Origin: Clostridiales bacterium
GTDB lineage: Bacteria > Bacillota > Clostridia > Lutisporales > Lutisporaceae
Assembly (NCBI GenBank): GCA_012521375.1
Contig: JAAYMO010000109.1
Location: 1,291 to 65,290 of the forward strand
Reading direction: 5' to 3'
Length of the DNA: 64,000 bases
Shown here: positions 1-64,000 of the stretch, piece by piece
How the letters are laid out: each line of letters begins with the position of its first letter
How positions within the stretch are numbered: position 1 is the first letter of the stretch
Notes under the pieces: model-generated
The model's database searches: none
Seen by the model: the letters and a program-made list of their open reading frames with translations, nothing else
Told to the model about the DNA's origin: nothing
Program-made: the position numbers and the translations under genes

Positions 1-448
1 TATCTTACCCTTATGCATTACGATGATTTTATCTGCGTTTTGTATGGTGGATAGTCTATGAGCTATTATTATATTTGTTCTGTCTTTTATAAGCTTCTTT
101 ATGGCGTCTTGTATCAACAGTTCTGTTTCTGTGTCTATATTTGAGGTAGCCTCATCAAGAACCAGCACTGAAGGATTGAAGGCAAGAGCCCTAGGATGCT
201 CCAATAATCAACATTCTCCATATAAATCTGAAAACTGCTATAAAAACTGCTATAATTATTATTAAAAAAGCATATAAATATATCTGATGCATAGTTAAAG
301 CTTGAACAAGTAAAGCATCAGTAAGGAGCCCCAATAGTTTCGGTGTGATAAGTTGAAGGCCATCAACAAATAGTAGAACAAATATACCTAGCATATATCT
401 CCACTTATACTTTATGAAAAAATCTTTAATATGCCGAAATTTGTCCAT
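1..448 (-). pseudogene. Deletion-fused multidrug ABC transporter remnant: N-terminal TMD start (448-191) joined out of frame to a C-terminal NBD fragment (about 194-1, runs off the window)
   Basis: ORF 448-191 is the first 85 aa of an ABC exporter TMD (YMLGIFVLLFVDGLQLITPKLLG) and stops at TAG 193-191. A shifted frame overlapping that stop reads [64 protein letters not shown] (Walker B, D-loop, H-switch). Confidence 0.85.
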
Positions 449-593
449 ATTACCCCTCCAAGAATAAGCTCACAATATTAGACTAATATATAACTGGTTT
501 TATTTACAGTGAGTTTAATTATGGTAAAATTGTATTAAAAGAAATTTAACCAGAAATTAAAGAACTATACAAAGGAAAAGGAGTAAGATATTC

Positions 594-1082
594 ATGGAAG
601 CACAAAAAAAAGTATATGACAAGCTAAATTCAATGGGTATTAAATACGATATAATAGAGCATCCTGCAGTATATACCATAGAAGATATGGAAAACTTAGG
701 CATAACTGATAAAGCAGAAGTTTGCAAGAATCTTTTTGTAAGAGATGCTAAAGGGAAAAAGCACTATCTCATAGTATTGCAAAAGGACAAAAGGGCAAAT
801 CTTGCAAATATAGCAGAACAAATAGGAAGCACTAAACTGAGTTTTGCATCTGAAAAAAGGCTCTCTAAATACTTGGGGTTGGACAAGGGTGCGGTTACCC
901 CTCTTGGTGTAATAAATGATGTTAACAAAGAGGTTGAAGTGGTATTCGACAAAGATTTAATAGATAAAGAAAATCTGGGAGTTCATCCAAATGACAATAG
1001 GGCGACGGTGGTTATGTCTTATAATGATTTGGAAAGACTGATTAAAGAAAACGGTAATAAAATAACTTTTGTGAATATATAA
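594..1082 (+). CDS. YbaK/ProX-family prolyl-tRNA editing (trans-deacylase) protein
   Basis: EHPAVYTIED, CKNLFVRDAKGKK, GAVTPLG and GVHPNDNRAT motifs; RBS GGAG upstream. Confidence 0.85.
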   Translation: MEAQKKVYDKLNSMGIKYDIIEHPAVYTIEDMENLGITDKAEVCKNLFVRDAKGKKHYLIVLQKDKRANLANIAEQIGSTKLSFASEKRLSKYLGLDKGAVTPLGVINDVNKEVEVVFDKDLIDKENLGVHPNDNRATVVMSYNDLERLIKENGNKITFVNI

Positions 1083-1127
1083 TTAAGAAAATACTATATA
1101 GCAGATTTGTATGAATTACCAGATATA

Positions 1128-1156
1128 TTGACAATACAGATGATTTATGGAATAAT
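1128..1156 (+). promoter_or_regulatory. sigma-A-type promoter for the leader RNA-GNAT-azlCD operon
   Basis: TTGACA (1128-1133), 17 nt spacer, TGn-AATAAT (1148-1156); predicted start about 1162-1163, at the 5' end of the structured leader. Confidence 0.6.
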
Positions 1157-1161
1157 ACATC

Positions 1162-1276
1162 AAAAGTGAGTATGCTTAAGCATTAATTGCGAGCAGCATA
1201 GGGACTGAGGAAGTCCTACACGAACGGATATAACCCTTCGGAGTCACTTTCAAAGAGGCTCTGTGGGGTTTTTATT
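1162..1276 (+). ncRNA. Putative riboswitch resembling ykkC-family aptamers, with an overlapping intrinsic terminator
   Basis: AAAGTGA(1163-69)/TCACTTT(1244-50) closing helix, TATGCT/AGCATA helix, GGACT/AGTCC hairpin, 3' segment TACACGAACGGATATAACCCTTCGGAG; alternative terminator AACCCTTCGGAGTC/GGCTCTGTGGGGTT followed by TTTATT. Confidence 0.55.
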
Positions 1277-1290
1277 ATAAGGGGGTGTAG

Positions 1291-2115
1291 ATGATGATAA
1301 GATTGCTCACACAATCGGACAAGGAAAAGATTATGGATTACATAGGAAGAAATGAGCTTGAAACATCATTTCTCTATGCCAATGTAATTGAGTTTGGCAT
1401 TGATAATAACCCGGATATGAGAAGATGTGGAGATTATTATGGATTCTTTGAGGGAGAAGAATTAAGAGGGATACTGCCTTTCTATAATCTGGGAAGCTGT
1501 ATACCTCATTATGAAAGGATTGAAGCAGTGCCTTTCTTTGCAGAGATTATGAGAAAAAGAGATTTCAAATTCCTGCTAGGCATGAGGAAACTTGTAAAAC
1601 CTTTGTATGAGGAAATTAAAAATTATAAAAAGATTGGGGAATACAGTGAAAGTTCTTATTTTATAAATAGAAACTTTAAACCTTTTAAGCTGGAAGGAGT
1701 AAGCTTCATCGATGCTGTTGGAGCTACAGAAGATAAAATAGTTGATTTTGTTTTGGAAGGAAGGATAAAAGGATTTAATCAAGCTACTAGCAGAGAGGAT
1801 ATCAAAAAATCATTATCTCAAAAGGGTAAGGAGGAAGATTTTATCATTGCCCAAAAAGATGGAAAATTGGTAGCTCAAGCAGGGATTCAGACATATACAC
1901 CGAAAATCAATCAGATAGGCAGCGTATACACTCCGGAAGAGGAAAGGGGTAAAGGGTATGCTAAAGCAATTGTTTCAGAGATATGTAAAAGGATAATCGA
2001 AAGAGGCAAGATGCCCACACTTATGGTAAATAAGGATAATACTCCTGCTGTAAGGGCATATAATGCACTAGGGTTTGAACACTATGATGATTACCTTATT
2101 GTAAAGCTGGATTAA
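1291..2115 (+). CDS. GNAT-family N-acetyltransferase (C-terminal GNAT domain)
   Basis: Acetyl-CoA motif VYTPEEERGKGYA and NTPAVRAYNALGF. Confidence 0.85.
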   Translation: MMIRLLTQSDKEKIMDYIGRNELETSFLYANVIEFGIDNNPDMRRCGDYYGFFEGEELRGILPFYNLGSCIPHYERIEAVPFFAEIMRKRDFKFLLGMRKLVKPLYEEIKNYKKIGEYSESSYFINRNFKPFKLEGVSFIDAVGATEDKIVDFVLEGRIKGFNQATSREDIKKSLSQKGKEEDFIIAQKDGKLVAQAGIQTYTPKINQIGSVYTPEEERGKGYAKAIVSEICKRIIERGKMPTLMVNKDNTPAVRAYNALGFEHYDDYLIVKLD

Positions 2116-2157
2116 TTACAGATATAATATAGAAAATAGAAATGTGAGGGATATAAG

Positions 2158-2865
2158 TTGAACAAAGGGTTAGAGTTTAAAAATGGATTAAAGGCTGCGA
2201 TACCAATAGGCTTAGGATATATACCAATCGCTATTGCCTTCGGCATACTGTCGAAGGCTTCTGATATTCCTAATACTATAAGTATTATGCTTTCTATGGT
2301 GGTTTTTGCAGGAGCAAGCCAGTTTGTGGGGGTTAACATGTTGTCTCTGGGAGCGGCAACTGTAGAAATCGTTATGGCAACATTCATTTTGAATTTCAGA
2401 CATTTTCTTATGTCAGCTTCACTATCCCAGCGAATTGATGAAAGGACTTCAAAGAGGTTTATGTCTTTATTGGCTTTTGGAATAACTGATGAGACATTTT
2501 CATTAGCTTCTATGTGGGAAGAAAAGAAGTTAAGTCCATATTTTCTGTTGGGTATAAATACTATTGCTTTCTGTTCCTGGAATACAGGTACATGGGCAGG
2601 CCTTTTACTTGGGACAGCATTGCCTGATACTTTGCAAAACAGCATGGGGATAGCCATATATTGTATGTTTATCGGACTTCTGCTGCCTTCCATGAAAAAA
2701 TCCATACCTGTCCTGGTGGTTGCAGCCATGTCTATGGTTATACATTCAATGTTTAAATGGATACCTGTACTTGCAGGGTTATCTTCAGGATTTACTATTA
2801 TTATAGCAACTATTGCAGCAGCAACTTTAGGCACTATATTGTTTCCAGAGGGGGTCGAGAATTAG
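2158..2865 (+). CDS. azlC: AzlC-family branched-chain amino acid permease/exporter
   Basis: GYIPIAIAFG, VFAGASQF, NFRHFLMSASL and FGITDETF motifs; TTG start. Confidence 0.9.
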   Translation: MNKGLEFKNGLKAAIPIGLGYIPIAIAFGILSKASDIPNTISIMLSMVVFAGASQFVGVNMLSLGAATVEIVMATFILNFRHFLMSASLSQRIDERTSKRFMSLLAFGITDETFSLASMWEEKKLSPYFLLGINTIAFCSWNTGTWAGLLLGTALPDTLQNSMGIAIYCMFIGLLLPSMKKSIPVLVVAAMSMVIHSMFKWIPVLAGLSSGFTIIIATIAAATLGTILFPEGVEN

Positions 2866-3167
2866 TGACAAATCTATATATACTGGTAATTTTTATGGCT
2901 TTGGTGACATATATACCTCGCCTACTCCCCATGGTATTTTTGAAGGACATGAAACTACCACCACAATTGAAGGTATTTCTTCAGTTCGTACCCTTTGCTA
3001 CCTTAGGAGCACTCATATTTCCTGGGATTCTAACATCTACAGGGGACATATATTCAGCCCTTGCTGGAGGAATTTTGGCTGTTATTTTGTCTCTTGTTAA
3101 AGCCAATGTCATGATAGTGGTACTGGGAGGAATTTTAGGAGCTTATATATTGATAATGCTAATGTAA
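2865..3167 (+). CDS. azlD: AzlD-family membrane protein
   Basis: MALVTYIPRLLP...FLQFVPFATLGALIFPGI; GTG start overlaps the azlC TAG (start re-assigned from ORF 2757). Confidence 0.85.
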   Translation: MTNLYILVIFMALVTYIPRLLPMVFLKDMKLPPQLKVFLQFVPFATLGALIFPGILTSTGDIYSALAGGILAVILSLVKANVMIVVLGGILGAYILIMLM

Positions 3168-3185
3168 CAGAATTGTGTAAATATT

Positions 3186-3203
3186 TGGTGAAATATTTCA
3201 CTT
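3186..3203. promoter_or_regulatory. Palindromic operator resembling a Rex box
   Basis: Perfect 14-bp palindrome GTGAAATATTTCAC (3188-3201) matching the core of the Rex consensus TTGTGAA-N4-TTCACAA; outer bases differ. Confidence 0.4.
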
Positions 3204-3277
3204 AATGACATATAATATTTTTAATAACATTAGTTGGATAAACAGGCAAACATCTGATATTTTAGGAGGTCACCGGC

Positions 3278-3579
3278 ATGTTTCTTAAGAAGAATAGGAG
3301 AGCAGGTGGGGTTAATGTTTCATCAAAAATTTTTATGAATATGGAAGACGAAGAAGTAATAGAATCAGAAATTGATATAGGTCTGCTTAAACATAACCAA
3401 AACTGTATAATAGGTAAATAAGGAATAGTATCGAAGAAACAAGTTTTGCCGTAGAGAATTTGATAGGCATTACTGATAGAATTGCTGCAAAAGTTGAAGA
3501 GCAGATGGATGAAATAAGAGATTCGGTAGAAGAAGCCAAGGAAGTGGTAAATATTTTGGATGAGGAAATGCCAAGTTAA
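3278..3579 (+). pseudogene. Frameshifted, truncated coiled-coil protein remnant, probably the N-terminus of a soluble methyl-accepting chemotaxis protein
   Basis: RBS AGGAGGT plus ATG 3278 gives MFLKK...LKHNQNCIIGK* (stop 3419-3421). One extra A in the AAATA run restores KIRNSIEETSFAVENLIGITDRIAAKVEEQMDEIRDSVEEAKEVVNILDEEMPS*. Confidence 0.55.
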
Positions 3580-3596
3580 GGCATTTCCTTATCCAT

Positions 3597-4343
3597 TTAT
3601 ACTTTCTCATATATATCCTTGAGCTTCTCGGCAATAATAGCCTTTTTGCAGCTTTCACACAGCAACTTTACATGAGCCTCTCCTAACTTTTCGCGGTTAT
3701 ATTCAAGCTGTTCCTTTGTAGCAAAGGGTTTTCCGCATCTTGTACATCTCAACAGTTGAAATTCTTTATTCCATATGTTCCTTATACCGTCTTTTTCTTC
3801 AATCTTTATAGCATCAGTTGGACATACATAGGCGCAGGAGCCACAGCCTATGCACTGGGCAGAAGGTTCGTCATAAGGAGTGGTAACCTTTTTGGTAATG
3901 CCTCTATTGACCGTAGATATTGCGCTGGCACCCAACTCTTGGCAAGCTTTTACGCATAATCCGCAGAGTATGCAGTGTTCATCCTTATCACCGGAAAATT
4001 TTATTCTATCTGGCACCAGATACTCTTTACAGAGTTTCTTTATGGTCTCATCATTTGGAACCCTTCCGCGAAGAAGCATAAGGAGGTTTCTTCTTATATT
4101 TTTTATCTTGTCAGAACAGGTGTAAACCTCAATTTCGTTTCTTACAGGGTATATACACGATGCTACAACACTTCTCCGACCTTTGTCCACGATCTCTACA
4201 ACACATAATCTGCAGCTGCCAAGGCCAGGCAGGGCATCATTATGGCATAAAGTGGGTATATGAATGTCATTTCTTCTTGCTATCTGAAGCAGCGTTTCAT
4301 CTTTTTGAGCTTCGCACTCTATATTATCTATGATAATCTTCAT
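3597..4343 (-). CDS. Fe-S subunit of a HydABC/NuoEFG-type (BfuA-like) module: 2Fe-2S + 2x4Fe-4S, no catalytic domain
   Basis: IPTLCHN...GSCRLCVV...VASC, CILCGLCVKAC, CIGCGSCAYVCP, CTRC; only 248 aa and no H-cluster motifs. Confidence 0.85.
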   Translation of the reverse strand: MKIIIDNIECEAQKDETLLQIARRNDIHIPTLCHNDALPGLGSCRLCVVEIVDKGRRSVVASCIYPVRNEIEVYTCSDKIKNIRRNLLMLLRGRVPNDETIKKLCKEYLVPDRIKFSGDKDEHCILCGLCVKACQELGASAISTVNRGITKKVTTPYDEPSAQCIGCGSCAYVCPTDAIKIEEKDGIRNIWNKEFQLLRCTRCGKPFATKEQLEYNREKLGEAHVKLLCESCKKAIIAEKLKDIYEKV

Positions 4344-6148
4344 TTCCCCACCTCCTTTTTGACTTTTACAGCGTTGAATCTACAGCTATCTATACAGTTA
4401 CCGCATTTTATACATAATTGAGTATTGATACTATAGGCTTCTCCCCTTTTACCCAGAATAGCTGAGGCAGGGCAGTTCTTTGCACAAAGCCCACAGCTTT
4501 TGCACAGTTTTTTGTCTATTTCGTAAGCAGTAAGTTCCGGACATACTCCTGCAGGACATCTTTTTTCTATAATATGTGCATAATATTCATTTCTGAAATG
4601 TTTTAATGTAGTCAGCACAGGGTTTGGCGCTGTTTTTCCCAATCCACAGAGGGAGGCTTCTTCAACGGTATGACATAAGCTTTCCAAAAGCTCCAAATCT
4701 TCTTCAATACCTTTACCGTCGCATATATCCGTAAGTATTTCCAGCATTCTCTTTATGCCTTCCCTACAAGCTACGCACTTGCCACAGGACTCTTCTGAAA
4801 GGAAACTGAGATAATATCTTGCCACATCTATCATACAGGTTCTTTCATCCATGACAATTATACCGCCGGAACCCATCATGGAACCTGCTTCTTTAAGGGA
4901 GTCAAAATCCACGGGAAGGTCTAAAAGATCTTCAGCTATACATCCTCCAGATGGACCGCCGGTTTGAACTGCCTTAAATTTTTTGTCTCCTATTATTCCT
5001 CCACCAATTTTGTATACCAGCTCCCTCAATGTTGTACCCATGGGAATCTCTACTAAGCCAGTGTTTTTGACTTTGCCTACCAGCGAAAACACTTTAGTGC
5101 CTTTGCTGTTTTCTGTACCTATGGAACAGAACCAATCAGAACCTTTCATTATTATTTCAGGTATATTTGCCCAAGTTTCCACATTGTTCAGAACCGTTGG
5201 CTGTCCCCATAAGCCCTTTTCCACGGAGCGAATATATTTGGCCCTTGGTTCCCCCACATTTCCTTCGATGGATTGCATAAGAGCTGTAGACTCACCGCAG
5301 ACAAAGGCTCCGCCACCTCTAACGATTTCTATATCAAAATCAAAACCGCTGTTCAATATGTTTTTTCCTAATAAGCCTCTTTCTCTAGCTTGATTCAAAG
5401 CGTTGTTCATATTATTTAATGCCAGTGAATACTCATCCCTAATGTATATGAAACCTCTGTTTGAATTTATAGAATAAGCACATATGGTCATACCTTCTAT
5501 AACCGTGTTAGGGTCACCTTCCATTATACTTCTGTCCATGAAGGCACCGGGATCCCCCTCGTCACCATTGCATATAACATACTTAGGAAAATTTTGAAAT
5601 TTGCTACACTGCCTCCACTTGACCCCTGTGGGAAAGCCTCCGCCGCCTCTGCCTCTTAATCCAGATCTTTCAATTTCAGATATTACATCTTGAGGTGTCA
5701 TTTGAAACAGCGCTTTACGAAGGGCTTTGTATCCTCCTCGTTCCATATATTCGTCAATGTTTGCCGGGTCGATTTCACCTATATTTCTCAATGCAATTTT
5801 CATCTGACATTTATAGAAATCGGTATCTTTATGAGAAATAACTCTCCTTTTTAATGCAGTATCATAGATGAGCAGTCTGTCGATTATTTCACCATTCATC
5901 AATGTTCTTTTCACTATTTCTTCAGCATCATCAGGTTTTACTTTGCTGTAGCATATATTGTCAGGTTGTATTTTGACTAATGGGCCCTTTTCACATAATC
6001 CATTGCAGCCTGTAGCCTTAACAATAGTTTTTACTTCAACATCTGCTTCGTATTTTTGGGCTAATTTCTTCAACTGTTTATATACATCCATGCTGTTATT
6101 AGCAAGACAACCAGTGCCGCAGCAGACATATACCGTCCTACTCATCAT
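4340..6148 (-). CDS. NADH/FMN-binding NuoF/HydB-type (BfuB-like) subunit
   Basis: GLRGRGGGGFPTG, CNGDEGDPGAFMDR, GGGAFVCGEST, ESCGKCVACREG; N-terminal thioredoxin-like 2Fe-2S and C-terminal 2x4Fe-4S domains. Start 6148 or 6145 from the RBS (ORF track gives 6154). Confidence 0.9.
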   Translation of the reverse strand: MMSRTVYVCCGTGCLANNSMDVYKQLKKLAQKYEADVEVKTIVKATGCNGLCEKGPLVKIQPDNICYSKVKPDDAEEIVKRTLMNGEIIDRLLIYDTALKRRVISHKDTDFYKCQMKIALRNIGEIDPANIDEYMERGGYKALRKALFQMTPQDVISEIERSGLRGRGGGGFPTGVKWRQCSKFQNFPKYVICNGDEGDPGAFMDRSIMEGDPNTVIEGMTICAYSINSNRGFIYIRDEYSLALNNMNNALNQARERGLLGKNILNSGFDFDIEIVRGGGAFVCGESTALMQSIEGNVGEPRAKYIRSVEKGLWGQPTVLNNVETWANIPEIIMKGSDWFCSIGTENSKGTKVFSLVGKVKNTGLVEIPMGTTLRELVYKIGGGIIGDKKFKAVQTGGPSGGCIAEDLLDLPVDFDSLKEAGSMMGSGGIIVMDERTCMIDVARYYLSFLSEESCGKCVACREGIKRMLEILTDICDGKGIEEDLELLESLCHTVEEASLCGLGKTAPNPVLTTLKHFRNEYYAHIIEKRCPAGVCPELTAYEIDKKLCKSCGLCAKNCPASAILGKRGEAYSINTQLCIKCGNCIDSCRFNAVKVKKEVGK

Positions 6149-6590
6149 CAGCACCTCCGTATTCTTTTAATATCTCTCTTACCATGGAAGATGTTAACTT
6201 TCCATAGTACTTGTTATTTATAACCATTACAGGTGCTATAGCGCAGGATCCAAGACAATTGACGGTTTCTAATGAGAATTTGCCATCATCTGTTGTTTCG
6301 CCAGGTTTTATGCCCAAAGTATTTTCTATTTCATCAAGAATAGTTTTTGAGGATCTAATATGGCATGCGGTGCCATCACAAACTTTTATAATATATTTAC
6401 CCTTCGGCTTAAGGCTTAAAGCCTTGTAAAATGTAGCCATACTATATAATCTTGAAAGAGGTATACCCATATATTGAGAAAGCTCAATAAGCTTGTCTTT
6501 GGGGATATAACCATATTGTTTCTGTAGATCTTGTAATATGGATAATGTATACCTTTTTTCTTTTGGATATTTTTCAAACAAAGTCCTCAC
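6138..6590 (-). CDS. NuoE/HydC-type 2Fe-2S (BfuC-like) subunit
   Basis: KVCDGTACH...VNCLGSC; ATFY motif. Start may be TTG at 6581. Confidence 0.9.
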   Translation of the reverse strand: MRTLFEKYPKEKRYTLSILQDLQKQYGYIPKDKLIELSQYMGIPLSRLYSMATFYKALSLKPKGKYIIKVCDGTACHIRSSKTILDEIENTLGIKPGETTDDGKFSLETVNCLGSCAIAPVMVINNKYYGKLTSSMVREILKEYGGADDE

Positions 6591-6615
6591 CCCAAACTTA
6601 TAGTATATATTTACA

Positions 6616-6885
6616 TCAACCTCCGGCTACTACAGGGAAAATGCTTATTTCATCTTCAGGATTGAGTAATGTTTCTAGACCTTGCAGATGTACTATATTT
6701 CTACCATTGACAAGTATGATTATTTCATCACTGAGACTGTTATTTTCAAATATCTTGTTTCTAAATTTAGCACCATATTTTTCGCACAGTTTAAGCAAAA
6801 GTTCCTTTAAAGTGTAGCAATGGTCGATTTCAATTTCTTTTGTTCCTGTATAATTCCTTATGTATGCAAAATACTTGACTTTCAT
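6616..6885 (-). CDS. moaD: MoaD/ThiS-family sulfur carrier
   Basis: MKVKYFA...ILVNGRNI...FPVVAGG with C-terminal GG; RBS AAGGTGG before ATG 6885. Confidence 0.85.
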   Translation of the reverse strand: MKVKYFAYIRNYTGTKEIEIDHCYTLKELLLKLCEKYGAKFRNKIFENNSLSDEIIILVNGRNIVHLQGLETLLNPEDEISIFPVVAGG

Positions 6886-6960
6886 GATAGATTCCACCTT
6901 TTGCCTCATATTAAAATGTTTAATTAAAAAAATTCTACTTGTGAATCCTTATAGTTTAAA

Positions 6961-7012
6961 TCGGGGACACTTCCCAGCAAGTTATGGAGTACTTGCAGAG
7001 CTGTGTCCCCGA
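6961..7012. repeat. Long intergenic inverted repeat between aor and moaD
   Basis: TCGGGGACAC(6961-70)/GTGTCCCCGA(7003-12) with inner GCAAGT/ACTTGC. Confidence 0.7.
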
Positions 7013-7026
7013 ACATTAAAATTCAT

Positions 7027-8832
7027 TTATTCTATTGCCAATATCTTTAGTTTTTCATCTGTCGGGACACCCTCTTCATCCCAGCCTCTTATTTGATAAT
7101 ATTCTTTAAGCATTGTATCAAGTTGAGTTACTAAGCCTTTTGCAGGGCCAGATGGCATAGGTTCTTTAAGCAATCTATCAGGGAGTTTATCATCTGCTTT
7201 TGTAAAGCCTGCTTCAAGATTGAAGAGTTTCTCCAGATTCCAAATCCTTTCTCCTGCTTGTAAGATTTCTTCATCAGTGAGATCAATGCCTGTAGCAGTT
7301 CTCAACATTTCTGAAATTTCCGGCAGGCCTATTCCGAAGGTTGTGAATAGACATATACCAGCAGAGTCTACAACTGCTGTGAGATCTTGGAATGTTTTGA
7401 GCCAAGAGGCTTTTTCATCAGTTACAAAAGGATCAAGTTTTTCTGGAATTCCGAGTATCTCTGGGGAAGTTAAATATCCTCTTACGTGACATGCACCTCT
7501 ATTAGATGTGGCATATTCTAGACCCATGCCTTGCAGGCATCTTCCATCGTAGGCAGGCATCTCCTGTTTTTTAACGGTCATGGAAAGTTCTGGATGGCCA
7601 TAATGCTCTGCCATTCTATAGGAGCCCATAGCCATTATATCTCCAAATCCTTCCCTTAAGCCTGTCATCCTTGTAAATTCAACTATACCTTCGTCATCTC
7701 CAAAAGGAAGGTCTCTTCCTAATTCTTTGCTAGTCAATATACCTTTTTCATACATTTCCATAGCACATGCTATAGTTGCTCCCATGGTTATGGGATCAAT
7801 ACCAAGTTCGTTGCATATAAAATTAGCTTTGCTTATGGCTTCTAAATTTCTTACTCCGCAATCTGCACCAAAGGCCCAGCCGGCTTCATACTCAGGCCCT
7901 TCACCAAAGCTTTTGAATTTGCCTTCAGCTATTCTTGTGACTCTTCCACATCCAATATTGCATCCAAAGCAGCCTTTGTTTCTTACCAGATATTTTTCTG
8001 TTAAGGTTTCACCGGAGGTTTCATCAGCATATTCAAATACACCGCCATCTCTCCAGTTTCTTGTTGGAAGTCCACCACTTTGATTTAAGATGTTTACAAG
8101 TATCTGAGTACCATAAGTAGGCAAGCCTTCTCCAGTAACCGGATGGTTTTTCAGCATATCTCTGCTTTTTTTGCATATCTCCAAGAACTCTTTTGGTTTA
8201 GCAACTTCCACGGATTTTGAGCCTTTTACCACAATAGCTTTAAGATTTTTTGAACCCATTACGGCACCAAGCCCAGATCTTCCTGCTGCTCTGTGTCTAT
8301 CATTCATGACTGTCGCAAACAATACCAGTTTTTCACCACCGGGTCCTATGCAGGCAACCTTAGCATCTTCTCCTGCTTCTTCAATAAGCATATCTGTGGT
8401 TTCGAATACATTTTTTCCCCAAAGATGTGCTGCATCTCTTAATTCAACTTCATCATCGTTGATATATAGGTAAACCGGCTTTTCTGATTTTCCTTCAAAT
8501 ATTATTCCATCATATCCCGCATACTTAAGCTCAGGTCCAAAATGGCCGCCGGAGTTGGAGGCACCTATGGTTCCAGTCAATGGTGCTTTTGCTATTACTT
8601 CATATCTTCCGCTGGAAGTGGCTAAAGTACCAGTAAGTGGCCCTGTCATAAATATGAGTTTATTATCAGGACTGAAAGGCTCAACCTTTGGATCAACTTC
8701 CTTCATGAAATATCTTGTACCCAAACCTCTGGCACCTATATAATTTTTTGCATCTTCCAGATTGAGAGGTTCTTTCTTTATGGTATTATCTGTAAGATTG
8801 ACTCTGAGAAGTGTTCCTGTATAACCCAACAT
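7027..8832 (-). CDS. aor: Tungsten-dependent aldehyde:ferredoxin oxidoreductase (AOR/WOR family) catalytic subunit
   Basis: [77 protein letters not shown]; 601 aa. Confidence 0.95.
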
Positions 8833-9311
8833 TATTCATACACCTCCCCAAACAAATCTTTGAATTTTTCACCTATTTTCATTTTTTTGTTTAGATTTGC
8901 AGGAGTAGCTTCTTTATACTGTATTGCTCCTGAAGGACAAAGTTCTGCACATTGTGGATTTCCTCCACACAGGTCACACTTGATTAATTTCTTTTCTTTG
9001 GAACTGAATGTGATGTTACCAAGGGGACATGCGCTTATGCACATCTTACAACCGATGCATCTCTGATCTTCGATTATGACTGCATTATTTTCATCTCTTG
9101 CGATTGCTCCCACCGGACACACTTTCATACAGGAAGGATCTTCACATTGCATGCACATTATGGGTACTGATATGGCAGCCTCATCATAGGCTAGTACAGT
9201 TACAGCAGCTTGTTTTGGATTAAATTCTTCCATTCTATTGAAGGAGCAAATCAATTCACAGGTTCTGCAGCCGATACACTTTTCTGGTGCAATCATTAAC
9301 ACCTTGCTCAT
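8832..9311 (-). CDS. 4x[4Fe-4S] electron-transfer small subunit of AOR
   Basis: [42 protein letters not shown]...CAELCP; TAATG overlap with aor. ORF-track start 9455 lies in the riboswitch, so the ATG at 9311 was chosen. Confidence 0.9.
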
Positions 9312-9371
9312 TATTTGCTGGACGCCTGATGACGCCAGCCTCACCTCCTTCTTTATATATTTATTATTTAA

Positions 9372-9418
9372 TAATAAAAGTCCATCTGTTTTGGCAATAA
9401 TTGCTCTACAGATGGACT
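9372..9418 (-). terminator. Intrinsic terminator of the aor leader, overlapping riboswitch P1
   Basis: Transcript AGTCCATCTGT-18 nt-ACAGATGGACT-TTTATTA; the first 4 nt belong to the P1 3' strand. Confidence 0.75.
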
Positions 9419-9500
9419 CCTTTGCACAATGGCAGGTATGGGCATTTCTACCCATGCCCTATCGTTCCAAGTCCTTTTCGGGCTCCTTGGAATCGGAGTC
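9415..9500 (-). ncRNA. Moco/Tuco (Wco) riboswitch no. 1, upstream of the aor operon
   Basis: Transcript GACTCC-GAT-TCCAAG..CTTGGA-ACGAT-AGGGCATGGGT-AGAAAT-GCCCATACCT-GCCATTGTGCAAA-GGAGTC; P1, P2, P4 with AGAAAT loop and P5 like the Moco RNA motif; no P3. Confidence 0.85.
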
Positions 9501-9850
9501 TATATATAGTTAAAAGTCATACATTTAATTAACTATTCTACATATATTTGCCAAGTCCTTTTAATATGACTAAAATATTTGAAAATTTTTTAAATTTTAT
9601 TTACTTATATTTAAATTTATTAAATGAGAAGGTAAACTAAATATGTATATGAAAAATATGTAGATTTTATAAAAATATTGTGGCAAAATGTAAGCTGTAT
9701 AATTTATGATTTAATAAATCAAGTTTTGATGAAAAGGGATAAGCATATAAAAGGTATTGGTGTGGACATGCTTATAACATTTGAAATGAGAAATGCAAAT
9801 ATTAAATAAAATATTTAAGCTTATTCAGTGAGGTATTAGGAGGTCATAGT

Positions 9851-10690
9851 ATGGGTAAAAAAATATGTATGGTTATTTTTTTATTATTGCTATTATTAAA
9901 AGTTCCATATGTTTATGCCGAAGCAAATGAGGTTTCAAAACTATCGGATATAACAGCGGAGCAGAAAGTAGTAGTACTTATGTATCATCATGTATTGCCA
10001 AATCAGCTCAATAAGTATTATAGAAACAATTCTGCCGTAATTTCATTAGAGGCTTTTAAAGAACAAATGAAATATTTATATGATAATGATTATAATATAA
10101 TTACTATCAGAGAATTAGAGGAATTTATATATTACAAAAGACCGTTACATAAATCAAAAAATAACACCAGTGTATTAATAACGTTTGATGATGGCTATCT
10201 CAGCAATTATATTTGGGCCTATCCAGTACTCAAAAGCTATGGGTTTAAAGCCACAGTATTTTCTATCACATCCCATATTCCAAAAAAAAGTATAGAAGTA
10301 ATAAATCCTGATAAGCTTGAAAAAATCAGCTACGAACAGATGGTAGCCACAAGGGATGTATTCGATTACGAAAGCCATAGCCATGCATTTCATAAAAAAG
10401 ATCATAATAATGTTTCATATATAGTATCCATGAACAAAGATGAAGTAATGGAAGACTTGCAGATATCAATAAATAAGCTTGGCTCTTCTAAATACTTTGC
10501 TTATCCATATGGAGAATATAATGAAGAAACCATAGATGTCCTGGAAATATTAGGTTTCAAGCTGGCTTTCACAACTAAACCAGGATATATCAACCATGAT
10601 AATCATCCATACCATCTGACTAGATTTGCCATAACCCCTTTCACTTCATTAGAACAATTTAAGAAGATAATGAATCTAAATGACTTATGA
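9851..10690 (+). CDS. Exported polysaccharide deacetylase (CE4/NodB, PgaB/IcaB-like)
   Basis: Signal peptide; VLMYHH, LITFDDGY, ESHSHAFH, FAYPYG motifs. Confidence 0.9.
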   Translation: MGKKICMVIFLLLLLLKVPYVYAEANEVSKLSDITAEQKVVVLMYHHVLPNQLNKYYRNNSAVISLEAFKEQMKYLYDNDYNIITIRELEEFIYYKRPLHKSKNNTSVLITFDDGYLSNYIWAYPVLKSYGFKATVFSITSHIPKKSIEVINPDKLEKISYEQMVATRDVFDYESHSHAFHKKDHNNVSYIVSMNKDEVMEDLQISINKLGSSKYFAYPYGEYNEETIDVLEILGFKLAFTTKPGYINHDNHPYHLTRFAITPFTSLEQFKKIMNLNDL

Positions 10691-10890
10691 TTCAAAGTGT
10701 ATGGGTATAAACACAATAGATGAAATAAGATAAATTTTTGATATAAAAATTATAAGTATGACAAGCTGTAGAAGATACTTCTTTTATCATTAGATTGTGT
10801 TATGATATTAATAAAAACTGAGTAATTAAATTTCCAACATAATGAATAGAAATAATAATATATATTTCGTGATGTTGAGGAGAGTTTTTT

Positions 10891-11307
10891 ATGAAACTAG
10901 AAAAATCATGCGGAGCTATTGTTTATAGAAGGATAAATAATAATATAGAGTTTTTGGCTATTAAAAGCAATTCTCCGGGAGGCCATTGGGGTTTTCCAAA
11001 AGGCCATGTTGAAGAAGGAGAAACGGAAGAGGAAACAAGTATAAGAGAGGTGTATGAAGAAACAGGCTTGATCATTAAGCTTTGTAAAGGCTTTAGAGAA
11101 TACGATAAATACCAAGTATCTGAGAATACATATAAGGAAGTTATTTTCTTTATTGCTGATGCAATGGATCAAAATGTTGTGATAAATGAAGATGAGGTAG
11201 TAGAATATCGATGGGCCTCATTTGATGAGATATATGATATATTGACTTATGACAGTTCCAAAAACATATTAAAAAAAGCAAAGGAATTTGTTGAAAGACA
11301 GTGTTAG
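10891..11307 (+). CDS. NUDIX hydrolase (Ap4A hydrolase-like)
   Basis: Nudix box GHVEEGETEEETSIREVYEETG preceded by WGFPK. Confidence 0.9.
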   Translation: MKLEKSCGAIVYRRINNNIEFLAIKSNSPGGHWGFPKGHVEEGETEEETSIREVYEETGLIIKLCKGFREYDKYQVSENTYKEVIFFIADAMDQNVVINEDEVVEYRWASFDEIYDILTYDSSKNILKKAKEFVERQC

Positions 11308-11349
11308 GTGGTAATATATTAATTTATCATATACTAAGGAGGGATAAAA

Positions 11350-12246
11350 ATGGCTAAACTTATAGAATGCGTGCCTAATTTCAGTGAAGGCATCAATAAA
11401 GAAGTGATTGAGAAAATTGTTGATGAAGTAAGGAAGGTTGATGGTGTAAAGCTACTGGATTATTCTTCAGACACTGATCACAACAGAACAGTAGTCACTT
11501 TTATTGGGGAACCTGAGGCAGTTAAGACTGCTGCATTTAATCTGACAAAAAAGGCGTCTGAGCTAATAGATATGACAGTTCATAAGGGTGGACACCCAAG
11601 AATGGGGGCCACTGATGTAGTTCCCTTCATACCCGTATTGGATGTTACTATGGACGAATGTGTGGAAATAGCAAGAGAAGTGGGGAAAAGAATCGGTGAA
11701 GAACTGAGCATTCCGGTATATCTATATGAAAGCGCTGCCACCAAACCTGACAGAGTCAATTTGGCTGAAGTGAGAAAGGGCCAATACGAAGGTTTCTTTG
11801 AGAAGATAAAGGATGAGAATTGGAAGCCTGATTTTGGTCCATGTGAGATGAATAAAAAATCGGGAGCCACAGCTGTAGGAGCAAGGGCTCCCTTGGTAGC
11901 ATTTAATGTTAATTTGGGAACCAGCGATATAAATATAGCTGACAAGATAGCTAAAACTGTAAGGCATATTGGAGGCGGATTGAGATTTGTTAAGGCTATG
12001 GGGGTAAGATTAGAAGAAAGAAACATTGTGCAGGTTTCCATGAATCTTACAAACTATGAGAAGACAGCTGTTTACAGAGCTTTTGAAATGATAAAGATGG
12101 AAGCTAAGAGATATGGTGTACCAGTTGTGGGAAGTGAGGTCGTAGGTTTAGTGCCTATGAAAGCACTTATTGACTGTGCAGAATATTATCTGCAAATTGA
12201 AAACTTCAGCATGGATCAAGTATTAGAAAAAAGAATAATGGAATAA
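11350..12246 (+). CDS. ftcD: Glutamate formiminotransferase
   Basis: MAKLIECVPNFSEG, DHNRTVVT, HKGGHPRMGATDVVPF, QVSMNLTNYEKT. Confidence 0.95.
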   Translation: MAKLIECVPNFSEGINKEVIEKIVDEVRKVDGVKLLDYSSDTDHNRTVVTFIGEPEAVKTAAFNLTKKASELIDMTVHKGGHPRMGATDVVPFIPVLDVTMDECVEIAREVGKRIGEELSIPVYLYESAATKPDRVNLAEVRKGQYEGFFEKIKDENWKPDFGPCEMNKKSGATAVGARAPLVAFNVNLGTSDINIADKIAKTVRHIGGGLRFVKAMGVRLEERNIVQVSMNLTNYEKTAVYRAFEMIKMEAKRYGVPVVGSEVVGLVPMKALIDCAEYYLQIENFSMDQVLEKRIME

Positions 12247-12257
12247 TAATTTTTCAA

Positions 12258-12292
12258 CAAAGGGTGCTTTAACAAAGCGCCTTTTACTTTTT
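12258..12292 (+). terminator. Probable intrinsic terminator after ftcD
   Basis: AAGGGTGCTTT-AAC-AAAGCGCCTT followed by TTACTTTT. Confidence 0.55.
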
Positions 12293-12404
12293 CATCTACC
12301 ACGTAGACGGCAGTAGCCTATTGACTTTAGGCTGTATATTATTGCATAATATCTGGTAATAATCATATGCGTAGCAATATAATAATTGCAGAAAGGATGA
12401 TACT

Positions 12405-12809
12405 ATGGAAAGAACATTGGTGCTTATAAAACCTGATGCTATGGAGAGGAAACTGATGGGAGAAATAATCTCCATCTATGAGAAAAAGGGATTTCATATA
12501 TCAGCACTGAAGATAGTAAAGCCGACAAAGGAAATGGCTGAAGAGCATTACGCAGAACATAAGGGCAAACCCTTCTATGAAAATCTTGTAAGTTTTATTA
12601 CCAAAGGTGAAGTGTGCGCTTTGGTGATAGAAGGTGAAAATGTTATTGAAGCAGTGAGGAAAATAAATGGTGCTACTGATCCTTTAAATGCAGAACCGGG
12701 TACAATCAGGGGCAGGTATGCATTATCCAAATCAGAAAATGCAGTTCATGCATCTGATTCAATTGAAAGTGCCGAAAGAGAGATAAAAATCTGGTTCCCG
12801 GAGCTATAA
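12405..12809 (+). CDS. ndk: Nucleoside diphosphate kinase
   Basis: ERTLVLIKPDA, PGTIRG, NAVHASDS. Confidence 0.97.
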   Translation: MERTLVLIKPDAMERKLMGEIISIYEKKGFHISALKIVKPTKEMAEEHYAEHKGKPFYENLVSFITKGEVCALVIEGENVIEAVRKINGATDPLNAEPGTIRGRYALSKSENAVHASDSIESAEREIKIWFPEL

Positions 12810-12889
12810 CCCTTTATTGTTTATAAGCCATAGGAAAGTATAATTCTACCTTAATATTAACTTGACCTAATGGCTTTCTTAAAATCCAC

Positions 12890-15742
12890 ATGAATAACAT
12901 ACAGACGTATCCTGACTATTTCAGGGCTGGCTCAATGGGACCTGATGCTTTTCCTGATATCTATGTAGGCCAGAAATTTGCCCATCGACAGACTGGGATA
13001 AAATCCGGAGACTGGATCAAGTATCTTATGGATCAGGTAAAAAAGTTGCCTGCTCAATCGGATGAACGGAAAAAAGCTTTGGCTTTCACCCTGGGATATG
13101 TTGTTCATGCTTCCGGAGACTTATTCGGACACGCCTATGTAAATAATTGGGCTAAAGGCTCGTGGTCGGGGATAAGTGACCCAGAGAATGCAAGTCTTGA
13201 TGATGCGGAAGTGATAATGAGACACTTGGTGGTTGAAGGGTATATTGATAATCATAAGGTTCCGGAAAGATATAAAACTGATGAATACCAGAGAATAGCC
13301 GCACCCAAGGAATTCATACATGATAATTTAATAGCCAATGGAAAAAATCCCAACTATGATGATGTAAGAAGCGATGATGTAAATATCAGTCCCTTTTATG
13401 CCAGAACAGGCTCAACACCCATGCATTTGGGGATACTTTATAGAATACGTGAGAATTTGAAAAGAGGAATTGCTTCAAGAGAGTCCTATAATCCTGTGAG
13501 AATATATATGGAATACTGGCTTGAAGATATTGACAACGGACTGAGAGCCTGGGTAGAAACCAGTGAAAGGGTTGCAAAGGCTTTTCTGCTGCGCCAGAAT
13601 AGTTTTCCCACTGCTATTAATGAGTTGGAGCAATGGGGAATAGAACATTTTACGAGCATGGTGGGAGCACCGGATTTTGTTGGAGGAGTAGTTTTGACTG
13701 CCAGCCAAATATATGATGTCATTGAAGAAATAATACCCGAGTCTTTGCGGCAATTCATAGAGGATTTGAAGAGAGGTTTCTATGATAAACTGCTTAATAT
13801 GGCATATGGCATAAACTATGCTGATATGGTAAATATGTTTAATGACCCTGGCACATATTTTGACAGACCGGGACTATTCCCAACAGACGCCAGAGTCAGG
13901 CTGGACAGTGATACGAATAATCTGAATATGCTTCGACCGTTTAAGAACAGTGTAATGATGGCTAAGCTGAACCTCATAGGACGCGAGGGTATGGAGCAAA
14001 TATTAAGGATGGCCGACGTAGAGCGTGTAGGAGCGGATATCTACCCTCCAATTTGCTTCATTAAGGCTCTGGACGTGGGATACGACTGGAACGATATAAG
14101 CTTTGAAGGGCTGAGAATATGGGATGACCATTGGGCAAGAGCATCGATATTTGATAAAATCTTCGAGCCGGAATCAACTAGATACAAATGGCTGTCAAAG
14201 AATGAGAGGGATGTACTGGATGCATATAATGCTATCATGAATGCAGATCCCGATCCATCTATAATGCATTATTATTCTGAATGGATGAAGAACGGCTGGA
14301 CGAAGGAAGATGTGGAAAATGATCTGAGACAGTACCTGGCAAATCAGGCTTATCTTGATGATTACCGCCAAAAGACGGAAATAACTGAGGAAATTATATA
14401 TGCGGATACAGTAATTAACAGCTTGCATCAGGGTATGCCTCGTCGTGTATATAAAAATCTTGATCTCAATGGAAAACAGCTTACAGTTAATTGCAACCTG
14501 GAAATATATAGAACGGGTTCTATAAATCTAAACGGAGGCACATTGATTGTCAATGGTGACCTCATCCTGGTGGAATCTGGTGTAATAGTCAATGGAATAA
14601 ACACAGGCGGGGTATTGCTAGTCAACGGAGGAAATGTTATTGTACACGGCAACCTTGTGATTAAAAGCGGAATAGTAGACATGGGAAGAGGAACCATGAG
14701 TGTTGACGGAGATTTGGAGCTATCAGGAGGGCTTTTGGATGTTAATGAAGGAAGAGCCAATATAGCTGGAAACTTCGGAATATCTGCTATAATAAGGTCT
14801 CTTCCAGGTGCAACAGGACCATATACAAGATACATCTATGGGGGAGGCAACGGCATATTGAAGATGAATAATGATGATGATTATGTCTCTGTAGGAGGGA
14901 ATTTCGTTACAACCTCCAAAGTCTCACACGAGAATTATCTTACAGCAGGCACACTGGAAGTTAAAGGAGACTTTTATCAGGCATCCTGGGCATATGGCTG
15001 CCATATCCATATAATTGACGGAGTTGCCAACTTGTTTATAAATGACGCAGTAAGATTCCCTGCCGGTGACAGAATGAATTTCAAGGCTTCCGACAATCAT
15101 AGGGTGTTGCTGTCGGGAGACAGAAATCAAAATGTAGGAATGGTTTTAACGGGTTTAAATGATTCTCAGTTCAATATATTGGAAGTCACCAATAATGCAG
15201 GGGTAAATTTTGTAACCAAAGTGACTGTTGCAAAGCTGTTTGATCATAATAACAATGCATTTACTCTGACAGATGCTGAAAACTCCATATTCCCGGACTA
15301 TGATGGAGACGGGCAAAAGGATAATGAAGATACAACACCATCAACACCATCGGCAACAACGACACCACCGTTAATGCCGAAACCGCCGACATTACCGAAT
15401 CTGCCAACAACAACTATTCCGATAACACAGAAACCCTCAGTCACTGCAGCAGACCCGTCATCAACAGCTCCTACGAATCTAAAAGCATCTGTCGTTGGAA
15501 GCAGTATTAAATTGCAGTGGACTGGTATAAAATCAGAAAATTTAGTTGGATACTTTATATACAGGGGTACGACATCGGGTCAGCAGGATAAAGATCCACT
15601 AAATAATGCTCCTATAACAGGAAATGAGTATACAGATACCAATGTAAAAAGAGATACAACTTACTATTATATTGTAAAGGCTGTTTATTCGGATGGTAGC
15701 TATTCACAGCCTTCAGCCGAAGTTGTTGTTACAATTAGATAA
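12890..15742 (+). CDS. Large modular protein, apparently 5'-truncated: Zn-dependent phospholipase C/P1-like domain, Gly/Asn-rich beta-repeat region, DxDxDG motif, Pro/Thr linker, fibronectin type III domain
   Basis: YFRAGSMGPDAFPD, LGYVVHASGDLFGHAYVN, HLVVEGYID; DYDGDGQKDNED; TTPSTPSATTTPP linker; PTNLKA...LQW...GYFIYRG...YYYIVKAV. In-frame TGA only 8 codons upstream; no RBS or signal peptide. Confidence 0.6.
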   Translation: MNNIQTYPDYFRAGSMGPDAFPDIYVGQKFAHRQTGIKSGDWIKYLMDQVKKLPAQSDERKKALAFTLGYVVHASGDLFGHAYVNNWAKGSWSGISDPENASLDDAEVIMRHLVVEGYIDNHKVPERYKTDEYQRIAAPKEFIHDNLIANGKNPNYDDVRSDDVNISPFYARTGSTPMHLGILYRIRENLKRGIASRESYNPVRIYMEYWLEDIDNGLRAWVETSERVAKAFLLRQNSFPTAINELEQWGIEHFTSMVGAPDFVGGVVLTASQIYDVIEEIIPESLRQFIEDLKRGFYDKLLNMAYGINYADMVNMFNDPGTYFDRPGLFPTDARVRLDSDTNNLNMLRPFKNSVMMAKLNLIGREGMEQILRMADVERVGADIYPPICFIKALDVGYDWNDISFEGLRIWDDHWARASIFDKIFEPESTRYKWLSKNERDVLDAYNAIMNADPDPSIMHYYSEWMKNGWTKEDVENDLRQYLANQAYLDDYRQKTEITEEIIYADTVINSLHQGMPRRVYKNLDLNGKQLTVNCNLEIYRTGSINLNGGTLIVNGDLILVESGVIVNGINTGGVLLVNGGNVIVHGNLVIKSGIVDMGRGTMSVDGDLELSGGLLDVNEGRANIAGNFGISAIIRSLPGATGPYTRYIYGGGNGILKMNNDDDYVSVGGNFVTTSKVSHENYLTAGTLEVKGDFYQASWAYGCHIHIIDGVANLFINDAVRFPAGDRMNFKASDNHRVLLSGDRNQNVGMVLTGLNDSQFNILEVTNNAGVNFVTKVTVAKLFDHNNNAFTLTDAENSIFPDYDGDGQKDNEDTTPSTPSATTTPPLMPKPPTLPNLPTTTIPITQKPSVTAADPSSTAPTNLKASVVGSSIKLQWTGIKSENLVGYFIYRGTTSGQQDKDPLNNAPITGNEYTDTNVKRDTTYYYIVKAVYSDGSYSQPSAEVVVTIR

Positions 15743-15831
15743 ATATTAATCATAAAGCTATCAGTTATAAAGCTGTCTTTTTACAGGCATATCAGCTTGG
15801 AGAGAGATAGCTTTTTTTCTGCATGATGCTT

Positions 15832-16575
15832 TTATTTCAGAAATTGACGAGTTTTTCCCATTAGATAGGCAAGCTTTATAATTTCCTGTTCTTCTTTGGA
15901 CATTTTGCGATTAAACATTTTTTCAAACTGCTGTATGAGCTTGTCATAATCAATTTTTCTTTTGTGCTGTCTGGGCCTGGCTGGTACAAAGGATGGTTCA
16001 TAAAAACAAAGCTCAATAGATGGACTATATATCTTCTTTAATATCTCAGCAGTATAGTAAGCATCAGAAAATGCATCATGAAAACTATATATAATAGGAA
16101 TATGAAGAGCTTCGACTGCATTTTCCAGCCGAAGCATGTTTTTTACCGGGAGACCAAAATATTTAGATACATAGGGTTGAAGATTAATGTATTGATTAGG
16201 TATATGTTTAGAATCTAAATTATGATATTCCGCATTTCTAAATAGTTCTTTTATATCAGACATCCCCCAGACGCAGAATACAGAATCTGAATCACCTATA
16301 AAATCCACGAAGCATTCATAAACCTCTGGAAAAGCTTGTTCATTTGCAAGCTGTTCTGTAGTAATTCCTGTCAGTTGAGTGATAAATGGACTTACTTTTC
16401 CGTAGATAGTTGGTTTTACAAATCTATTAAAGGAAGCAACTCTATTAAAATGAGAATCTAATTTTAAAGCTCCAATCTGAATTATTTCAAAGGGATATTT
16501 GGACCACTTCACTTTGGTATCTTGCAAGGAAGATAAATCCTGATTAAATTCCATATCAAACACTATATAATGCAT
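15832..16575 (-). CDS. DEDD-family 3'-5' exonuclease (KapD/ERI-1-like)
   Basis: YIVFDMEFNQ, EIIQIGA, FNRFVKP, WGMSD, HDAFSDAYYT; RBS AAGGAG before ATG 16575. Confidence 0.85.
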   Translation of the reverse strand: MHYIVFDMEFNQDLSSLQDTKVKWSKYPFEIIQIGALKLDSHFNRVASFNRFVKPTIYGKVSPFITQLTGITTEQLANEQAFPEVYECFVDFIGDSDSVFCVWGMSDIKELFRNAEYHNLDSKHIPNQYINLQPYVSKYFGLPVKNMLRLENAVEALHIPIIYSFHDAFSDAYYTAEILKKIYSPSIELCFYEPSFVPARPRQHKRKIDYDKLIQQFEKMFNRKMSKEEQEIIKLAYLMGKTRQFLK

Positions 16576-16724
16576 ATCAATCTCCTTAAACATTTATAAG
16601 TAAAATTCGTCTTATATAATACATGATAACACTATTTCGCATTGAATATGATATCCTAACGACAGGTAGAAAAAACCAAATGCCTATGGTACAGTTAAAA
16701 TATACCGTGTGAAAGGTGAGTGCG

Positions 16725-17465
16725 ATGATAGTAGAAAGAATCAGGGAGCTGAATAGAAAGGATATCTTTTTAAAGATTGTATTGCCTGCAATTGTCATAG
16801 TATTATTGATTCTTTATTTCAAAGCTTTTTTTACCGAAGGTGCTTACTTTAATGATACATTTTTAGTAAAAAGCGTTGTTGGGGCAGAAAGACACTATAT
16901 GGGAAAAAGCAGGCAAGGTGGCATACATATAACGGTAAAGGGACTGGAGGATACTCATGAAAGCATGGAAGTTATTTATAGACTTCCTGGTAATGTAAAC
17001 AGGCAGTATACTGTGATGCTAAACCATGAAAATAAGTGGTTTTCGAGTATAGAAAAAATTATAGACAAAGACGGCAACATCATCTTCGAAGGTGAGTATA
17101 AAAAAGGGCAACAATACATGGTGGATAAAAACGGCAAGCCTTTATTTAGTTTTGATATTAAAGCATTGAGAAATGTAGATATAGCTTATGATGAAAACTA
17201 TAAAGTGCCCCTGAAGAATATCGCAGAGTTTGCATTCTCTGAAAAGGATACTCTCAGGGGAGAACTCCGCTATTTGATATATGCATTGATTCTGTTTTTT
17301 GTGACTTGGATTGATTATAAGTATCCTTTGTTCTTCTTTAGGCTTAAATACTGGATTGAAGTGGAAGACCCAAAACCGTCGGAGTTTTACTTGACAATGC
17401 AGAGAATATCCTATGCTGTATTTCCTATAATTGGAATAATTTTAATGATAGCTGCAATATATTAG
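16725..17465 (+). CDS. Hypothetical membrane protein (C-terminal segment resembles DUF6199)
   Basis: N-terminal TM, two C-terminal TMs, and a ...WIEVEDPKPSEFYL.. segment; RBS AAAGGTGAG. Confidence 0.55.
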   Translation: MIVERIRELNRKDIFLKIVLPAIVIVLLILYFKAFFTEGAYFNDTFLVKSVVGAERHYMGKSRQGGIHITVKGLEDTHESMEVIYRLPGNVNRQYTVMLNHENKWFSSIEKIIDKDGNIIFEGEYKKGQQYMVDKNGKPLFSFDIKALRNVDIAYDENYKVPLKNIAEFAFSEKDTLRGELRYLIYALILFFVTWIDYKYPLFFFRLKYWIEVEDPKPSEFYLTMQRISYAVFPIIGIILMIAAIY

Positions 17466-17514
17466 GCTGATAAAAGAGAATTCATATATTTATAGAATGT
17501 GAGGGATTGGGGTT

Positions 17515-18021
17515 ATGAAGGAACGATTTTATAATGCCGTGATATTTACTTTTATGATAATGCTGTTTCTTACATCGGCAGTTTATGCAAATTCATCCTG
17601 GCACTGGGTGACTACAAGTCCAATGACAGTTTTACCCTTCGCCATTATATTTACACTTTTTATTGAAACAGCTTCTGTTGTCAGATTTGGAAGGGTGGTA
17701 AATACTAGAAGAGTTCTGAAGGTTGTAGGTCTGGCGAATGTAATATCTTTTATTGCACCTTATTTGGAACGGGCATATAGATTCAGGCCTGTAGCTGGAG
17801 AGTTATCTTTATTGGCTGCTTTTAATAAAGGACCATATTATATGATACTAAGCGGCTATCTGTTTCTGACTATTGCTGTAGAATTACCAATAGTATATTA
17901 TCTTTTAAGTAAAGAAACCGCGAATAAAAAGAAATTAATAGGGGCAATTATTTCATCCAATATTATTACTACACTATTAGTAGCTATTTGTGAACGAATG
18001 ATTTGTATAGGAAGATGGTGA
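17515..18021 (+). CDS. Hypothetical multi-pass membrane protein
   Basis: 168-aa ORF with RBS, signal-like N-terminus and several hydrophobic helices (LANVISF, AVELPIVY, SNIITT). Confidence 0.7.
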   Translation: MKERFYNAVIFTFMIMLFLTSAVYANSSWHWVTTSPMTVLPFAIIFTLFIETASVVRFGRVVNTRRVLKVVGLANVISFIAPYLERAYRFRPVAGELSLLAAFNKGPYYMILSGYLFLTIAVELPIVYYLLSKETANKKKLIGAIISSNIITTLLVAICERMICIGRW

Positions 18022-18139
18022 AGTATCATTGGATAAAATCTTATATATGAAACAGCCTAATATTAAGGGAAAGCTTTATTATGCTTGTATATGCAGATCA
18101 GAGGATGATTCTGGAGGAATGTGTCCCAGTACACGGTTT

Positions 18140-18724
18140 TTATAGGAACAGAGAAATAGCAGAATATACAAGGAGCAAAGCCATGATTGTGTTAACTACC
18201 TTGATGTTTTTCACAAGAAATCTTTGGAATACGGAGCCGAATAATCCCCAGCAGCAGTTTGAAACAAACGCAGTAAAGGCCAGCAGCACAGCAAAGCCTG
18301 TGATTACTGGAGCAGACTTATAATAAGGCACTATGAAAACAGAAACAGTTGTAACAGCATAAATGATACCCTTTGGATTTACAAACTGAAGAAGTAATCC
18401 CCATATATATTTATTTGTGTTTTTTGCATTACCTTCATCACTATTGGGTTTGCTGGTATAAGTTTTCCAAGCAAGCCATAGTATATAAGCAGCACCAACA
18501 TAAGTCATAATTGACTGAATTGATGGGATAAGATTGAAAAGAGTGACGCTAAAAAGGCCGCATAGAGTAAATATTATAAAAAAGCCAGTAAAAACGCCTG
18601 CATTAAATGGTATGCTTTTTTTAAACCCATATCTGCTGGCATTTGACATAGCCATTATATTATTAGGACCAGGTGTGAATGTGGTAACAATTACATAGGA
18701 TATAAAAGCAGGAAAACTAGGCAT
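18140..18724 (-). CDS. LysE-family amino acid exporter (EamB-like)
   Basis: TFTPGPNNIM, GAAYILWLAWK, LQFVNPK; RBS GGAGGT. Confidence 0.9.
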   Translation of the reverse strand: MPSFPAFISYVIVTTFTPGPNNIMAMSNASRYGFKKSIPFNAGVFTGFFIIFTLCGLFSVTLFNLIPSIQSIMTYVGAAYILWLAWKTYTSKPNSDEGNAKNTNKYIWGLLLQFVNPKGIIYAVTTVSVFIVPYYKSAPVITGFAVLLAFTAFVSNCCWGLFGSVFQRFLVKNIKVVNTIMALLLVYSAISLFL

Positions 18725-18853
18725 AATACTTTACCTCCATGTTTTTCAATAAATCTTTATTGATATTATATCAGATAATTATGAATTAGATATGCATTAT
18801 TTTACTATATATATTTATTAATATGAATATGCAAGGAAAGGGAGAAGATTATT

Positions 18854-19219
18854 GTGAATATTAATGTTATAAAAGAAAATGATGTGAAAATTGCTGTTGT
18901 AAACAGCAGCGAAGTTTTAATTACAGATGTTCAATCTGCATTGGATTTTATTGCAACAGTAGGATTTGAAACAGGCTGTCACAGGATAGTTTTGAATAAA
19001 TCAGCAATATGTGAAGATTTTTTCGATTTAAAAACAAGGCTTGCCGGAGAAGTATTGCAAAAGTTTATAAACTATAATGTCAAAGTGGCTATTGTGGGCG
19101 ACTTCTCAGTGTATAACAGCAAGAGTTTAAGGGATTTCATATATGAAAGCAATAAAGGAAAGAATATATTCTTCTTATCGGATGAAGAAAAGGCTATTGA
19201 CAAACTAAGGGGGGTATAA
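18854..19219 (+). CDS. DUF4180-family protein
   Basis: DVQSALD, FFDLKTRLAGEVLQKFINY, VAIVGDFS, SLRDFIYESNKG. Confidence 0.8.
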   Translation: MNINVIKENDVKIAVVNSSEVLITDVQSALDFIATVGFETGCHRIVLNKSAICEDFFDLKTRLAGEVLQKFINYNVKVAIVGDFSVYNSKSLRDFIYESNKGKNIFFLSDEEKAIDKLRGV

Positions 19220-19220
19220 G

Positions 19221-19850
19221 TTGAATAATACAGATGAAACCATAAAGGCATTGAGAAGCAATGGATTTCATGTCTGGTTTGCCAAAAATAAAGCGGAAGC
19301 AGAAAAAATATTCTGGGAAGAGATATTTTATGTAGCAAATCCTAAAGTAGTTTCCTGGGGAGATTCCCTCACACTTCACTCATTGAAAATCTTATCCAAA
19401 TTCAAAGAGCTGGAAGGTGTTAAACTAATTGAAACCTTTGGCGAGGATTTGACATGGAGAGAGCAGATATATAATCGGAAGAAGGCATTATCTTGCGATA
19501 TGTTTTTGACAGGGACCAATGCAGTTACTATTAAGGGGCAGCTTGTTAATGTTGATATGATAGGCAATAGGGTTGCGGGAATTGCATTCGGTCCCAGAAA
19601 TGTGATTATATTTGTTGGAGTCAATAAGGTAGTGGAAAACCTGGATGAAGCAATGGATAGGATTAAATCTATTGCTGCACCTATGAATGCAATTCGCCAT
19701 ACAGACCTGAAAACTCCCTGTCAAGTGACGAGAAAATGTATGGATTGCAGCAGCCCTCAGAGATTATGCAATACCTGGACCATAACCGAGAAATCCTATC
19801 CTGTAGGAAGAATAAAGATAATATTAATAAATGAAGCACTGGGATATTAA
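19221..19850 (+). CDS. LUD-domain (lactate-utilisation LutC/YkgG-like) protein
   Basis: FLTGTNAVTIKGQLVNVDMIGNRVA, GVNKVVENLDEA, TPCQVTRKCMDCSSPQRLCN. Confidence 0.85.
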   Translation: MNNTDETIKALRSNGFHVWFAKNKAEAEKIFWEEIFYVANPKVVSWGDSLTLHSLKILSKFKELEGVKLIETFGEDLTWREQIYNRKKALSCDMFLTGTNAVTIKGQLVNVDMIGNRVAGIAFGPRNVIIFVGVNKVVENLDEAMDRIKSIAAPMNAIRHTDLKTPCQVTRKCMDCSSPQRLCNTWTITEKSYPVGRIKIILINEALGY

Positions 19851-19923
19851 TAGCATCCCTATGTCAGCAGTACAAAAAATGATATAATATATTTAAGAAA
19901 CTAATGGATTTATGGGGGATAGT

Positions 19924-20316
19924 ATGTTTTTCATAGGAATATTTGGAATACAGAATAAAGAAAAAGAAATAAAATACTTGAATAATATATCCTGCAGCAA
20001 TTGCAATGATGAATCAACTGCAAAGCTTATAAAGACCTATAATTTCTTTCACTTTTTCTTTATACCTCTATTCAAATGGAATGAAAAATATTATGTCATA
20101 TGCAGCAACTGCAGTACAGTATTTGAAATTCCCAAAGACAAAGGAAAGAGGATTGAAAATGGAGAAGATGTGGAGATAACATACTGGGATCTTAAAAACG
20201 CAGAAACAGGATATTACAATAATAGCTATACAGCAGGTAACAGATGCTCTTATTGTGGCAATACGGTGGAATCTCACTTCCAATTTTGCCCTTACTGCGG
20301 AAGAAGGCTTAGATAA
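19924..20316 (+). CDS. Zinc-ribbon domain protein
   Basis: MFFIGIFG, CSNC, FHFFFIPLF, CSNC, C-terminal CSYC...CPYCG. Confidence 0.8.
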   Translation: MFFIGIFGIQNKEKEIKYLNNISCSNCNDESTAKLIKTYNFFHFFFIPLFKWNEKYYVICSNCSTVFEIPKDKGKRIENGEDVEITYWDLKNAETGYYNNSYTAGNRCSYCGNTVESHFQFCPYCGRRLR

Positions 20317-20437
20317 TAAACTTTTTATAAAGGGTAGAGCCAATGTTAATTGAAAATTCAATGATTATTGGATTATTTTATCAATTTTCATAAATATATT
20401 AAGATAGTTTATTGAATAGGAATAGGAGAAACACAAT

Positions 20438-21334
20438 ATGGAATTAAAGCATATCGGCGAAATAGCAGCTTTAATTACGGCTATATGTTGGGCACTGAAT
20501 GGAATTGCTTTTGAATCAGCAGGAAAAAAAGTAGGCTCTTTAGCTGTAAGTTATATTAGGCTGCCTATTGGGTTTTTTTTATTAAGTATTTATTCATTTT
20601 TCTCCAGAGGTTTGGCTTTTCCTGTTGATGCTACTAATCATACTTGGTTTTGGTTATCTATTTCAGGTTTGATAGGTTTTGTTTTAGGCGATATGTTTCT
20701 TTTTCAAGCCTATGTGGAAATCGGGTCAAGGATATCTCTACTTATAATGTCGGCAGCTCCTCCTCTTACGGCTCTATTTGGTTTTCTTATTATGGGAGAG
20801 AAGATTTCTTTCTTAGGCTTGGCTGGGATTTTTATAACTATGGCGGGAATATGCATGGTAATATTAAGTAGAAATCCTGTAGAGAAAAAAGTAGAGTTTA
20901 ACCGACCTATAAAAGGTATTGTTTATGCATCTTTAGGAGCTTTGGGACAAGCATTTGGATTGATTTTCAGTAAATTTGGTTTAGGTTCGTATGATCCTTT
21001 TGCAGGAACACAAATTAGAGTTATAGCTGCTTTCATAGTTTATACGATTATAATAACTGTAAGAAACAAGTGGCCAGAGATAAAGTCAGCCTTTGATAAT
21101 ATGAAGGCTATAGGTGCCATAGCTTTAGGAGCAGTATTTGGACCTTTCATTGGAGTGGGATTTTCTCTGTTGGCAGTTCAATATACTGCCACAGGTATTG
21201 TTTCATCTATTAGTTCTATATCTCCTGTAGTAATAATTCCTGCTTCAATAGCTATATTCAAGGAAAAAGTTCTGCCAAAAGAAATATTAGGAGCTTTTAT
21301 TTCTGTAGCAGGAGTAATCTTGCTGTTTTTATGA
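20438..21334 (+). CDS. DMT/EamA-family transporter
   Basis: Two EamA repeats of about 5 TMs; LSISGLIGFVLGD, GPFIGV. Confidence 0.9.
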   Translation: MELKHIGEIAALITAICWALNGIAFESAGKKVGSLAVSYIRLPIGFFLLSIYSFFSRGLAFPVDATNHTWFWLSISGLIGFVLGDMFLFQAYVEIGSRISLLIMSAAPPLTALFGFLIMGEKISFLGLAGIFITMAGICMVILSRNPVEKKVEFNRPIKGIVYASLGALGQAFGLIFSKFGLGSYDPFAGTQIRVIAAFIVYTIIITVRNKWPEIKSAFDNMKAIGAIALGAVFGPFIGVGFSLLAVQYTATGIVSSISSISPVVIIPASIAIFKEKVLPKEILGAFISVAGVILLFL

Positions 21335-21417
21335 TAGTTATAATTAAGAACATAAACAATGAACATAATGGATAGTTGTGATATTTAATAATATAAAGAT
21401 TATGAGGGAATATAGAG

Positions 21418-22521
21418 ATGATGGAGATAAAAGGAAAATACAATAGCGCAATTATATATACCCATAATATTGAATCAAGTGCTTTAAGCCAGATTCAAAC
21501 CTTATGTGATCAGGAGTTTGTAAAAGGCAGCAAAATTCGCATAATGCCTGATGTCCATACCGGGGTAGGCTGCACCATTGGAACAACTATGACAATAAAG
21601 GATAAGGTGGTGCCTAATCTAGTAGGTGTTGATATTGGCTGTGGTATAGAGGTAATAAAGCTTGAAAATAAGCGTATGGAACTACAAAAACTTGACAAGT
21701 TAATATATGAGAAGATTCCCAGTGGATTCAATATACGTAATAAAGAACACCAACTTATCGATAAAATAGATTTAAATCAGCTTAACTGCAAAAGCTTAGT
21801 GAATTTGAAAAGAGCTAGGCTTAGCATAGGAACTTTGGGAGGAGGCAATCATTTTATAGAGGTAAACAAGGATAGTGAAGGCAGCTTGTATTTAGTTATC
21901 CATTCTGGCAGCAGGCATTTAGGTCATGAAGTTGCAAGCCTATATCAGAAAGAAGCCTTCAAGTCCATAGGTAAGGAAACCAATATTCCTAAATCCTTAG
22001 CTTATGTATCAGGACAGCTTTTTCAGGACTATATACATGATATGAAAATAGTTCAGAAATTTGCCGACCTTAATCGGAAAGCTATGGCTCAGGAGATAAT
22101 TAAAGCTATGAAACTGAAGGATGTATCAAGGTTTACAACTATACACAATTACATAGATACTGAACATATGATTTTGAGAAAAGGTGCCGTATCTGCACAA
22201 AAAGGCGAGATTCTATTGATACCAATAAATATGAGGGATGGAAGCCTAATTTGCATAGGCAAAGGCAATCCGGAATGGAACTATTCAGCACCCCATGGAG
22301 CAGGTAGGATTATGAGCAGAACCCAGGCTAAAGGGTCTTTGACATTAACTCAATTTAAAGAGACTATGAAAGGAATTTATACTACTTCGGTAAATAAGGA
22401 TACTTTAGATGAATGTCCTCTAGCCTATAAGCCTATGGAAGAGATAGTTGACAATATAGTCGATACTGTAGAAATAATAGATAATATAAAGCCTATATAT
22501 AATTTTAAGGCAGCAGAGTGA
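21418..22521 (+). CDS. rtcB: RtcB-family RNA ligase
   Basis: MPDVHTG, VGVDIGCG, LGGGNHFIE, IHSGSR, HNY, RKGA, HGAGR, DECPLAYK. Confidence 0.92.
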   Translation: MMEIKGKYNSAIIYTHNIESSALSQIQTLCDQEFVKGSKIRIMPDVHTGVGCTIGTTMTIKDKVVPNLVGVDIGCGIEVIKLENKRMELQKLDKLIYEKIPSGFNIRNKEHQLIDKIDLNQLNCKSLVNLKRARLSIGTLGGGNHFIEVNKDSEGSLYLVIHSGSRHLGHEVASLYQKEAFKSIGKETNIPKSLAYVSGQLFQDYIHDMKIVQKFADLNRKAMAQEIIKAMKLKDVSRFTTIHNYIDTEHMILRKGAVSAQKGEILLIPINMRDGSLICIGKGNPEWNYSAPHGAGRIMSRTQAKGSLTLTQFKETMKGIYTTSVNKDTLDECPLAYKPMEEIVDNIVDTVEIIDNIKPIYNFKAAE

Positions 22522-22557
22522 TTGAGATAAGAAAAGATTAAGCGAGGAGGACTACAA

Positions 22558-23718
22558 ATGAATTTTGATATTTTAGTGAATAGAAAGAATACAGATTGCA
22601 TCAAATGGGATGGTTTAAAAGAGATTTATGGAAAAGATGATATCTTGCCTCTGTGGATTGCAGATATGGATTTTGAATCCAGTCCTGAAATTATTGATGC
22701 ATTAATAAATCGTTCAGAACACGGAGTATTTGGCTATCCCTTAATTTCAGCCAAAATATTTGAACCTTTTATAGAATGGAATAAAAGAAGGAATGGCCTG
22801 AACATAGACCAGGAATGGATACTTACCTGTCCAGGACTTGTTACTGGATTTACCCTTGGCATACTTGCTTTTACAAAAGAGGGTGATGGGGTCATGATAC
22901 AGACTCCCGTATATCCACCTTTTCATTCCAGTGTGAAAAATAATAATAGAATCTTGATAGAGAATCAACTTATTGAAAAAGAAGGATATTACACCATAGA
23001 TTTTGAAGACTTTGAAAGAAAGATAAGAGAAAACAATGTAAAGCTGTTTATACTGTGCAATCCTCATAATCCGGTGGGAAGGGTATGGACACTGGAAGAG
23101 TTGGAGAGGATGGCAGAGATATGCCTCAAGTATGATGTAAAAATATTCTCCGATGAGATACATTCGGATCTAATTTTAAAAGGTTATAAATTCAAATCTA
23201 TTTTGTCCTTGGATGAGAAATACAAAAAAATAATTATATCGGCTATGGCTCCTAGTAAAACCTTCAATATAGCAGGCCTCACCGCTTCTATGGTGTTGAT
23301 ACCTGATGAGGATACAAGAGAGACATATGATAAAGTAAGGCAAAGTTTGAGCATAGGAATGCTTAATATATTCGGACTAACTGCTTTGGAAGCTGCTTAT
23401 AGACATGGGGAACAGTGGCTGGAGGAAGTAATGAGTTATATAGAAGACAATTTTGATTACATGATAAGTTTCATAAAAGAGGAAATGCCCCATGTTAAAT
23501 GTAGAAAACCGGAAGCAACATATCTGGGATGGTTGGATTTTAGAAATATATATCCAAAGCAGGATGATTTGAATGATTTTTTGATAAATAAAGCTAAGGT
23601 GGCATTAAATAGCGGATTAACATTTGGAAAGCAAGGAGAAGGATTTGTGAGAATAAATTTAGGATGCCCAAGATCCATATTGGAGGAAGCCTTAAACAGA
23701 ATCAGAACTGCACTGTAA
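22558..23718 (+). CDS. patB: MalY/PatB-family PLP-dependent C-S lyase
   Basis: LPLWIADMDF, LCNPHNPVGRVW, SDEIHSD, APSKTFN, ATYLGWLD. Confidence 0.9.
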   Translation: MNFDILVNRKNTDCIKWDGLKEIYGKDDILPLWIADMDFESSPEIIDALINRSEHGVFGYPLISAKIFEPFIEWNKRRNGLNIDQEWILTCPGLVTGFTLGILAFTKEGDGVMIQTPVYPPFHSSVKNNNRILIENQLIEKEGYYTIDFEDFERKIRENNVKLFILCNPHNPVGRVWTLEELERMAEICLKYDVKIFSDEIHSDLILKGYKFKSILSLDEKYKKIIISAMAPSKTFNIAGLTASMVLIPDEDTRETYDKVRQSLSIGMLNIFGLTALEAAYRHGEQWLEEVMSYIEDNFDYMISFIKEEMPHVKCRKPEATYLGWLDFRNIYPKQDDLNDFLINKAKVALNSGLTFGKQGEGFVRINLGCPRSILEEALNRIRTAL

Positions 23719-23763
23719 TTTGAACTAAACTATGGAACAAAAAAAGATAGAAGGAGCATAGAT

Positions 23764-24123
23764 ATGAATTTTGTTGAAGCAATTTCCAGATTTATAGTTG
23801 GAGGAACATTGGTTTTAATTGTGAGTTGGATGGGTAAAATGAAAAACCCATATATCTCTGGTTTGATAGTTTTATTCCCGGTAGTGACACTAGTAGGCTA
23901 TTATTTTCTATCTTTATCTATAGATGGACAAGCATTACAGAAGGTAGTATTAGTTACCTTTTTAGCACTGCCCACAACCATTGCTTTTCTAGGAACGGTT
24001 TATTTTACAATTACAAAAATGGCTGCAGTGAAGTCCTTAGCTTTAGGTTTATTGAGCTGGTTTATTGCAGCAGCACTGATAATAGTATTTGACAGATGTT
24101 TTCTCCATATTATGTTTAAATAA
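23764..24123 (+). CDS. GlpM/DUF3147-like small membrane protein
   Basis: RFIVGGTLVLIVS...YISGLIVLFP; four hydrophobic segments. Confidence 0.65.
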   Translation: MNFVEAISRFIVGGTLVLIVSWMGKMKNPYISGLIVLFPVVTLVGYYFLSLSIDGQALQKVVLVTFLALPTTIAFLGTVYFTITKMAAVKSLALGLLSWFIAAALIIVFDRCFLHIMFK

Positions 24124-24149
24124 TATTTAAATGTATAATTATTTTATTT

Positions 24150-24186
24150 AAACACACTCTAAATCAATATTTAGAGTGTGTTTTTA
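24150..24186. terminator. Bidirectional terminator between convergent genes
   Basis: AAACACACTCTAAAT-CAAT-ATTTAGAGTGTGTTT with A/T runs on both sides. Confidence 0.75.
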
Positions 24187-24682
24187 ATTCAGCCAATGCA
24201 GCAGCCCTGATCCAGCCTATTTGATAATCGACTTCATCGGATTCATATATGATTAATGCCCAATCCTGGGATTGAAAAGGAAGCGTTCAGCAGGGATCAT
24301 AGGTGGTTGCTTCACCTATAGCCAATACTTCAACTATGGTACCAGCTTCTAGATTTGCTAGTATCTCTGATGTATCTGTAGGCATAAGTTTGAAAGTAGT
24401 TTCCTTAATGATCTCCATGTTGCCCTGGTATCCTTTTATATATTTAATTTTATTCGGCACGCCGATAGAATCCAGCTCAAGCATAAGATCAGCTTTTTGC
24501 TTTGTAAGCATATCTATCTCTAATTCTAGCTTTTTAATACTTTCTTCTAATTGAGCAATCTTATTGTTTATTTCTTCATCATTTTGATTTTTTGGTTGAG
24601 AACAGCCTGTAGAGACAATAGAGATTAACATAACAATAATAATCATCAAAAGTGATTTTTTAATCTTCATAGAAATTTTCAA
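24164..24682 (-). pseudogene. Lipoprotein (coiled coil + SH3b-like domain) interrupted by an in-frame TGA at 24289-24287
   Basis: RBS GGGGG + TTG 24682; lipobox STGC; LANLEAGTIVEVL...YDPC*, continuing in frame TLPFQSQDWALIIYESDEVDYQIGWIRAAALAELKTHSKY* to 24164. Confidence 0.65.
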
Positions 24683-24928
24683 TATTAGACCCCCTGAATA
24701 TAATTTCAATACAAAATAAGTATATTTATATTTTAGCATATTTTTCCGTTTTTGAGCTCCTTTAATAATTAAAAATAAAAAATCAATTACCATTAAATTG
24801 ACAGGATGCATAAATACTTAAAATCTAGAACTATTAATTTAGGTATACCCTAATTATAATAAACAATAAATAAAAGCATGAGTGTTTTCATATCCCCATG
24901 CTTTTATCATTTGTACTTTGTCAGTTAG

Positions 24929-25417
24929 TCACTGGACATTATACATTCCTTTGCTTTGCATGTACTTAAATATAGCTTCGCCGTGTTTTTGTTCTTCCTT
25001 TTGTATATGGTTCAGTACATCTCTAACTTGTGGATTACTGAATTCGAAAATAGCAGTATCGTAGGCTCCTGAAACATATTTTTCTGTCATCAGCATATCC
25101 GTACACATATCTGAATCTTTGGTAGTTCCGTTGAACTGCTGCGTATTGCCCATATTGCCGCTAGTGCTTTGGGTTCCAGTATTTTGAGCTGAACCTTGAT
25201 TCTGCTGCTGATTCATTTGTGGAAGCTTTCCGCTTAGTAATTGATTGATGCTGTTAAGATGATTTCTTTCTATCTGGGCATTATTATTGAATATTTGCTT
25301 TAGCTGCGGGCATTGAGTTTGATTTGCATAGTTTGTATACTTTTCTATACAAATCTGTTCATGTTTTTTTTGGTCTTCCAATAACATTCTTTCTTTCTGC
25401 GATAATTGTAATTGCAT
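24929..25417 (-). CDS. Ferritin-like spore coat protein (Coat F-like)
   Basis: LSQKERMLLED...EKY, Q/N-rich linker, DMLMTEKYVS, LNHIQKEEQKHGE. Confidence 0.75.
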   Translation of the reverse strand: MQLQLSQKERMLLEDQKKHEQICIEKYTNYANQTQCPQLKQIFNNNAQIERNHLNSINQLLSGKLPQMNQQQNQGSAQNTGTQSTSGNMGNTQQFNGTTKDSDMCTDMLMTEKYVSGAYDTAIFEFSNPQVRDVLNHIQKEEQKHGEAIFKYMQSKGMYNVQ

Positions 25418-25476
25418 ATGCTACACCTCCAATACTATTTTGTATAAATTTCACTATTTTATACAATAAAGGAGGG

Positions 25477-26673
25477 TTACATAGCTTTTTTTATAGCATT
25501 TTCGATACTTTTTATAAAACCTTTGCTGGTTTTTGTTGCGCCACTTATAACATCTGCTTCAATTCTTTGTTTTCTTATTATCTCTTTAGGAAGCACCATA
25601 AAAACTTCTTCATACCAGCCCCTGCTTTCATGATGATCCAGGACTGTTATATCCACTATTTTCCCATTTTCAATTCTCACTTCTGTGATGATTCTCGCAG
25701 CAAAGCCTTTTGCTTCACCTTGGTATACTCCGTCTTTCAGATTGCTAAGAGGAATGCTGCTTATCATAGAAGTTCCACCAAAAACCTTAGGCATCCCTAA
25801 CCAAATTACGAAGAACAATATAAACATTAAAGCAATATAATTCTTTGATGATATATTTTTTCTTCCTGATTTTAATCCTAAATTGGTATCTTCATTTATT
25901 TTACAATTACCTATACACTCCAGACATCTGATACATTCAGGAGATATGGAATCTTCCTTTGGTGAAAGTTTCAATGCCATAGTGCAGCTATTAAGGCACC
26001 CATTGCAGTGAATGCAGCTTTTACTCTGTTTAATTGAAATCAGGCTGAAGGAACTAAAAAGGGTTTGGGCTGCACCTAAGGGACAAAGGTACCTACAGAA
26101 AAATCTCGGTATAACTGCTGAGACAATAAATATACCAGCCAGTACCGCAAATCCTGTTTTCATTACTTTCCATGCAGAAAACAGTTTCGGTATGTTCAAC
26201 ATGGCTCTCCAAGGTGAGAATTCTGCTATTGTTGCACCATAGCCTAATATGGATGCCAGCAGAACAGCCAATAATATTGGGTATTTGGTATAAAGAGGAT
26301 TAAAATCTTTTTTTCCTAAACCATTATGTTTAGAGAAAACAAGTTTTTTGCCAATCCAATTTGATATATCCTGTATCGTTCCTATAGGACATATCCAACC
26401 GCAAAAGAACCTTCCTCCTGCAATAGATATTACCAATATGGATATTGTCAGTGCCATGCTTCTGTTTATGCCATCAAATTCATAACTGCTGTCGTTTAAA
26501 GATTCTTTTAGGGCACTCCAAGCTCCATAAGGATTCAGGTCTCCTATGCTTATGATTTTAAAATTGACCAGTTGGCTTGTATAAAGATTATATTGTATTA
26601 ATACTAGTAACAGTAAGACTAAAATAGCAATTTGTATGCTTGTCCTAATGTTTTTACTTCTATTTTCCTTCAT
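25477..26673 (-). CDS. Membrane 4Fe-4S protein (NapH/NosR/YccM-like) with C-terminal FMN-binding domain
   Basis: GRFFCGWICPIG, RFFCRYLCPLGA, CIHCNGCLNSC, CIRCLECIGNC; DGVYQGEAKG...ADVISGATKTS. Confidence 0.88.
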   Translation of the reverse strand: MKENRSKNIRTSIQIAILVLLLLVLIQYNLYTSQLVNFKIISIGDLNPYGAWSALKESLNDSSYEFDGINRSMALTISILVISIAGGRFFCGWICPIGTIQDISNWIGKKLVFSKHNGLGKKDFNPLYTKYPILLAVLLASILGYGATIAEFSPWRAMLNIPKLFSAWKVMKTGFAVLAGIFIVSAVIPRFFCRYLCPLGAAQTLFSSFSLISIKQSKSCIHCNGCLNSCTMALKLSPKEDSISPECIRCLECIGNCKINEDTNLGLKSGRKNISSKNYIALMFILFFVIWLGMPKVFGGTSMISSIPLSNLKDGVYQGEAKGFAARIITEVRIENGKIVDITVLDHHESRGWYEEVFMVLPKEIIRKQRIEADVISGATKTSKGFIKSIENAIKKAM

Positions 26674-26692
26674 AATCCATTACTTCCTAATA

Positions 26693-28270
26693 TTAGTTTT
26701 TGCTTATCTTCGCTATATCTTTGATATAGGTTTCTCCAATGATTGCATCTGCTCCCTTTTCCACAGGCAGTAGATAGGAACTATCCAATTGATTTGGATT
26801 TATATCATATTGTTTCCCATCAGAATCAAATAGAGTTAAAGTATCGTTGTCTTCTATAATCATACCTGCTTCCTCTAAAACTTCTCCTAAATTCATACCC
26901 TTGCCTTGGGGCAGGTCTTCTTCACCGATAACCTTCATCATTATCTCAGGGAAAATAACAGCATCTTTAGTGGTTGAGAAATGGCTCATTTCCTTGACGT
27001 TCATGCCCAACTTGAAAGCCGGACCTATGTTCATAGGTGCATTTTCACCGCCGGTTTTTATATAATACCTATCTCTTACCATGCTGATGGTTTCATTCTT
27101 TACCAGGCCATCTGAACCTACCATGGTGAAAAAGCCATTCACATCTACATAGTCAAATTTGGATAATATTTTACCTACTAAGTAGGACTCATCTTTGCTG
27201 CCGTAATATTCATAGTAATAAGGTTCTATGTCTTTAACAATGGAACTGAATATATGGACATTTTGTATGTCTTTAGGTGAAATATGGGTATAAAGCTCAA
27301 TTCTATTGACCATTTTAACCCAGTATACTCCCATCTCATCGGGTATCACTACTCTTACCGGCTTTTCTTCCCTGATTATTTCTTCATCATCAAACCTGAT
27401 GCCCAGGATAATGTCTCTATTTTGTATAATGTCTTTGCTTATCATAGTGTAATAGTTGTCTCTACCTGTGACGCCTATGGCTTCATAATCATTGATATCT
27501 ATGCCGTGTTTTTCCAATACATCTTTGAGAAGAGGACCCTCAGCTTTAATATCTATTTTAACCCCGGTTGTTCTTTGCAGTATAGTTTGAGTTGTAACCT
27601 GGGGAAAGGTCTTCAAATCTTCGATATTTACCCTTACGGAGTTATTTTCAGGCCAAGCTATCAAAAAGCTGTTTTCATCCTTATCCCACATTTCCTGTGG
27701 GATAAAGTTTTCAACCGGATCCATGGTTTTATTGTTGACAAGATAATTCCAAGCACCTATAGCTGAATTCACATTGTTGATTACAGCTTGGCTGGATACG
27801 CTGGCTCCTGTAACCTGAACTATATCGGTAGGTTTTTCAGGGTCTAACACTACTCTGTTTAGATATTCAAATAGTTCTAAACCTTTAAATCTATCGGTAA
27901 ACCAGCTTTCCATAATAGGGTCAGCATAGTCAGGAGTGTCTCCCTGTTCGAGAATATGTATTCCTGCAATTTGTTTCTTTTCATTATCCATGACCACCAA
28001 AGTTTTTATGATTCCTTCATAGCCGGTTCCTGAAGCTACAAAAGCAGCAGGTATATTATCTATACTATATATTTTTTCAACGCCAGGAAAATTTTCCTTT
28101 ATTATGAGATTGTCTAAGGCTCCATCAATAAGTTTTATAGTTGTTGCTGTTGGCAGTATTTCCTTTATCAAGGCTTTTTCCTTTCTTGTGTCATTGTTTA
28201 ACCATAAAGCTGCAGATATTATTGTTACGATTATGATGAGAGTTAATATATAGATCATATTTTTTTTCAT
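26693..28270 (-). CDS. Membrane-anchored protein: RnfG-like FMN-binding domain plus sulfite-oxidase-fold (Oxidored_molyb-like) domain and two degenerate repeats
   Basis: N-terminal TM; SGTGYEGII...ETP-like GDTPDY...FTDRFKG...DIVQVTGASVSS; then EDLKTFP...EGPLLKDVL...GRDNY...PVRVVIP...WVKMVNRIEL. Confidence 0.75.
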   Translation of the reverse strand: MKKNMIYILTLIIIVTIISAALWLNNDTRKEKALIKEILPTATTIKLIDGALDNLIIKENFPGVEKIYSIDNIPAAFVASGTGYEGIIKTLVVMDNEKKQIAGIHILEQGDTPDYADPIMESWFTDRFKGLELFEYLNRVVLDPEKPTDIVQVTGASVSSQAVINNVNSAIGAWNYLVNNKTMDPVENFIPQEMWDKDENSFLIAWPENNSVRVNIEDLKTFPQVTTQTILQRTTGVKIDIKAEGPLLKDVLEKHGIDINDYEAIGVTGRDNYYTMISKDIIQNRDIILGIRFDDEEIIREEKPVRVVIPDEMGVYWVKMVNRIELYTHISPKDIQNVHIFSSIVKDIEPYYYEYYGSKDESYLVGKILSKFDYVDVNGFFTMVGSDGLVKNETISMVRDRYYIKTGGENAPMNIGPAFKLGMNVKEMSHFSTTKDAVIFPEIMMKVIGEEDLPQGKGMNLGEVLEEAGMIIEDNDTLTLFDSDGKQYDINPNQLDSSYLLPVEKGADAIIGETYIKDIAKISKN

Positions 28271-28280
28271 GATTAGCTCC

Positions 28281-29042
28281 TCATTCTATGATTATTTTTA
28301 CAATATTTTGTACCCATTGAGGCTTGTTAACATCACCAGGCTCTTTTTGACCAATTACCAGTCTAAAAGGGGCCCCTTTATTGGGATCGTAATCTTTACC
28401 GTTTTCATGCCATGCGATTATCACAGGATATCTCTTTTCCGGATTATGTTCGTCTATATAGTCTTCCTTCAGGGTTTGTTCTACAGACATTTCGTGTTTA
28501 TATCCATCTGATGCTATGAAAGTGATGGTAGAAGCACTATCTTTTAAAATTCCTTTATCCAAAATTGCTTTTATCTTTATTCCTTTAAAGTGGAAGTATT
28601 CTTCAGTGCCGTAGCTGTTAAGTGAAAAGAAGTCATCTTCATAATAAGCATCTTTCATGGATTTTAGTTCATCAAGAGAAAGTGTTATTGGATTTTCTAT
28701 ACCAGAACCTTCGATATGTAGGAGTGTTTTTTCATCTGGCTTTGTTTGAGGCGTTTCTTCTGGAAGTTTTTCTGGCTGTTGGGATTTTGGTTTCTCAGCC
28801 TCAGATATAGTATCTGTATCAGATGTAGTTTCTTCGGGTTTCTCTACAGTAGTTTCATCCTGCTTTGAAGTTTCTACATCTGTTTTATTTTCATCTTGAA
28901 TATTTTTATCTGATTCCTCTACTTGCTGAGTTTCGCCGGCTTCTTCAGCGTTTGGAGCAGAAGGGGTATTCGATGAACATGCTGTTAAAAGGATTAAGGA
29001 TAATATTAAGACAAATAATATAAATAAAGTTTTATTTTTCAT
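28281..29042 (-). CDS. Lipoprotein with a low-complexity linker and one Oxidored_molyb-like domain
   Basis: Lipobox LTAC; E/T/K/P-rich linker; LHIEGSGIENPITLSLDELKSM...FKGIKIKAIL...FIASDGY...IIAWHENG...GAPFRLVIGQ...WVQNIVKIII; no Cys in the domain. Confidence 0.8.
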   Translation of the reverse strand: MKNKTLFILFVLILSLILLTACSSNTPSAPNAEEAGETQQVEESDKNIQDENKTDVETSKQDETTVEKPEETTSDTDTISEAEKPKSQQPEKLPEETPQTKPDEKTLLHIEGSGIENPITLSLDELKSMKDAYYEDDFFSLNSYGTEEYFHFKGIKIKAILDKGILKDSASTITFIASDGYKHEMSVEQTLKEDYIDEHNPEKRYPVIIAWHENGKDYDPNKGAPFRLVIGQKEPGDVNKPQWVQNIVKIIIE

Positions 29043-29065
29043 AATTCACCTCCGTGTGAAAGAGC

Positions 29066-29092
29066 GGAGCAAGCAGATGGACTGCCTGCTCC
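29066..29092 (-). other. GC-rich intergenic stem-loop between the SLH-protein gene and the lipoprotein gene
   Basis: Transcript GGAGCAGGCAG-TCCAT-CTGCTTGCTCC (11 bp, one G-U pair); no U-tract in the sense direction. Confidence 0.7.
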
Positions 29093-29103
29093 TTGTTTTT
29101 GTA

Positions 29104-32100
29104 TTACATTTTTTCCATTATCATTCTTATGATCTTAGAAGCTTCAGCCCTGGTAGATTGACCTTGAGGATCAAAACTACCATCAGGCTTGCCATTTATA
29201 ATTCCTGACAGTTGAACAGCTTTTACTGCATCTTTAGCCCATTCACTGATGCTGGAAGCATCTGTGAATACTATTTCTTCAGCAACTGTTCCTAGTTCTA
29301 TTCCCATAGCTTTTGCAAAATTGTATATAGTCACAGCCATTTCTTCTCTAGTTATTACATCATTTGGACGGAAATTGTCATTTTCAACACCTGCAGGAAT
29401 ATTTTTTGCACCAGCCCAATTTACATAATCTGTATACCATTGGCCGTCTTCTATGTCTTTGAATATTCCAGTGGAAGCTGAACCCAAATCTATATCCTTG
29501 AGAGTGCTTACCAGGAACTTGATAAATTCTGCCCTTGTAAGTGTATTATTGGGGCTGAATTTATTGTCTCCTGTACCTTCTGTTATACCTTTGGAATATA
29601 AGTATTCTATATGTTCTTGTGCCCAGTGACCAACTATGTCGATGAAAGAAGCATCAGACGCAGCTGTTACATTGCCATCAACAACGACCTTAACCACATT
29701 TTTCAAGCAAGCTCCTTGATTCATGTGAGTGATCATTCTTATAGGACCGCCTTCGTTTCCACTGGTATAACCATCACTGGATGTATCAGGAACCAATGGG
29801 TTTCCGTCTCCTGCATAGGCTAGAATTATTATCTTTCTTTCCAGTCCATCAGCTATTCCTTTTTCTAGAGCTTCTTTACCGAATACGGATAGAACATCTC
29901 TTGAGAAGCCATCCGAAGCTATAACTTTTACAGATGTAAGTTCTGCGCCTTTCTTCAATCCTGCTTTCTGGGAGATAAGCTTCCATAGGTCAAGACCTTC
30001 ATGTTGATGTTCACCTATATAGGTATAGCTATCTCTGATTATTATATCGTCCATAGCTTCTAATTCACGCAGACTGAATTTCACTGGTTTTTCCAGTGCA
30101 GTTCCTTCTAATTCAAGGAAATAAGTGTCCAAGTATTGGCTATAGGTTGGACTCATATCGTGTTTCCAACTGGTTGTAGCACCTGCATTTACGGTTATTT
30201 TTACTACATTTTTTAATATGCTTTGGGAGTTCATATCATCTGCAGATTTTTGTCCAACAACTAGGTATAATGGACCACCTGAGTTGTTGTATGCAGGGTC
30301 ATATCCTTTGGAATCCTTATCCAATACCAATGGTTTACCGTCATCTATATTGGCATTGTCTACGCTGCTGGAACCATAGGCCAATATCATCTTCAAGTCA
30401 GCTGCTTTTGTTGCTCCGTTAATATAATCTGATTTCATCACATCGGATAATGAGAAAGTTAGAGTTTTGCCGTCTGCTGCGGTTACCACTATTTCGCTTG
30501 CATTGGATTGAAGGCCTACATCTTCAGATTTTAAGAAGCTGTATAAATCTATACCTCTATATCTGATTTGGTCTTCTGATGCAGCTTTTTTAATGTTATA
30601 GTCACCTGTTACTACAAGGTTTTGTTTGCCTTCTATCTCAGAAACTTTAAAGGTTTTAGGTGTAGTTAGTTTTGCTCCTGGACCTTCAACTATCAAAGTG
30701 CTGTCAGCCAACTCTTTGTAAGGAGCTTCTATATGGGCATATTTATCTGGTTGGAGATTTATCTTAATAGAGGTTACACTACTTAAACTTTTAGCTTCAG
30801 ACATTACTACCATCAATGGGCCGCCATCATTTTTCACATTTACTTTTTCACCGGTACCATCTGTATATGAGCTTATATAACCTGCAGCATTTTTATCAGC
30901 TACCATAGGTGTACCGTTTTTAGCAAATGCTAGCGCAGATTTCTTATTTGCATCAAAAATTTCATCCAGTGAAACTGTCAAGTTTGAGTCAGCGCTATTA
31001 AATGTAACTGTTCCTTTGTTGCCCGGTATTTGAACTTTTTCTTTTAAGAAATAACTTAAGTCTACACCTTCATATAGATCGCTGTATATGTTGTCACCTT
31101 TTTTCACATCGAAGAATGATTTTACCTTAGCTTTTACTTTTTCTGTGTTCCTTACATTCGAACCGTAAATCATATTTTCTATGTTTTCTACAGTGAAGGT
31201 TTCATTCTTTAAAGTACTTCCATCCATGCCTATTACTGTTACGTTTATCTTTTCTGAAGCTAGATCTTTGTAGATCTTATCCGGATTTCCAGAGTGGGTA
31301 CTATAGTTTACATCATTGCCTACTATTATTTTATCAAGGAATTTTGCCTGTTTTGAACCGTTGGCATGATGGTATTCAATTTTTCCAGATATAATTCTTA
31401 ATGGTCCACCGTCATTACCTAAACCGCTCTTGTAGCCATCGAGGGTATTCCTTATCACATAAGGATATCCATTAACTCCATAGGCAACTAACACTGGATA
31501 ACCAATGGACCTCAGATCATCTTCAATCCTGGAAATATATTTGCCGTCATTTTGGTCAGCAGGATTCTTTTCATAATATCCGAATAAATCTGGATCGGAT
31601 ATTTGAGCTATTGTGAATTTATCAAAATCTGTATATCCATCTGTTGCAGTAAAATGAACTAATGTATCAGAATCCGCTCCAATTGCCATTGTTTCAGGAA
31701 TTCCTGCCTTTTTCAACAGTTCCCAAAGCTTTACTCCCTCATATTCATTTACATACCAATATGTGGAGTTTGATAAGCTATATTCAGCCCTATAGCCCAT
31801 ACCATTAGGATCTGGTTTGCCTTCTTTATATTTTACCATGTCTTCTAGTTGCTTTACAGTATAGTTGACTTCTCTTCCCAGCTTATCTCCTGTTATGGTA
31901 ATGATGTACTCAGAGTTTTCAGGAGTATTATAAGGTGCTTTATCATGCTTATAGCCTGGAGTTTCCTTTTCGGCTACATAAACATATGCCATATTGCCGA
32001 ATTTTGTATAGCTAGGATTTGGATCTTGCTTGAATACAGATTTATCGTAAACTAATTTTATGCATCCATCTTCGTTGCCTAAGGTTTTATCTCCGCCTGC

Positions 32101-33651
32101 TTCTCCATCATAGACGAATGGTTTAGCATTAGAGCCATCAAGGTTTGATGTTCCATAAGCCACTATTATGGGTTTGCCTGCAGCTTCTGCTTGTTCAATT
32201 TCTTCCAGAGTAAATTCAGCTATAGTCTGCCTTACCCTGTTTTTTATAAGAACTTTATAAGCTGTATTTGTTAGCTTAATGCCTGTCTCACCTGAAGTCA
32301 TATTTTTTAGCAGGTGCTGAAGTCTTATTCCTTCATATTTAAGAGTGGTTTCTTTACCATCTCTTATGTCCGTATAATCTCCACGGAAAACTCCTGCATC
32401 TTGATTTTCCATCTCTCTTATTGAAAGGGGTATACTAGCCTCAAGACCTGGGCCTTCAAAGGTCAATGTTGCTCCCGTTATAACATCTACATTGTATGGT
32501 TCGTCTCCTGGCAAGCCGCCGTTTGTTATGTGTTTATAAGGGCTTTTTGAAAAATCAGTGCCGGAAACAGGAGTCACTTTTATTTCATTTACCATTTTTA
32601 TTAAAGAACCATTTTGGCTGTAAATTCTAAAGTATCCTACTATTGAAGGATCATCTTTGGCAGTATCATATACCGCCTCTGTATCATTAGCATTAGTTCC
32701 TGTTTCATATACAAGTATGTATTGTTTCGATGAATCTTTGATTTCTCCTATAGTTACAGGGTCATTTTTATAACCGTCGGCAGATATGAATTCTACCTTA
32801 TCATTATCGCTATAACCTGCAAGCAGATCCTTTAGAGGTACACCTACACAGTAATCTGCTGTTGGTCCTGATTTTCTCATGTAGGTCCAGTTGCCTTTTA
32901 CCCTTGGCATCAGGAGAATATCTTCTCTTGTATAGCTTTTGCTTCCTATTTTTAATACATCAGGAAGCTGGTCACCTACGACTATTTTCTGTATTGTCTT
33001 GTTATAAAGAGGATTATTGATTTCGTCTACATGTTGCTGCCCAACCATCAACAGTGGATAATCACTAGCTGAAAGAGCTTCCAGTGAAGATTCTTTTGGT
33101 ATTACATCCGGATTGCCTCTGTCACCTGCTCTTTCAAAGGCAATAATTGTATCAACTGGAATCTTGCCAGTGGAATCGCCACTGCTAAGTCTTGGGAAGT
33201 AATATCTCTCTAAGCCTAAGGATGGAGTGATTAACTTCTTTGAAGTAGTAGAATCTCCTTTATGAGAAGGATCAAAAGTAACTGTATACCCGTCGGATGC
33301 TACAAAGCCGATTTTATACTGGTCATACTTGTCCTTTTTTAAGCCAGATTTATTGAGCAAATCCTCTACCTTAACACCTTTACCCAAATAAATGCTTTTT
33401 GTGGGAGTAGTATTTATGGCAGAAAATAATGCTGTGGTTTGCGGCATTGACTTCAGTTCTTCCAGTGTATAGGACTTTTCATTTGTCAAACCAATGCCTT
33501 GACCTGTCACTACTAAAATAGGTTCTTCTGTATTTGGCTTCCATTCTTCAGCGAAAGCAATGGTTCCCAATGATGAGATTATTAAGGATAAGATAATTAT
33601 AAAAGACAAACTCTTTCTGAATAAAGCTTTCATGTTATAATACCGATTCAT
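29104..33651 (-). CDS. 1515-aa SLH-anchored surface protein with 7 tandem Oxidored_molyb-like domains
   Basis: Signal peptide (AFA|EE); seven repeats of the pattern L.V.G..FTL.EL..M / EGV.L..LL / A.DG[YF] / I.AY..G.P / [ND]GGP.R / KNV.KI.V; three SLH domains (about 29646-29104: FIDIVGHWA..TRAEF, FKDI..QWY..TREEM, FTDA..EWA..TRAEA). Confidence 0.85.
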   Translation of the reverse strand: MNRYYNMKALFRKSLSFIIILSLIISSLGTIAFAEEWKPNTEEPILVVTGQGIGLTNEKSYTLEELKSMPQTTALFSAINTTPTKSIYLGKGVKVEDLLNKSGLKKDKYDQYKIGFVASDGYTVTFDPSHKGDSTTSKKLITPSLGLERYYFPRLSSGDSTGKIPVDTIIAFERAGDRGNPDVIPKESSLEALSASDYPLLMVGQQHVDEINNPLYNKTIQKIVVGDQLPDVLKIGSKSYTREDILLMPRVKGNWTYMRKSGPTADYCVGVPLKDLLAGYSDNDKVEFISADGYKNDPVTIGEIKDSSKQYILVYETGTNANDTEAVYDTAKDDPSIVGYFRIYSQNGSLIKMVNEIKVTPVSGTDFSKSPYKHITNGGLPGDEPYNVDVITGATLTFEGPGLEASIPLSIREMENQDAGVFRGDYTDIRDGKETTLKYEGIRLQHLLKNMTSGETGIKLTNTAYKVLIKNRVRQTIAEFTLEEIEQAEAAGKPIIVAYGTSNLDGSNAKPFVYDGEAGGDKTLGNEDGCIKLVYDKSVFKQDPNPSYTKFGNMAYVYVAEKETPGYKHDKAPYNTPENSEYIITITGDKLGREVNYTVKQLEDMVKYKEGKPDPNGMGYRAEYSLSNSTYWYVNEYEGVKLWELLKKAGIPETMAIGADSDTLVHFTATDGYTDFDKFTIAQISDPDLFGYYEKNPADQNDGKYISRIEDDLRSIGYPVLVAYGVNGYPYVIRNTLDGYKSGLGNDGGPLRIISGKIEYHHANGSKQAKFLDKIIVGNDVNYSTHSGNPDKIYKDLASEKINVTVIGMDGSTLKNETFTVENIENMIYGSNVRNTEKVKAKVKSFFDVKKGDNIYSDLYEGVDLSYFLKEKVQIPGNKGTVTFNSADSNLTVSLDEIFDANKKSALAFAKNGTPMVADKNAAGYISSYTDGTGEKVNVKNDGGPLMVVMSEAKSLSSVTSIKINLQPDKYAHIEAPYKELADSTLIVEGPGAKLTTPKTFKVSEIEGKQNLVVTGDYNIKKAASEDQIRYRGIDLYSFLKSEDVGLQSNASEIVVTAADGKTLTFSLSDVMKSDYINGATKAADLKMILAYGSSSVDNANIDDGKPLVLDKDSKGYDPAYNNSGGPLYLVVGQKSADDMNSQSILKNVVKITVNAGATTSWKHDMSPTYSQYLDTYFLELEGTALEKPVKFSLRELEAMDDIIIRDSYTYIGEHQHEGLDLWKLISQKAGLKKGAELTSVKVIASDGFSRDVLSVFGKEALEKGIADGLERKIIILAYAGDGNPLVPDTSSDGYTSGNEGGPIRMITHMNQGACLKNVVKVVVDGNVTAASDASFIDIVGHWAQEHIEYLYSKGITEGTGDNKFSPNNTLTRAEFIKFLVSTLKDIDLGSASTGIFKDIEDGQWYTDYVNWAGAKNIPAGVENDNFRPNDVITREEMAVTIYNFAKAMGIELGTVAEEIVFTDASSISEWAKDAVKAVQLSGIINGKPDGSFDPQGQSTRAEASKIIRMIMEKM

Positions 33652-33741
33652 AAACCATCCTCCTATTATTTAATTAATATTTTCTACTATTATTAATTAC
33701 TTATATATCAACATCACCTCTCAACGAATTTTCAAGAGAAT

Positions 33742-33773
33742 AAAAAAACTTCTTTTGTGGAAAAGAAGTTTTT
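33742..33773 (-). terminator. Leader terminator of riboswitch no. 2
   Basis: Transcript AAAAACTTCTTTT-CCAC-AAAAGAAGTTTTTTT. Confidence 0.8.
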
Positions 33774-33780
33774 ATACTTT

Positions 33781-33887
33781 GTTACTCCTTTTCACACCGG
33801 AAGGCATTGCAGTTTCCCACAATACCCTATCGTTTTAATCATCATGCAAATAATTACTTGTTTAGATGAATAAAATCGGAGTAGCAT
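33781..33887 (-). ncRNA. Moco/Tuco (Wco) riboswitch no. 2, upstream of the SLH-protein operon
   Basis: Transcript TACTCC-GAT-P2-ACGAT-AGGGTATTGTG-GGAAAC-TGCAATGCCT-TCCGGTGTGAAAA-GGAGTA; antiterminator AAAAGGAGT/ACTTCTTTT possible. Confidence 0.82.
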
Positions 33888-33937
33888 GCCATATTTTATT
33901 GTAAAAACTATCTATTACTAATTATAATGTTAATCAT

Positions 33938-34576
33938 CTAACAATGCAAGTTATGCAGATGTTTTCCTCTGCGCTTTTTAGCTTCATTCTTACTGTTACG
34001 AAGGAAAAGCCCCATTCTCTGTAATTTCATACCAGAGTATTTTTCATAACTTTGTAAAAAGCGTCTTATCATCTCATGTTTTTCTTTTGTAAAAGAAGGG
34101 TTGTTTGTCAGTATAAAAAAGCAAACATTAGCCAGATCAGTCCTAGCATCTCCCCAATTAATTTCTTCAAAGTCCAATCCATATATTTCACCTTTGCTGT
34201 AGATGAAGTTTCTTAAATTTACATCTCCTTTAAGCAATGTATTAGAATTCTTAGATATTTTGTGCAATTGGGAAAACCATAGTGCCAATTTATCAATCCA
34301 TACTCCCGTATCTAATCTTTCTACTAAGTCATTGATCAAATCTCCTTCTATATACTCCATAATCAAACGGTTTTTATCTTTACAGATTATTTTAGGCAAA
34401 TTGATTCCATAATCATAAAGCATTTCTATATTACGATATTCTATATCAAGAAGCTTTTCTTTGTCTGAGGAGAATACCTTCATAATTGCTAACTGATTTT
34501 TTTCTTCTTTATCAATTCTTATCTTATATACCTGATTTCGTTTGCTATAAAGTTTAGCAAGTATTTTTATATTCAC
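33938..34576 (-). CDS. Protein-kinase-like (APH/RIO/Kdo-type) small-molecule phosphotransferase
   Basis: SKRNQVYKI, MKVF, E.RNI, LIMEYIEG, LKGDVNLRNF (His replaced by Lys), GLDFEE; GTG start overlaps the mobB TGA (GTGA). Confidence 0.7.
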   Translation of the reverse strand: MNIKILAKLYSKRNQVYKIRIDKEEKNQLAIMKVFSSDKEKLLDIEYRNIEMLYDYGINLPKIICKDKNRLIMEYIEGDLINDLVERLDTGVWIDKLALWFSQLHKISKNSNTLLKGDVNLRNFIYSKGEIYGLDFEEINWGDARTDLANVCFFILTNNPSFTKEKHEMIRRFLQSYEKYSGMKLQRMGLFLRNSKNEAKKRRGKHLHNLHC

Positions 34577-35076
34577 TTGTCCAACACCCAATCCAATGCT
34601 ACTTTTTCCACCAAATCTGTAAGCCTTTCAATATCGGTAATGGCATTTATTACAGGAAGATGATCATAGCGACATATTTTGTTGCTGATAACGCCGCTTA
34701 ATGCAACTACACCAGTTTTCATATATTTTTTTATATCTTCTACTGATTCAACACAAAGTATTTTGGGAACATCAAAATCTGTAACTCCTTCCAATATCAC
34801 ATAATCCTGTGTATAGAAATTTAAAACCTCCGGCATGGGAAGTCTTCTTTTAAACAATATGTCCGTTTCATAAATCCCTCTGGCGGATACCAGTTCTGCT
34901 CCTGCTTTCCAATGTCTGTATGTATTAGTGCCTTCCGTATCAATGGCAAATTTTTCATAATGGATTTCTTTAACTGTGCCTACAGAATAACTTCTACGAT
35001 TTAATTCTTTTATGAGGCATTCTACTGTTGTGGTTTTGCCAGAACCTGAATATCCATAAATTGATATGACTTTCAT
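34573..35076 (-). CDS. mobB: Molybdopterin-guanine dinucleotide biosynthesis protein B
   Basis: VISIYGYSGSGKTT, VGTVKEIH, DTEGTNTYRHWKAGA, ILEG. Confidence 0.88.
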   Translation of the reverse strand: MKVISIYGYSGSGKTTTVECLIKELNRRSYSVGTVKEIHYEKFAIDTEGTNTYRHWKAGAELVSARGIYETDILFKRRLPMPEVLNFYTQDYVILEGVTDFDVPKILCVESVEDIKKYMKTGVVALSGVISNKICRYDHLPVINAITDIERLTDLVEKVALDWVLDK

Positions 35077-35128
35077 ATACTCGCCTCCTTTGAATTCAGG
35101 GAATTGTATTTAGAGCTTAAATCAACTT

Positions 35129-35854
35129 TTACCAAGATGTTGAAACAATGGCAATTAAAAATATCAATGTAACCACTATAATAGCATAATCTCCTTTTTT
35201 CATATTTAATTTGCGGTAATAGGTTCTAGTAGAATAGGCTCTAAAACCTCTGCATTCCATGGATAAAGATATAAATCTGGCTCTTCTCAATGCTTTTATC
35301 ACAGAAGGGGTCAATATATATGTATATAGGGAAATCTTTTTACCTAGGGGTATTCTTTTTAAGTCAGCCCCTGCCAGTTGGACTGCTATTATGGAGTCAA
35401 TAAACTCTTCTTTAATGAGAGGCAGAAATTTAATTGCAAGAAGAACCATAAATCCAATTTCTTGAGGCATCTTCATGGCTGCAAGTCCATATACCATATC
35501 CATAGGAGATGTGATTAGAATTATCAAAGCTGAATAAATTATTATAGACATTCTCAAGATTATTGATATGCCTGTTTCCAAGCCTTTAGTAGTTAAAATT
35601 TCTATGCCACCGAGAGCCAACAAAGGTTCCCCGCCATGAGTAAAGATGCTTTGAACTAAAGCCAGCACGATAAATACATACCATAATCTTTTAAGTCTCA
35701 TCGTAGCTTTTTTTAAAGATATAGATAATAACATGCATATTGCCAACGTAAGGGTCAATAGCAGTAATAGCGACTTTATCTCTTTCAATATTATTGCTGC
35801 AGATGAGATAAAAAACACAATTACGATTCGAGTCCTGGGATCTAAGTCGATCAT
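35129..35854 (-). CDS. ECF transporter transmembrane T component
   Basis: LDPRT, KFLPLIKEE, SMECRGF; CbiQ/EcfT architecture. Confidence 0.88.
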   Translation of the reverse strand: MIDLDPRTRIVIVFFISSAAIILKEIKSLLLLLTLTLAICMLLSISLKKATMRLKRLWYVFIVLALVQSIFTHGGEPLLALGGIEILTTKGLETGISIILRMSIIIYSALIILITSPMDMVYGLAAMKMPQEIGFMVLLAIKFLPLIKEEFIDSIIAVQLAGADLKRIPLGKKISLYTYILTPSVIKALRRARFISLSMECRGFRAYSTRTYYRKLNMKKGDYAIIVVTLIFLIAIVSTSW

Positions 35855-36510
35855 ATGACTTCAACTCCTTTTGAACTTAAAATAAGGAGTTTGTCAACAT
35901 ATTTTTCAAGAAAATTTGGCTCATGGCTTATTATCATAAAACCTTTTTTTTCACTTTTCAATGTCAGAAGACATTTTTCCAATTGCTTTTTCCGTAGTAT
36001 ATCAAGACCGATGGTAGGTTCATCCATTATCAAATAATCCACATTTCTTGATAATACTGAAGCCAATGCCAGCCTTTGTTTTTCTCCCCGGCTCAGCTTC
36101 ATAGGAGAATCATTTTTATACTTTTCCAATTCAAATAGATCAAGATAATAATTTATTCTATCCTCCATATCTTGATTATCGATTTCGTTTCCATATATAA
36201 AGCTAAAGCTCATCTGCTCCCAAACTGTAGGACAGAATAATTGTTTTTCAGGGTTTTGGAACACATATCCAATCTTACACCCTATTTGGGATAAAGGTAT
36301 GTCTCTAACATTTTGGCCTTCAAGAAGGATTGTTCCTTTCTGAGGTTTTAATATTCCTAACATCAGCTTAATCAAAGTAGTTTTACCGCAACCATTTTCT
36401 CCTATTAATCCTATATGTTGATTTTTCTCTATTACAAAACTAATATTTTTTAATAAGCTAGTATTCTTGTTGTAGGAAAAAGCCAGAGAGTCTATTATAT
36501 AAAAGCTCAT
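35851..36510 (-). CDS. ECF transporter ATPase (A')
   Basis: GENGCGKTT, VFQNPEKQLF, LSRGEKQR, MDEPT; start re-assigned to ATG 36510 by RBS GAGGT. Confidence 0.88.
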   Translation of the reverse strand: MSFYIIDSLAFSYNKNTSLLKNISFVIEKNQHIGLIGENGCGKTTLIKLMLGILKPQKGTILLEGQNVRDIPLSQIGCKIGYVFQNPEKQLFCPTVWEQMSFSFIYGNEIDNQDMEDRINYYLDLFELEKYKNDSPMKLSRGEKQRLALASVLSRNVDYLIMDEPTIGLDILRKKQLEKCLLTLKSEKKGFMIISHEPNFLEKYVDKLLILSSKGVEVI

Positions 36511-37201
36511 TGTTGTCATCAACCTCAATTCTATCTTCAATGTTCCCATTTTTCATAAGCAAAATACTGTTTGCTACCATCAAATTTTTGATGCTATGGT
36601 CTATGATAATAATTGTTTTTCCAGCTTTATTGAGGGATTTTATTACACTTATTATTAATTTTTTATTTTTCCTATCCAATTCAGATAGCACTTCATCCAG
36701 TATTATTATTTCAGGATCCAGGCTTAGAATCGATGCCAATGCTACTAGATGTTTTTGGCCTCCAGAAAGTTGAGAAGGGTTTTTGTATCTTAAAGATTCA
36801 ATGCCTAACATGTCAATAACTTTTTCAACCCTTTTTTCAATCTCTTCATAAGGAAGGCATAGATTTTCCGGAGCAAAGGCTATTTCAGCTTCAACGGTAG
36901 GGAGAAACAGCTGATTGTCCACATCTTGAAACACCATGCCTACTTTCTGGGCTAAATTGGGAAGATTTAAATTTTTTATATCCTCTCCTTCTATAATGAT
37001 ACTTCCATCTATTATGCCCGGCATGCTTTTTGGTATAGCTCCGCATAAGCAGAAGGCTAATGTGGTTTTGCCGCAGCCGCTTAAGCCTGCAATGGAGGTT
37101 ATGGTTCCTTTTTCAATTTTAAAACTGATGGAGTTGAGAATAAGAGGGCTATTTGCTGTATATTTGAAAGATAAATCTTTTACTTCAATTATAGGTTTCA
37201 T
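36458..37201 (-). CDS. ECF transporter ATPase (A)
   Basis: GLSGCGKTT, VFQDVDNQLF, LSGGQK, LDE. Confidence 0.88.
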   Translation of the reverse strand: MKPIIEVKDLSFKYTANSPLILNSISFKIEKGTITSIAGLSGCGKTTLAFCLCGAIPKSMPGIIDGSIIIEGEDIKNLNLPNLAQKVGMVFQDVDNQLFLPTVEAEIAFAPENLCLPYEEIEKRVEKVIDMLGIESLRYKNPSQLSGGQKHLVALASILSLDPEIIILDEVLSELDRKNKKLIISVIKSLNKAGKTIIIIDHSIKNLMVANSILLMKNGNIEDRIEVDDNNELLYNRLSGFFLQQEY

Positions 37202-37710
37202 TCTATTGTTACCTCAAATACATATTTGCACCATCGCTGGCTGAAAGAATCTTTAACTATTATAAGCTGAAAGGGACCACTACCTCCTTTTTTCAAAGTG
37301 CCTAAAGGTTTACCGTCTTTTTCAAATGCCAAATAAACATGATCCGATAAGGCTTCATCTACAGACATAGCTATGACATATCCGTCTAAACCTTTTACCA
37401 GTACCTTTGAAGCAGATTTCAATGCTGAATCATCTATGTCTGCTTTATTCAATAGATCTTTTAATAAGACGCCTCTATATTTTCTCGATTTAGGGCCGGA
37501 GGTAGAGGTATCTTCGGTGGCTTTAAATTGATGATTTTCTAAGGCAGTGATTTCTTCAAAGTTGAGGCTTGCAGTTTCATCACTCCAAACAAAGGTTATG
37601 GTGCCATCTTCCATACTCGGGTTGTTCATGGTTTTCATATTCGCATATGCCAGTGTAAGCGTTGCTATGGCTAATATGGCTATTATCAATACCAATTTAT
37701 TATTTATCAT
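37198..37710 (-). CDS. Membrane-anchored single Oxidored_molyb-like domain protein within the ECF operon
   Basis: N-terminal TM; LNFEEITAL...YRGVLLKDLL...GLDGY...YLAFEKDGKPL...GPFQLII...RWCKYVFEVTIE. Confidence 0.75.
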   Translation of the reverse strand: MINNKLVLIIAILAIATLTLAYANMKTMNNPSMEDGTITFVWSDETASLNFEEITALENHQFKATEDTSTSGPKSRKYRGVLLKDLLNKADIDDSALKSASKVLVKGLDGYVIAMSVDEALSDHVYLAFEKDGKPLGTLKKGGSGPFQLIIVKDSFSQRWCKYVFEVTIE

Positions 37711-38251
37711 ATATATCACCTTGTTTTCTTATAGTTTTAACAATATTGTAAGCTATGAGGCCTCCCAGTCCCCCTGATAATGATGCTGCACTTAGAGAAA
37801 GGAGCAAGGGAATTAGCGGCAAGCGAAAGAATACCATATTTGACAACATAGTACCGGATATATTGGCCAGCAGGCCTAATATAAAGAAGCCTGCCGGGGT
37901 TATGAACTTGTTTCCCAACAATTTGGCTCCTATATCTATCAAAATACCTGGCACTGTATATGTTATGATGCTTATAGCACCATGGTTTCCATAGGCCCCT
38001 GTGATTATTACCAATAAAGCTTGAGTTATGCCAATTAAGCTTCCAGTACCAATTTTTTTAGTGAGGCCTAATCCTAAGACTAACCATAGCATATAAAAGC
38101 CACCTGCAGCAGCACCCCCTGGGATGTAAAGAGGACCTGTTATTATATGAACTAAAGGTACAATAATCGGTTTTATGGCTATACCTAAAGCGGCGGTCAA
38201 GGATATGACTACCAATTCAAACATAGAGAATTTATTCAAAAATTTGCTCAT
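37700..38251 (-). CDS. ECF transporter substrate-binding S component (substrate unknown)
   Basis: 183 aa, about 6 TMs, N-terminal A-x-x-x-A-type helix (SLTAALGIA), Gly-rich KKIGTGSLIG; directly upstream of ECF A, A' and T genes. Confidence 0.8.
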   Translation of the reverse strand: MSKFLNKFSMFELVVISLTAALGIAIKPIIVPLVHIITGPLYIPGGAAAGGFYMLWLVLGLGLTKKIGTGSLIGITQALLVIITGAYGNHGAISIITYTVPGILIDIGAKLLGNKFITPAGFFILGLLANISGTMLSNMVFFRLPLIPLLLSLSAASLSGGLGGLIAYNIVKTIRKQGDIYDK

Positions 38252-38270
38252 ATTACACCTGCTTTTTATA

Positions 38271-47019: not shown

Positions 47020-48246
47020 ATGAAACTATTTAATGTAAAAAAAGTCGATGAAGTAAAAAAAATAATTGATGAGGCATTTTCTGATATATGGAGCAAATAT
47101 GAGTTAGTACCTATTGAAAAAAGCTTAGGAAGAGTGGCATATGAGGATTTGCATTCACCCATAGAACTTCCCGAGTTTTCAAGATCTGTAGTTGACGGGT
47201 ATGCTGTATTATCTAAGGATACTCATGGAGCAGGCGAAAGCATGCCAGTTTTTTTAAATGTTATAGGTCGTGTAGAAATGGGCCAGGTAGCAACCGATAC
47301 AATAAAAAGCTCTACCGCCATATATGTACCTACAGGGGCTATGATACCTCCAGGAGCAGATGCGGTTGTAATGATAGAATACGTAGAAAATTTAGATGAA
47401 AATATCATAGCAGTTTATACTCCTGTAGCACCAGGTCAGGGCATTATAAAAAAAGGTGATGATATAAAAAAGGGTCATAAAGTGTTATCAAAAGGTAAAA
47501 GAATTAGGGCAAGAGATATCGGAGTTCTATCTGCTTTAGGAATAGAATTCATAAAGGTTTATGAAAAAATAAAGGTTTCAGTAATATCCACAGGTGATGA
47601 AATTGTCAACCCTTTCGGGGAGGTATCTTTTGGCCAAATAAGGGATATAAATACTTATCTCATATCTGCCATGGCTGAAGAATCAGGAGCTGAGATAAGT
47701 TTAAAACTTTTGGTGGAAGATGACTTTGATGAGCTTATAGAAGCCATCAAAAAAGCACTTCAGGTTTCAGAAATAGTTGTGTTATCAGGAGGAAGTTCAG
47801 TGGGAGCTAAGGATATGACAGCCAAAGCTATAGAATTTATGGATGGCGGAGAAATTTTTGTACACGGTGTTGCTGTTAAACCGGGAAAACCTACTATCGT
47901 TGGCAAGATAGGGGATAAAGCTATATTCGGCCTACCGGGACATCCTTCTTCTGCTATGATCATATATAAATTGTTTGTAGACTATTTGATACGGAAATAT
48001 TATTCTATGAATGAAGATACAATATATGTTGAAGCTTCATGCAGTGAAAACATACATTCTGACCCTGGCAAAGAAACTTATCAGCCTGTAGAATTGATTG
48101 AAAAAAATGGGGCATATGAAGCAATACCCATATATGGTAAATCAGCAACCATATCCAAAGTAGCCAAATCAATAGGCTATATTAAAATAACAGAAAATAA
48201 AGAAGGTATCAAAAAAGGGGAAAAAGTGAGAGTGGCATTGTTTTAA
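47020..48246 (+). CDS. moeA: Molybdopterin molybdo/tungstotransferase MoeA (paralog 1)
   Basis: RSVVDGYAV, TGAMIPPGADAVVMIE, STGDEI, SGGSS.G.KD, KPGKP, GLPGHP. Confidence 0.92.
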   Translation: MKLFNVKKVDEVKKIIDEAFSDIWSKYELVPIEKSLGRVAYEDLHSPIELPEFSRSVVDGYAVLSKDTHGAGESMPVFLNVIGRVEMGQVATDTIKSSTAIYVPTGAMIPPGADAVVMIEYVENLDENIIAVYTPVAPGQGIIKKGDDIKKGHKVLSKGKRIRARDIGVLSALGIEFIKVYEKIKVSVISTGDEIVNPFGEVSFGQIRDINTYLISAMAEESGAEISLKLLVEDDFDELIEAIKKALQVSEIVVLSGGSSVGAKDMTAKAIEFMDGGEIFVHGVAVKPGKPTIVGKIGDKAIFGLPGHPSSAMIIYKLFVDYLIRKYYSMNEDTIYVEASCSENIHSDPGKETYQPVELIEKNGAYEAIPIYGKSATISKVAKSIGYIKITENKEGIKKGEKVRVALF

Positions 48247-48271
48247 TTCATATGATAAAGGATGTGATGGA

Positions 48272-50176
48272 ATGGAAAGGAAAATATATCTGGATAACAT
48301 GGATGTAGATGAAGCTTTGAAACTATTTTTAGATAGGACTGGATACAAGCAAGAAATAGAAGAAATACATGTTATCCAATCTTTGGGAAGGGTTACGGCA
48401 GATGCTGTATTTGCTATATATTCATCCCCTAATTTTAATGCTTCTGCTATGGACGGCATAGCTGTAAGAGCTAAAGATACTTATGAAGCATCAGAGGTTA
48501 ATCCTGTGATATTCAAAAAAGGACAATACAAGTATGTAGATACAGGAGATCCCATAAGTGAGCCTTATGATGCAGTTATAATGATCGAGGATGTTGTTGA
48601 AGTTGGAGAAGGCAACCTGAAGATAATCTCGCCTGTGTTTCCATGGCAGAATGTAAGACCTATTGGTGAGGATATAGTGGCAAATGAGATGATAATTCCC
48701 TCTAATCATATAATAGGTCCTGTAGATATAGGTGCTTTGCTATCGGGAGGAATCACCACTATAAAAGTGTATAAAAAACCAAGAGTAGGAATAATTCCCA
48801 CAGGAACAGAAATTGTGGAACCAGGAGAAAAACTTAAGATTGGAGACATTATAGAATCCAATTCCAGAATGCTTGAAGGACTGGTTAAGGAATATGGAGG
48901 AGAACCATTAAGATATTCGATAGTTGCAGATGATTATGAATTACTGAAGGCTGCAATCAAAAATGCATTGATGGAAAACGATATAGTTGTAATCAACGCT
49001 GGTTCCTCAGCAGGTTCAGAGGATTATACTTCCAAACTAGTGGAAGATATGGGAGAACTGATAGTTCATGGAGTTGCAACAAAGCCTGGTAAGCCTGTTG
49101 TACTGGGATTTATAGAAAACAAGCCGGTGATAGGAGTGCCTGGATATCCTGTTTCAGCTTGGGTTGTGTTTGAAATATTTGCAAAGCCATTGATAAACAG
49201 GTGGGCAGGCAGGCAGATAAAACAAGAAAAGAAGGTGGAAGCAGTACTTTCTAAAAGACTTGTTTCATCCCTTAGAAATAAGGAATTTGTGAGGGTAAAA
49301 TTGGGCAAGGTGAATAATAATTTGATTGCCACACCGTTAAGCAGAGGGGCAGGAGTTACCATGTCTTTAGTGAGGGCAGATGGAATACTGGAAGTTCCTC
49401 AAACTTGTGAGGGCTATGAAGCTGGAGAAAAAGTGAATATTAATCTTTTGAAGGATTTGGAGGATATTCAAAATACTATAGTTTCTATAGGAAGCCATGA
49501 TCTTATAATGGATATTATCGGTAACATGATTCATAGGAAGAATTCTGCTTATAATCTTTCTTCCTCTCATGTAGGAAGCATGGCAGGCTTAATGGCTCTC
49601 AGAAGAGGGGAAGCTCATATGGCTCCTATACATCTATTGGATGAAGAAACTGGAACATATAATATAGAATATATAAAAAAATATTTAGCCAATATGGACA
49701 TTGCTCTCATTAAAGGTGTCAAAAGAATTCAGGGCATAATGACTAAGAAAAATAATCCTAAATCTATTAAGGGTATAGAAGATTTAGCCAGGGATGACAT
49801 ACGATTTGTCAATCGGCAAAAAGGTGCAGGAACGAGAATATTGACAGATTATTTACTGAAAAATGCTGGAATAGATACGGAAAAAATCAATGGCTATCAA
49901 AGGGAAATGACAACTCATATGGCAGTGGCTGCAGCTGTTGCGTCAGGCTCAGCGGATGTAGGGGTAGGAGTATATTCAGCGGCAAAGGCTATGGATCTTA
50001 ATTTTATTCCTATAGGGGAAGAAGAATATGATTTTGCAATTCCCACAGCTTTTTTGGATGAAATAATGATAAAATTATTTATAGAAGTTATAATGTCCAA
50101 AGACTTTAAAGATTATCTCAATCAAATGGGAGGTTATGGTATAGAGAATACGGGACATATTATCAAATGCAATTAA
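48272..50176 (+). CDS. moeA: MoeA fused to a C-terminal periplasmic-binding-protein-like (PBP) domain (paralog 2)
   Basis: SAMDGIAV, TGDP, AGSSAGSED, GVPGYPVS; C-terminal GSHD, HVGSMAGL, FVNRQKGAGTR, THMAVA. Confidence 0.9.
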   Translation: MERKIYLDNMDVDEALKLFLDRTGYKQEIEEIHVIQSLGRVTADAVFAIYSSPNFNASAMDGIAVRAKDTYEASEVNPVIFKKGQYKYVDTGDPISEPYDAVIMIEDVVEVGEGNLKIISPVFPWQNVRPIGEDIVANEMIIPSNHIIGPVDIGALLSGGITTIKVYKKPRVGIIPTGTEIVEPGEKLKIGDIIESNSRMLEGLVKEYGGEPLRYSIVADDYELLKAAIKNALMENDIVVINAGSSAGSEDYTSKLVEDMGELIVHGVATKPGKPVVLGFIENKPVIGVPGYPVSAWVVFEIFAKPLINRWAGRQIKQEKKVEAVLSKRLVSSLRNKEFVRVKLGKVNNNLIATPLSRGAGVTMSLVRADGILEVPQTCEGYEAGEKVNINLLKDLEDIQNTIVSIGSHDLIMDIIGNMIHRKNSAYNLSSSHVGSMAGLMALRRGEAHMAPIHLLDEETGTYNIEYIKKYLANMDIALIKGVKRIQGIMTKKNNPKSIKGIEDLARDDIRFVNRQKGAGTRILTDYLLKNAGIDTEKINGYQREMTTHMAVAAAVASGSADVGVGVYSAAKAMDLNFIPIGEEEYDFAIPTAFLDEIMIKLFIEVIMSKDFKDYLNQMGGYGIENTGHIIKCN

Positions 50177-50194
50177 AAGGGATGGTTATAAAAG

Positions 50195-51154
50195 ATGAAA
50201 GATAAATACGGCAGAAATATTGAATACTTGAGAATTTCACTTACCGATCGATGTAATTTGCGCTGTAAGTATTGTATGCCAGAGGAAGGAATACATGATA
50301 AAAAAACGCATGGTGAAATAATGACTCTTGAAGAAATATATGAAGTAGTAGAGATTTGCACTGAGTTGGGAGTAAAGAAAATCCGTTTAACGGGAGGAGA
50401 ACCTTTGACCCGTCTCGGTGTAACCAGCTTGGTAGAAAAAATTTCAAAGTTAGATAAAGTGACAGATATCAGCATGACAACTAATGCAGTGCTCTTGAAA
50501 AAATATGCGAAAGAGTTGAAGGAGGCAGGTCTTAAAAGAGTAAACATAAGTTTAGATACTTTGAATGAGAAAAAGTACAAGGAAATTACCCGTTTAGGCT
50601 CCATTAAAGATGTATTCGATGGGTTGGAAGAAGCAAAGAAAGTAGGGCTTTTACCGATAAAGATAAATATAGTTTTGATTGATAGATTTAATGATGATGA
50701 AATAGAAGACTTTGTTGAGCTCACAAGAAATGAAGATATTCAAGTCAGATTCATCGAACTGATGCCAATAGGTCAAACCGCTGATTGGGCAAGGGATTAC
50801 TTTGTTCCCAACACTATTGTGTTGGAAAGAATTAAAGAGCTGGAGCCTGTAGAAATAGGGGACAAGTCAAGCCCTGCAAGGTATTATATGCTGCCTGGAG
50901 GAAAAGGAAAAGTAGGTCTTATCAATCCAATAAGCCATCAATTTTGCAGAAACTGTAATCGACTGAGACTCACTGCAGATGGAAAGATTAAGCCCTGTCT
51001 TCATTCTGATCAAGAGATAGATGTTTTGAAAACAATCAGAGAAGGTGGAAATGTAAAAGAAGTAATGAAAAGCTCCATATTGAAAAAACCGTTGAAACAT
51101 CATCTAAATGATGGAGAAGCGATACAACGAAGTATGGCGCGTATAGGAGGCTAA
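50195..51154 (+). CDS. moaA: GTP 3',8-cyclase (radical SAM)
   Basis: YLRISLTDRCNLRCKYC, RLTGGEP, RFIELMP, FCRNCNRLRLT...KPCL, MARIGG. Confidence 0.97.
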   Translation: MKDKYGRNIEYLRISLTDRCNLRCKYCMPEEGIHDKKTHGEIMTLEEIYEVVEICTELGVKKIRLTGGEPLTRLGVTSLVEKISKLDKVTDISMTTNAVLLKKYAKELKEAGLKRVNISLDTLNEKKYKEITRLGSIKDVFDGLEEAKKVGLLPIKINIVLIDRFNDDEIEDFVELTRNEDIQVRFIELMPIGQTADWARDYFVPNTIVLERIKELEPVEIGDKSSPARYYMLPGGKGKVGLINPISHQFCRNCNRLRLTADGKIKPCLHSDQEIDVLKTIREGGNVKEVMKSSILKKPLKHHLNDGEAIQRSMARIGG

Positions 51155-51180
51155 AAAATATTATACAAGGAGTATGTGAT

Positions 51181-51618
51181 ATGGAAGGAAAAATTTTAGC
51201 TGTAAATATCAGTGAAAAAAAAGGAGTGCATAAGACTCCTGTAGAAGAAGGATATTTCAAAGTAGATCATGGACTAGTGGGAGATGCTCATGCAGGTAAT
51301 TGGCATAGACAGGTGAGCCTTCTTGGAATTGAAAGTATGAACAAAATGAAGGCTATAGGAATAGAAGGTTTATGTACCGGAAAATTTGCTGAGAATCTTA
51401 CTACTGAAGGTATAAAATTATATGAACTTCCTGTAGGTACTAAGCTCCAAATCGGTGATACCATTCAAGAAGTTACACAGATAGGCAAGGAATGCCATGT
51501 AGGCTGCGCTATTTTTCAGCAGATTGGCGACTGCATAATGCCTAGGGAAGGAATTTTTACAAAAGTTTTGAAAGAAGGAACTGTAAAACCGGGCGATGTT
51601 ATTAAAGTCATTGAATAG
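51181..51618 (+). CDS. MOSC-domain protein
   Basis: GLVGDAHAG.WHRQVSLL, FAENLT, QIGKECH...C...CIMPREG. Confidence 0.88.
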   Translation: MEGKILAVNISEKKGVHKTPVEEGYFKVDHGLVGDAHAGNWHRQVSLLGIESMNKMKAIGIEGLCTGKFAENLTTEGIKLYELPVGTKLQIGDTIQEVTQIGKECHVGCAIFQQIGDCIMPREGIFTKVLKEGTVKPGDVIKVIE

Positions 51619-51648
51619 ATGAGATGAAACAAAGCTTATGCAACAATC

Positions 51649-51672
51649 ATGCGGGGCCCAAAAGCCCCGCAT
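51649..51672. terminator. Bidirectional terminator between convergent genes
   Basis: ATGCGGGGC-CCAAAA-GCCCCGCAT. Confidence 0.7.
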
Positions 51673-51679
51673 TTACAAT

Positions 51680-51877
51680 CTAAGATCTTCCGTTTTGAAG
51701 AAGGTCTATGCTGCCAAGAGCAATATGGGCAAGGCCTAAACCAATGAGACCTGCACCTATCGCTACTCTAGTATCCCTTTTGGTCATGCCATGCTTACGC
51801 ATGTCTCGGACCCTCATTGCGGTACCTGCGGCTGTAACAGCAGTACCTAATATTGCAGGGATCAATCCTTCACGCAT
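51680..51877 (-). CDS. Small two-TM hypothetical protein
   Basis: RBS GGAGGT + ATG 51877; MREGLIPAILGTAVTAAG...GAGLIGLGLAHIALG. Confidence 0.7.
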   Translation of the reverse strand: MREGLIPAILGTAVTAAGTAMRVRDMRKHGMTKRDTRVAIGAGLIGLGLAHIALGSIDLLQNGRS

Positions 51878-52143
51878 AAAATACCTCCTCAATATGAAGA
51901 TTTAGATGTGAAGCTAGTTTTTGACGTTTTTTATGATAATATGCAATAATGAAGGAAGTTAAAAAACAATAATCATATATTATATGCTTGTAGCACTAGT
52001 AAGCTTTGTTGTACCACTAACCAAATATTTCACTGGCTTGCAGATAATTTAAGCTGATTTTGTCTTATAGTTTTGCTGTGAAATGTTCAAAACCTGTGAT
52101 AAAATTTAGGTTGATAAAAAAATAAGCAGAAGGAGAATACCAA

Positions 52144-52557
52144 ATGAAAATAGTGATCATAGATGGTCAAGGGGGAAAAATGGGGAAGATGATAGTGGAA
52201 CAGTTGAAAAAAAGCTATCCTTCCCTTGAATTGATAGCCATTGGTACAAACAGCATAGCTACTGCAGCTATGATGAAGGCAGGAGCCGATCATGGAGCCA
52301 CAGGTGAAAATCCGGTGGTAGTTGCAAGCAAAGATGCTGATATAATTATTGGCCCCATAGGTATTATAATTGCAGATTCTATGTTAGGTGAGGTTACGCC
52401 TGCTATGGCAAAGGCCATAGGCCAGAGCAAAGCCAAAAAGATATTGATTCCTGTAAACAAATGCAATAGTCATATTGTAGGCTCACAGGATTTGCCCATG
52501 TCAGAATACATAAGACTTGCAGTAGATTTAGTCAGAACCATCATAAAGGACATGTGA
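52144..52557 (+). CDS. DUF3842-family protein
   Basis: IDGQGG.MG, AIGTNSIATAAMMKAGA..GATGENP, IIADSMLGEVTP. Confidence 0.85.
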   Translation: MKIVIIDGQGGKMGKMIVEQLKKSYPSLELIAIGTNSIATAAMMKAGADHGATGENPVVVASKDADIIIGPIGIIIADSMLGEVTPAMAKAIGQSKAKKILIPVNKCNSHIVGSQDLPMSEYIRLAVDLVRTIIKDM

Positions 52558-53122
52558 GCACAATGTCGCATATTTCAGCAATCTTCATCTCGCTAAAATA
52601 GAGGTTTTCCATAGGTATCCACTCTTGGAGAAAACGTTTCAGCATATACTCACCGCTTCTTTGTAGAATTCTCTGTTTTTGCAGTTCACTATCTATACTC
52701 ATGAAAATTTTCAGATCATATTCCTGCCTTAATGTGGGGTGCATTGAATATACACCCTCGATTATATTTAGTTTTTTAGGGGAGACTTTAATATAATCCG
52801 TAAGTCTCCCTACTTTACAATCATATATCTGATACTTAAATTCTATATTTTTTCTTATATTGTCCAACACCTCTTCTTTGAAACGCTCATAATCCACATT
52901 GCCACCTACTTCCCTTATCCTTTCAGTTGTCCTCTGTTCAGGACGAAGAAAGAAGTGATCCATATGAAAAATATTGGAATCATAAATATCGGACAATGAC
53001 TCTGCCAGAGTGCTTTTTCCACTGCCACTATTGCCATCTATCGCTACTATAACGGTATTGTTTTTTCTCAGCAAGTCATCGATTTTTTCAAATAACTCTA
53101 TATATCTTTCTTTTAGTTTCAA
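52541..53122 (-). CDS. Uridine kinase/PRK-like P-loop kinase
   Basis: AIDGNSGSGKST, FHMDHFF, NVDYERF, IIEGVYS. Confidence 0.75.
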   Translation of the reverse strand: MKLKERYIELFEKIDDLLRKNNTVIVAIDGNSGSGKSTLAESLSDIYDSNIFHMDHFFLRPEQRTTERIREVGGNVDYERFKEEVLDNIRKNIEFKYQIYDCKVGRLTDYIKVSPKKLNIIEGVYSMHPTLRQEYDLKIFMSIDSELQKQRILQRSGEYMLKRFLQEWIPMENLYFSEMKIAEICDIVLTCPL

Positions 53123-53125
53123 TAC

Positions 53126-53647
53126 CTAAAACATCCTTTCCAGAAGTTTGCTTTTCTCAAGAGCTTTATATACCACTGGTATCAGTATAATCTGTATTAT
53201 TATACCAGGCAGGGCTGTTATGAAAGCTCCCGATATAAACATAGACCAGGAATAGGCTTTTCCGGTTAGACCGAGCAAAATAACATTAGCTATACCCAAA
53301 ATTACTCTGCCTGATAGCATGGCGCCAATCAGTGCAGCCAATACGTTGAGTCTTGTTGACAAAAGTCCGATTACAGCACCATAGGTAGCAAGCTCTAAAG
53401 CCATTGAAATGGCAATGGGATAAAGGGGAGGCATACCAGTCAGAAAGCTGGAAATCAATGGAACAATGATTCCTGCTGCAAGACCGTATGTCCAGCCGCA
53501 AATAAGGCCGCATAAAAGAACCGGTAAATGCATAGGGAGAAATATGGAACCGGATAAAGAGAAAGCATGGAAGGCTATGGGCAATCCAATACCTATGGCC
53601 GTAAAAAGTCCTGTAAGAATCAGTTTTAGTGTCGATGATTTATTCAT
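53126..53647 (-). CDS. Stand-alone ECF transporter S component
   Basis: LFTAIGIGLP.AFH, FLPMHLPV, GMPP, MALELA, LPGIIIQ; RBS GGAGG before ATG 53647. Confidence 0.85.
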   Translation of the reverse strand: MNKSSTLKLILTGLFTAIGIGLPIAFHAFSLSGSIFLPMHLPVLLCGLICGWTYGLAAGIIVPLISSFLTGMPPLYPIAISMALELATYGAVIGLLSTRLNVLAALIGAMLSGRVILGIANVILLGLTGKAYSWSMFISGAFITALPGIIIQIILIPVVYKALEKSKLLERMF

Positions 53648-53779
53648 GTTATTCCCTCCAAAAACAAAAATACCACAAGATGAATGCCTTCCTTGAGAAA
53701 GCATATACCTTCGTGGTATATTAAAATTATTTATAAATAAGATAAAATTTATAAGTTAACTTCAGTTAACATTGATTTT

Positions 53780-53807
53780 AGTATAGCATGGCACTATAAA
53801 ATGTCAA
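53780..53807 (-). promoter_or_regulatory. sigma-A promoter of the ECF-S/kinase operon
   Basis: On the minus strand TTGACA, 16 nt, TGC-TATACT. Confidence 0.6.
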
Positions 53808-53836
53808 GAATCGAGCAGGGCTTCATATTCAACTTG

Positions 53837-55981
53837 TTAGATCAGACTAAAGAATCGAACACTTTGAGTTACTGTAAATGTTATTATTATCCCTGCTATA
53901 GTAGGCACTATAAATGATATAAAAGTCCATTTCCAGCTTTTTGTTTCTTTTCTAATAGTCAATAAGGTAGTACCACAAGGGAAATGCATTAAACAAAATA
54001 GCATTACGTTTATTGCAGTGAGCCAAGTCCAGCCGTTGGAAATCAGAAGATTTCTTAGAGCTTCGATACTTTCCAGTTCTATCATAGAGCCTGCAGCCAT
54101 ATAACTCATTATAATAATAGGCATTACAATTTCATTGGCAGGCAAACCAAGTATGAAAGCCATCAATATATATCCATCCATACCTAACAACTGTGCGAAA
54201 GGATTCAGAAAAGTGGCACCGTAATCCAGCAAACTGCTCCCGCTTATATGAATATTTGCCATTATCCAAATGAAAAGACCGGCGGGGGCAGCTACCATTA
54301 CAGCGCGACCTAAAACAAATATAGTCCTATCAAATATAGATCTTACTATTATCCTCCCAACCTGAGGCTTACGATAAGGCGGTAACTCCAGCGCAAAGGA
54401 AGAAGGAATACCTTTTAATATGGTTTTTGATAAAATTCTTGATACAAAAAGTGTCATCAACACTCCCAATACTATTATGCCTGTTATGGTGGTTGTAGCG
54501 ATTATTGTTTGGAATGGTTTCTTTGCAGTACCTGCGATAAAGATAGTTGTAATGGTTATTAATGTGGGAAAGCGGCCGTTGCAGGGCACAAAGAAGTTTG
54601 TAATAGTTGCAATAAGCCTCTCCCTTGGTGAATCAATGATTCTACAACCGATAACCCCTGCTGCATTACATCCAAAGCCCATACACATGGTTAATGCTTG
54701 CTTACCGTGGGCACATGCTTTTTTGAAAAAATTATCAAGATTAAATGCCACCCTTGGCAAGTATCCTAAATCCTCTAAAAGAGTAAATAAGGGGAAAAAT
54801 ATGGCCATTGGCGGCAGCATTACAGACACTACCCAAGCAAGGGTCCTATATACACCAAGGACCAATGCACCATGAAGCCAATGAGGAAGACCATGAGTTA
54901 GAAAAATACTGGTTAACTTGTCTTCGATGCCGAAAAGTATTTTTGCAATAGCATCTGAAGGAATATTAGCCCCTACAATGGTTATCCAGAAAATTATTCC
55001 TAGTAAAGCGATCATAGCAGGGATTCCAAATAATTTTGACGTCAGTATATCATCGATTTTCCTATCCAATTGATTATGGTTTTTGTTTTCAGTATAAACC
55101 ACCTGTTGGCTGATGTTTTCAGCAAGTTTCACTATGGTTGTAACTATTTGGTCTTGTAGATTAGCAAATCTGTCTTTCTCGATTTTGCCGTCATTGATAA
55201 CTGAACTATATATATCATCTATTTCTTTTGTTAGATTAAATCCTAAATATTTATCGATGGAATTCAATATTGCTTTATCTTCATCTATTAGCTTCAAACT
55301 GATCCATCTGCTATTGATCCTATTGTCAATCAAGCCTTTTATGGCCTTTTCTATAGATGCAATCGTGTTTTCAATGCTATCGCTGTATTGTATCTTTATT
55401 GGGTTTGTTTTAATCTGATTTTGGGATACCTTATAAACAGCCTCCATCAGATTATCCAGCCCTTCTCCATTTCTTGCGCTGGTTCCCACCACAGGTATTC
55501 CCAGAATCTTAGATAGTTTATTTAAATCCACATGGATTTTTTTTCTACGGGCTTCATCCATCAGATTGACACATAAGACAACTTTATCGGTGATTTCCAA
55601 TATTTGCAGCACAAGATTCAGATTTCTTTCTAGGCAAGTAGCATCTGCAACAACCACTGTAGCATGGGGATTACCAAAGCATATAAAATTTCTTGCAATC
55701 TCTTCTTCTACTGAATTGGATAATAAAGAATAAGTGCCTGGTAAATCTACTAATACGAATTTTTTATTTTTATATTTATAATAGCCTTGTGCTGTTGTAA
55801 CTGTCTTTCCTGTCCAGTTCCCGGTATGTTGATTTAATCCTGTAAGGCTATTGAATACGGTACTTTTGCCTGTATTAGGATTGCCTGCTAGAGCAATGAT
55901 AACATCATCAACTGAATTTAGCTGTATATCCAGCATTTCTTTTAACGTGCTTATTCCTGTTGATTGGCTGGTAAGACCCAC
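53837..55981 (-). CDS. feoB: Ferrous iron transporter B
   Basis: GNPNTGKS, GNWTGKT, DLPGTYS, NLMDEA, FGCNA, PCNGR, LELPPYR; GTG start. Confidence 0.95.
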   Translation of the reverse strand: MGLTSQSTGISTLKEMLDIQLNSVDDVIIALAGNPNTGKSTVFNSLTGLNQHTGNWTGKTVTTAQGYYKYKNKKFVLVDLPGTYSLLSNSVEEEIARNFICFGNPHATVVVADATCLERNLNLVLQILEITDKVVLCVNLMDEARRKKIHVDLNKLSKILGIPVVGTSARNGEGLDNLMEAVYKVSQNQIKTNPIKIQYSDSIENTIASIEKAIKGLIDNRINSRWISLKLIDEDKAILNSIDKYLGFNLTKEIDDIYSSVINDGKIEKDRFANLQDQIVTTIVKLAENISQQVVYTENKNHNQLDRKIDDILTSKLFGIPAMIALLGIIFWITIVGANIPSDAIAKILFGIEDKLTSIFLTHGLPHWLHGALVLGVYRTLAWVVSVMLPPMAIFFPLFTLLEDLGYLPRVAFNLDNFFKKACAHGKQALTMCMGFGCNAAGVIGCRIIDSPRERLIATITNFFVPCNGRFPTLITITTIFIAGTAKKPFQTIIATTTITGIIVLGVLMTLFVSRILSKTILKGIPSSFALELPPYRKPQVGRIIVRSIFDRTIFVLGRAVMVAAPAGLFIWIMANIHISGSSLLDYGATFLNPFAQLLGMDGYILMAFILGLPANEIVMPIIIMSYMAAGSMIELESIEALRNLLISNGWTWLTAINVMLFCLMHFPCGTTLLTIRKETKSWKWTFISFIVPTIAGIIITFTVTQSVRFFSLI

Positions 55982-56002
55982 TATTGTAGCCTCCTTGATT
56001 AT

Positions 56003-56242
56003 TTATAATAGCTCTACCATAATTTTTGATGCCTCTTCTGAACGCAACGCGATTACTGCTCCGCGGATTTCATATGCAGTCGGATCACCGGAAGGGCTTT
56101 TTCGTAGTGATTCCACTATTGTATCTATAACTAAGCCTAGATCCAGCATTCTCCTTCTCATATTACCATCAGCAGTAAGTTCCTTCACTTTAGCACTTTT
56201 ACCGCAGGGTATCAGATTAAGTGGAATGATATTCTTTTTCAC
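56003..56242 (-). CDS. feoA: Ferrous iron transport protein A
   Basis: RRRMLDLGL, SPSGDP.AYEIRGAVIALR; GTG start after GGAGG. Confidence 0.93.
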   Translation of the reverse strand: MKKNIIPLNLIPCGKSAKVKELTADGNMRRRMLDLGLVIDTIVESLRKSPSGDPTAYEIRGAVIALRSEEASKIMVELL

Positions 56243-56285
56243 TGATAACAACCTCCATGATAAGATTTAGCTGCGTGAAAAATTC

Positions 56286-56299
56286 TTACCTATGGCTAA
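56286..56299. promoter_or_regulatory. Putative DtxR/MntR-family operator
   Basis: Imperfect palindrome TTACCTATGGCTAA between divergent feoAB and the regulator gene. Confidence 0.4.
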
Positions 56300-56372
56300 T
56301 ATATGAGTACTATAAGAAATGTGACACACATAGAATTAAAAAAAATGAATGTAATATTAAGGTGTGATAGGA

Positions 56373-56861
56373 TTGAAAAATAATGAGGATTTTTATACTG
56401 TCCGAGGATATGAAATCCTGGGGAAAAAGAAAAAGATGCTATCCCATAGTATGGAAGATTATCTTGAAATGATTTATAGAAATAGTATAGAAGAAGGATA
56501 TGTCCGGATCAATACACTTGCAGAATCATTAAATGTTCAGGCACCGTCAGCCACTAAGATGGTGCAAAAGCTTACAAAACTAGGCTATCTACAATATGAA
56601 AAATATGGAATAGTAAAACTGACTCCTAAAGGTGAAAAAATAGGCCGATTCCTACTAGAACGCCATAAAATAATTGAAGATTTTTTAAAACTCATTGGGG
56701 TGAAAGAGAAATTATTAGTGAATGTTGAATTGATTGAACATAATGTTACGAAAGGCGCACTTGCTAAAATCAAAATTTTAAACTCATTTTTTAAATCATA
56801 TCCGGAAATATTCAAAAAATTCCAGGAATACAGCTTAGCTTATAAGGAAGACGAGAGTTAA
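56373..56861 (+). CDS. DtxR/MntR-family metal-dependent transcriptional regulator
   Basis: SMEDYLEMIY, LNVQAPSATKMVQKL, LERHKII, ELIEH; divergent from feoAB. Confidence 0.9.
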   Translation: MKNNEDFYTVRGYEILGKKKKMLSHSMEDYLEMIYRNSIEEGYVRINTLAESLNVQAPSATKMVQKLTKLGYLQYEKYGIVKLTPKGEKIGRFLLERHKIIEDFLKLIGVKEKLLVNVELIEHNVTKGALAKIKILNSFFKSYPEIFKKFQEYSLAYKEDES

Positions 56862-56951
56862 GCAAAACCGGCAACGCCGGTTTATTATATTATTGTCAAC
56901 ATTCGGACACCTAATGTGATATAATTGAAAAAAAGATTGGTAGGTGATAAT

Positions 56952-59900
56952 ATGAGCCTTCGAATAATATATGGCAGAGCCGGCTCCGGCAAAAGCCGTT
57001 TTTGCATAGAGGACATAAAAAGGAGCAAAATCAAATATCCTGAAAAAACATTGATACTTATGGTGCCTGAACAATTTACATATCAGGGAGAGAAGAATGT
57101 AGTTGAAGCTCTGGGCGCATCAGGACTTGGAGAAGCAGAAGTAATGAGTTTTAAAGGTTTGGCTCGTCGTGTACTGGACCAGGTGGGTGGAGGAGCCAGA
57201 CAGCATGTGAGTTCGGCGGGAAAAGCCATGATTTTATACAATATATTAGAAAACAATAAAACCAACTTCAAAGCTTTTGGAAGATCGGCAGGCCAAAGAG
57301 GTTTTGTTGATCGATTGTCGTCAATGCTCAGTGAGCTTAAAAGATATAATGTAAGTCCTGATTTGCTTTGGGTAGTAAAGGATCAGGTGGAAGACAGATA
57401 TTTGAAAGATAAGCTGGAGGATTTATCCCTCATATTCAAAGATTATGAAGAATTGGTACATAATAGATACATAGATACAGATGATGATTTGACTATTCTT
57501 GCTCAGCGGATGGACAAGAGCCAAATGTTAATGGATGCTGAGATTTGGATTGATGAATTTTCCGGTTTTACACCTCAAGAATATGAGGTAATAAAAAAAC
57601 TTTTGAAATTATGCAGCCGGGTTAATATAACCCTTTGTACCGACTGTCTTGTAGATAAGGAAAAGATACAGGATGTAGATGTTTTTTCTCCCACCAAATA
57701 TACAAGCAGTCGTTTGATTGAAATGGCTGAGGAAATAGGAGTGGAGATAGAAAAACCTATAAGGTTGGAAGGAGACATACCTTGGAGGTTTTCTGACAAT
57801 AAGGCTATGATGCATCTGGAGAAGAATTTTTTCCGATATCCTTACGACATCTATAAAGAGAAAACAGAAAGCTTAGGTATAATGTCTGCTGCAAATCCTT
57901 ATAGCGAAGTTGAAGCTGTGGCGCGTCAACTCATTGAGTTTTGCAGAGATAAAGGATTGAGATATAAGGATATGGCAGTAGTTACCAAAGACTTGGACGG
58001 TTATGAGAAACTCATCAGAGTGATTTTCACTCAATATGGAATACCTTTCTTTATCGATAAAAAGAGAGTTGTGGCGGATCATCCTCTAGCCTTACTGGTG
58101 CTATCTGCCATCAGCATCATACAGAAAAATTTCACTTATGAAACCATGTTCAGATACCTAAAAACAGGGTTGACAGGTATTGATAGGTCAGATGTGGATC
58201 TTATAGAAAACTATGTTTTGGCCAATGGGATAAGGGGTAACCAGTGGTATAGCCAAAATCCATGGACTTATAGGCTCAATCATTCCTTTGAAGAGGAACC
58301 ATCCCAAGAAGAAAATGAAACAATAGATAAGGTGAACATGATAAAACAGAGCATTATAGAGTCGCTGCTTATACTGAAAGATGGACTGAAGAAAAACAAA
58401 TCAGCAAAGGAAATGATTAAATGCCTATATGAATTTTTATGTCAAATAGGCATTCCTGAGCGTATAGAAAATTTAATCGATTTATACAGTCAAAGAGGAG
58501 ATCTGGAAATTGCAGATGAGTATAGGCAGATATGGGATGTGATAATACAAGTTCTGGATCAAATTGTAGAGGTAATGGGTGCGGAAACTCTTGATATAGA
58601 TACTTTATATAATTTATTGTATATAGGTTTTACCCAGCATCATATGGGGATAATACCACATTCTGCAGACCAGCTTCTGGTAGGAAGCGTTGATAGGTGG
58701 AGAAGCCACGAAATTCAATGCCTTTTTATTCTAGGTGTAAATGATGGAGTTTTTCCAGCGTCAGCAAAGGATGAGGGGATGCTGTCGGATAAAGATCGAG
58801 AGGTGCTAAAATCCTTAGGTTTAGAACTGGCACTGGATACAAAGTCAAAATCCTTTCAGGAGCAATACCTCCTTTATACCACATTGACTAAGGCGGAAAA
58901 GTATGTAAGACTCAGCTATCCTATTGCTGATCATGAAGGGAAAGCGTTAAGGCCTTCTTATGTAATCAGCAGATTAAAAAGAATTTTTCCAAATATGGAA
59001 TGCAAGAGCAATGTGTTAAGCCTTGGAGAAACAATAGATCTTATCGGTCCTCCCATGCCTTCTTTTAATTATCTGATAGGTTTTCTAAGGGCTCTTATGA
59101 AAAATGAAAAAGATGCTGAAATATGGAAAGATGTATATCTATGGTTTATGGAACAAGAAGAATGGCGTCAAAAGCTTCAAAATGTCACTGAAGGTTTATA
59201 CTATAACAATGAAGAAAAACCTCTTGGAAAAGAAAAAGTAAGTAAATTTTATGGAAATGTCTATTATTCCAGTGTATCCCGTTTGGAAAGATTCGCTTCT
59301 TGCCCCTTTGCTTATTATGTTGAATATGGATTAAAGGCGAAGGAACGTAAAATCATGAAGCTGAAGGCTCCCGATATAGGAAGCTTTCTACATCTTGTAA
59401 TAAGCAAATTCTCGGAAGCATTGAAAGAACATGGATTGGAATGGAGAGATTTGGACCAGGAATGGTGCCGGACTGAAGTATCAAAAATAGTGGAAGAGAT
59501 AGTTGAATCTGCTCAGGACATTCCCTTCAAAAGATCTAAAAGATATAACTATTTGAAAGAAAGGCTTAAAAAAGTAGTAGTAAGATCTATTTGGCTCATT
59601 GCTGAGCATGTAAAGAGAAGCGGTTTTGAGCCTATTGCCTATGAGGTAGCCTTTGGCCAAACTGATGAACTTCCTGCTTTAACTTTGGAACTGCCGGAGG
59701 GGGAAAAAGTTATCCTCACCGGAAGGATTGATAGAATAGATTTGCTGGAAACAGATAAAGGTAGCTATGTAAGGATTATAGATTATAAATCCGGTTCCAA
59801 GGATTTTAAACTTTCCGATGTTTACAACGGTATTGAGCTTCAACTTATAACCTACCTAAGTGCCATATGGGAAAAGGGGCTAAAAGATAAAAAAGAGCCA

Positions 59901-60401
59901 TTTATACCTGCAGGTATACTCTATTTTAAGTTAGATGACCCTATTATAAAGGCAGATGGAAAGGATAGGGAGAAAGACGTAGAAGAAGAGTTAATGAAAA
60001 AAATGAAAATGAAAGGGCTGATTTTGGCTGATAAAGAAGTCATCACCCAGATGGATAAAACCATAAGCGGAGATTCTCTGATTATTCCTGCTAGCATCAA
60101 AAAAGACGGCAGTTTAGGCCAAAGATCTTCTGCAGCAACATTGGAGCAGTTTGAGCTTCTTAAAGAACATGTGAGGAAAACTTTGATGAAATTGTGTCAC
60201 CAGATGTTATCAGGCAATATATCCATTTCACCTTATAGAAGAAGAAAATATATTTCCTGTTCATATTGTTCTTACTCTTCAATATGCAGATTTGAAAAGG
60301 AAATAAACAGGTACAGAATAATAGGAGATATGAAAGATGAAGAAGTATGGAAGAGGTTGAATAAGACCAGAGAAGACAAGGGAGGTGAAGATGTTGGCTA
60401 A
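56952..60401 (+). CDS. addB: ATP-dependent helicase/nuclease subunit B
   Basis: YGRAGSGKS, VPEQFT, IDEFSGF, SVSRLE.FASCPF, GRIDRID, IIDYKSG, CSYCSYSSICRF (Fe-S cysteines). Confidence 0.95.
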   Translation: MSLRIIYGRAGSGKSRFCIEDIKRSKIKYPEKTLILMVPEQFTYQGEKNVVEALGASGLGEAEVMSFKGLARRVLDQVGGGARQHVSSAGKAMILYNILENNKTNFKAFGRSAGQRGFVDRLSSMLSELKRYNVSPDLLWVVKDQVEDRYLKDKLEDLSLIFKDYEELVHNRYIDTDDDLTILAQRMDKSQMLMDAEIWIDEFSGFTPQEYEVIKKLLKLCSRVNITLCTDCLVDKEKIQDVDVFSPTKYTSSRLIEMAEEIGVEIEKPIRLEGDIPWRFSDNKAMMHLEKNFFRYPYDIYKEKTESLGIMSAANPYSEVEAVARQLIEFCRDKGLRYKDMAVVTKDLDGYEKLIRVIFTQYGIPFFIDKKRVVADHPLALLVLSAISIIQKNFTYETMFRYLKTGLTGIDRSDVDLIENYVLANGIRGNQWYSQNPWTYRLNHSFEEEPSQEENETIDKVNMIKQSIIESLLILKDGLKKNKSAKEMIKCLYEFLCQIGIPERIENLIDLYSQRGDLEIADEYRQIWDVIIQVLDQIVEVMGAETLDIDTLYNLLYIGFTQHHMGIIPHSADQLLVGSVDRWRSHEIQCLFILGVNDGVFPASAKDEGMLSDKDREVLKSLGLELALDTKSKSFQEQYLLYTTLTKAEKYVRLSYPIADHEGKALRPSYVISRLKRIFPNMECKSNVLSLGETIDLIGPPMPSFNYLIGFLRALMKNEKDAEIWKDVYLWFMEQEEWRQKLQNVTEGLYYNNEEKPLGKEKVSKFYGNVYYSSVSRLERFASCPFAYYVEYGLKAKERKIMKLKAPDIGSFLHLVISKFSEALKEHGLEWRDLDQEWCRTEVSKIVEEIVESAQDIPFKRSKRYNYLKERLKKVVVRSIWLIAEHVKRSGFEPIAYEVAFGQTDELPALTLELPEGEKVILTGRIDRIDLLETDKGSYVRIIDYKSGSKDFKLSDVYNGIELQLITYLSAIWEKGLKDKKEPFIPAGILYFKLDDPIIKADGKDREKDVEEELMKKMKMKGLILADKEVITQMDKTISGDSLIIPASIKKDGSLGQRSSAATLEQFELLKEHVRKTLMKLCHQMLSGNISISPYRRRKYISCSYCSYSSICRFEKEINRYRIIGDMKDEEVWKRLNKTREDKGGEDVG

Positions 60402-63400
60402 TTGGACTAAGGAGCAGTTATCTGCAATAGATACTTCTGGTTGTGATTTACTGGTAGCAGCAGCGGCAGGTGCCGGCAAGACGGCAGTGCTGGTAGAGAG
60501 AATTATAAAAAGAATAATAGATGAATCAAATCCTATTGATATTGATAATATGCTGATAGTAACCTTTACCAATGCGGCAGCTTCGGAAATGAGGGAGAGA
60601 ATAGGAGAGGCATTGGGGAAGGAGTTGGAGAAAAAACCAGAGTCTTATAAACTTCAAAGGCAGATGCTTCTCCTCAACAAAGCTAGTATTACTACTATCC
60701 ATTCATTTTGTATGGATGTGGTTAAGAATAATTTTCACATGCTGGATTTGGATCCAAATTTTCGAATAGCAGATGAAACAGAAAGCCTTTTGCTGAAACT
60801 AGAGGCTCTGGAGGAATTATTTGAGCAGAAGTATGAAGAAGAGGATATGGATTTTATATATATTTTGGATCGATATGGAGGAAACAGGGATGACGAAAGA
60901 CTTAAGGACATGGTTTTGAATATATATGAATTCGTCCAGAGCAGTCCCTGGCCTGAAGAATGGATGGACAAGGCTCTGAAATCCTATGACACATCAGAAC
61001 AATGGGATTTTTCCCAGACTCCTTGGGCTAAGATTATAATGGATTTTGCAAAAGTAGAAATCCAAGGGGCATTGAATCAGCTGATTAAGGCGAGAAAAAT
61101 AGCTGAAGACAATATAGGTTATGAAAAATGTGCAGACCAATTGGATAATGACATACAAATGATAATGAAACTTAAAGAATCCGGAGAGGAATCTTGGGAT
61201 CAAATGTATAAAGCCTACAGCACCTTAGAGTTTTCTAGACAGCAAAGCCCTGATAAAAAAGCGGACAAAACAGATTACGAGGTTTTAAAAGCGTTGAGAA
61301 AGGAAGCCAGAGATAGAATCAATGCTCTGGGAGATGGTTTTTTCAACTGCAGTTCTGAAGATATAAAAGGAGATCTTGAAGCTTTATATCCTGTAATATC
61401 TACACTAGGCCATTTGGTTTCTTCCTTTAGCAGAATATATATGGAAAAAAAGAAGGAAAAAGCTATTATAGATTTTAATGATTTGGAGCATTTTTGTCTT
61501 AATATACTAATTGAAAAGGATGACAAAGGAAATACTAAACCTTCACCGGTAGCCTTGAGTATAAGGGATCGCTTTAAAGAAATCCTTGTGGATGAATATC
61601 AGGACAGCAATTTAGTTCAAGAGGCTATTTTATCAGTGATATCCAAAAGAGATGAAAATAATCCCAATATGTTCATGGTGGGAGATGTTAAACAGAGCAT
61701 ATACAGATTCAGGCAAGCCAAACCTGAGTTGTTTTTAGATAAATATGAGAGGTACTCGGAAAAAGAAGGTTCCAGGGAGAGGAAAATAAAGCTGTTTAAG
61801 AATTTCAGAAGCAGAAAAGAAGTGCTGGAAGGAGTCAATTTTATTTTCCGTCAGATTATGTCTCCCTATCTGGGGGAGATAGATTACAATGAAGAAGAAT
61901 TTTTGAACCCCGGAGCAGTTTATCCCTCTGTGGACACAGAAAAATCTACCACTAACCATGAAATAGAATTGCATATTGTTGATTTTAGTGAAGATGAAAT
62001 GATTAAAGAAGAACAAGAGGAAGAAAAAAATATTGAAACGGAAGATATTGAGGATTTAGATGCGGTGCAAACCGAAGCAAGACTCATAGGGCAAAGGATT
62101 CTAAATCTTATGGGTATGACCAAAGACAGTCCGGGGCCTTTTAGAGTATATGATAGGGAATTGAATGATTACAGAGATATTATGTATAAAGATATTGTAA
62201 TATTATTAAGAACGGTGCGAGGCTGGGCAGAAGTATTTCTACAGGAATTGGAGGCCATGGGGATCCCTGTATTTGCCGACACAGGTACTGGATTTTTCCA
62301 AAGGCCGGAAGTTCAGGTGGTCATGTCGCTTCTTCAGATAATCGATAATCCTATGCAGGATATTCCACTGATATCTGTGCTTAGATCACCTATAGCAGGA
62401 TTTACCTCTGAAGAACTTATGGATATCAGACTTGAAGATAAGGAAAGCAGTTTTTATGATGCTTTGAAAAAAATCAGCCTCAAAGAAGATGATTTAGGGT
62501 CAAAAGCCAAAGATTTTTTGGAAAGGCTGGAAATATGGAGAGATAAAGCTCTGCATATGCCAACAGATGAACTTATATGGTATCTTATGAACCAAACAGG
62601 CTATTACAGCTTTGTGGGGGCAATGCCTCAGGGAAATCAAAGACAGGCAAATCTAAAGGTTTTATTTGAAAGAGCTAAGCAGTATGAGGAAACCAGTTTT
62701 AAAGGTTTATTTAACTTTATAAATTTCATCAATAAGCTGAAGACCAGCAGCGGAGATATGGGAAATGCCAAGATACTGGGAGAAAATGATGATGTAGTTA
62801 GAATAATGAGCATTCACAAAAGCAAAGGGCTGGAATTTCCTGTAGTATTTGTGGGAGGAACAGGCAAGAGATTCAATTTACGTGATGCCGGCAATACTTT
62901 GCTTCTCCATGAAGAATTGGGTTATGGTATTGACTTGGTAGATCCTATAAGGAGGATTTCCTATTCCACAGTGCCTAAGCTGGCTATAAAGCACAGGATA
63001 AAGCTGGAGAGCTTGTCCGAAGAAATGAGAATATTGTACGTTGCCATGACCAGAGCCAAAGAGAAACTTATTATAACAGGTTGTGATAATAATCTTGAAA
63101 AATCACTGATGAGATGGAGTGCTGCTTTAGACTTTTCAGAGGATAAACTGCCACCGGATTTGGTAGTGAGGGGACTAAGGTATCTGGATTGGATAGGTTT
63201 GGCTTTGATGAGACACAAGGATTTATGTAACTTAACGTCACCATATGATTTAAACTTTGACAATCCAAGGTTGATGGACAATGACCAATCCCAATGGAAT
63301 ATAAATTTATGGAAAAAAGATGACTTTCTAAGAACAAAATTGGAAGAAGATGAGAAACAAGAAGAACCAGATTTTCTTAAAGAACTGGAAGACCATATAG

Positions 63401-64000
63401 GAATAATTAAACCTAGGGAGGATATAGCTAGGAAACTGGAATGGTCATATCCATATGAAAAAGCTACTAAACTGCCTGCCAAGCTCACGGTAACCGAATT
63501 AAAAAGGATCAGGGCAGAAGCAGAAGAGGAACCAGCAGCTAATCTATACAAAACCCATTATCTTAAAAAGCCAAACTTTTTGAAAACCAGCGATGCCATG
63601 ACAGCTGCTGAAAAAGGTAGTGCCATGCATTATGTAATGCAGCACTTGGATTTGGATAAAACTGATACTTTAGAGGACATCGAGGAGCAGATTCAGAAAC
63701 TATATGAAGAAGAATTCATCATAGAACAATGGGCAAAAGCAGTAGATGCCAAAAAGATATACAAATTCTTTTCCTCGCCCATAGGCAAAAGGATAAAAAA
63801 AGCAGACAAAGTATACAGGGAGATGCCCTTCAATATAGAAGCAAGCTGGGAAGAAATATTTCCTGATGAAGAGGGTGTAAAATCTGAAGAGAAGATACTC
63901 ATTCAAGGCATCATAGATCTTTATTTTATGGAAGGGGAAAAGGTGATACTTCTAGATTATAAAACAGATTACGTAGACAAGAACAACATAGAAGATGTAA
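60391..64000 (+). CDS. addA: ATP-dependent helicase/nuclease subunit A (partial, runs off the window)
   Basis: Not in the ORF track because there is no stop in the window. ATG 60391 MLANWTKEQ...AAAGAGKTAVLVERI, TFTNAAASEM, VDEYQD, VGDVKQSIYRFR, IHKSKGLEFP, MRILYVAMTRA; IQGIIDL...LDYKTD at 63901 is in the same frame. Confidence 0.93.
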   Translation, partial: MLANWTKEQLSAIDTSGCDLLVAAAAGAGKTAVLVERIIKRIIDESNPIDIDNMLIVTFTNAAASEMRERIGEALGKELEKKPESYKLQRQMLLLNKASITTIHSFCMDVVKNNFHMLDLDPNFRIADETESLLLKLEALEELFEQKYEEEDMDFIYILDRYGGNRDDERLKDMVLNIYEFVQSSPWPEEWMDKALKSYDTSEQWDFSQTPWAKIIMDFAKVEIQGALNQLIKARKIAEDNIGYEKCADQLDNDIQMIMKLKESGEESWDQMYKAYSTLEFSRQQSPDKKADKTDYEVLKALRKEARDRINALGDGFFNCSSEDIKGDLEALYPVISTLGHLVSSFSRIYMEKKKEKAIIDFNDLEHFCLNILIEKDDKGNTKPSPVALSIRDRFKEILVDEYQDSNLVQEAILSVISKRDENNPNMFMVGDVKQSIYRFRQAKPELFLDKYERYSEKEGSRERKIKLFKNFRSRKEVLEGVNFIFRQIMSPYLGEIDYNEEEFLNPGAVYPSVDTEKSTTNHEIELHIVDFSEDEMIKEEQEEEKNIETEDIEDLDAVQTEARLIGQRILNLMGMTKDSPGPFRVYDRELNDYRDIMYKDIVILLRTVRGWAEVFLQELEAMGIPVFADTGTGFFQRPEVQVVMSLLQIIDNPMQDIPLISVLRSPIAGFTSEELMDIRLEDKESSFYDALKKISLKEDDLGSKAKDFLERLEIWRDKALHMPTDELIWYLMNQTGYYSFVGAMPQGNQRQANLKVLFERAKQYEETSFKGLFNFINFINKLKTSSGDMGNAKILGENDDVVRIMSIHKSKGLEFPVVFVGGTGKRFNLRDAGNTLLLHEELGYGIDLVDPIRRISYSTVPKLAIKHRIKLESLSEEMRILYVAMTRAKEKLIITGCDNNLEKSLMRWSAALDFSEDKLPPDLVVRGLRYLDWIGLALMRHKDLCNLTSPYDLNFDNPRLMDNDQSQWNINLWKKDDFLRTKLEEDEKQEEPDFLKELEDHIGIIKPREDIARKLEWSYPYEKATKLPAKLTVTELKRIRAEAEEEPAANLYKTHYLKKPNFLKTSDAMTAAEKGSAMHYVMQHLDLDKTDTLEDIEEQIQKLYEEEFIIEQWAKAVDAKKIYKFFSSPIGKRIKKADKVYREMPFNIEASWEEIFPDEEGVKSEEKILIQGIIDLYFMEGEKVILLDYKTDYVDKNNIEDV

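Follow-up and report, generated by a model that had tools for sequence, protein, structure and literature searches.

A Moco/Wco-class aptamer sharing nucleotides with an intrinsic terminator: a probable transcriptional ON riboswitch of a tungsten aldehyde:ferredoxin oxidoreductase operon

The tungsten enzyme operon and its leader

We analysed a window of 64,000 nucleotides from a Clostridiales bacterium (GCA_012521375.1, contig JAAYMO010000109.1, positions 1,291 to 65,290); positions without a contig handle below are those of the window. A Pfam search identified six genes on the same strand downstream of the target leader (Table 1), and they are ordered as in the electron-bifurcating WOR1 cluster of Eubacterium limosum, wor1SLXABC (PMC11725836). 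The neighbouring gene upstream (9851-10690) is transcribed divergently, and the terminator of the target leader therefore serves no other gene. The Shine-Dalgarno (SD) sequence AAGGAGG lies about 30-32 nt before the ferredoxin start, with a small hairpin between them (9350-9309, minus strand). Most relatives share this order of SD, hairpin and start, with a TTG start codon, and the beginning of the ferredoxin, (M)SK[VI]LMI[AS]PEKC, is conserved in 16 relatives. The spacer hairpin may bring the SD and the ferredoxin start codon together.

Table 1. Features of the target leader and its operon (window positions)
Feature	Position	Strand	Basis or detail
Candidate sigma-70-type promoter, TTAAAA, 18 nt, TAGAAT	9535..9564	-	9/12 consensus matches; ~25 nt upstream of aptamer
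Moco/Wco riboswitch aptamer, subtype without P3	9401..9510	-	RF01055, 53.6 bits, gathering score 36, E 5e-10, model positions 1-135
P1 5' strand, GACUCC	9495..9500	-	six Watson-Crick pairs with 9420-9415
P1 3' strand, GGAGUC	9415..9420	-	9418-9415 (optionally 9419) double as terminator base
Intrinsic terminator hairpin	9378..9419	-	-19.9 kcal/mol alone; 11-12 bp; in the leader's minimum-energy fold
Terminator 5' arm, AGUCCAUCUGU	9418-9408	-	direct reading
Terminator loop, 18 nt with small inner stem	9407-9390	-	
Terminator 3' arm, ACAGAUGGACU	9389-9379	-	direct reading
U-rich tract, UUUAUUAUU	9370..9378	-	directly 3' of hairpin
4Fe-4S polyferredoxin, WorS-like	8832..9350, including SD AAGGAGG 9350-9344; ATG 9311	-	Fer4 families
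Tungsten-type aldehyde:ferredoxin oxidoreductase (AOR), 601 aa, WorL-like	7027..8832	-	AFOR_N 1e-86, AFOR_C 3e-155
ThiS/MoaD-like protein	6909-6616	-	Pfam
NuoE-like 2Fe-2S protein	6590-6138	-	Pfam
NuoF-like FMN/Fe-S protein	6154-4340	-	Pfam
2Fe-2S + 4Fe-4S protein	4343-3597	-	Pfam

The Rfam search revealed four RF01055 aptamers in the window, with the P3 positions deleted in all four, and the target aptamer scored 53.6 bits again when the whole genome was searched. Helices P1, P2, P4 and P5 and the junctions CCGA, AGGG, CCU.CC and AAAGG are present in the target, and the P4 loop is a GNRA loop (GAAA). Unconstrained folding of the aptamer alone recovered P1, P2 and P4. In the Rfam alignment P2 is shortened, with 14 nt replacing 25 model positions, and the CCUAA/AUGG receptor is gone; a P2 tetraloop receptor for the P4 GAAA loop was sought in the RF01055 alignment of the target and was not present. 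According to Regulski et al. (PMC2408646), the P2 receptor correlates with the P4 GAAA loop and two members have GAAA loops without a receptor, so its loss in the target is a variable feature that does not exclude membership. By score and architecture the target leader is a genuine RF01055 member, despite the missing P2 receptor.

The P3-less subtype has been linked to the tungsten cofactor (Regulski et al., PMC2408646). The window aptamers lack P3 and have an AOR and a tungstate-type ABC transporter (tup) downstream, and from the missing stem and this gene context we infer that the ligand is the tungsten cofactor (Tuco/Wco). Promoter-like sites in the region are no more numerous than expected from shuffled sequence, and the TTAAAA/TAGAAT pair is a candidate only.

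Nucleotides shared by P1 and the terminator

The initial annotation had proposed that the 5' arm of the terminator takes up the last four nucleotides of the P1 3' strand, and direct reading confirmed this: A-G-U-C at 9418-9415 is common to P1 and the terminator, and an optional G9419-U9378 pair adds a fifth common base. Because both structures need bases 9418-9415, P1 and the terminator are mutually exclusive; that exclusivity, also claimed earlier, is borne out by the fact that each of these bases pairs in either fold. The target has the features of control by terminator disruption, namely a stable hairpin and U-tract after the aptamer, with the P1 3' strand shared with the terminator 5' arm, an arrangement that calls for no separate antiterminator. 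The U-tract at 9378-9370 is interrupted by an A. The leader folded far better than its shuffles (z = -5.3), none of 200 being as good. A simple consensus terminator scanner made no call on the hairpin, since its 18-nt loop exceeds the scanner's limit of 8 nt.

The two folds of the full target leader are nearly balanced, with the terminator state at -46.6 kcal/mol and the P1-enforced state at -42.7 kcal/mol (gap 3.9 kcal/mol). The P1-enforced fold comprises the complete aptamer and a truncated hairpin of 7 bp (-10.4 kcal/mol) that stands 4 nt away from the U-tract. Four unpaired bases between a hairpin and its U-tract should abolish intrinsic termination. When a bonus of -6 kcal/mol was placed on P1 as an arbitrary stand-in for the ligand, the probability of the basal terminator pairs decreased from 0.998 to 0.13. 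In co-transcriptional snapshots, the P1 fold remained lowest in energy until synthesis of the final few bases of the 3' arm was complete, and a weak outer extension of P1 covered a further part of the terminator 5' arm.

Aptamers and terminators in the same genome and in other genomes

The whole-genome search identified eight RF01055 elements in the assembly. Three precede AOR operons, namely the target (contig C138), C80:5837-5951 and C145:6830-6939, and all three have the overlap design; the terminator stem of C145 (AGCCGCAGU/ACUGUGGCU) differs from that of the target. With the arbitrary P1 bonus, the terminator probability in the three AOR leaders decreased from 0.88-0.99 to 0.10 or less. 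The remaining five elements stand before the tup transporter (with moeA and moaA behind it), an S-layer protein carrying sulfite-oxidase-fold domains, a phosphodiesterase/ECF-type cluster (regulated at the RBS), an SLH protein together with an ABC system, and an [FeFe]-hydrogenase, and a separate terminator was found in four of the five. In three of these four the arbitrary bonus raised the terminator probability (HydA: 0.09 to 0.78; C69: 0.04 to 0.99; tup: 0.46 to 1.0).

For two of these leaders, its riboswitches 2 and 4, the initial annotation had described a separate terminator with the P1 3' strand serving as antiterminator. The separate terminators stood, beginning 36 nt after P1 in the tup leader (aptamer 44363-44482, terminator near 44510-44530) and at +17 behind the aptamer at 33893-33769, and the modelled response of tup agrees with the description. 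At 33893-33769 the P1 3' strand and the terminator 5' arm are complementary, and the equilibrium probability of the terminator was 0.98 with or without a stabilised P1, so the antiterminator half of the claim has the complementarity behind it and not the equilibrium model. As modelled, the AOR leaders and the uptake leaders of this one genome would respond in opposite directions.

These layouts bear on the idea that the target is an OFF switch like E. coli moaA, in which the cofactor would favour termination, for example through a bound aptamer that requires no more than the two inner P1 pairs and is stacked against the terminator. Regulski et al. 2008 (PMC2408646) described RBS and terminator platforms, with the E. 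coli moaABCDE leader as an OFF switch, as the initial annotation had correctly stated; it is the sole experimentally tested member, and their survey, which includes elements before cofactor-using enzymes, describes no activating platform. The E. limosum wor1 and tup leaders have likewise been described with one scheme (PMC11725836). However, the target terminator reaches its U-tract only if P1 gives up four to five of its six core bases, and in the free state the terminator has no antiterminator partner. A clearly different layout, of the classical OFF kind, is seen in the uptake leaders of this genome, and an enzyme repressed by its own cofactor would make no physiological sense here. An OFF switch at the target is, in our assessment, extremely improbable.

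The genome carries eight AOR-family genes in all. No aptamer was detected upstream of five distant AOR paralogues (C198, C23, C70, C305 and C138:71080-73119; 27-36% identity to the target AOR). The hydrogenase element is an OFF-type P3-less aptamer with a separate terminator (C161:941-1059, L002) before an [FeFe]-hydrogenase with a NuoG-like N-terminus, with 12 further loci in relatives; a review of tandem riboswitches lists a ferredoxin hydrogenase among Wco-linked genes. The window also contains a T-box leader (39665-39878, plus strand, 135 bits) upstream of an ORF of 1034 aa (39921-43025), presumably an aminoacyl-tRNA synthetase.

We searched 61 related genomes and found 106 RF01055 elements in 38 of them. 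All were fetched, P1 and the best hairpin-plus-U-tract were located in each, and the downstream genes were named by tblastn. All 20 AOR-linked aptamers of the relatives had a terminator (-14 to -30 kcal/mol) starting at -1 to +3 of the P1 3' strand, and these came from 13 genomes, four genera and four AOR paralogue groups, including three tandem pairs; because the relatives are kin, the 20 cases stand for a handful of lineages and not for 20 independent events. Among the 86 non-AOR aptamers (uptake, biosynthesis and others), an overlapping terminator was limited to one ambiguous case. On inspection, five of the six automatic overlap calls in non-AOR leaders were rejected as artefacts: either P1 had been misplaced, or the supposed U-tract was a run of U in the loop of the true terminator further downstream. 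The ambiguous case (G030:C253:6661-6772, L087) has a hairpin over P1 of -11.8 kcal/mol with several G-U pairs, and is followed after 400 nt by a gene for a His-rich CobW/HypB-type GTPase.

In an alignment of 22 homologous leaders, 90.9% of the terminator cells were paired, compared with at most 52.7% in slid controls. Eleven of the 12 terminator pairs change on both sides across these leaders, and none of 500 shuffles reached any of the measures. The terminator pairs derived from P1 covary too (U-A/U-G/C-G and C-G/U-A/U-G/A-U), and a U-rich tract lies at the same place in 22 of 22 leaders. The design is both conserved and covarying.

Tandem ON-type aptamers, each with its own overlapping terminator, precede the ferredoxin-AOR operon in L086 (G025:C109), L091 (G018:C35) and L092 (G014:C7). 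The CCGA junction of the second copy is damaged in L086 and L091 (Rfam 39 and 32 bits) and intact in L092 (37.8 bits).

The AOR-linked aptamers have the lowest Rfam scores of the family (32-65 bits). The low scores and the damaged second copies would fit an attenuator that is constitutive or controlled otherwise, terminating regardless of ligand, with the aptamer a decaying relic or a controller of mRNA stability or translation through the downstream SD-hairpin; the terminator is, moreover, the equilibrium fold when no ligand bonus is given. Against such an attenuator, conservation of the aptamer core and P1 extends over four genera and four groups of paralogues, the terminator still overlaps P1 where its stem sequence is completely different, and a gap of 3.9 kcal/mol is typical of a switch, unlike a fixed terminator. 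We judge this explanation very unlikely.

The P5 pair is G-C in 93% of the AOR-linked aptamers versus 1% elsewhere, CCGAU takes the place of CCGAG at the first junction in 93% versus 20% elsewhere, and ACG replaces CCG in the second junction. By the P5 swap and the CCGAU and ACG junctions, the AOR-linked aptamers are a recognisable subgroup. The distinctness of this subgroup and the altered or lost P2 receptor raise the question of whether an ON switch here answers to another effector, such as metal-free molybdopterin, Moco or a bis-pterin form, or has an affinity threshold different from that of the uptake-linked aptamers. Direct Moco/Wco binding to RF01055 RNA could not be demonstrated in vitro, and for the P3-less type no ligand has ever been directly demonstrated (Regulski et al., PMC2408646). 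The P5 change is, however, a compensated base-pair swap, and the C145 leader retains U-A there; the conserved core (CCGA, AGGG, GAAA loop, CCU.CC, AAAGG) is intact, and the differences may merely reflect common descent of the leaders with their operons. A different effector or threshold seems unlikely to us.

In the relative G008 (contig C5; L061:307-1896, minus strand), an OFF-type aptamer with a terminator at +71 precedes a gene for an NAD-type aldehyde dehydrogenase of 529 aa (Aldedh, 8e-139). This suggests an isozyme swap, in which a cofactor-free aldehyde dehydrogenase is made when the tungsten cofactor is short. B12 riboswitches repress B12-independent isozymes, and the arrangement in G008 mirrors them.

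Outside the family, we inspected 80 diverse AOR loci and found an aptamer at nine. In two of them, from the MAGs of a Clostridium sp. (L105) and a member of Tissierellia (L106), the terminator overlaps P1 and its stem is unrelated in sequence. A further five leaders, from other phyla (L119, L121, L123, L141 and L151), are without a terminator and end 1-50 nt before the start codon, the one from Cloacimonadota reaching the start. L119, L121, L141 and L151 are AOR leaders of Thermodesulfobacteriota, Bacillota, Cloacimonadota and Spirochaetaceae; in the free-state fold of these four the SD pairs with the conserved CCUCCC, and a stabilised P1 frees the SD in three of them (not in L141). This pairing was not counted as evidence, since any SD complements the conserved segment. 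These four AOR leaders may be translational ON switches.

A phylum sample of 60 AOR genes from 60 genomes gave an aptamer within 1.3 kb upstream in three (3/60): L202, from another family, has the ON design, again with a stem of unrelated sequence, L191 is without a terminator, and L199 actually heads a transporter operon. In five aptamer-rich genomes, 2 of 21 AOR-family genes were aptamer-linked, with a separate terminator in L184 and no terminator in L185. The gene at L184 (G106:C4:23796-23915) encodes an AOR-family paralogue of 589 aa in another family, behind a canonical 84-bit aptamer; a separate terminator coexisting with the aptamer there is an exception to the ON pattern. With aptamers at 3/60 and 2/21 AOR genes and the exception of L184, the idea that the overlap design is universal for AOR genes was rejected. 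The design recurs, and it is neither universal nor the sole coupling of AOR genes to RF01055.

Probable polarity of the switch and its possible meaning for tungsten enzymes

The ON reading given in the initial annotation gained support from the exclusive pairing, the near balance of the two folds, the opposite modelled responses within one genome, the contrast between 20 of 20 AOR-linked aptamers and one ambiguous case among 86 others, and the covariation. We infer the polarity, and with it the actual effect on transcription, from structure and comparison, both of which support it well. Points that speak against it are the A within the U-tract, the E. limosum wor1 leader with its different platform and steady transcription (below), the separate terminator of L184 and the five AOR-family genes of this genome without an aptamer. 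On this basis, the target leader is probably a transcriptional ON riboswitch of the Moco/Wco class.

The proposed mechanism would run as follows. RNA polymerase would make the aptamer first, and P1 (GACUCC/GGAGUC), together with the weak outer extension, would close it. Binding of the tungsten cofactor would lock P1, and when the 3' arm emerged about 30 nt later, the upper 7 bp alone could form. Four unpaired bases would then part the stem from the U-tract, termination would fail, and the six-gene WOR1-type operon would be transcribed. Without the cofactor, branch migration would let the 3' arm take the place of the P1 5' strand, the complete hairpin of 11-12 bp would adjoin the U-tract, and transcription would stop.

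Like the E. coli moaABCDE leader, the target has P1, P2, P4 with a GAAA loop, P5 and the conserved junctions. Unlike that leader, a translational OFF switch with P1 over the RBS, its P1 3' strand forms the base of a terminator, and the polarity would be reversed. A Tuco riboswitch (RF01055) has been reported upstream of E. limosum wor1SLXABC and read as an RBS sequestor on the tupABC scheme; limiting tungsten left wor1 transcription unchanged, and the authors gave no polarity for the wor1 leader (PNAS 2024, PMC11725836). The target resembles E. limosum wor1 in aptamer subtype and operon type (polyferredoxin, AOR, MoaD-like protein and NuoE/NuoF-like bifurcating module), whereas its platform is an intrinsic terminator overlapping P1 instead of an RBS sequestor with an antisequestor.

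In Bacillus subtilis, the pbuE (ydhL) adenine riboswitch (Mandal and Breaker 2004; reference 9 of PMC9481103) reportedly activates its gene by terminator disruption. The target leader is predicted to work in the same manner: its terminator 5' arm is built from the 3' side of P1, and bound ligand would block strand invasion and give read-through. The aptamer and ligand are unrelated to those of pbuE, and pbuE turns on an efflux pump on metabolite excess, whereas the target would turn on an apoenzyme on its cofactor.

No activating Moco/Wco riboswitch was described in the literature searched, which included Regulski 2008, Weinberg 2007, Sun 2013, the Breaker-laboratory reviews of 2017 and 2022, a tandem-riboswitch review and TaRTLEt; within that literature, ON wiring of the class is apparently undescribed. 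In Sporomusa ovata, tenfold more tungstate increased the aor1/2 transcripts 30-fold and the aor4 transcripts 14-fold, whereas aor3 showed no induction, and no mechanism was proposed (PMC4973070). By analogy, this response may be taken as a physiological precedent for the ON reading.

A wider scheme, which we offer tentatively and consider rather doubtful, would make a cofactor-availability circuit of one aptamer class acting with both polarities in one cell. The AOR-linked ON aptamers would be a tuned subclass (P5 swap, junction changes and loss of the P2 receptor) with a different threshold or ligand form, so that the enzyme operons would be switched on at a cofactor level other than that at which the uptake, salvage, hydrogenase and cofactor-free isozyme genes are switched off.

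To our knowledge, almost all known coenzyme riboswitches are OFF switches that exert feedback on synthesis and uptake. If the target leader is an ON switch, a cofactor riboswitch would license transcription of the apoenzyme, a feed-forward use of the same sensor, and a costly Fe-S-rich tungsten enzyme would be built only when its cofactor exists. Such control would account for the tungstate-induced aor transcription reported without a mechanism, and the naturally matched pair of ON and OFF leaders would allow the study of one aptamer coupled to opposite outputs. It would also help to predict the production of tungsten enzymes in anaerobes, including gut and syngas-fermenting species.

What the first reader, a model, noticed from the sequence alone, without database searches (positions are those of the whole stretch)
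25477..28270. Extracytoplasmic flavin/Fe-S electron conduit coupled to Moco-fold domains
Seen: [S/T]GA[S/T] motifs in two FMN-binding domains (DVISGAT at 25554-25534; VTGAS near 27814-27800), a NapH/NosR-like membrane protein with CxxxCP motifs and 2 ferredoxin-type clusters, and a direct fusion of an FMN domain to a Moco-fold domain. Known: ApbE flavinylates such motifs in RnfG/NosR-type proteins that pass electrons across the membrane. Inference: electrons are delivered to surface-bound cofactor or metal. No apbE gene is in this window.
Basis: partly seen in the sequence, partly recalled or inferred. Interest (0 to 1): 0.62.

Follow-up and report, generated by a model that had tools for sequence, protein, structure and literature searches.

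The report
Cofactor-riboswitch-controlled surface flavin electron chain
Two adjacent genes encode a membrane iron-sulfur/flavin protein and a flavin protein fused to a cysteine-less pterin-binding fold; together they most likely carry electrons out of the cell to a molybdenum/tungsten-cofactor-type ligand held at the surface, inside an uptake operon that the cofactor itself switches off, a use of electron transfer I found in no paper.

Summary
Gene A (25477-26673, minus strand) is a NapH-like protein with five membrane helices, two CxxxCP motifs, two 4Fe-4S motifs and an outward-facing C-terminal FMN domain (DVISGAT). Gene B (26693-28270, minus strand) has a membrane anchor, an RnfG-fold FMN domain (VTGAS) and a sulfite-oxidase/PruR fold, and no cysteine at all.

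- A Moco/W-cofactor riboswitch with a terminator (33769-33893) heads the operon D-C-B-A.
- The 1515-residue S-layer protein D carries a third, conserved flavin-attachment motif (DVITGAT).
- apbE is present elsewhere in the genome, and lies inside the operon in some relatives.
- In 76 loci of Clostridia species, A follows B in 62 of 65. A riboswitch lies upstream in 46 of 50. An ECF importer, MobB, a small kinase and a phosphodiesterase usually lie alongside.

Best reading (confidence 0.4): a flavin chain attached by ApbE reduces, or keeps reduced, a pterin-type cofactor captured at the surface before import. Flavin attachment, the ligand and the direction of electron flow are untested.

It is a new variant of the "NapH-like" flavinylated systems. 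This scan noted the surrounding system before, in this window and in three other genomes.

The parts
25477..26673 (-). Gene A: NapH-like Fe-S membrane protein with C-terminal extracytoplasmic FMN domain (398 aa)
   Evidence: Pfam Fer4_5 twice plus FMN_bind. NCBIfam NapH/MauN 93.8 bits, below the cut-off of 213. Five hydrophobic segments. 62 orthologues with 11 invariant Cys.
26386..26403 (-). CxxxCP motif 1 (CGWICP, aa 91-96), predicted at the cytoplasmic end of TM2
   Evidence: invariant
26080..26097 (-). CxxxCP motif 2 (CRYLCP, aa 193-198), predicted at the cytoplasmic end of TM4
   Evidence: invariant
25903..26016 (-). Two ferredoxin-type CxxCxxCxxxC motifs (aa 220-230 and 247-257), in the cytoplasmic loop before TM5
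   Evidence: Net positive charge of this loop is +4.5 averaged over 62 orthologues.
25489..25707 (-). FMN_bind domain of A (aa 323-395), predicted outside the membrane
   Evidence: Pfam 5e-12. Aligns to the solved FMN4 domain 1 of a Clostridiaceae multi-flavinylated protein (8p2b), DVHSGAT against DVISGAT.
25534..25554 (-). Flavin-attachment motif DVISGAT (acceptor Thr380)
   Evidence: Matches D-x-x-[S/T]-G-A-[S/T] (PMC12052999). SGAT is present in 61/61 orthologues.
26693..28270 (-). Gene B: membrane-anchored RnfG-like FMN domain fused to cysteine-less sulfite-oxidase/PruR-fold modules (525 aa)
27731..28255 (-). N-terminal signal anchor (aa 6-24) plus RnfG/NqrC-fold domain (to about aa 180)
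   Evidence: VIA Z 17.6 to A. woodii RnfG 9eri_G and 15.1 to C. tetanomorphum RnfG 7zc6_G. Profile hit to 7zc6_G at 2e-12.
27800..27814 (-). Flavin-attachment motif VTGAS (acceptor Ser157; Thr in 49 of 66 orthologues)
   Evidence: Aligned to the flavinylated Thr164 motif ITGAT of C. tetanomorphum RnfG. Invariant Q-x-T-G-A-[ST].
27281..27685 (-). Sulfite-oxidase/PruR-fold domain 1 of B (aa 196-330), no Cys
   Evidence: VIA Z 16.6, rmsd 2.2 A over 123 aa to PruR 7kom; Z about 14-15 to sulfite oxidases. Motifs KPVRxVxP and GxYWVK align to SorA. Closest paralogue is the ECF-linked 173-aa protein.
26696..27265 (-). C-terminal region of B (aa 336-525): second, divergent sulfite-oxidase-like module with the invariant EPYxYEYYG and NAPMNI..FKLGMNVK motifs
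   Evidence: AF2 pLDDT 87. The top ten wide-search hits are all sulfite-oxidase family or PruR, Z 8.7-5.5, then a drop to 4.5. Conservation.
28281..29042 (-). Gene C: lipoprotein with one cysteine-less sulfite-oxidase-fold domain
   Evidence: Pfam Oxidored_molyb 1.7e-9. The only Cys is in the lipobox. Syntenic in nearly all loci.
29104..33651 (-). Gene D: secreted 1515-aa protein with multiple sulfite-oxidase-fold domains and three SLH cell-wall anchors
   Evidence: Pfam SLH three times and Oxidored_molyb; synteny.
32467..32487 (-). Third candidate flavin-attachment site, DVITGAT (aa 389-395 of D), in a linker just before a sulfite-oxidase-fold domain and outside any Pfam FMN_bind hit
   Evidence: 52 of the 112 D-like ORFs in the 76 loci carry an [ST]GA[ST] motif, which in the large orthologues listed is Y-N-[VI]-D-A-I-[TS]-G-A-T-[LF]-T. 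A seven-residue motif suffices for ApbE.
33769..33893 (-). Moco/W-cofactor riboswitch aptamer heading D-C-B-A
   Evidence: Rfam RF01055, 75.5 bits, E 1.9e-16. The equivalent element is found upstream in 46 of 50 related loci.
33739..33778 (-). 13-bp hairpin followed by a U-run: intrinsic terminator of the riboswitch (OFF switch)
33938..39356 (-). Neighbouring second riboswitch-controlled operon. In transcription order: riboswitch (39238-39356), phosphodiesterase, ECF S component, 173-aa sulfite-oxidase-fold protein, EcfA, EcfA', EcfT, MobB, small kinase. In most relatives it is contiguous with D-C-B-A.

Best explanation
A and B form the membrane and cell-surface part of a flavin electron chain whose flavins are attached by ApbE.

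Proposed path:
1. Cytoplasmic reducing equivalents enter A through its two ferredoxin-type 4Fe-4S clusters and the two CxxxCP sites at the inner face of the membrane. No menaquinone genes were found, so a soluble low-potential donor is more likely than a quinol.
2. Electrons cross the membrane and reach the FMN bound covalently to Thr380 on A's outward-facing C-terminal domain.
3. They pass to the FMN on Ser157 of the RnfG-like domain of B, and possibly on to a third FMN on the S-layer protein D.
4. The acceptor is a pterin-type ligand (molybdopterin, or Mo/W cofactor, or a breakdown product) held in the cysteine-less PruR-like pocket fused to B's flavin domain.
5. Reduction keeps or restores the oxidation-prone cofactor in the reduced form that such pockets prefer. 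It is then passed to the paralogous 173-aa binder and the ECF importer.

The whole unit is transcribed only when the cell's own Mo/W cofactor is scarce, because the riboswitch is an OFF switch.

Shown here: domain make-up, predicted topology, conservation, synteny, the riboswitch, and apbE in the genome.
Inferred: flavin attachment, the donor, the direction of flow, the ligand, and the purpose.
For: Domains and motifs:
- Domains, motifs and their conservation in A and B are established.

Topology:
- Net charge is +3.2, +3.9 and +4.5 for the N-terminus, loop 2 and the Fe-S loop. It is +0.7, +0.2 and -1.7 for loop 1, loop 3 and the FMN domain, averaged over 62 orthologues.

Folds:
- The N-domain of B has the RnfG fold (Z 17.6). 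Its acceptor residue aligns with the experimentally flavinylated Thr164 of C. tetanomorphum RnfG.
- The FMN domain of A aligns with the solved FMN4 domain 1 of a multi-flavinylated protein, 8p2b.
- B aa 196-330 matches the PruR pterin binder (Z 16.6, rmsd 2.2 A over 123 aa). PruR binds tetrahydromonapterin preferentially (PMC11194511).
- That domain's closest paralogue is the ECF-linked 173-aa protein.

ApbE:
- apbE is in the genome and looks like a lipoprotein.
- apbE is the first gene after the riboswitch, directly before C-B-A, in loci L078 and L094.

Regulation and synteny:
- The riboswitch with its terminator lies upstream of D-C-B-A.
- In 76 loci, A follows B in 62 of 65 and a riboswitch lies upstream in 46 of 50.
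- In most Tissierellia-type loci the module continues on the same strand, behind a single riboswitch match, into E173, S component, phosphodiesterase, E173, EcfA, EcfA', EcfT, MobB and kinase.

Other:
- The split form (a small FMN_bind protein plus a roughly 370-aa sulfite-oxidase-like lipoprotein) also sits behind Moco riboswitches beside the ECF module in other families.
- No menA or mqnA was found in the 97%-complete genome.
Against: - No ligand has been shown. The Cys-bearing hairpin appears shortened, as in PruR, and the PruR authors say that pocket is too small for whole Moco.
- B lacks the Asp that opens the canonical seven-residue ApbE motif, and in this genome it has Ser rather than Thr as acceptor. 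Ser lowers flavin attachment by 10-55% in tests.
- Families with the split form have no NapH-like gene in the locus. L023 and L089 have B without A. So A is not indispensable to the binding system.
- Most carriers can make the cofactor de novo: MoaA, MoaC and MoeA are in this window, and MoaE is in 4 of 5 other carriers.
- How electrons would cross the membrane in any NapH/NosR-type protein is not established, and no NapH-type membrane core matched A by sequence among solved structures.
- The AF2 model is of low confidence around the flavin site (aa 153-156, pLDDT below 50).
Confidence: 0.4

Rival explanations
1. The redox chain serves metal acquisition rather than the pterin. The cysteine-less sulfite-oxidase-fold domains hold molybdate or tungstate (or thio- or mineral-bound forms) in what was the oxyanion pocket. 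The flavins change the metal's redox or ligation state so that it can be released and taken up. This would parallel the flavinylated iron-reductase systems of iron uptake.
For: - Moco riboswitches commonly control metal transporters. One in this window heads a tungstate/molybdate-type ABC transporter with moeA and moaA.
- In one family the FMN_bind plus sulfite-oxidase-like pair sits next to a FecCD/BtuC-type ABC importer with DUF364 and FmdE proteins.
- B has many invariant Arg, Lys and Tyr residues.
Against: - The fold match is to a pterin binder.
- The constant partners point to a phosphorylated or nucleotide-linked organic cofactor: a vitamin-type ECF S component, an NPP-type phosphodiesterase, MobB and a small kinase.
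- From general chemistry, reducing Mo(VI) or W(VI) generally lowers solubility, and tungstate is very hard to reduce with a flavin.
Confidence: 0.15
2. This is a generic Gram-positive electron outlet. A, B and D form a flavin 'wire' through the wall to external acceptors or to a flavin reductase. The sulfite-oxidase-fold domains serve only as scaffolds or docking modules, perhaps even cradling the isoalloxazine ring, which is a benzo-pteridine. The link to the cofactor operon is regulatory or incidental.
For: - There are three candidate flavin sites from the membrane to an SLH-anchored protein.
- In at least 11 Sedimentibacter-type loci a FAD_binding_2 plus FMN_bind extracytosolic reductase ends the operon.
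- Meheust et al. 2021 describe NapH-like modules as used modularly with many reductases.
- The carriers include the iron reducer Geosporobacter ferrireducens.
Against: - A respiratory outlet has no evident reason to be switched off by Mo/W cofactor. Yet the riboswitch is found upstream in 46 of 50 loci.
- D has only one flavin motif among about seven domains.
- The linkage to the ECF importer, MobB and kinase is the most constant feature.
Confidence: 0.15
3. B (and C and D) are true extracytoplasmic Mo/W enzymes with an unusual cysteine-free metal site. The cofactor is loaded outside the cell, and A and B-FMN feed electrons to a catalytic centre, as in an MsrP-like reductase.
For: - The sulfite-oxidase fold and signature motifs KPVRxVxP and GxYWVK are retained.
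- A flavin domain fused to a Moco-type domain recalls the way electron-transfer modules are paired with such enzymes.
- NCBI annotates homologues as 'molybdopterin-dependent oxidoreductase'.
Against: - There is no Cys in B, and none conserved in 66 orthologues.
- There is no twin-arginine signal on B, C, D or E173, so no cytoplasmic cofactor insertion.
- Pfam reports no Mo-co dimerisation domain.
- The riboswitch is an OFF type, which is the opposite of what an enzyme that uses the cofactor would need.
Confidence: 0.08

Closest known systems
'NapH-like' flavinylated extracytosolic electron-transfer systems (Meheust et al., eLife 2021, PMC8238504), including NosR and PceC
   Same: A PF12801 Fe-S membrane protein with CxxxCP motifs and cytoplasmic 4Fe-4S motifs, joined to an extracytosolic FMN_bind domain that ApbE can flavinylate. 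The unit is used modularly with an outer redox partner.
   Different: - The FMN domain is C-terminal, after an extra fifth helix. Most described cases have it at the N-terminus (1926 of 2465 clusters).
- The partner is not a respiratory reductase but a flavin domain fused to a cysteine-less pterin-binding fold.
- The unit is under a Moco/W-cofactor riboswitch and sits beside an ECF importer.
- Neither 'molyb' in the paper's text nor 'PF00174' or 'Oxidored_molyb' in its held supplements gave a hit.
RnfG / NqrC (covalent-FMN subunits of Rnf and Na+-NQR; 9eri_G, 7zc6_G)
   Same: The N-terminal half of B has the same anchor helix, fold and FMN attachment site (Z 17.6 and 15.1).
   Different: No Rnf or Nqr membrane subunits are adjacent. 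The domain is fused to sulfite-oxidase-fold modules and paired with a NapH-like protein.
PruR periplasmic pterin-binding proteins (A. tumefaciens, Vibrio, Klebsiella; PDB 7kos/7kou, 7kom, 7kp2, 7rkb; PMC11194511)
   Same: A secreted sulfite-oxidase fold without the Mo-ligand cysteine and apparently with a shortened Cys hairpin. It is the top-scoring match to B aa 196-330 (Z 16.6, against 14-15 for sulfite oxidases).
   Different: - PruR is a stand-alone sensor that regulates the c-di-GMP enzyme DcpA in Proteobacteria.
- Here the fold is fused to a flavin domain and repeated in four proteins of Clostridia.
- It is linked to a Mo/W-cofactor riboswitch and an importer.
- The PruR contact residues (PW motif, N102, Y104, W160) could not be mapped here.
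Sulfite-oxidase-family Moco enzymes (SorA, chicken SO, YedY/MsrP)
   Same: Fold and the motifs corresponding to YPLRLVVP and GTYWVKHL of SorA.
   Different: No Mo-ligand Cys, no Tat signal, no dimerisation domain. Expression is repressed rather than induced by the cofactor.
Listeria flavin-based extracellular electron transfer (FmnB/PplA, with the ECF-like FmnA/EetB flavin exporter; PMC9973259)
   Same: A Gram-positive system with ApbE-type flavin attachment of surface proteins and an ECF-type transporter encoded next to the flavoproteins.
   Different: - The membrane entry point is a NapH-like Fe-S protein, not Ndh2/DmkA with a quinone. No menA or mqnA was found.
- The ECF S component here belongs to Pfam PF09819 (ABC_cobalt).
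- The locus is cofactor-regulated.

Membership tests
NapH/MauN quinol dehydrogenase (TIGR02163; NF007013) | Score above the curated family cut-off | tested here: not met
   93.8 bits against a cut-off of 213, and 87.1 against 234. It is a homologue of the superfamily, not an equivalent.
NapH/MauN quinol dehydrogenase (TIGR02163; NF007013) | Four-helix core with two CxxxCP motifs and two C-terminal 4Fe-4S motifs | tested here: met
NapH/MauN quinol dehydrogenase (TIGR02163; NF007013) | Works with NapG/NapA and a quinol pool | tested here: not met
   No Nap genes in the operon. No menA or mqnA was found in the 97%-complete genome, which is not proof of absence.
NapH-like flavinylated system (operational definition of Meheust et al. 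2021) | A PF12801 protein within a gene cluster that encodes an extracytosolic FMN_bind domain or ApbE | tested here: met
   A carries both, and B adds a second FMN_bind domain. The definition is quoted.
ApbE substrates | Motif D-x-x-[S/T]-G-A-[S/T] in an extracytosolic segment | tested here: met
   A has DVISGAT and D has DVITGAT. B has VQVTGAS without the leading Asp. That matches the flavinylated C. tetanomorphum RnfG (VAITGAT), and D-to-A has only a minor effect.
ApbE substrates | A flavin transferase encoded in the genome and exported | tested here: met
   One ApbE, E 5.9e-94, with a lipoprotein-like N-terminus. ApbE was found in 4 of 5 related carriers.
ApbE substrates | Covalent FMN actually attached | not testable with these tools
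   Needs mass spectrometry or in-gel fluorescence.
Sulfite-oxidase (SUOX) family Moco enzymes | Moco-binding fold | tested here: met
   Pfam PF00174 4e-12. Z 14-15 to sulfite oxidase, SorA and SoxC.
Sulfite-oxidase (SUOX) family Moco enzymes | Conserved cysteine that ligates Mo | tested here: not met
   B has no Cys. No Cys column is conserved in 16 or 66 orthologues.
Sulfite-oxidase (SUOX) family Moco enzymes | Cofactor loaded in the cytoplasm, hence a cytoplasmic location or Tat export | tested here: not met
   The N-termini of B, C, D and E173 have Sec-type anchors or lipoboxes and no RR motif.
PruR-type pterin-binding proteins | Secreted sulfite-oxidase fold lacking the Cys, with a truncated hairpin | tested here: met
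   Z 16.6, rmsd 2.2 A over 123 of 134 residues to 7kom. Only about 9 residues lie between TTG and the next conserved Gly, where sulfite-oxidase enzymes have a long hairpin. This is my reading and is an inference.
PruR-type pterin-binding proteins | Pterin-contact residues (PW motif, Asn102, Tyr104, Trp160) and measured pterin binding | tested here: inconclusive
   There was no sequence-level match to PruR at E up to 10, and residue-level structural alignment was not available. The invariant D271-x-Y273 and W317 are candidates only.
PruR-type pterin-binding proteins | Operon partner DcpA (GGDEF/EAL) | tested here: not met
   None in the operon.
Rnf/Nqr complexes | The RnfG/NqrC-fold subunit is encoded with the membrane subunits RnfA/D/E | tested here: not met
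   None are adjacent. The genome's RnfD fragment lies on another contig.

The most novel reading that the evidence does not exclude
This would be the redox arm of a bacterial system that scavenges ready-made molybdenum/tungsten pterin cofactor. An ApbE-flavinylated chain (NapH-like protein, then an RnfG-like flavin fused to a pterin pocket, then a flavin on the S-layer protein) would act as an extracytoplasmic pterin/cofactor reductase. It would repair or hold the captured cofactor in its reduced state so that it can be bound, trimmed and imported by an ECF transporter. That would be a first case both of bacterial Moco/W-cofactor uptake and of redox-assisted vitamin salvage.
Probability: 0.3. 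Interest if true: 0.85.

Novelty: new variant of a known kind. Interest (0 to 1): 0.66.

Why it matters
Most 'NapH-like' flavinylated systems have no known job. This one comes with unusually strong contextual clues about its job.
- A riboswitch names the metabolite class.
- The terminal fold is a pterin binder.
- An importer sits next door.

If the reading holds, it gives three things:
- A concrete function for an orphan class of extracytosolic flavoproteins.
- Evidence that anaerobes of digesters and sediments invest electrons in salvaging the very labile Mo/W cofactor.
- An experimental handle (three flavin sites and a soluble binding domain) on whether bacteria exchange this cofactor at all.

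It also corrects the database name 'molybdopterin-dependent oxidoreductase', which is given to proteins that cannot ligate Mo in the family's way.

Tried and rejected
Neighbourhoods came instead from the genome search, the fetch from genomes and the search for related loci.
- Meheust 2021: neither 'molyb' in the text nor 'PF00174', 'Oxidored_molyb' or 'PF20353' in the held supplements gave a hit. The stored files may be cut short.
- Huang/Light 2024 (PMC11334425) has no mention of molybdenum, pterin or riboswitch.
- Sequence-profile search of B's sulfite-oxidase domain against the PDB reached SorA and sulfite oxidase but not PruR, so pocket residues could not be mapped.
- I asked whether the domain of D that follows its flavin motif is a special relative of B's domain. 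It is not. B's domain is closest to the ECF-linked 173-aa protein, then C, then D's first domain.
- I asked whether carriers lack MPT synthase, as a salvage auxotrophy would predict. MoaE was not found in this genus (0 of 2) but is present in 4 of 5 other carriers. I therefore rejected it as a general pattern.
- A canonical Moco enzyme reading is rejected: no Cys, no Tat signal, OFF riboswitch.
- A Nap-type quinol dehydrogenase reading is rejected: score below cut-off, no Nap partners, no quinone genes found.
- The spore-coat CotF gene downstream (24929-25417) is conserved next to A in the closest relative (L029), but it has its own ribosome-binding site and an unrelated function. I did not count it as part of the system.

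Full report
**What is there.** All genes lie on the minus strand.
- Gene A, 25477-26673 (398 aa), and gene B, 26693-28270 (525 aa), are the last two genes of a four-gene run D-C-B-A.
- D, 29104-33651, is a 1515-aa secreted protein with several Oxidored_molyb-type domains and three SLH cell-wall anchors.
- C, 28281-29042, is a lipoprotein with one such domain.

**Protein A.**
- Pfam gives Fer4_5 twice (9e-20) and FMN_bind at aa 323-395 (5e-12).
- It has CGWICP and CRYLCP motifs, two CxxCxxCxxxC motifs, five hydrophobic segments, and DVISGAT at 25554-25534.
- NCBIfam places it nearest NapH/MauN and the C-terminal part of NosR, but far below their cut-offs.

**Protein B.**
- It has an N-terminal anchor helix, FMN_bind at aa 83-171, VTGAS at 27814-27800, and Oxidored_molyb at aa 207-331.
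- It has no cysteine at all.

**Is it more than chance?** Yes.
- In 62 A orthologues all 11 core cysteines are invariant, and SGAT is present in all 61 retrieved orthologues.
- In 66 B orthologues the motif Q-[VIL]-T-G-A-[ST] is always present. No cysteine is conserved.

**Topology.**
- Hydrophobic segments of A lie at about aa 8-26, 73-97, 132-150, 170-193 and 280-298.
- Across 62 orthologues the net charge is +3.2 (N-terminus), +3.9 (loop 2) and +4.5 (Fe-S loop). It is +0.7 (loop 1), +0.2 (loop 3) and -1.7 (FMN domain).
- This puts the CxxxCP and 4Fe-4S motifs inside the cell, as in the accepted NapH model (my own knowledge). The extra fifth helix puts the FMN domain outside.
- B has a short, basic N-terminus followed by one helix, so the rest of the protein is outside.
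- None of B, C, D or the 173-aa protein has a twin-arginine motif.

**Structure of B.**
- An AlphaFold2 model of B (mean pLDDT 79) matches RnfG of A. woodii over aa 1-179 (Z 17.6) and RnfG of C. tetanomorphum (Z 15.1).
- Over aa 196-330 it matches the pterin-binding protein PruR (7kom: Z 16.6, rmsd 2.2 A, 123 of 134 residues). That is slightly better than its match to sulfite oxidases (Z 14-15).
- The C-terminal 196 residues, folded alone (pLDDT 87), resemble the same fold again but weakly. The top ten hits are all sulfite-oxidase family or PruR (Z 8.7-5.5), and the next hit is 4.5.
- This region holds the most conserved sequence in the protein: EPYxYEYYG, GFFTM..DGL.KNE and NAPMNI.P.FKLGMNVK.
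- A profile of B aligns its flavin site with ITGAT of C. tetanomorphum RnfG. Thr164 of that protein carries covalent FMN experimentally (PMC9588780).
- The FMN domain of A aligns with the solved FMN4 domain 1 of a Clostridiaceae multi-flavinylated protein, 8p2b.

**The flavin transferase.**
- The genome has one apbE, on another contig (E 5.9e-94). Its N-terminus resembles a lipoprotein signal.
- Its other likely clients are a LysM-FMN_bind-FAD_binding_2 reductase, a 261-aa protein with two FMN_bind domains, and Rnf. Rnf is seen only as an RnfD fragment at a contig end.
- So apbE is not specific to this system here.
- In two Desulfoscipio geothermicus loci (L078, L094), however, apbE is the first gene after a Moco riboswitch and stands directly before C-B-A. 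It is also present in loci L100 and L102.
- The published minimal ApbE motif is D-x-x-[S/T]-G-A-[S/T]. Replacing the Asp has little effect, and Ser is a poorer acceptor than Thr (PMC12052999).
- A fits the motif perfectly. B lacks the Asp, as clostridial RnfG does, and in this lineage has Ser.

1. An Rfam Moco/tungsten-cofactor riboswitch lies at 33769-33893, between the upstream kinase gene and D (75.5 bits).
   - It is followed at once by a 13-bp hairpin and a U-run.
   - The aptamer's 3' strand (AAAAGGAG) can instead pair with the 5' arm of that hairpin (CUUCUUUU). This is my reading of the sequence.
   - So it is wired as an OFF switch, and D-C-B-A is made when the cofactor is scarce.
   - The window holds three more such riboswitches: before the ECF operon (39238-39356), before a tungstate/molybdate-type ABC transporter with moeA and moaA (44363-44482), and at 9401-9510.
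2. D carries a third perfect ApbE motif, DVITGAT (32487-32467).
   - It lies in a linker just before one of its sulfite-oxidase-fold domains and outside any Pfam FMN_bind hit.
   - 52 of the 112 D-like ORFs carry an [ST]GA[ST] motif. In the large orthologues listed it is Y-N-[VI]-D-A-I-[TS]-G-A-T-[LF]-T.
   - The candidate flavin chain therefore reaches the S-layer.

**Comparative genomics.**
- A pattern scan of one genome per species returned 76 loci. They come from Lutispora, Proteiniborus, Sedimentibacter, Gudongella, Schnuerera, Tissierella, Clostridium ultunense, Geosporobacter ferrireducens, Desulfoscipio, Syntrophomonadaceae and Anaerovorax.
- The closest relative is a Lutispora MAG, 82% identical over B.
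- A follows B directly in 62 of 65 loci with enough downstream sequence. The script counted 60, and L052 and L068 are start-codon artefacts.
- A covariance model built from ten riboswitches finds one upstream of the first D or C gene in 46 of 50 loci with enough upstream sequence.
- In the Tissierellia-type loci, D-D-C-B-A continues on the same strand into the 173-aa protein, S component, phosphodiesterase, a second 173-aa protein, EcfA, EcfA', EcfT, MobB and the kinase. Usually only one riboswitch is found for the whole array.
- In the window's own lineage the same two blocks are swapped, and each has its own riboswitch.
- In other Clostridia families B is split into a small FMN_bind protein and a lipoprotein of about 370 aa. 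This pair again sits behind a Moco riboswitch and beside the ECF module, but with no NapH-like gene in the locus. NapH-like genes lie elsewhere in those genomes.
- So the pairing of a flavin with a pterin fold is the constant feature, and A is the usual but not universal way of feeding it.

**What it most likely does.**
- The riboswitch logic ties the unit to supply of the cofactor, not to its use.
- The constant partners point to an organic, phosphorylated, possibly nucleotide-linked pterin cofactor rather than a bare metal. They are a vitamin-type ECF S component, an NPP-type phosphodiesterase, MobB and a small kinase.
- B's first sulfite-oxidase-fold domain is most similar to the ECF-linked 173-aa protein. 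It therefore probably binds the same ligand that is handed to the importer.
- PruR, the nearest solved fold, prefers the tetrahydro form of its pterin (PMC11194511).
- From general knowledge, molybdopterin and Moco are notoriously prone to oxidation, and FMN enzymes such as E. coli NfsB have dihydropteridine reductase activity.
- I therefore propose that A, B and perhaps D form an extracytoplasmic reductase that keeps or restores the captured cofactor in its reduced form.
- No menA or mqnA was found, so the donor is more likely cytoplasmic and enters through A's ferredoxin-type clusters.
- Every step beyond domain identity, predicted topology, synteny and regulation is inference. I give this reading 0.4.

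**Rivals.**
- Metal mobilisation, 0.15. It is favoured by the ABC importer seen next to the split form. It is disfavoured by the fold match, the partners and the chemistry.
- A generic flavin 'wire' or a feed to a flavin reductase, 0.15. In at least 11 Sedimentibacter-type loci a FAD_binding_2 plus FMN_bind reductase ends the operon. This reading does not explain the riboswitch or the ECF linkage.
- A true Cys-less Mo/W enzyme, 0.08. It conflicts with Sec export and with the OFF switch.

**Known or new?**
- Meheust et al. 2021 defined 'NapH-like' flavinylated systems (2465 clusters, most of unknown function and most with an N-terminal FMN domain). This unit meets that operational definition.
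- Searches of that paper for 'molyb', 'PF00174' and related terms gave no hit. Searches of the later flavinylation paper for molybdenum, pterin and riboswitch gave none. The ApbE review was searched only for motif terms.
- Two full-text searches of the library found no paper that describes such a system.
- Database names are generic or misleading: 'FMN-binding protein', 'RnfG subunit', 'molybdopterin-dependent oxidoreductase'.
- I class it as a new variant of a known kind.
- This scan has already noted the surrounding surface-binder and ECF system, in this window and in three other genomes.
- The new points here are the conserved NapH-like partner, the predicted topology, the third flavin site, apbE inside some operons, and the closeness of B's domain to the ECF-linked binder.

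**Limits.**
- E-values from the covariance model are rough.
- The related genomes are kin, so the counts overstate independence.
- Residue-level structural alignment to PruR was not available.
- The model has low confidence at the flavin loop.

Noticed in passing
window 32467-32487 (-), within gene D: There is a perfect ApbE motif, DVITGAT, in a linker of the 1515-aa SLH protein, outside any Pfam FMN_bind hit. 52 of the 112 D-like ORFs in the related loci carry an [ST]GA[ST] motif, which in the large orthologues listed is Y-N-[VI]-D-A-I-[TS]-G-A-T. It is a candidate 'naked' flavin tag next to a pterin-fold domain.
   Followed up: partly
L078:8248-9312 and L094:8290-9363 (Desulfoscipio geothermicus MAGs); also L100, L102: apbE is encoded inside the locus. 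In L078 and L094 it lies directly after a Moco riboswitch and before C-B-A.
   Followed up: partly
L087:19331-21217 and at least 10 other Sedimentibacter/Tissierellia loci: An extracytosolic-type reductase of about 630 aa (FAD_binding_2 plus C-terminal FMN_bind) follows the kinase at the end of the array on the same strand. Its substrate is unknown, and it may be a second client of the NapH-like protein.
   Followed up: partly
L025:8864-15946 (also L022, L024, L027): In another Clostridia family the split FMN_bind plus sulfite-oxidase-like pair is followed by DUF364/DUF4213 ('heavy-metal chelation'), an FmdE-like protein and ORFs that look like a FecCD/BtuC-type ABC importer (judged by eye, not searched). 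The ECF module comes after these.
   Followed up: partly
window 38271-39356 (-): The ATG listed as the start of the phosphodiesterase ORF (39314) lies inside the riboswitch aptamer (39238-39356). The real start is probably further downstream.
   Followed up: no
own genome (G000), whole: No menA or mqnA (menaquinone) match was found in the own genome. No MoaE (MPT synthase) match was found in the two genomes of this genus (G000, G194). MoaA, MoaC and two MoeA genes are in the window, and MoaE is present in 4 of 5 other carriers. The assembly is 97% complete in 308 contigs, so absence is not proven.
   Followed up: partly
window 24929-25417 (-): A CotF-family spore-coat gene lies 60 nt downstream of A, with a terminator-like hairpin after it. 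The same neighbour is seen in the closest Lutispora MAG (L029). It is probably an unrelated unit.
   Followed up: no
window 33769-33893 (-): In the RNA fold the aptamer shows only two hairpins inside P1. It may therefore belong to the P3-less class that Regulski et al. 2008 associated with the tungsten cofactor. This was not checked against the Rfam structure.
   Followed up: no
window 39665-39878 (+): A T-box leader (135 bits) lies before the 1034-aa ORF at 39921-43025, which looks like isoleucyl-tRNA synthetase by eye. It is ordinary.
   Followed up: no

Follow-up and report, generated by a model that had tools for sequence, protein, structure and literature searches.

A conserved, riboswitch-headed group I ECF operon of Clostridia is a candidate salvage system for the molybdenum/tungsten-pterin cofactor

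We analysed a 64,000-nucleotide stretch of clostridial DNA (the window) and found a nine-gene operon on its minus strand that probably encodes a dedicated group I ECF importer salvaging a Mo/W-pterin cofactor (Tuco/Moco or a very close derivative). The named members of the operon are an NPP-type phosphodiesterase, an S component, an accessory protein (ACC), EcfA, EcfA', EcfT, MobB and an APH/RIO-like kinase, and an RF01055 riboswitch stands at its head (39356–39238). The further proposal that bacteria can live as true Mo/W-cofactor auxotrophs, and that the ECF system transports the intact, metal-loaded molybdopterin cofactor, has in our judgement even chances of being correct; it implies cross-feeding of Moco/Tuco in anaerobic habitats. 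No description of such a transporter was found in the literature searched.

The initial annotation had listed five genes, S, a Moco-fold protein, A, A' and T, with overlapping stop and start codons; all five lie on the minus strand at 35129–38251, and the overlaps could be read from the sequence. The S gene (37700–38251) and the ACC gene (37198–37710) overlap by 11 nt, and ATGA overlaps join ACC to EcfA (36458–37201) and EcfA' (35851–36519) to EcfT (35129–35854). EcfA' likely starts at the ATG at 36519, which is preceded by a GAGG Shine-Dalgarno motif, giving an overlap with EcfA of ~62 nt (53 nt if EcfA' begins at the ATG at 36510). The annotated extent spans S to T but omits the genes for the phosphodiesterase (38271–39239), MobB (34573–35076) and the kinase (33938–34576, with a GTG start that overlaps the MobB stop as GTGA), all of which belong to the functional unit. 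Placement of the block under a Moco/Tuco riboswitch was right as to the riboswitch itself (39238–39356, minus strand; RF01055, 76 bits), but the phosphodiesterase gene sits between it and S. Contigs from biogas and sludge metatranscriptomes cover the operon in situ and extend across the junctions between its genes.

Adjacent and overlapping, translationally coupled genes supply the full set of group I ECF components: S, an EcfT of the CbiQ family (PF02361, E 7.5e-21; TIGR02454) and two EcfA-type ATPases (EcfA, TIGR04520, E 3.5e-60, and PF00005; EcfA', TIGR04521, E 3.1e-49). The AF2 model of S (pLDDT 87) has the six long helices of the S-component fold, and its top Foldseek matches were 5edl (YkoE), RibU, ThiT and HmpT. 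YkoE 5edl is the nearest solved structure, with a TM score of 0.71 and 17% identity in the structural alignment. The PF09819 score of 27 bits is barely above the cut-off of 25.2, and a profile of the S family matched no S component in the PDB at E values up to 10. The database held 980 relatives, with 42 invariant positions. These results support S as a new, remotely YkoE-like subfamily with specificity for a pterin cofactor, as had been proposed at the outset, and Moco/Tuco riboswitches at 38 of 59 loci, the auxotroph genomes and the OFF wiring described below point the same way. The competing outcome named in the initial annotation, an S component of proven unrelated substrate without Moco riboswitches elsewhere, is not what we found: its relatives carry such riboswitches. 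ECF importers normally function without an extracytoplasmic solute-binding protein, so the binding-type protein encoded here departs from the usual architecture, which does not rule out membership of the class.

That protein, ACC, consists of a single N-terminal anchor helix followed by a 145-amino-acid PF00174 domain (model pLDDT 91). It was considered as a SUOX-family molybdoenzyme (sulfite oxidase, YedY/MsrP) and rejected, the Mo-ligating Cys not being conserved: no conserved Cys was found across 43 aligned orthologues, several of which are devoid of Cys, and the alignment of ACC with SorA begins past the Cys hairpin. Nor is it a CbiN/NikN-type accessory, as the initial annotation had suggested by analogy. 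CbiN is a small two-helix membrane protein, whereas ACC is a PruR-like extracytoplasmic binding domain on one anchor helix. A PDB profile search with the ACC family gave PruR 7kom as top match (E 1.7e-4); Foldseek matched the model to SorA and to PruR entries 7kom, 7kos, 7kp2 and 7rkb, and over the whole length the PruR entries gave the best structural agreement (TM by target 0.63–0.75). The DGY motif of ACC aligns with the NDY motif of PruR, placing D109 and Y111 opposite the pterin-contacting Asn and Tyr, while the PruR PW motif is absent. The pterin contacts of PruR-like proteins also include a stacking Trp, and ACC has a Trp in its SQRW motif. PruR is a Cys-less SUOX-fold periplasmic protein that was crystallised with neopterin; it binds small pterins, its pocket being too shallow for Moco, and its homologues function in signalling (PMC11194511). 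Judging by sequence and model, we propose that ACC is an extracytoplasmic binding and hand-off protein for the pterin cofactor, and the earlier suggestion of a dedicated hand-off protein thus gains support from its Cys-less, PruR-like character.

Three further genes flank the ECF block. The phosphodiesterase belongs to the alkaline-phosphatase superfamily (PF01663, E 2.7e-18), and its translation contains DGLGYD, PTITD..TG, DDFAHKYGP and SDHGM, the metal-ligand and nucleophile motifs of the NPP/alkaline-phosphatase superfamily. It begins with an N-terminal membrane anchor (MNKKILFFSIIALASFFAGILIF); a longer reading frame starting at 39314 would run into the aptamer. MobB, a cytoplasmic P-loop protein of Moco maturation (TIGR00176, 85 bits, over the cut-off; PF03205), follows EcfT in 40 of 57 loci. 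The small kinase (PF01163, PF01636), whose gene occurs in 31 of 57 loci, shows GDVNLRN and DFE motifs in translation and was assigned to an Atlas family of uncharacterised mini-kinases. We propose that it re-phosphorylates the imported pterin.

The operon-leader riboswitch scored 76.2 bits against a gathering score of 36 and aligned over the full model (positions 1–135). Aptamers with P3 are of the Moco type and those lacking P3 of the proposed Tuco type (Regulski 2008, PMC2408646). The P3 columns are deleted in both window riboswitches with an alignment shown (tup leader and ECF leader), and all four RF01055 copies in the window are short (110–125 nt), which is consistent with absence of P3 and hence with the proposed Tuco type. 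Apart from these copies, the Rfam search of the window returned one T-box and no TPP riboswitch. In the ECF leader, a Shine-Dalgarno sequence (GAGGA) comes immediately after the 3' strand of P1, with the start codon at 39239, and no terminator was found in this leader; because the Shine-Dalgarno sequence abuts P1 in a leader that lacks a terminator, control would be translational. Together with the OFF-type terminators borne by the orthologous ECF leaders of relatives, its position suggests that the leader is probably a translational OFF switch.

A second riboswitch without P3 (33742–33893, minus strand; RF01055, 75.5 bits) is followed by an intrinsic terminator and heads the adjoining surface-protein operon. 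Within the 3' part of its aptamer, GAAAAGGAGU can pair with ACUUCUUUUC in the 5' arm of the terminator to form an antiterminator, an architecture that identifies it as a predicted OFF switch. The tup/moa biosynthesis leader of the window is also in the OFF arrangement. Among S-system riboswitches, 35 of 63 had the OFF arrangement, a separate terminator with a 5' arm able to pair with the 3' core of the aptamer and the P1 strand; 17 riboswitch platforms were ambiguous and 4 looked ON-like. Pairing at or below −9 kcal/mol occurred in 67% of 52 S-system leaders with a separate terminator, versus 4% for shuffled arms. In AOR enzyme leaders the terminator overlapped P1 (the ON arrangement) in two of three cases. 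OFF wiring was in these leaders read from terminator/antiterminator architecture. Such OFF wiring means that the operon would be expressed when cofactor is scarce, as expected of acquisition genes.

The surface operon (25477–33651, minus strand) encodes four proteins, recognised by their Pfam matches. One, of 1515 aa, is SLH-anchored and carries several Cys-less SUOX-fold domains; the others are a lipoprotein with a SUOX fold, a protein joining FMN_bind to a SUOX fold, and a NapH-like Fe-S/FMN_bind membrane protein. P0121 contains no Cys, and the sole Cys of P0122 is that of its lipobox. Since the surface SUOX-fold domains all lack the Mo-ligating Cys, it is unlikely that they are enzymes waiting to be loaded with cofactor. 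Surface-module genes and S lie within one operon in many relatives. An RNA contig covers 29050–33908 at about 48x.

Among the 523 genomes that encode an S relative, the same gene block was present in 80 fetched loci, spread across Clostridia; the arrangement is conserved far beyond chance. A same-strand RF01055 riboswitch lay upstream of the S-family operon in 38 of the 59 loci with enough upstream sequence, and in 45 of 57 loci the gene for an anchored PF00174/PruR-like protein stood between those for S and EcfA. At one locus (L090, a single genome) the block is collinear with moaC-moaA-MOSC-tupABC-moeA. Some S-family members lack a riboswitch and stand beside ApbE or selenium/sulfur-carrier genes (Syntrophomonas L001/L084, Pelotomaculum L006); riboswitch-less members were also seen adjoining NusG_II or Hpre_diP_synt_I genes.

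In a 300-genome sample of the class, MoaC was encoded in 16 of the 18 genomes with S and AOR likewise in 16 of 18, against class-wide backgrounds of 64/301 for MoaC and 40/300 for AOR. The window's own genome carries moaA, moaC, two moeA genes and tupABC, and with these biosynthesis genes at hand cofactor uptake would not be essential there. Seven S-positive genomes, in contrast, yielded no MoaA, MoaC or MoeA. Six of these encode one to four AOR enzymes, and the seventh (G011) encodes XDH-family and DMSOR-family enzymes. An eighth genome, G216 (100% complete), whose S homologue is distant (29% identity, E 3.7e-29), likewise lacks MoaA, MoaC and MoeA. A TupA homologue was found in none of the eight auxotroph-type genomes and in all four prototroph controls. 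In G157 and G216, the two genomes searched, the sole whole-genome RF01055 match directly precedes the S gene, and the only detected AOR-family or DMSOR-family enzyme gene of each lies within a few kb. The G216 riboswitch has P3, and the pterin enzyme detected in that genome belongs to the DMSOR family; the riboswitches of AOR genomes lack P3. Auxotrophy was not enriched among S-positive genomes, and genomes with AOR that lack both MoaC and S do exist (G109, G192, G268).

Gene content, protein folds, conservation of the block, riboswitch wiring, phyletic pattern and RNA coverage in situ come from the data; the account that follows, of what is carried, which way it moves and what the phosphodiesterase, kinase, MobB and redox module each do, is inferred. 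The anchored phosphodiesterase would trim nucleotide or phosphate groups off released cofactor outside the membrane, and ACC would take the pterin and hand it over to S. EcfT, EcfA and EcfA' would power S, importing the cargo at the cost of ATP, and the kinase and MobB would then re-phosphorylate the cofactor inside and pass it on to AOR and other apo-enzymes. Plentiful cofactor would turn the operon off through the riboswitch. The neighbouring S-layer and lipoprotein SUOX-fold proteins, which would receive electrons from the flavin/Fe-S partners, probably capture cofactor at the surface and perhaps keep it reduced; the attached module may re-reduce or release scavenged cofactor there. The auxotroph genomes and the OFF wiring fit uptake. 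Counted against salvage are the chemical lability of free Moco and the ACC-to-S hand-off, a step without precedent among ECF importers. The shallow PruR pocket, the biosynthesis genes of the window's own genome, the lack of enrichment of auxotrophy, the AOR genomes without MoaC and S, the S-family members without a riboswitch, and the ambiguous or ON-like platforms also weigh against it.

The cargo might instead precede the finished cofactor or arise from its breakdown (metal-free molybdopterin, cPMP or a dephospho form), or it might be another pterin; the cell would then convert it. ECF vitamin importers commonly transport unphosphorylated vitamins; the pairing of an external phosphodiesterase with an internal kinase suggests passage of a trimmed species; the ligands of PruR-type proteins are small pterins and not Moco; and prototrophs such as the window's genome keep MoeA and could metallate imported MPT. 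We nevertheless consider such a cargo unlikely, because the eight S-family genomes without MoaA, MoaC, MoeA and TupA still have pterin enzymes and, with the known enzymes, could neither convert cPMP nor metallate MPT. The riboswitch class, moreover, tracks the metal-specific cofactor, P3 being absent with AOR and present with DMSOR in G216.

Export, metal uptake and signalling are disfavoured. An ECF module running in reverse could load cofactor into Sec-exported SUOX-fold surface proteins, and its genes are indeed co-operonic with many extracytoplasmic SUOX-fold proteins and with flavinylation-type partners (FMN_bind, NapH-like, sometimes ApbE). The analogy is to Listeria, where RibU together with FmnA/EetB reportedly exports FAD. 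Distinct ECF transporter subunits of that genus have been tied to extracytosolic flavin trafficking for flavinylation (PMC9973259). Export is very unlikely here, given that the system is kept in genomes with no biosynthesis pathway and nothing to export, that the riboswitches shut the genes at abundant cofactor, opposite to the need of an exporter or of cofactor-using enzymes, and that none of the surface SUOX-fold domains has a Mo-ligating Cys. Regulation like that of tupABC would also suit uptake of metal in forms that TupA/ModA cannot use (e.g. thio-tungstate or thio-molybdate), with the SUOX-fold proteins as metal binders or processors and the extracytoplasmic redox module processing the metal species; Co and Ni ECF transporters exist, and these have extra components. 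S nevertheless falls in the YkoE-like organic-ligand branch and not with CbiM/NikM, the accessory protein resembles pterin binders, and metal alone would be useless to auxotrophs lacking MoeA or pterin synthesis, all of which makes metal uptake extremely unlikely. We assign an equally slight probability to a role in pterin sensing or redox chemistry outside the cytoplasm, as PruR-like signalling or as a novel reductase, with the ECF part serving an unrelated vitamin. PruR homologues do signal, and some S-family members without a riboswitch lie next to ApbE/NusG_II/Hpre_diP_synt_I genes; however, the cluster lacks a diguanylate cyclase and any other signalling partner, ACC is translationally coupled to S and EcfA, and MobB, the riboswitch and the auxotroph pattern tie the transporter to the cofactor.

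To our knowledge, Moco has been regarded as made by every user for itself and as too labile to share. If cofactor salvage is correct, a riboswitch-controlled importer is present in hundreds of anaerobe genomes, several of them without biosynthesis genes, and bacterial Moco/Tuco salvage becomes directly testable. Salvage would account for molybdoenzymes where moa/moe genes are missing, alter the scoring of Mo/W auxotrophy in metabolic models, give an ECF transporter for the first time a binding partner outside the cytoplasm, and offer a means of supplying cofactor to heterologous hosts expressing W or Mo enzymes.

Several known systems resemble parts of the proposed machine. Listeria RibU-FmnA/EetB (PMC9973259) likewise has ECF parts genetically tied to extracytoplasmic redox proteins of the FMN_bind/ApbE type; its cargo is a flavin, whereas riboswitch logic and auxotrophs here favour import of a pterin cofactor. 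YkoEDC of B. subtilis (thiamine/HMP) is also a dedicated operon of S, T and ATPase under a cofactor riboswitch, and YkoE shares with our S component the six-helix fold and Pfam family PF09819. Here a Moco/Tuco riboswitch takes the place of TPP, and the operon has an ecto-phosphodiesterase, MobB, a kinase and the extracytoplasmic binding protein in addition. PruR of Agrobacterium, Vibrio and Klebsiella (7kos, 7kom, 7rkb) and ACC are both small extracytoplasmic SUOX-fold proteins lacking the Mo-ligating Cys, with an aligned Asn/Asp-x-Tyr pterin-contact motif. Unlike PruR, whose operon partner is a DcpA-type c-di-GMP enzyme, ACC is membrane-anchored, occurs in Gram-positive hosts under Moco riboswitch control and is partnered with S and EcfA/A'/T; its presumed ligand, the molybdopterin cofactor, is much larger than those of PruR. 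Haemophilus salvages NAD with NadN and e(P4) outside, the PnuC importer and NadR inside, and the logic of trim, import and rebuild, by ecto-pyrophosphatase/phosphatase, vitamin-type importer and cytoplasmic kinase, is the one proposed here. The protein families are unrelated and the cofactor is another, and the enzymatic steps in our case are predicted from genes. Lastly, C. elegans is said to take up dietary, protein-bound Moco, and Moco-synthesis-deficient organisms reportedly exist; we know of no other Moco uptake, and of no transporter identified for that of the nematode. The precedent for acquiring ready-made Moco is thus an animal one, and the operon described here would give bacteria such a route of their own, with its candidate components defined.

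We found that the ECF genes belong to an operon of eight to nine minus-strand genes downstream of a Moco/Tuco riboswitch (RF01055, 39356–39238; 76 bits, gathering score 36) in which the P3 stem is deleted. The first gene encodes an NPP-type phosphodiesterase with an N-terminal membrane helix (PF01663, 39239–38271). It is followed by the S component (PF09819, 38251–37700), the SUOX-fold protein with a membrane anchor that we call ACC (PF00174, 37710–37198), EcfA (TIGR04520, 37201–36458), EcfA' (TIGR04521, 36519–35851), EcfT (PF02361, 35854–35129), MobB (TIGR00176 with a score exceeding the cut-off, 35076–34573) and an APH/RIO-like kinase (PF01163 and PF01636, 34576–33938). Junctions were read off the sequence: S and ACC overlap by 11 nt, ATGA is common to the ACC/EcfA and the EcfA'/EcfT junctions, and GTGA is common to the MobB/kinase junction. 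EcfA and EcfA' overlap in different frames by some 53–62 nt (36458–36519, minus strand), far longer than the operon's 4-nt overlaps. The initial annotation had described an S-ACC-A-A'-T module under a Moco/Tuco riboswitch, and this observation is correct because the gene assignments from domain matches and the directly read junctions agree. Its range, 35129–38251, runs from S to T and leaves out the phosphodiesterase, MobB and kinase genes of the same operon.

A GAGGA Shine-Dalgarno sequence for the phosphodiesterase start at 39239 lies immediately 3' of the P1 3' strand; an alternative, longer reading frame starting at 39314 would enter the aptamer. In translation the phosphodiesterase retains the NPP metal and nucleophile motifs, and the kinase, a member of an uncharacterised mini-kinase family, retains the catalytic-loop and DFE motifs. 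Divergent from the ECF operon is a full-length T-box leader (39665–39878, plus strand, 135 bits) upstream of an isoleucyl-tRNA synthetase-like gene (39921–43025).

Three further RF01055 copies lie in the window, all of them short (110–125 nt); P3 is deleted in the tup leader. That copy (44363–44482, plus strand) heads tupBCA-like genes, two moeA genes, moaA and a MOSC gene, with moaC just upstream. A second (9510–9401, minus strand) heads ferredoxin and an AOR-type tungsten enzyme. The third (33893–33769, minus strand) is directly 3' of the kinase gene and heads four surface-protein genes on the same strand, which encode an SLH-anchored protein of 1515 aa with several PF00174-like domains, a SUOX-fold lipoprotein whose sole cysteine is that of the lipobox, an FMN_bind-SUOX-fold protein with zero cysteines, and a NapH-like Fe-S/FMN_bind membrane protein. 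The host genome makes the cofactor by its own pathway and has nine or more AOR-family matches.

Up to 69% of the operon's sampled words were present in metatranscriptomes from biogas fermenters and sludge reactors. RNA contigs aligned to 25400–45300 bridged, at about 3–6x depth, the kinase/MobB, EcfA'/EcfA and EcfA/ACC/S junctions. The SLH gene was covered by a single RNA contig (29050–33908, minus strand; depth about 48), which reached about 20–50x across four metatranscriptomes, roughly tenfold above its neighbours. This contig spans the riboswitch, and its 5' end at 33897–33908 is just upstream of the riboswitch and downstream of a TATAAT-like box. The tenfold difference in depth between neighbouring genes argues for RNA and not contaminating DNA as the source of the signal, and suggests that the SLH surface protein is strongly expressed in situ.

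The S family had 980 database relatives, with 42 invariant positions among 56 aligned sequences. An AlphaFold model of S (pLDDT 87) has six long helices, and its best solved match in a fold search was YkoE (5edl, TM 0.71, 17% identity); RibU, ThiT and HmpT came next. A profile of the family matched no solved S component among PDB sequences. Because identity to 5edl is only 17% and the PDB sequence search was empty, the predicted fold and the profile indicate that S is not a YkoE orthologue but represents a new subfamily of S components.

All 56 ACC orthologues adjoining EcfA have an N-terminal anchor, and each has either no cysteine or one, none of them conserved. The ACC model (pLDDT 91) matches the Moco domain of SorA, chicken sulfite oxidase and YedY; its whole-length structural matches are PruR structures (7kom, 7kos, 7kp2 and 7rkb; TM by target 0.63–0.75). 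PruR 7kom was also the best PDB match of the family profile (E 1.7e-4), and in that alignment the invariant Asp109-Gly-Tyr111 of ACC stands against Asn-Asp-Tyr of PruR. PruR is a periplasmic, Cys-less SUOX-fold pterin binder, and in its crystal neopterin is stacked on the Tyr and hydrogen-bonded to the Asn of this motif (PMC11194511). Given this likeness in profile, fold and motif to a protein that binds pterin, ACC is best described as a putative anchored pterin-binding domain, and probably neither an enzyme nor a CbiN-type component.

With each species represented by one genome, a scan found relatives of S in 523 genomes, and 80 loci were retrieved. Their ORFs were labelled by BLASTP against the window's proteins. 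Riboswitches were sought with a covariance model built from three of the four window copies with the Rfam structure transferred, a MAFFT alignment of all four being poor. A recurrent block emerged, comprising the riboswitch, SUOX-fold/FMN_bind genes (sometimes with NapH-like or ApbE genes), S, phosphodiesterase, ACC, EcfA, EcfA', EcfT, MobB and kinase. It is present in Lutispora, Tissierellales, Alkaliphilus, Clostridium, Desulfoscipio, Sporotomaculum, Pelotomaculum, Syntrophomonas, Limnochordia and Halanaerobiales. In the 57 loci that extend 6 kb or more beyond S on its downstream side, EcfT occurred in 53, ACC in 45, MobB in 40, the phosphodiesterase in 32 and the kinase in 31. Of the 59 loci that extend 4 kb or more upstream of S, 38 had a same-strand riboswitch before it, and 64 of 65 riboswitch matches outside the window were on the S-gene strand. 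P3-lacking Moco RNAs before 'sulphite oxidase' genes of S. wolfei had been seen earlier and left unexplained (Regulski et al. 2008, PMC2408646).

One locus (L090:1–19901, genome G119) carries on one strand SLH/SUOX-fold genes, S, ACC, EcfA, EcfA', EcfT, ApbE, NusG_II, Hpre_diP_synt_I, moaC, moaA, MOSC, tupABC and moeA, with one riboswitch before the first SLH gene and one before moaC. In the first five homologue loci to be scanned with Rfam, namely Syntrophomonas and Pelotomaculum paralogues plus one truncated Tepidimicrobium locus, no riboswitch was found. S-family members of about 60% identity with no riboswitch nearby occur in Syntrophomonas (L001, L084) and Pelotomaculum (L006, L027). Such riboswitch-less paralogues adjoin either ApbE/NusG_II/Hpre_diP_synt_I or TrmO with a Se/S-carrier and a cysteine desulfurase, and their cargo may differ.

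We compared the predicted wiring of the riboswitches. In the tup/moa and SLH-operon leaders the terminator is separate from the aptamer, and its 5' arms, UCCUUUC and ACUUCUUUUC, are complementary to the aptamer 3' core and the P1 3' strand. An antiterminator would be possible in the ligand-free state; with ligand P1 would form and then the terminator. Since ligand-formed P1 leaves the terminator to form, both are predicted OFF switches. In the AOR leader (9401–9510, minus strand), the 5' arm of the terminator, GUCCAUCUGU, overlaps the 3' strand of P1 (GGAGUC), so bound ligand should prevent termination and the switch should be ON. An AOR leader elsewhere (L024:2955–3069) also has a P1-overlapping terminator and should likewise be of the ON type, contrary to the supply operons of those genomes. 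No terminator is present in the window's ECF leader, where the Shine-Dalgarno sequence abuts P1; the orthologous ECF leaders of six related loci have terminators with the 5' arm GCAGUUUCCUUU, the OFF type. Of 63 S-system leaders, 35 were OFF-like, 17 had weak complementarity, four had a terminator overlapping P1 (ON-like) and seven had no terminator, compared with 0, 0, two and one, respectively, of three AOR leaders. A complementarity of −9 kcal/mol was reached by 67% of the 52 S-system leaders that have a separate terminator, versus 4% of shuffled-arm trials. Judged from leader sequences, this OFF-like majority and its excess over shuffled arms indicate that the S system is regulated like supply genes and unlike cofactor-consuming enzymes.

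The class sample was an even draw of 300 Clostridia genomes with a completeness of 90% or more, and S was found in 18 of them. MoaC occurred in 16 of these 18 versus 64/301 overall and AOR in 16 of 18 versus 40/300, counts that include related genomes and thus non-independent samples. MoaE (PF02391, the MPT synthase large subunit) was not found in the 97%-complete host genome, nor in 36 of 50 S-carrying genomes; the host has a MOSC-domain gene (51181–51618) after moaA. We had entertained the idea that the S system replaces MPT synthase, and dropped it because the absence of MoaE is class-wide: in the class sample it was found in 16/301 genomes versus 64/301 for MoaC, in 16 of the 64 MoaC-positive Clostridia, and with matches of only 28–40 bits. 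Genomes with S were if anything richer in MoaE (8/18). Either MoaE is very divergent in Clostridia or another protein takes over its job.

Seven S-carrying genomes lacked MoaC: six of the 50 reached via loci, plus G157 of the class sample. MoaA and MoeA were sought in these seven and had no match in any, although biosynthesis genes are often clustered, so that one contig missing from a draft assembly could remove several. Six of the seven encode one to four AOR enzymes; the seventh, G011, encodes three XDH-family and two DMSOR-family enzymes. No moaA, moaC or moeA was found in G216, a 100% complete genome with a distant S homologue (29% identity, E 3.7e-29). A TupA homologue was found in 0/8 of these auxotroph genomes and was present in four prototroph S-carrying controls. 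In G157 (96% complete, 10 contigs) the genome's sole RF01055 match is directly before the S operon, and the single AOR gene is adjacent. Likewise, the sole RF01055 match of G216 is directly before an S and ACC-like pair, with the P3 stem present and the Shine-Dalgarno sequence within the P1 3' strand; the sole DMSOR-family enzyme gene is 2.7 kb away. That pair (L089:9793–10978), an S homologue and a 156-aa ACC-like protein with no EcfA or EcfT genes of its own, resembles a group II form of the S system. Retention of a cofactor sensor that controls only the S transporter, in a genome unable to make the cofactor, is what one classically expects of a salvage importer. With MoeA and TupA absent as well, whatever is imported in these genomes should already be metal-loaded. 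Auxotrophy was not enriched with S in the class sample (MoaC was missing from 1/16 AOR-positive genomes with S versus 3–4/24 without); thus, the argument rests on context (a single riboswitch, a single enzyme gene next to it, and four genes absent together) and not on frequency. Three class-sample genomes (G109, G192 and G268) have AOR-family enzymes, and MoaC, an S homologue and a Moco riboswitch were all not found in them.

The best-supported reading of the operon is a salvage importer of released Mo/W-pterin cofactor. Released cofactor would be bound by the surface SUOX-fold domains and ACC, trimmed by the ecto-phosphodiesterase and imported via S with EcfT, EcfA and EcfA'; the kinase and MobB would then re-activate and deliver it, and a full pool would close the route through the riboswitch. 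One idea for the flavin/Fe-S module is that it keeps or makes the pterin reduced, or frees it from carrier proteins.

We weighed three other roles against import of the cofactor. An ECF module working as an exporter that loads Sec-exported SUOX-fold proteins was rejected because the wiring is of the OFF type, the SUOX-fold domains are Cys-less and so offer no Cys ligands, and the auxotroph genomes have the system. Uptake of the metal itself conflicts with the type of S component, with the pterin-binder fold of ACC and with the absence of MoeA in the auxotroph genomes. For a signalling role of the cluster, the partner protein is missing.

A full-text literature search returned no described bacterial transporter of Moco, Tuco or molybdopterin; a survey of RNA-motif regulons had no Moco uptake category, and a recent survey of S-component folds made no mention of a Moco transporter. 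ECF importers are a known kind, and what we rate as new is that this one would combine a new class of cargo with salvage enzymes and an extracytoplasmic binding partner. In Haemophilus, NAD is salvaged by NadN and e(P4) outside the cell, PnuC, and NadR inside. The cofactor salvage proposed here would resemble that system in its logic.
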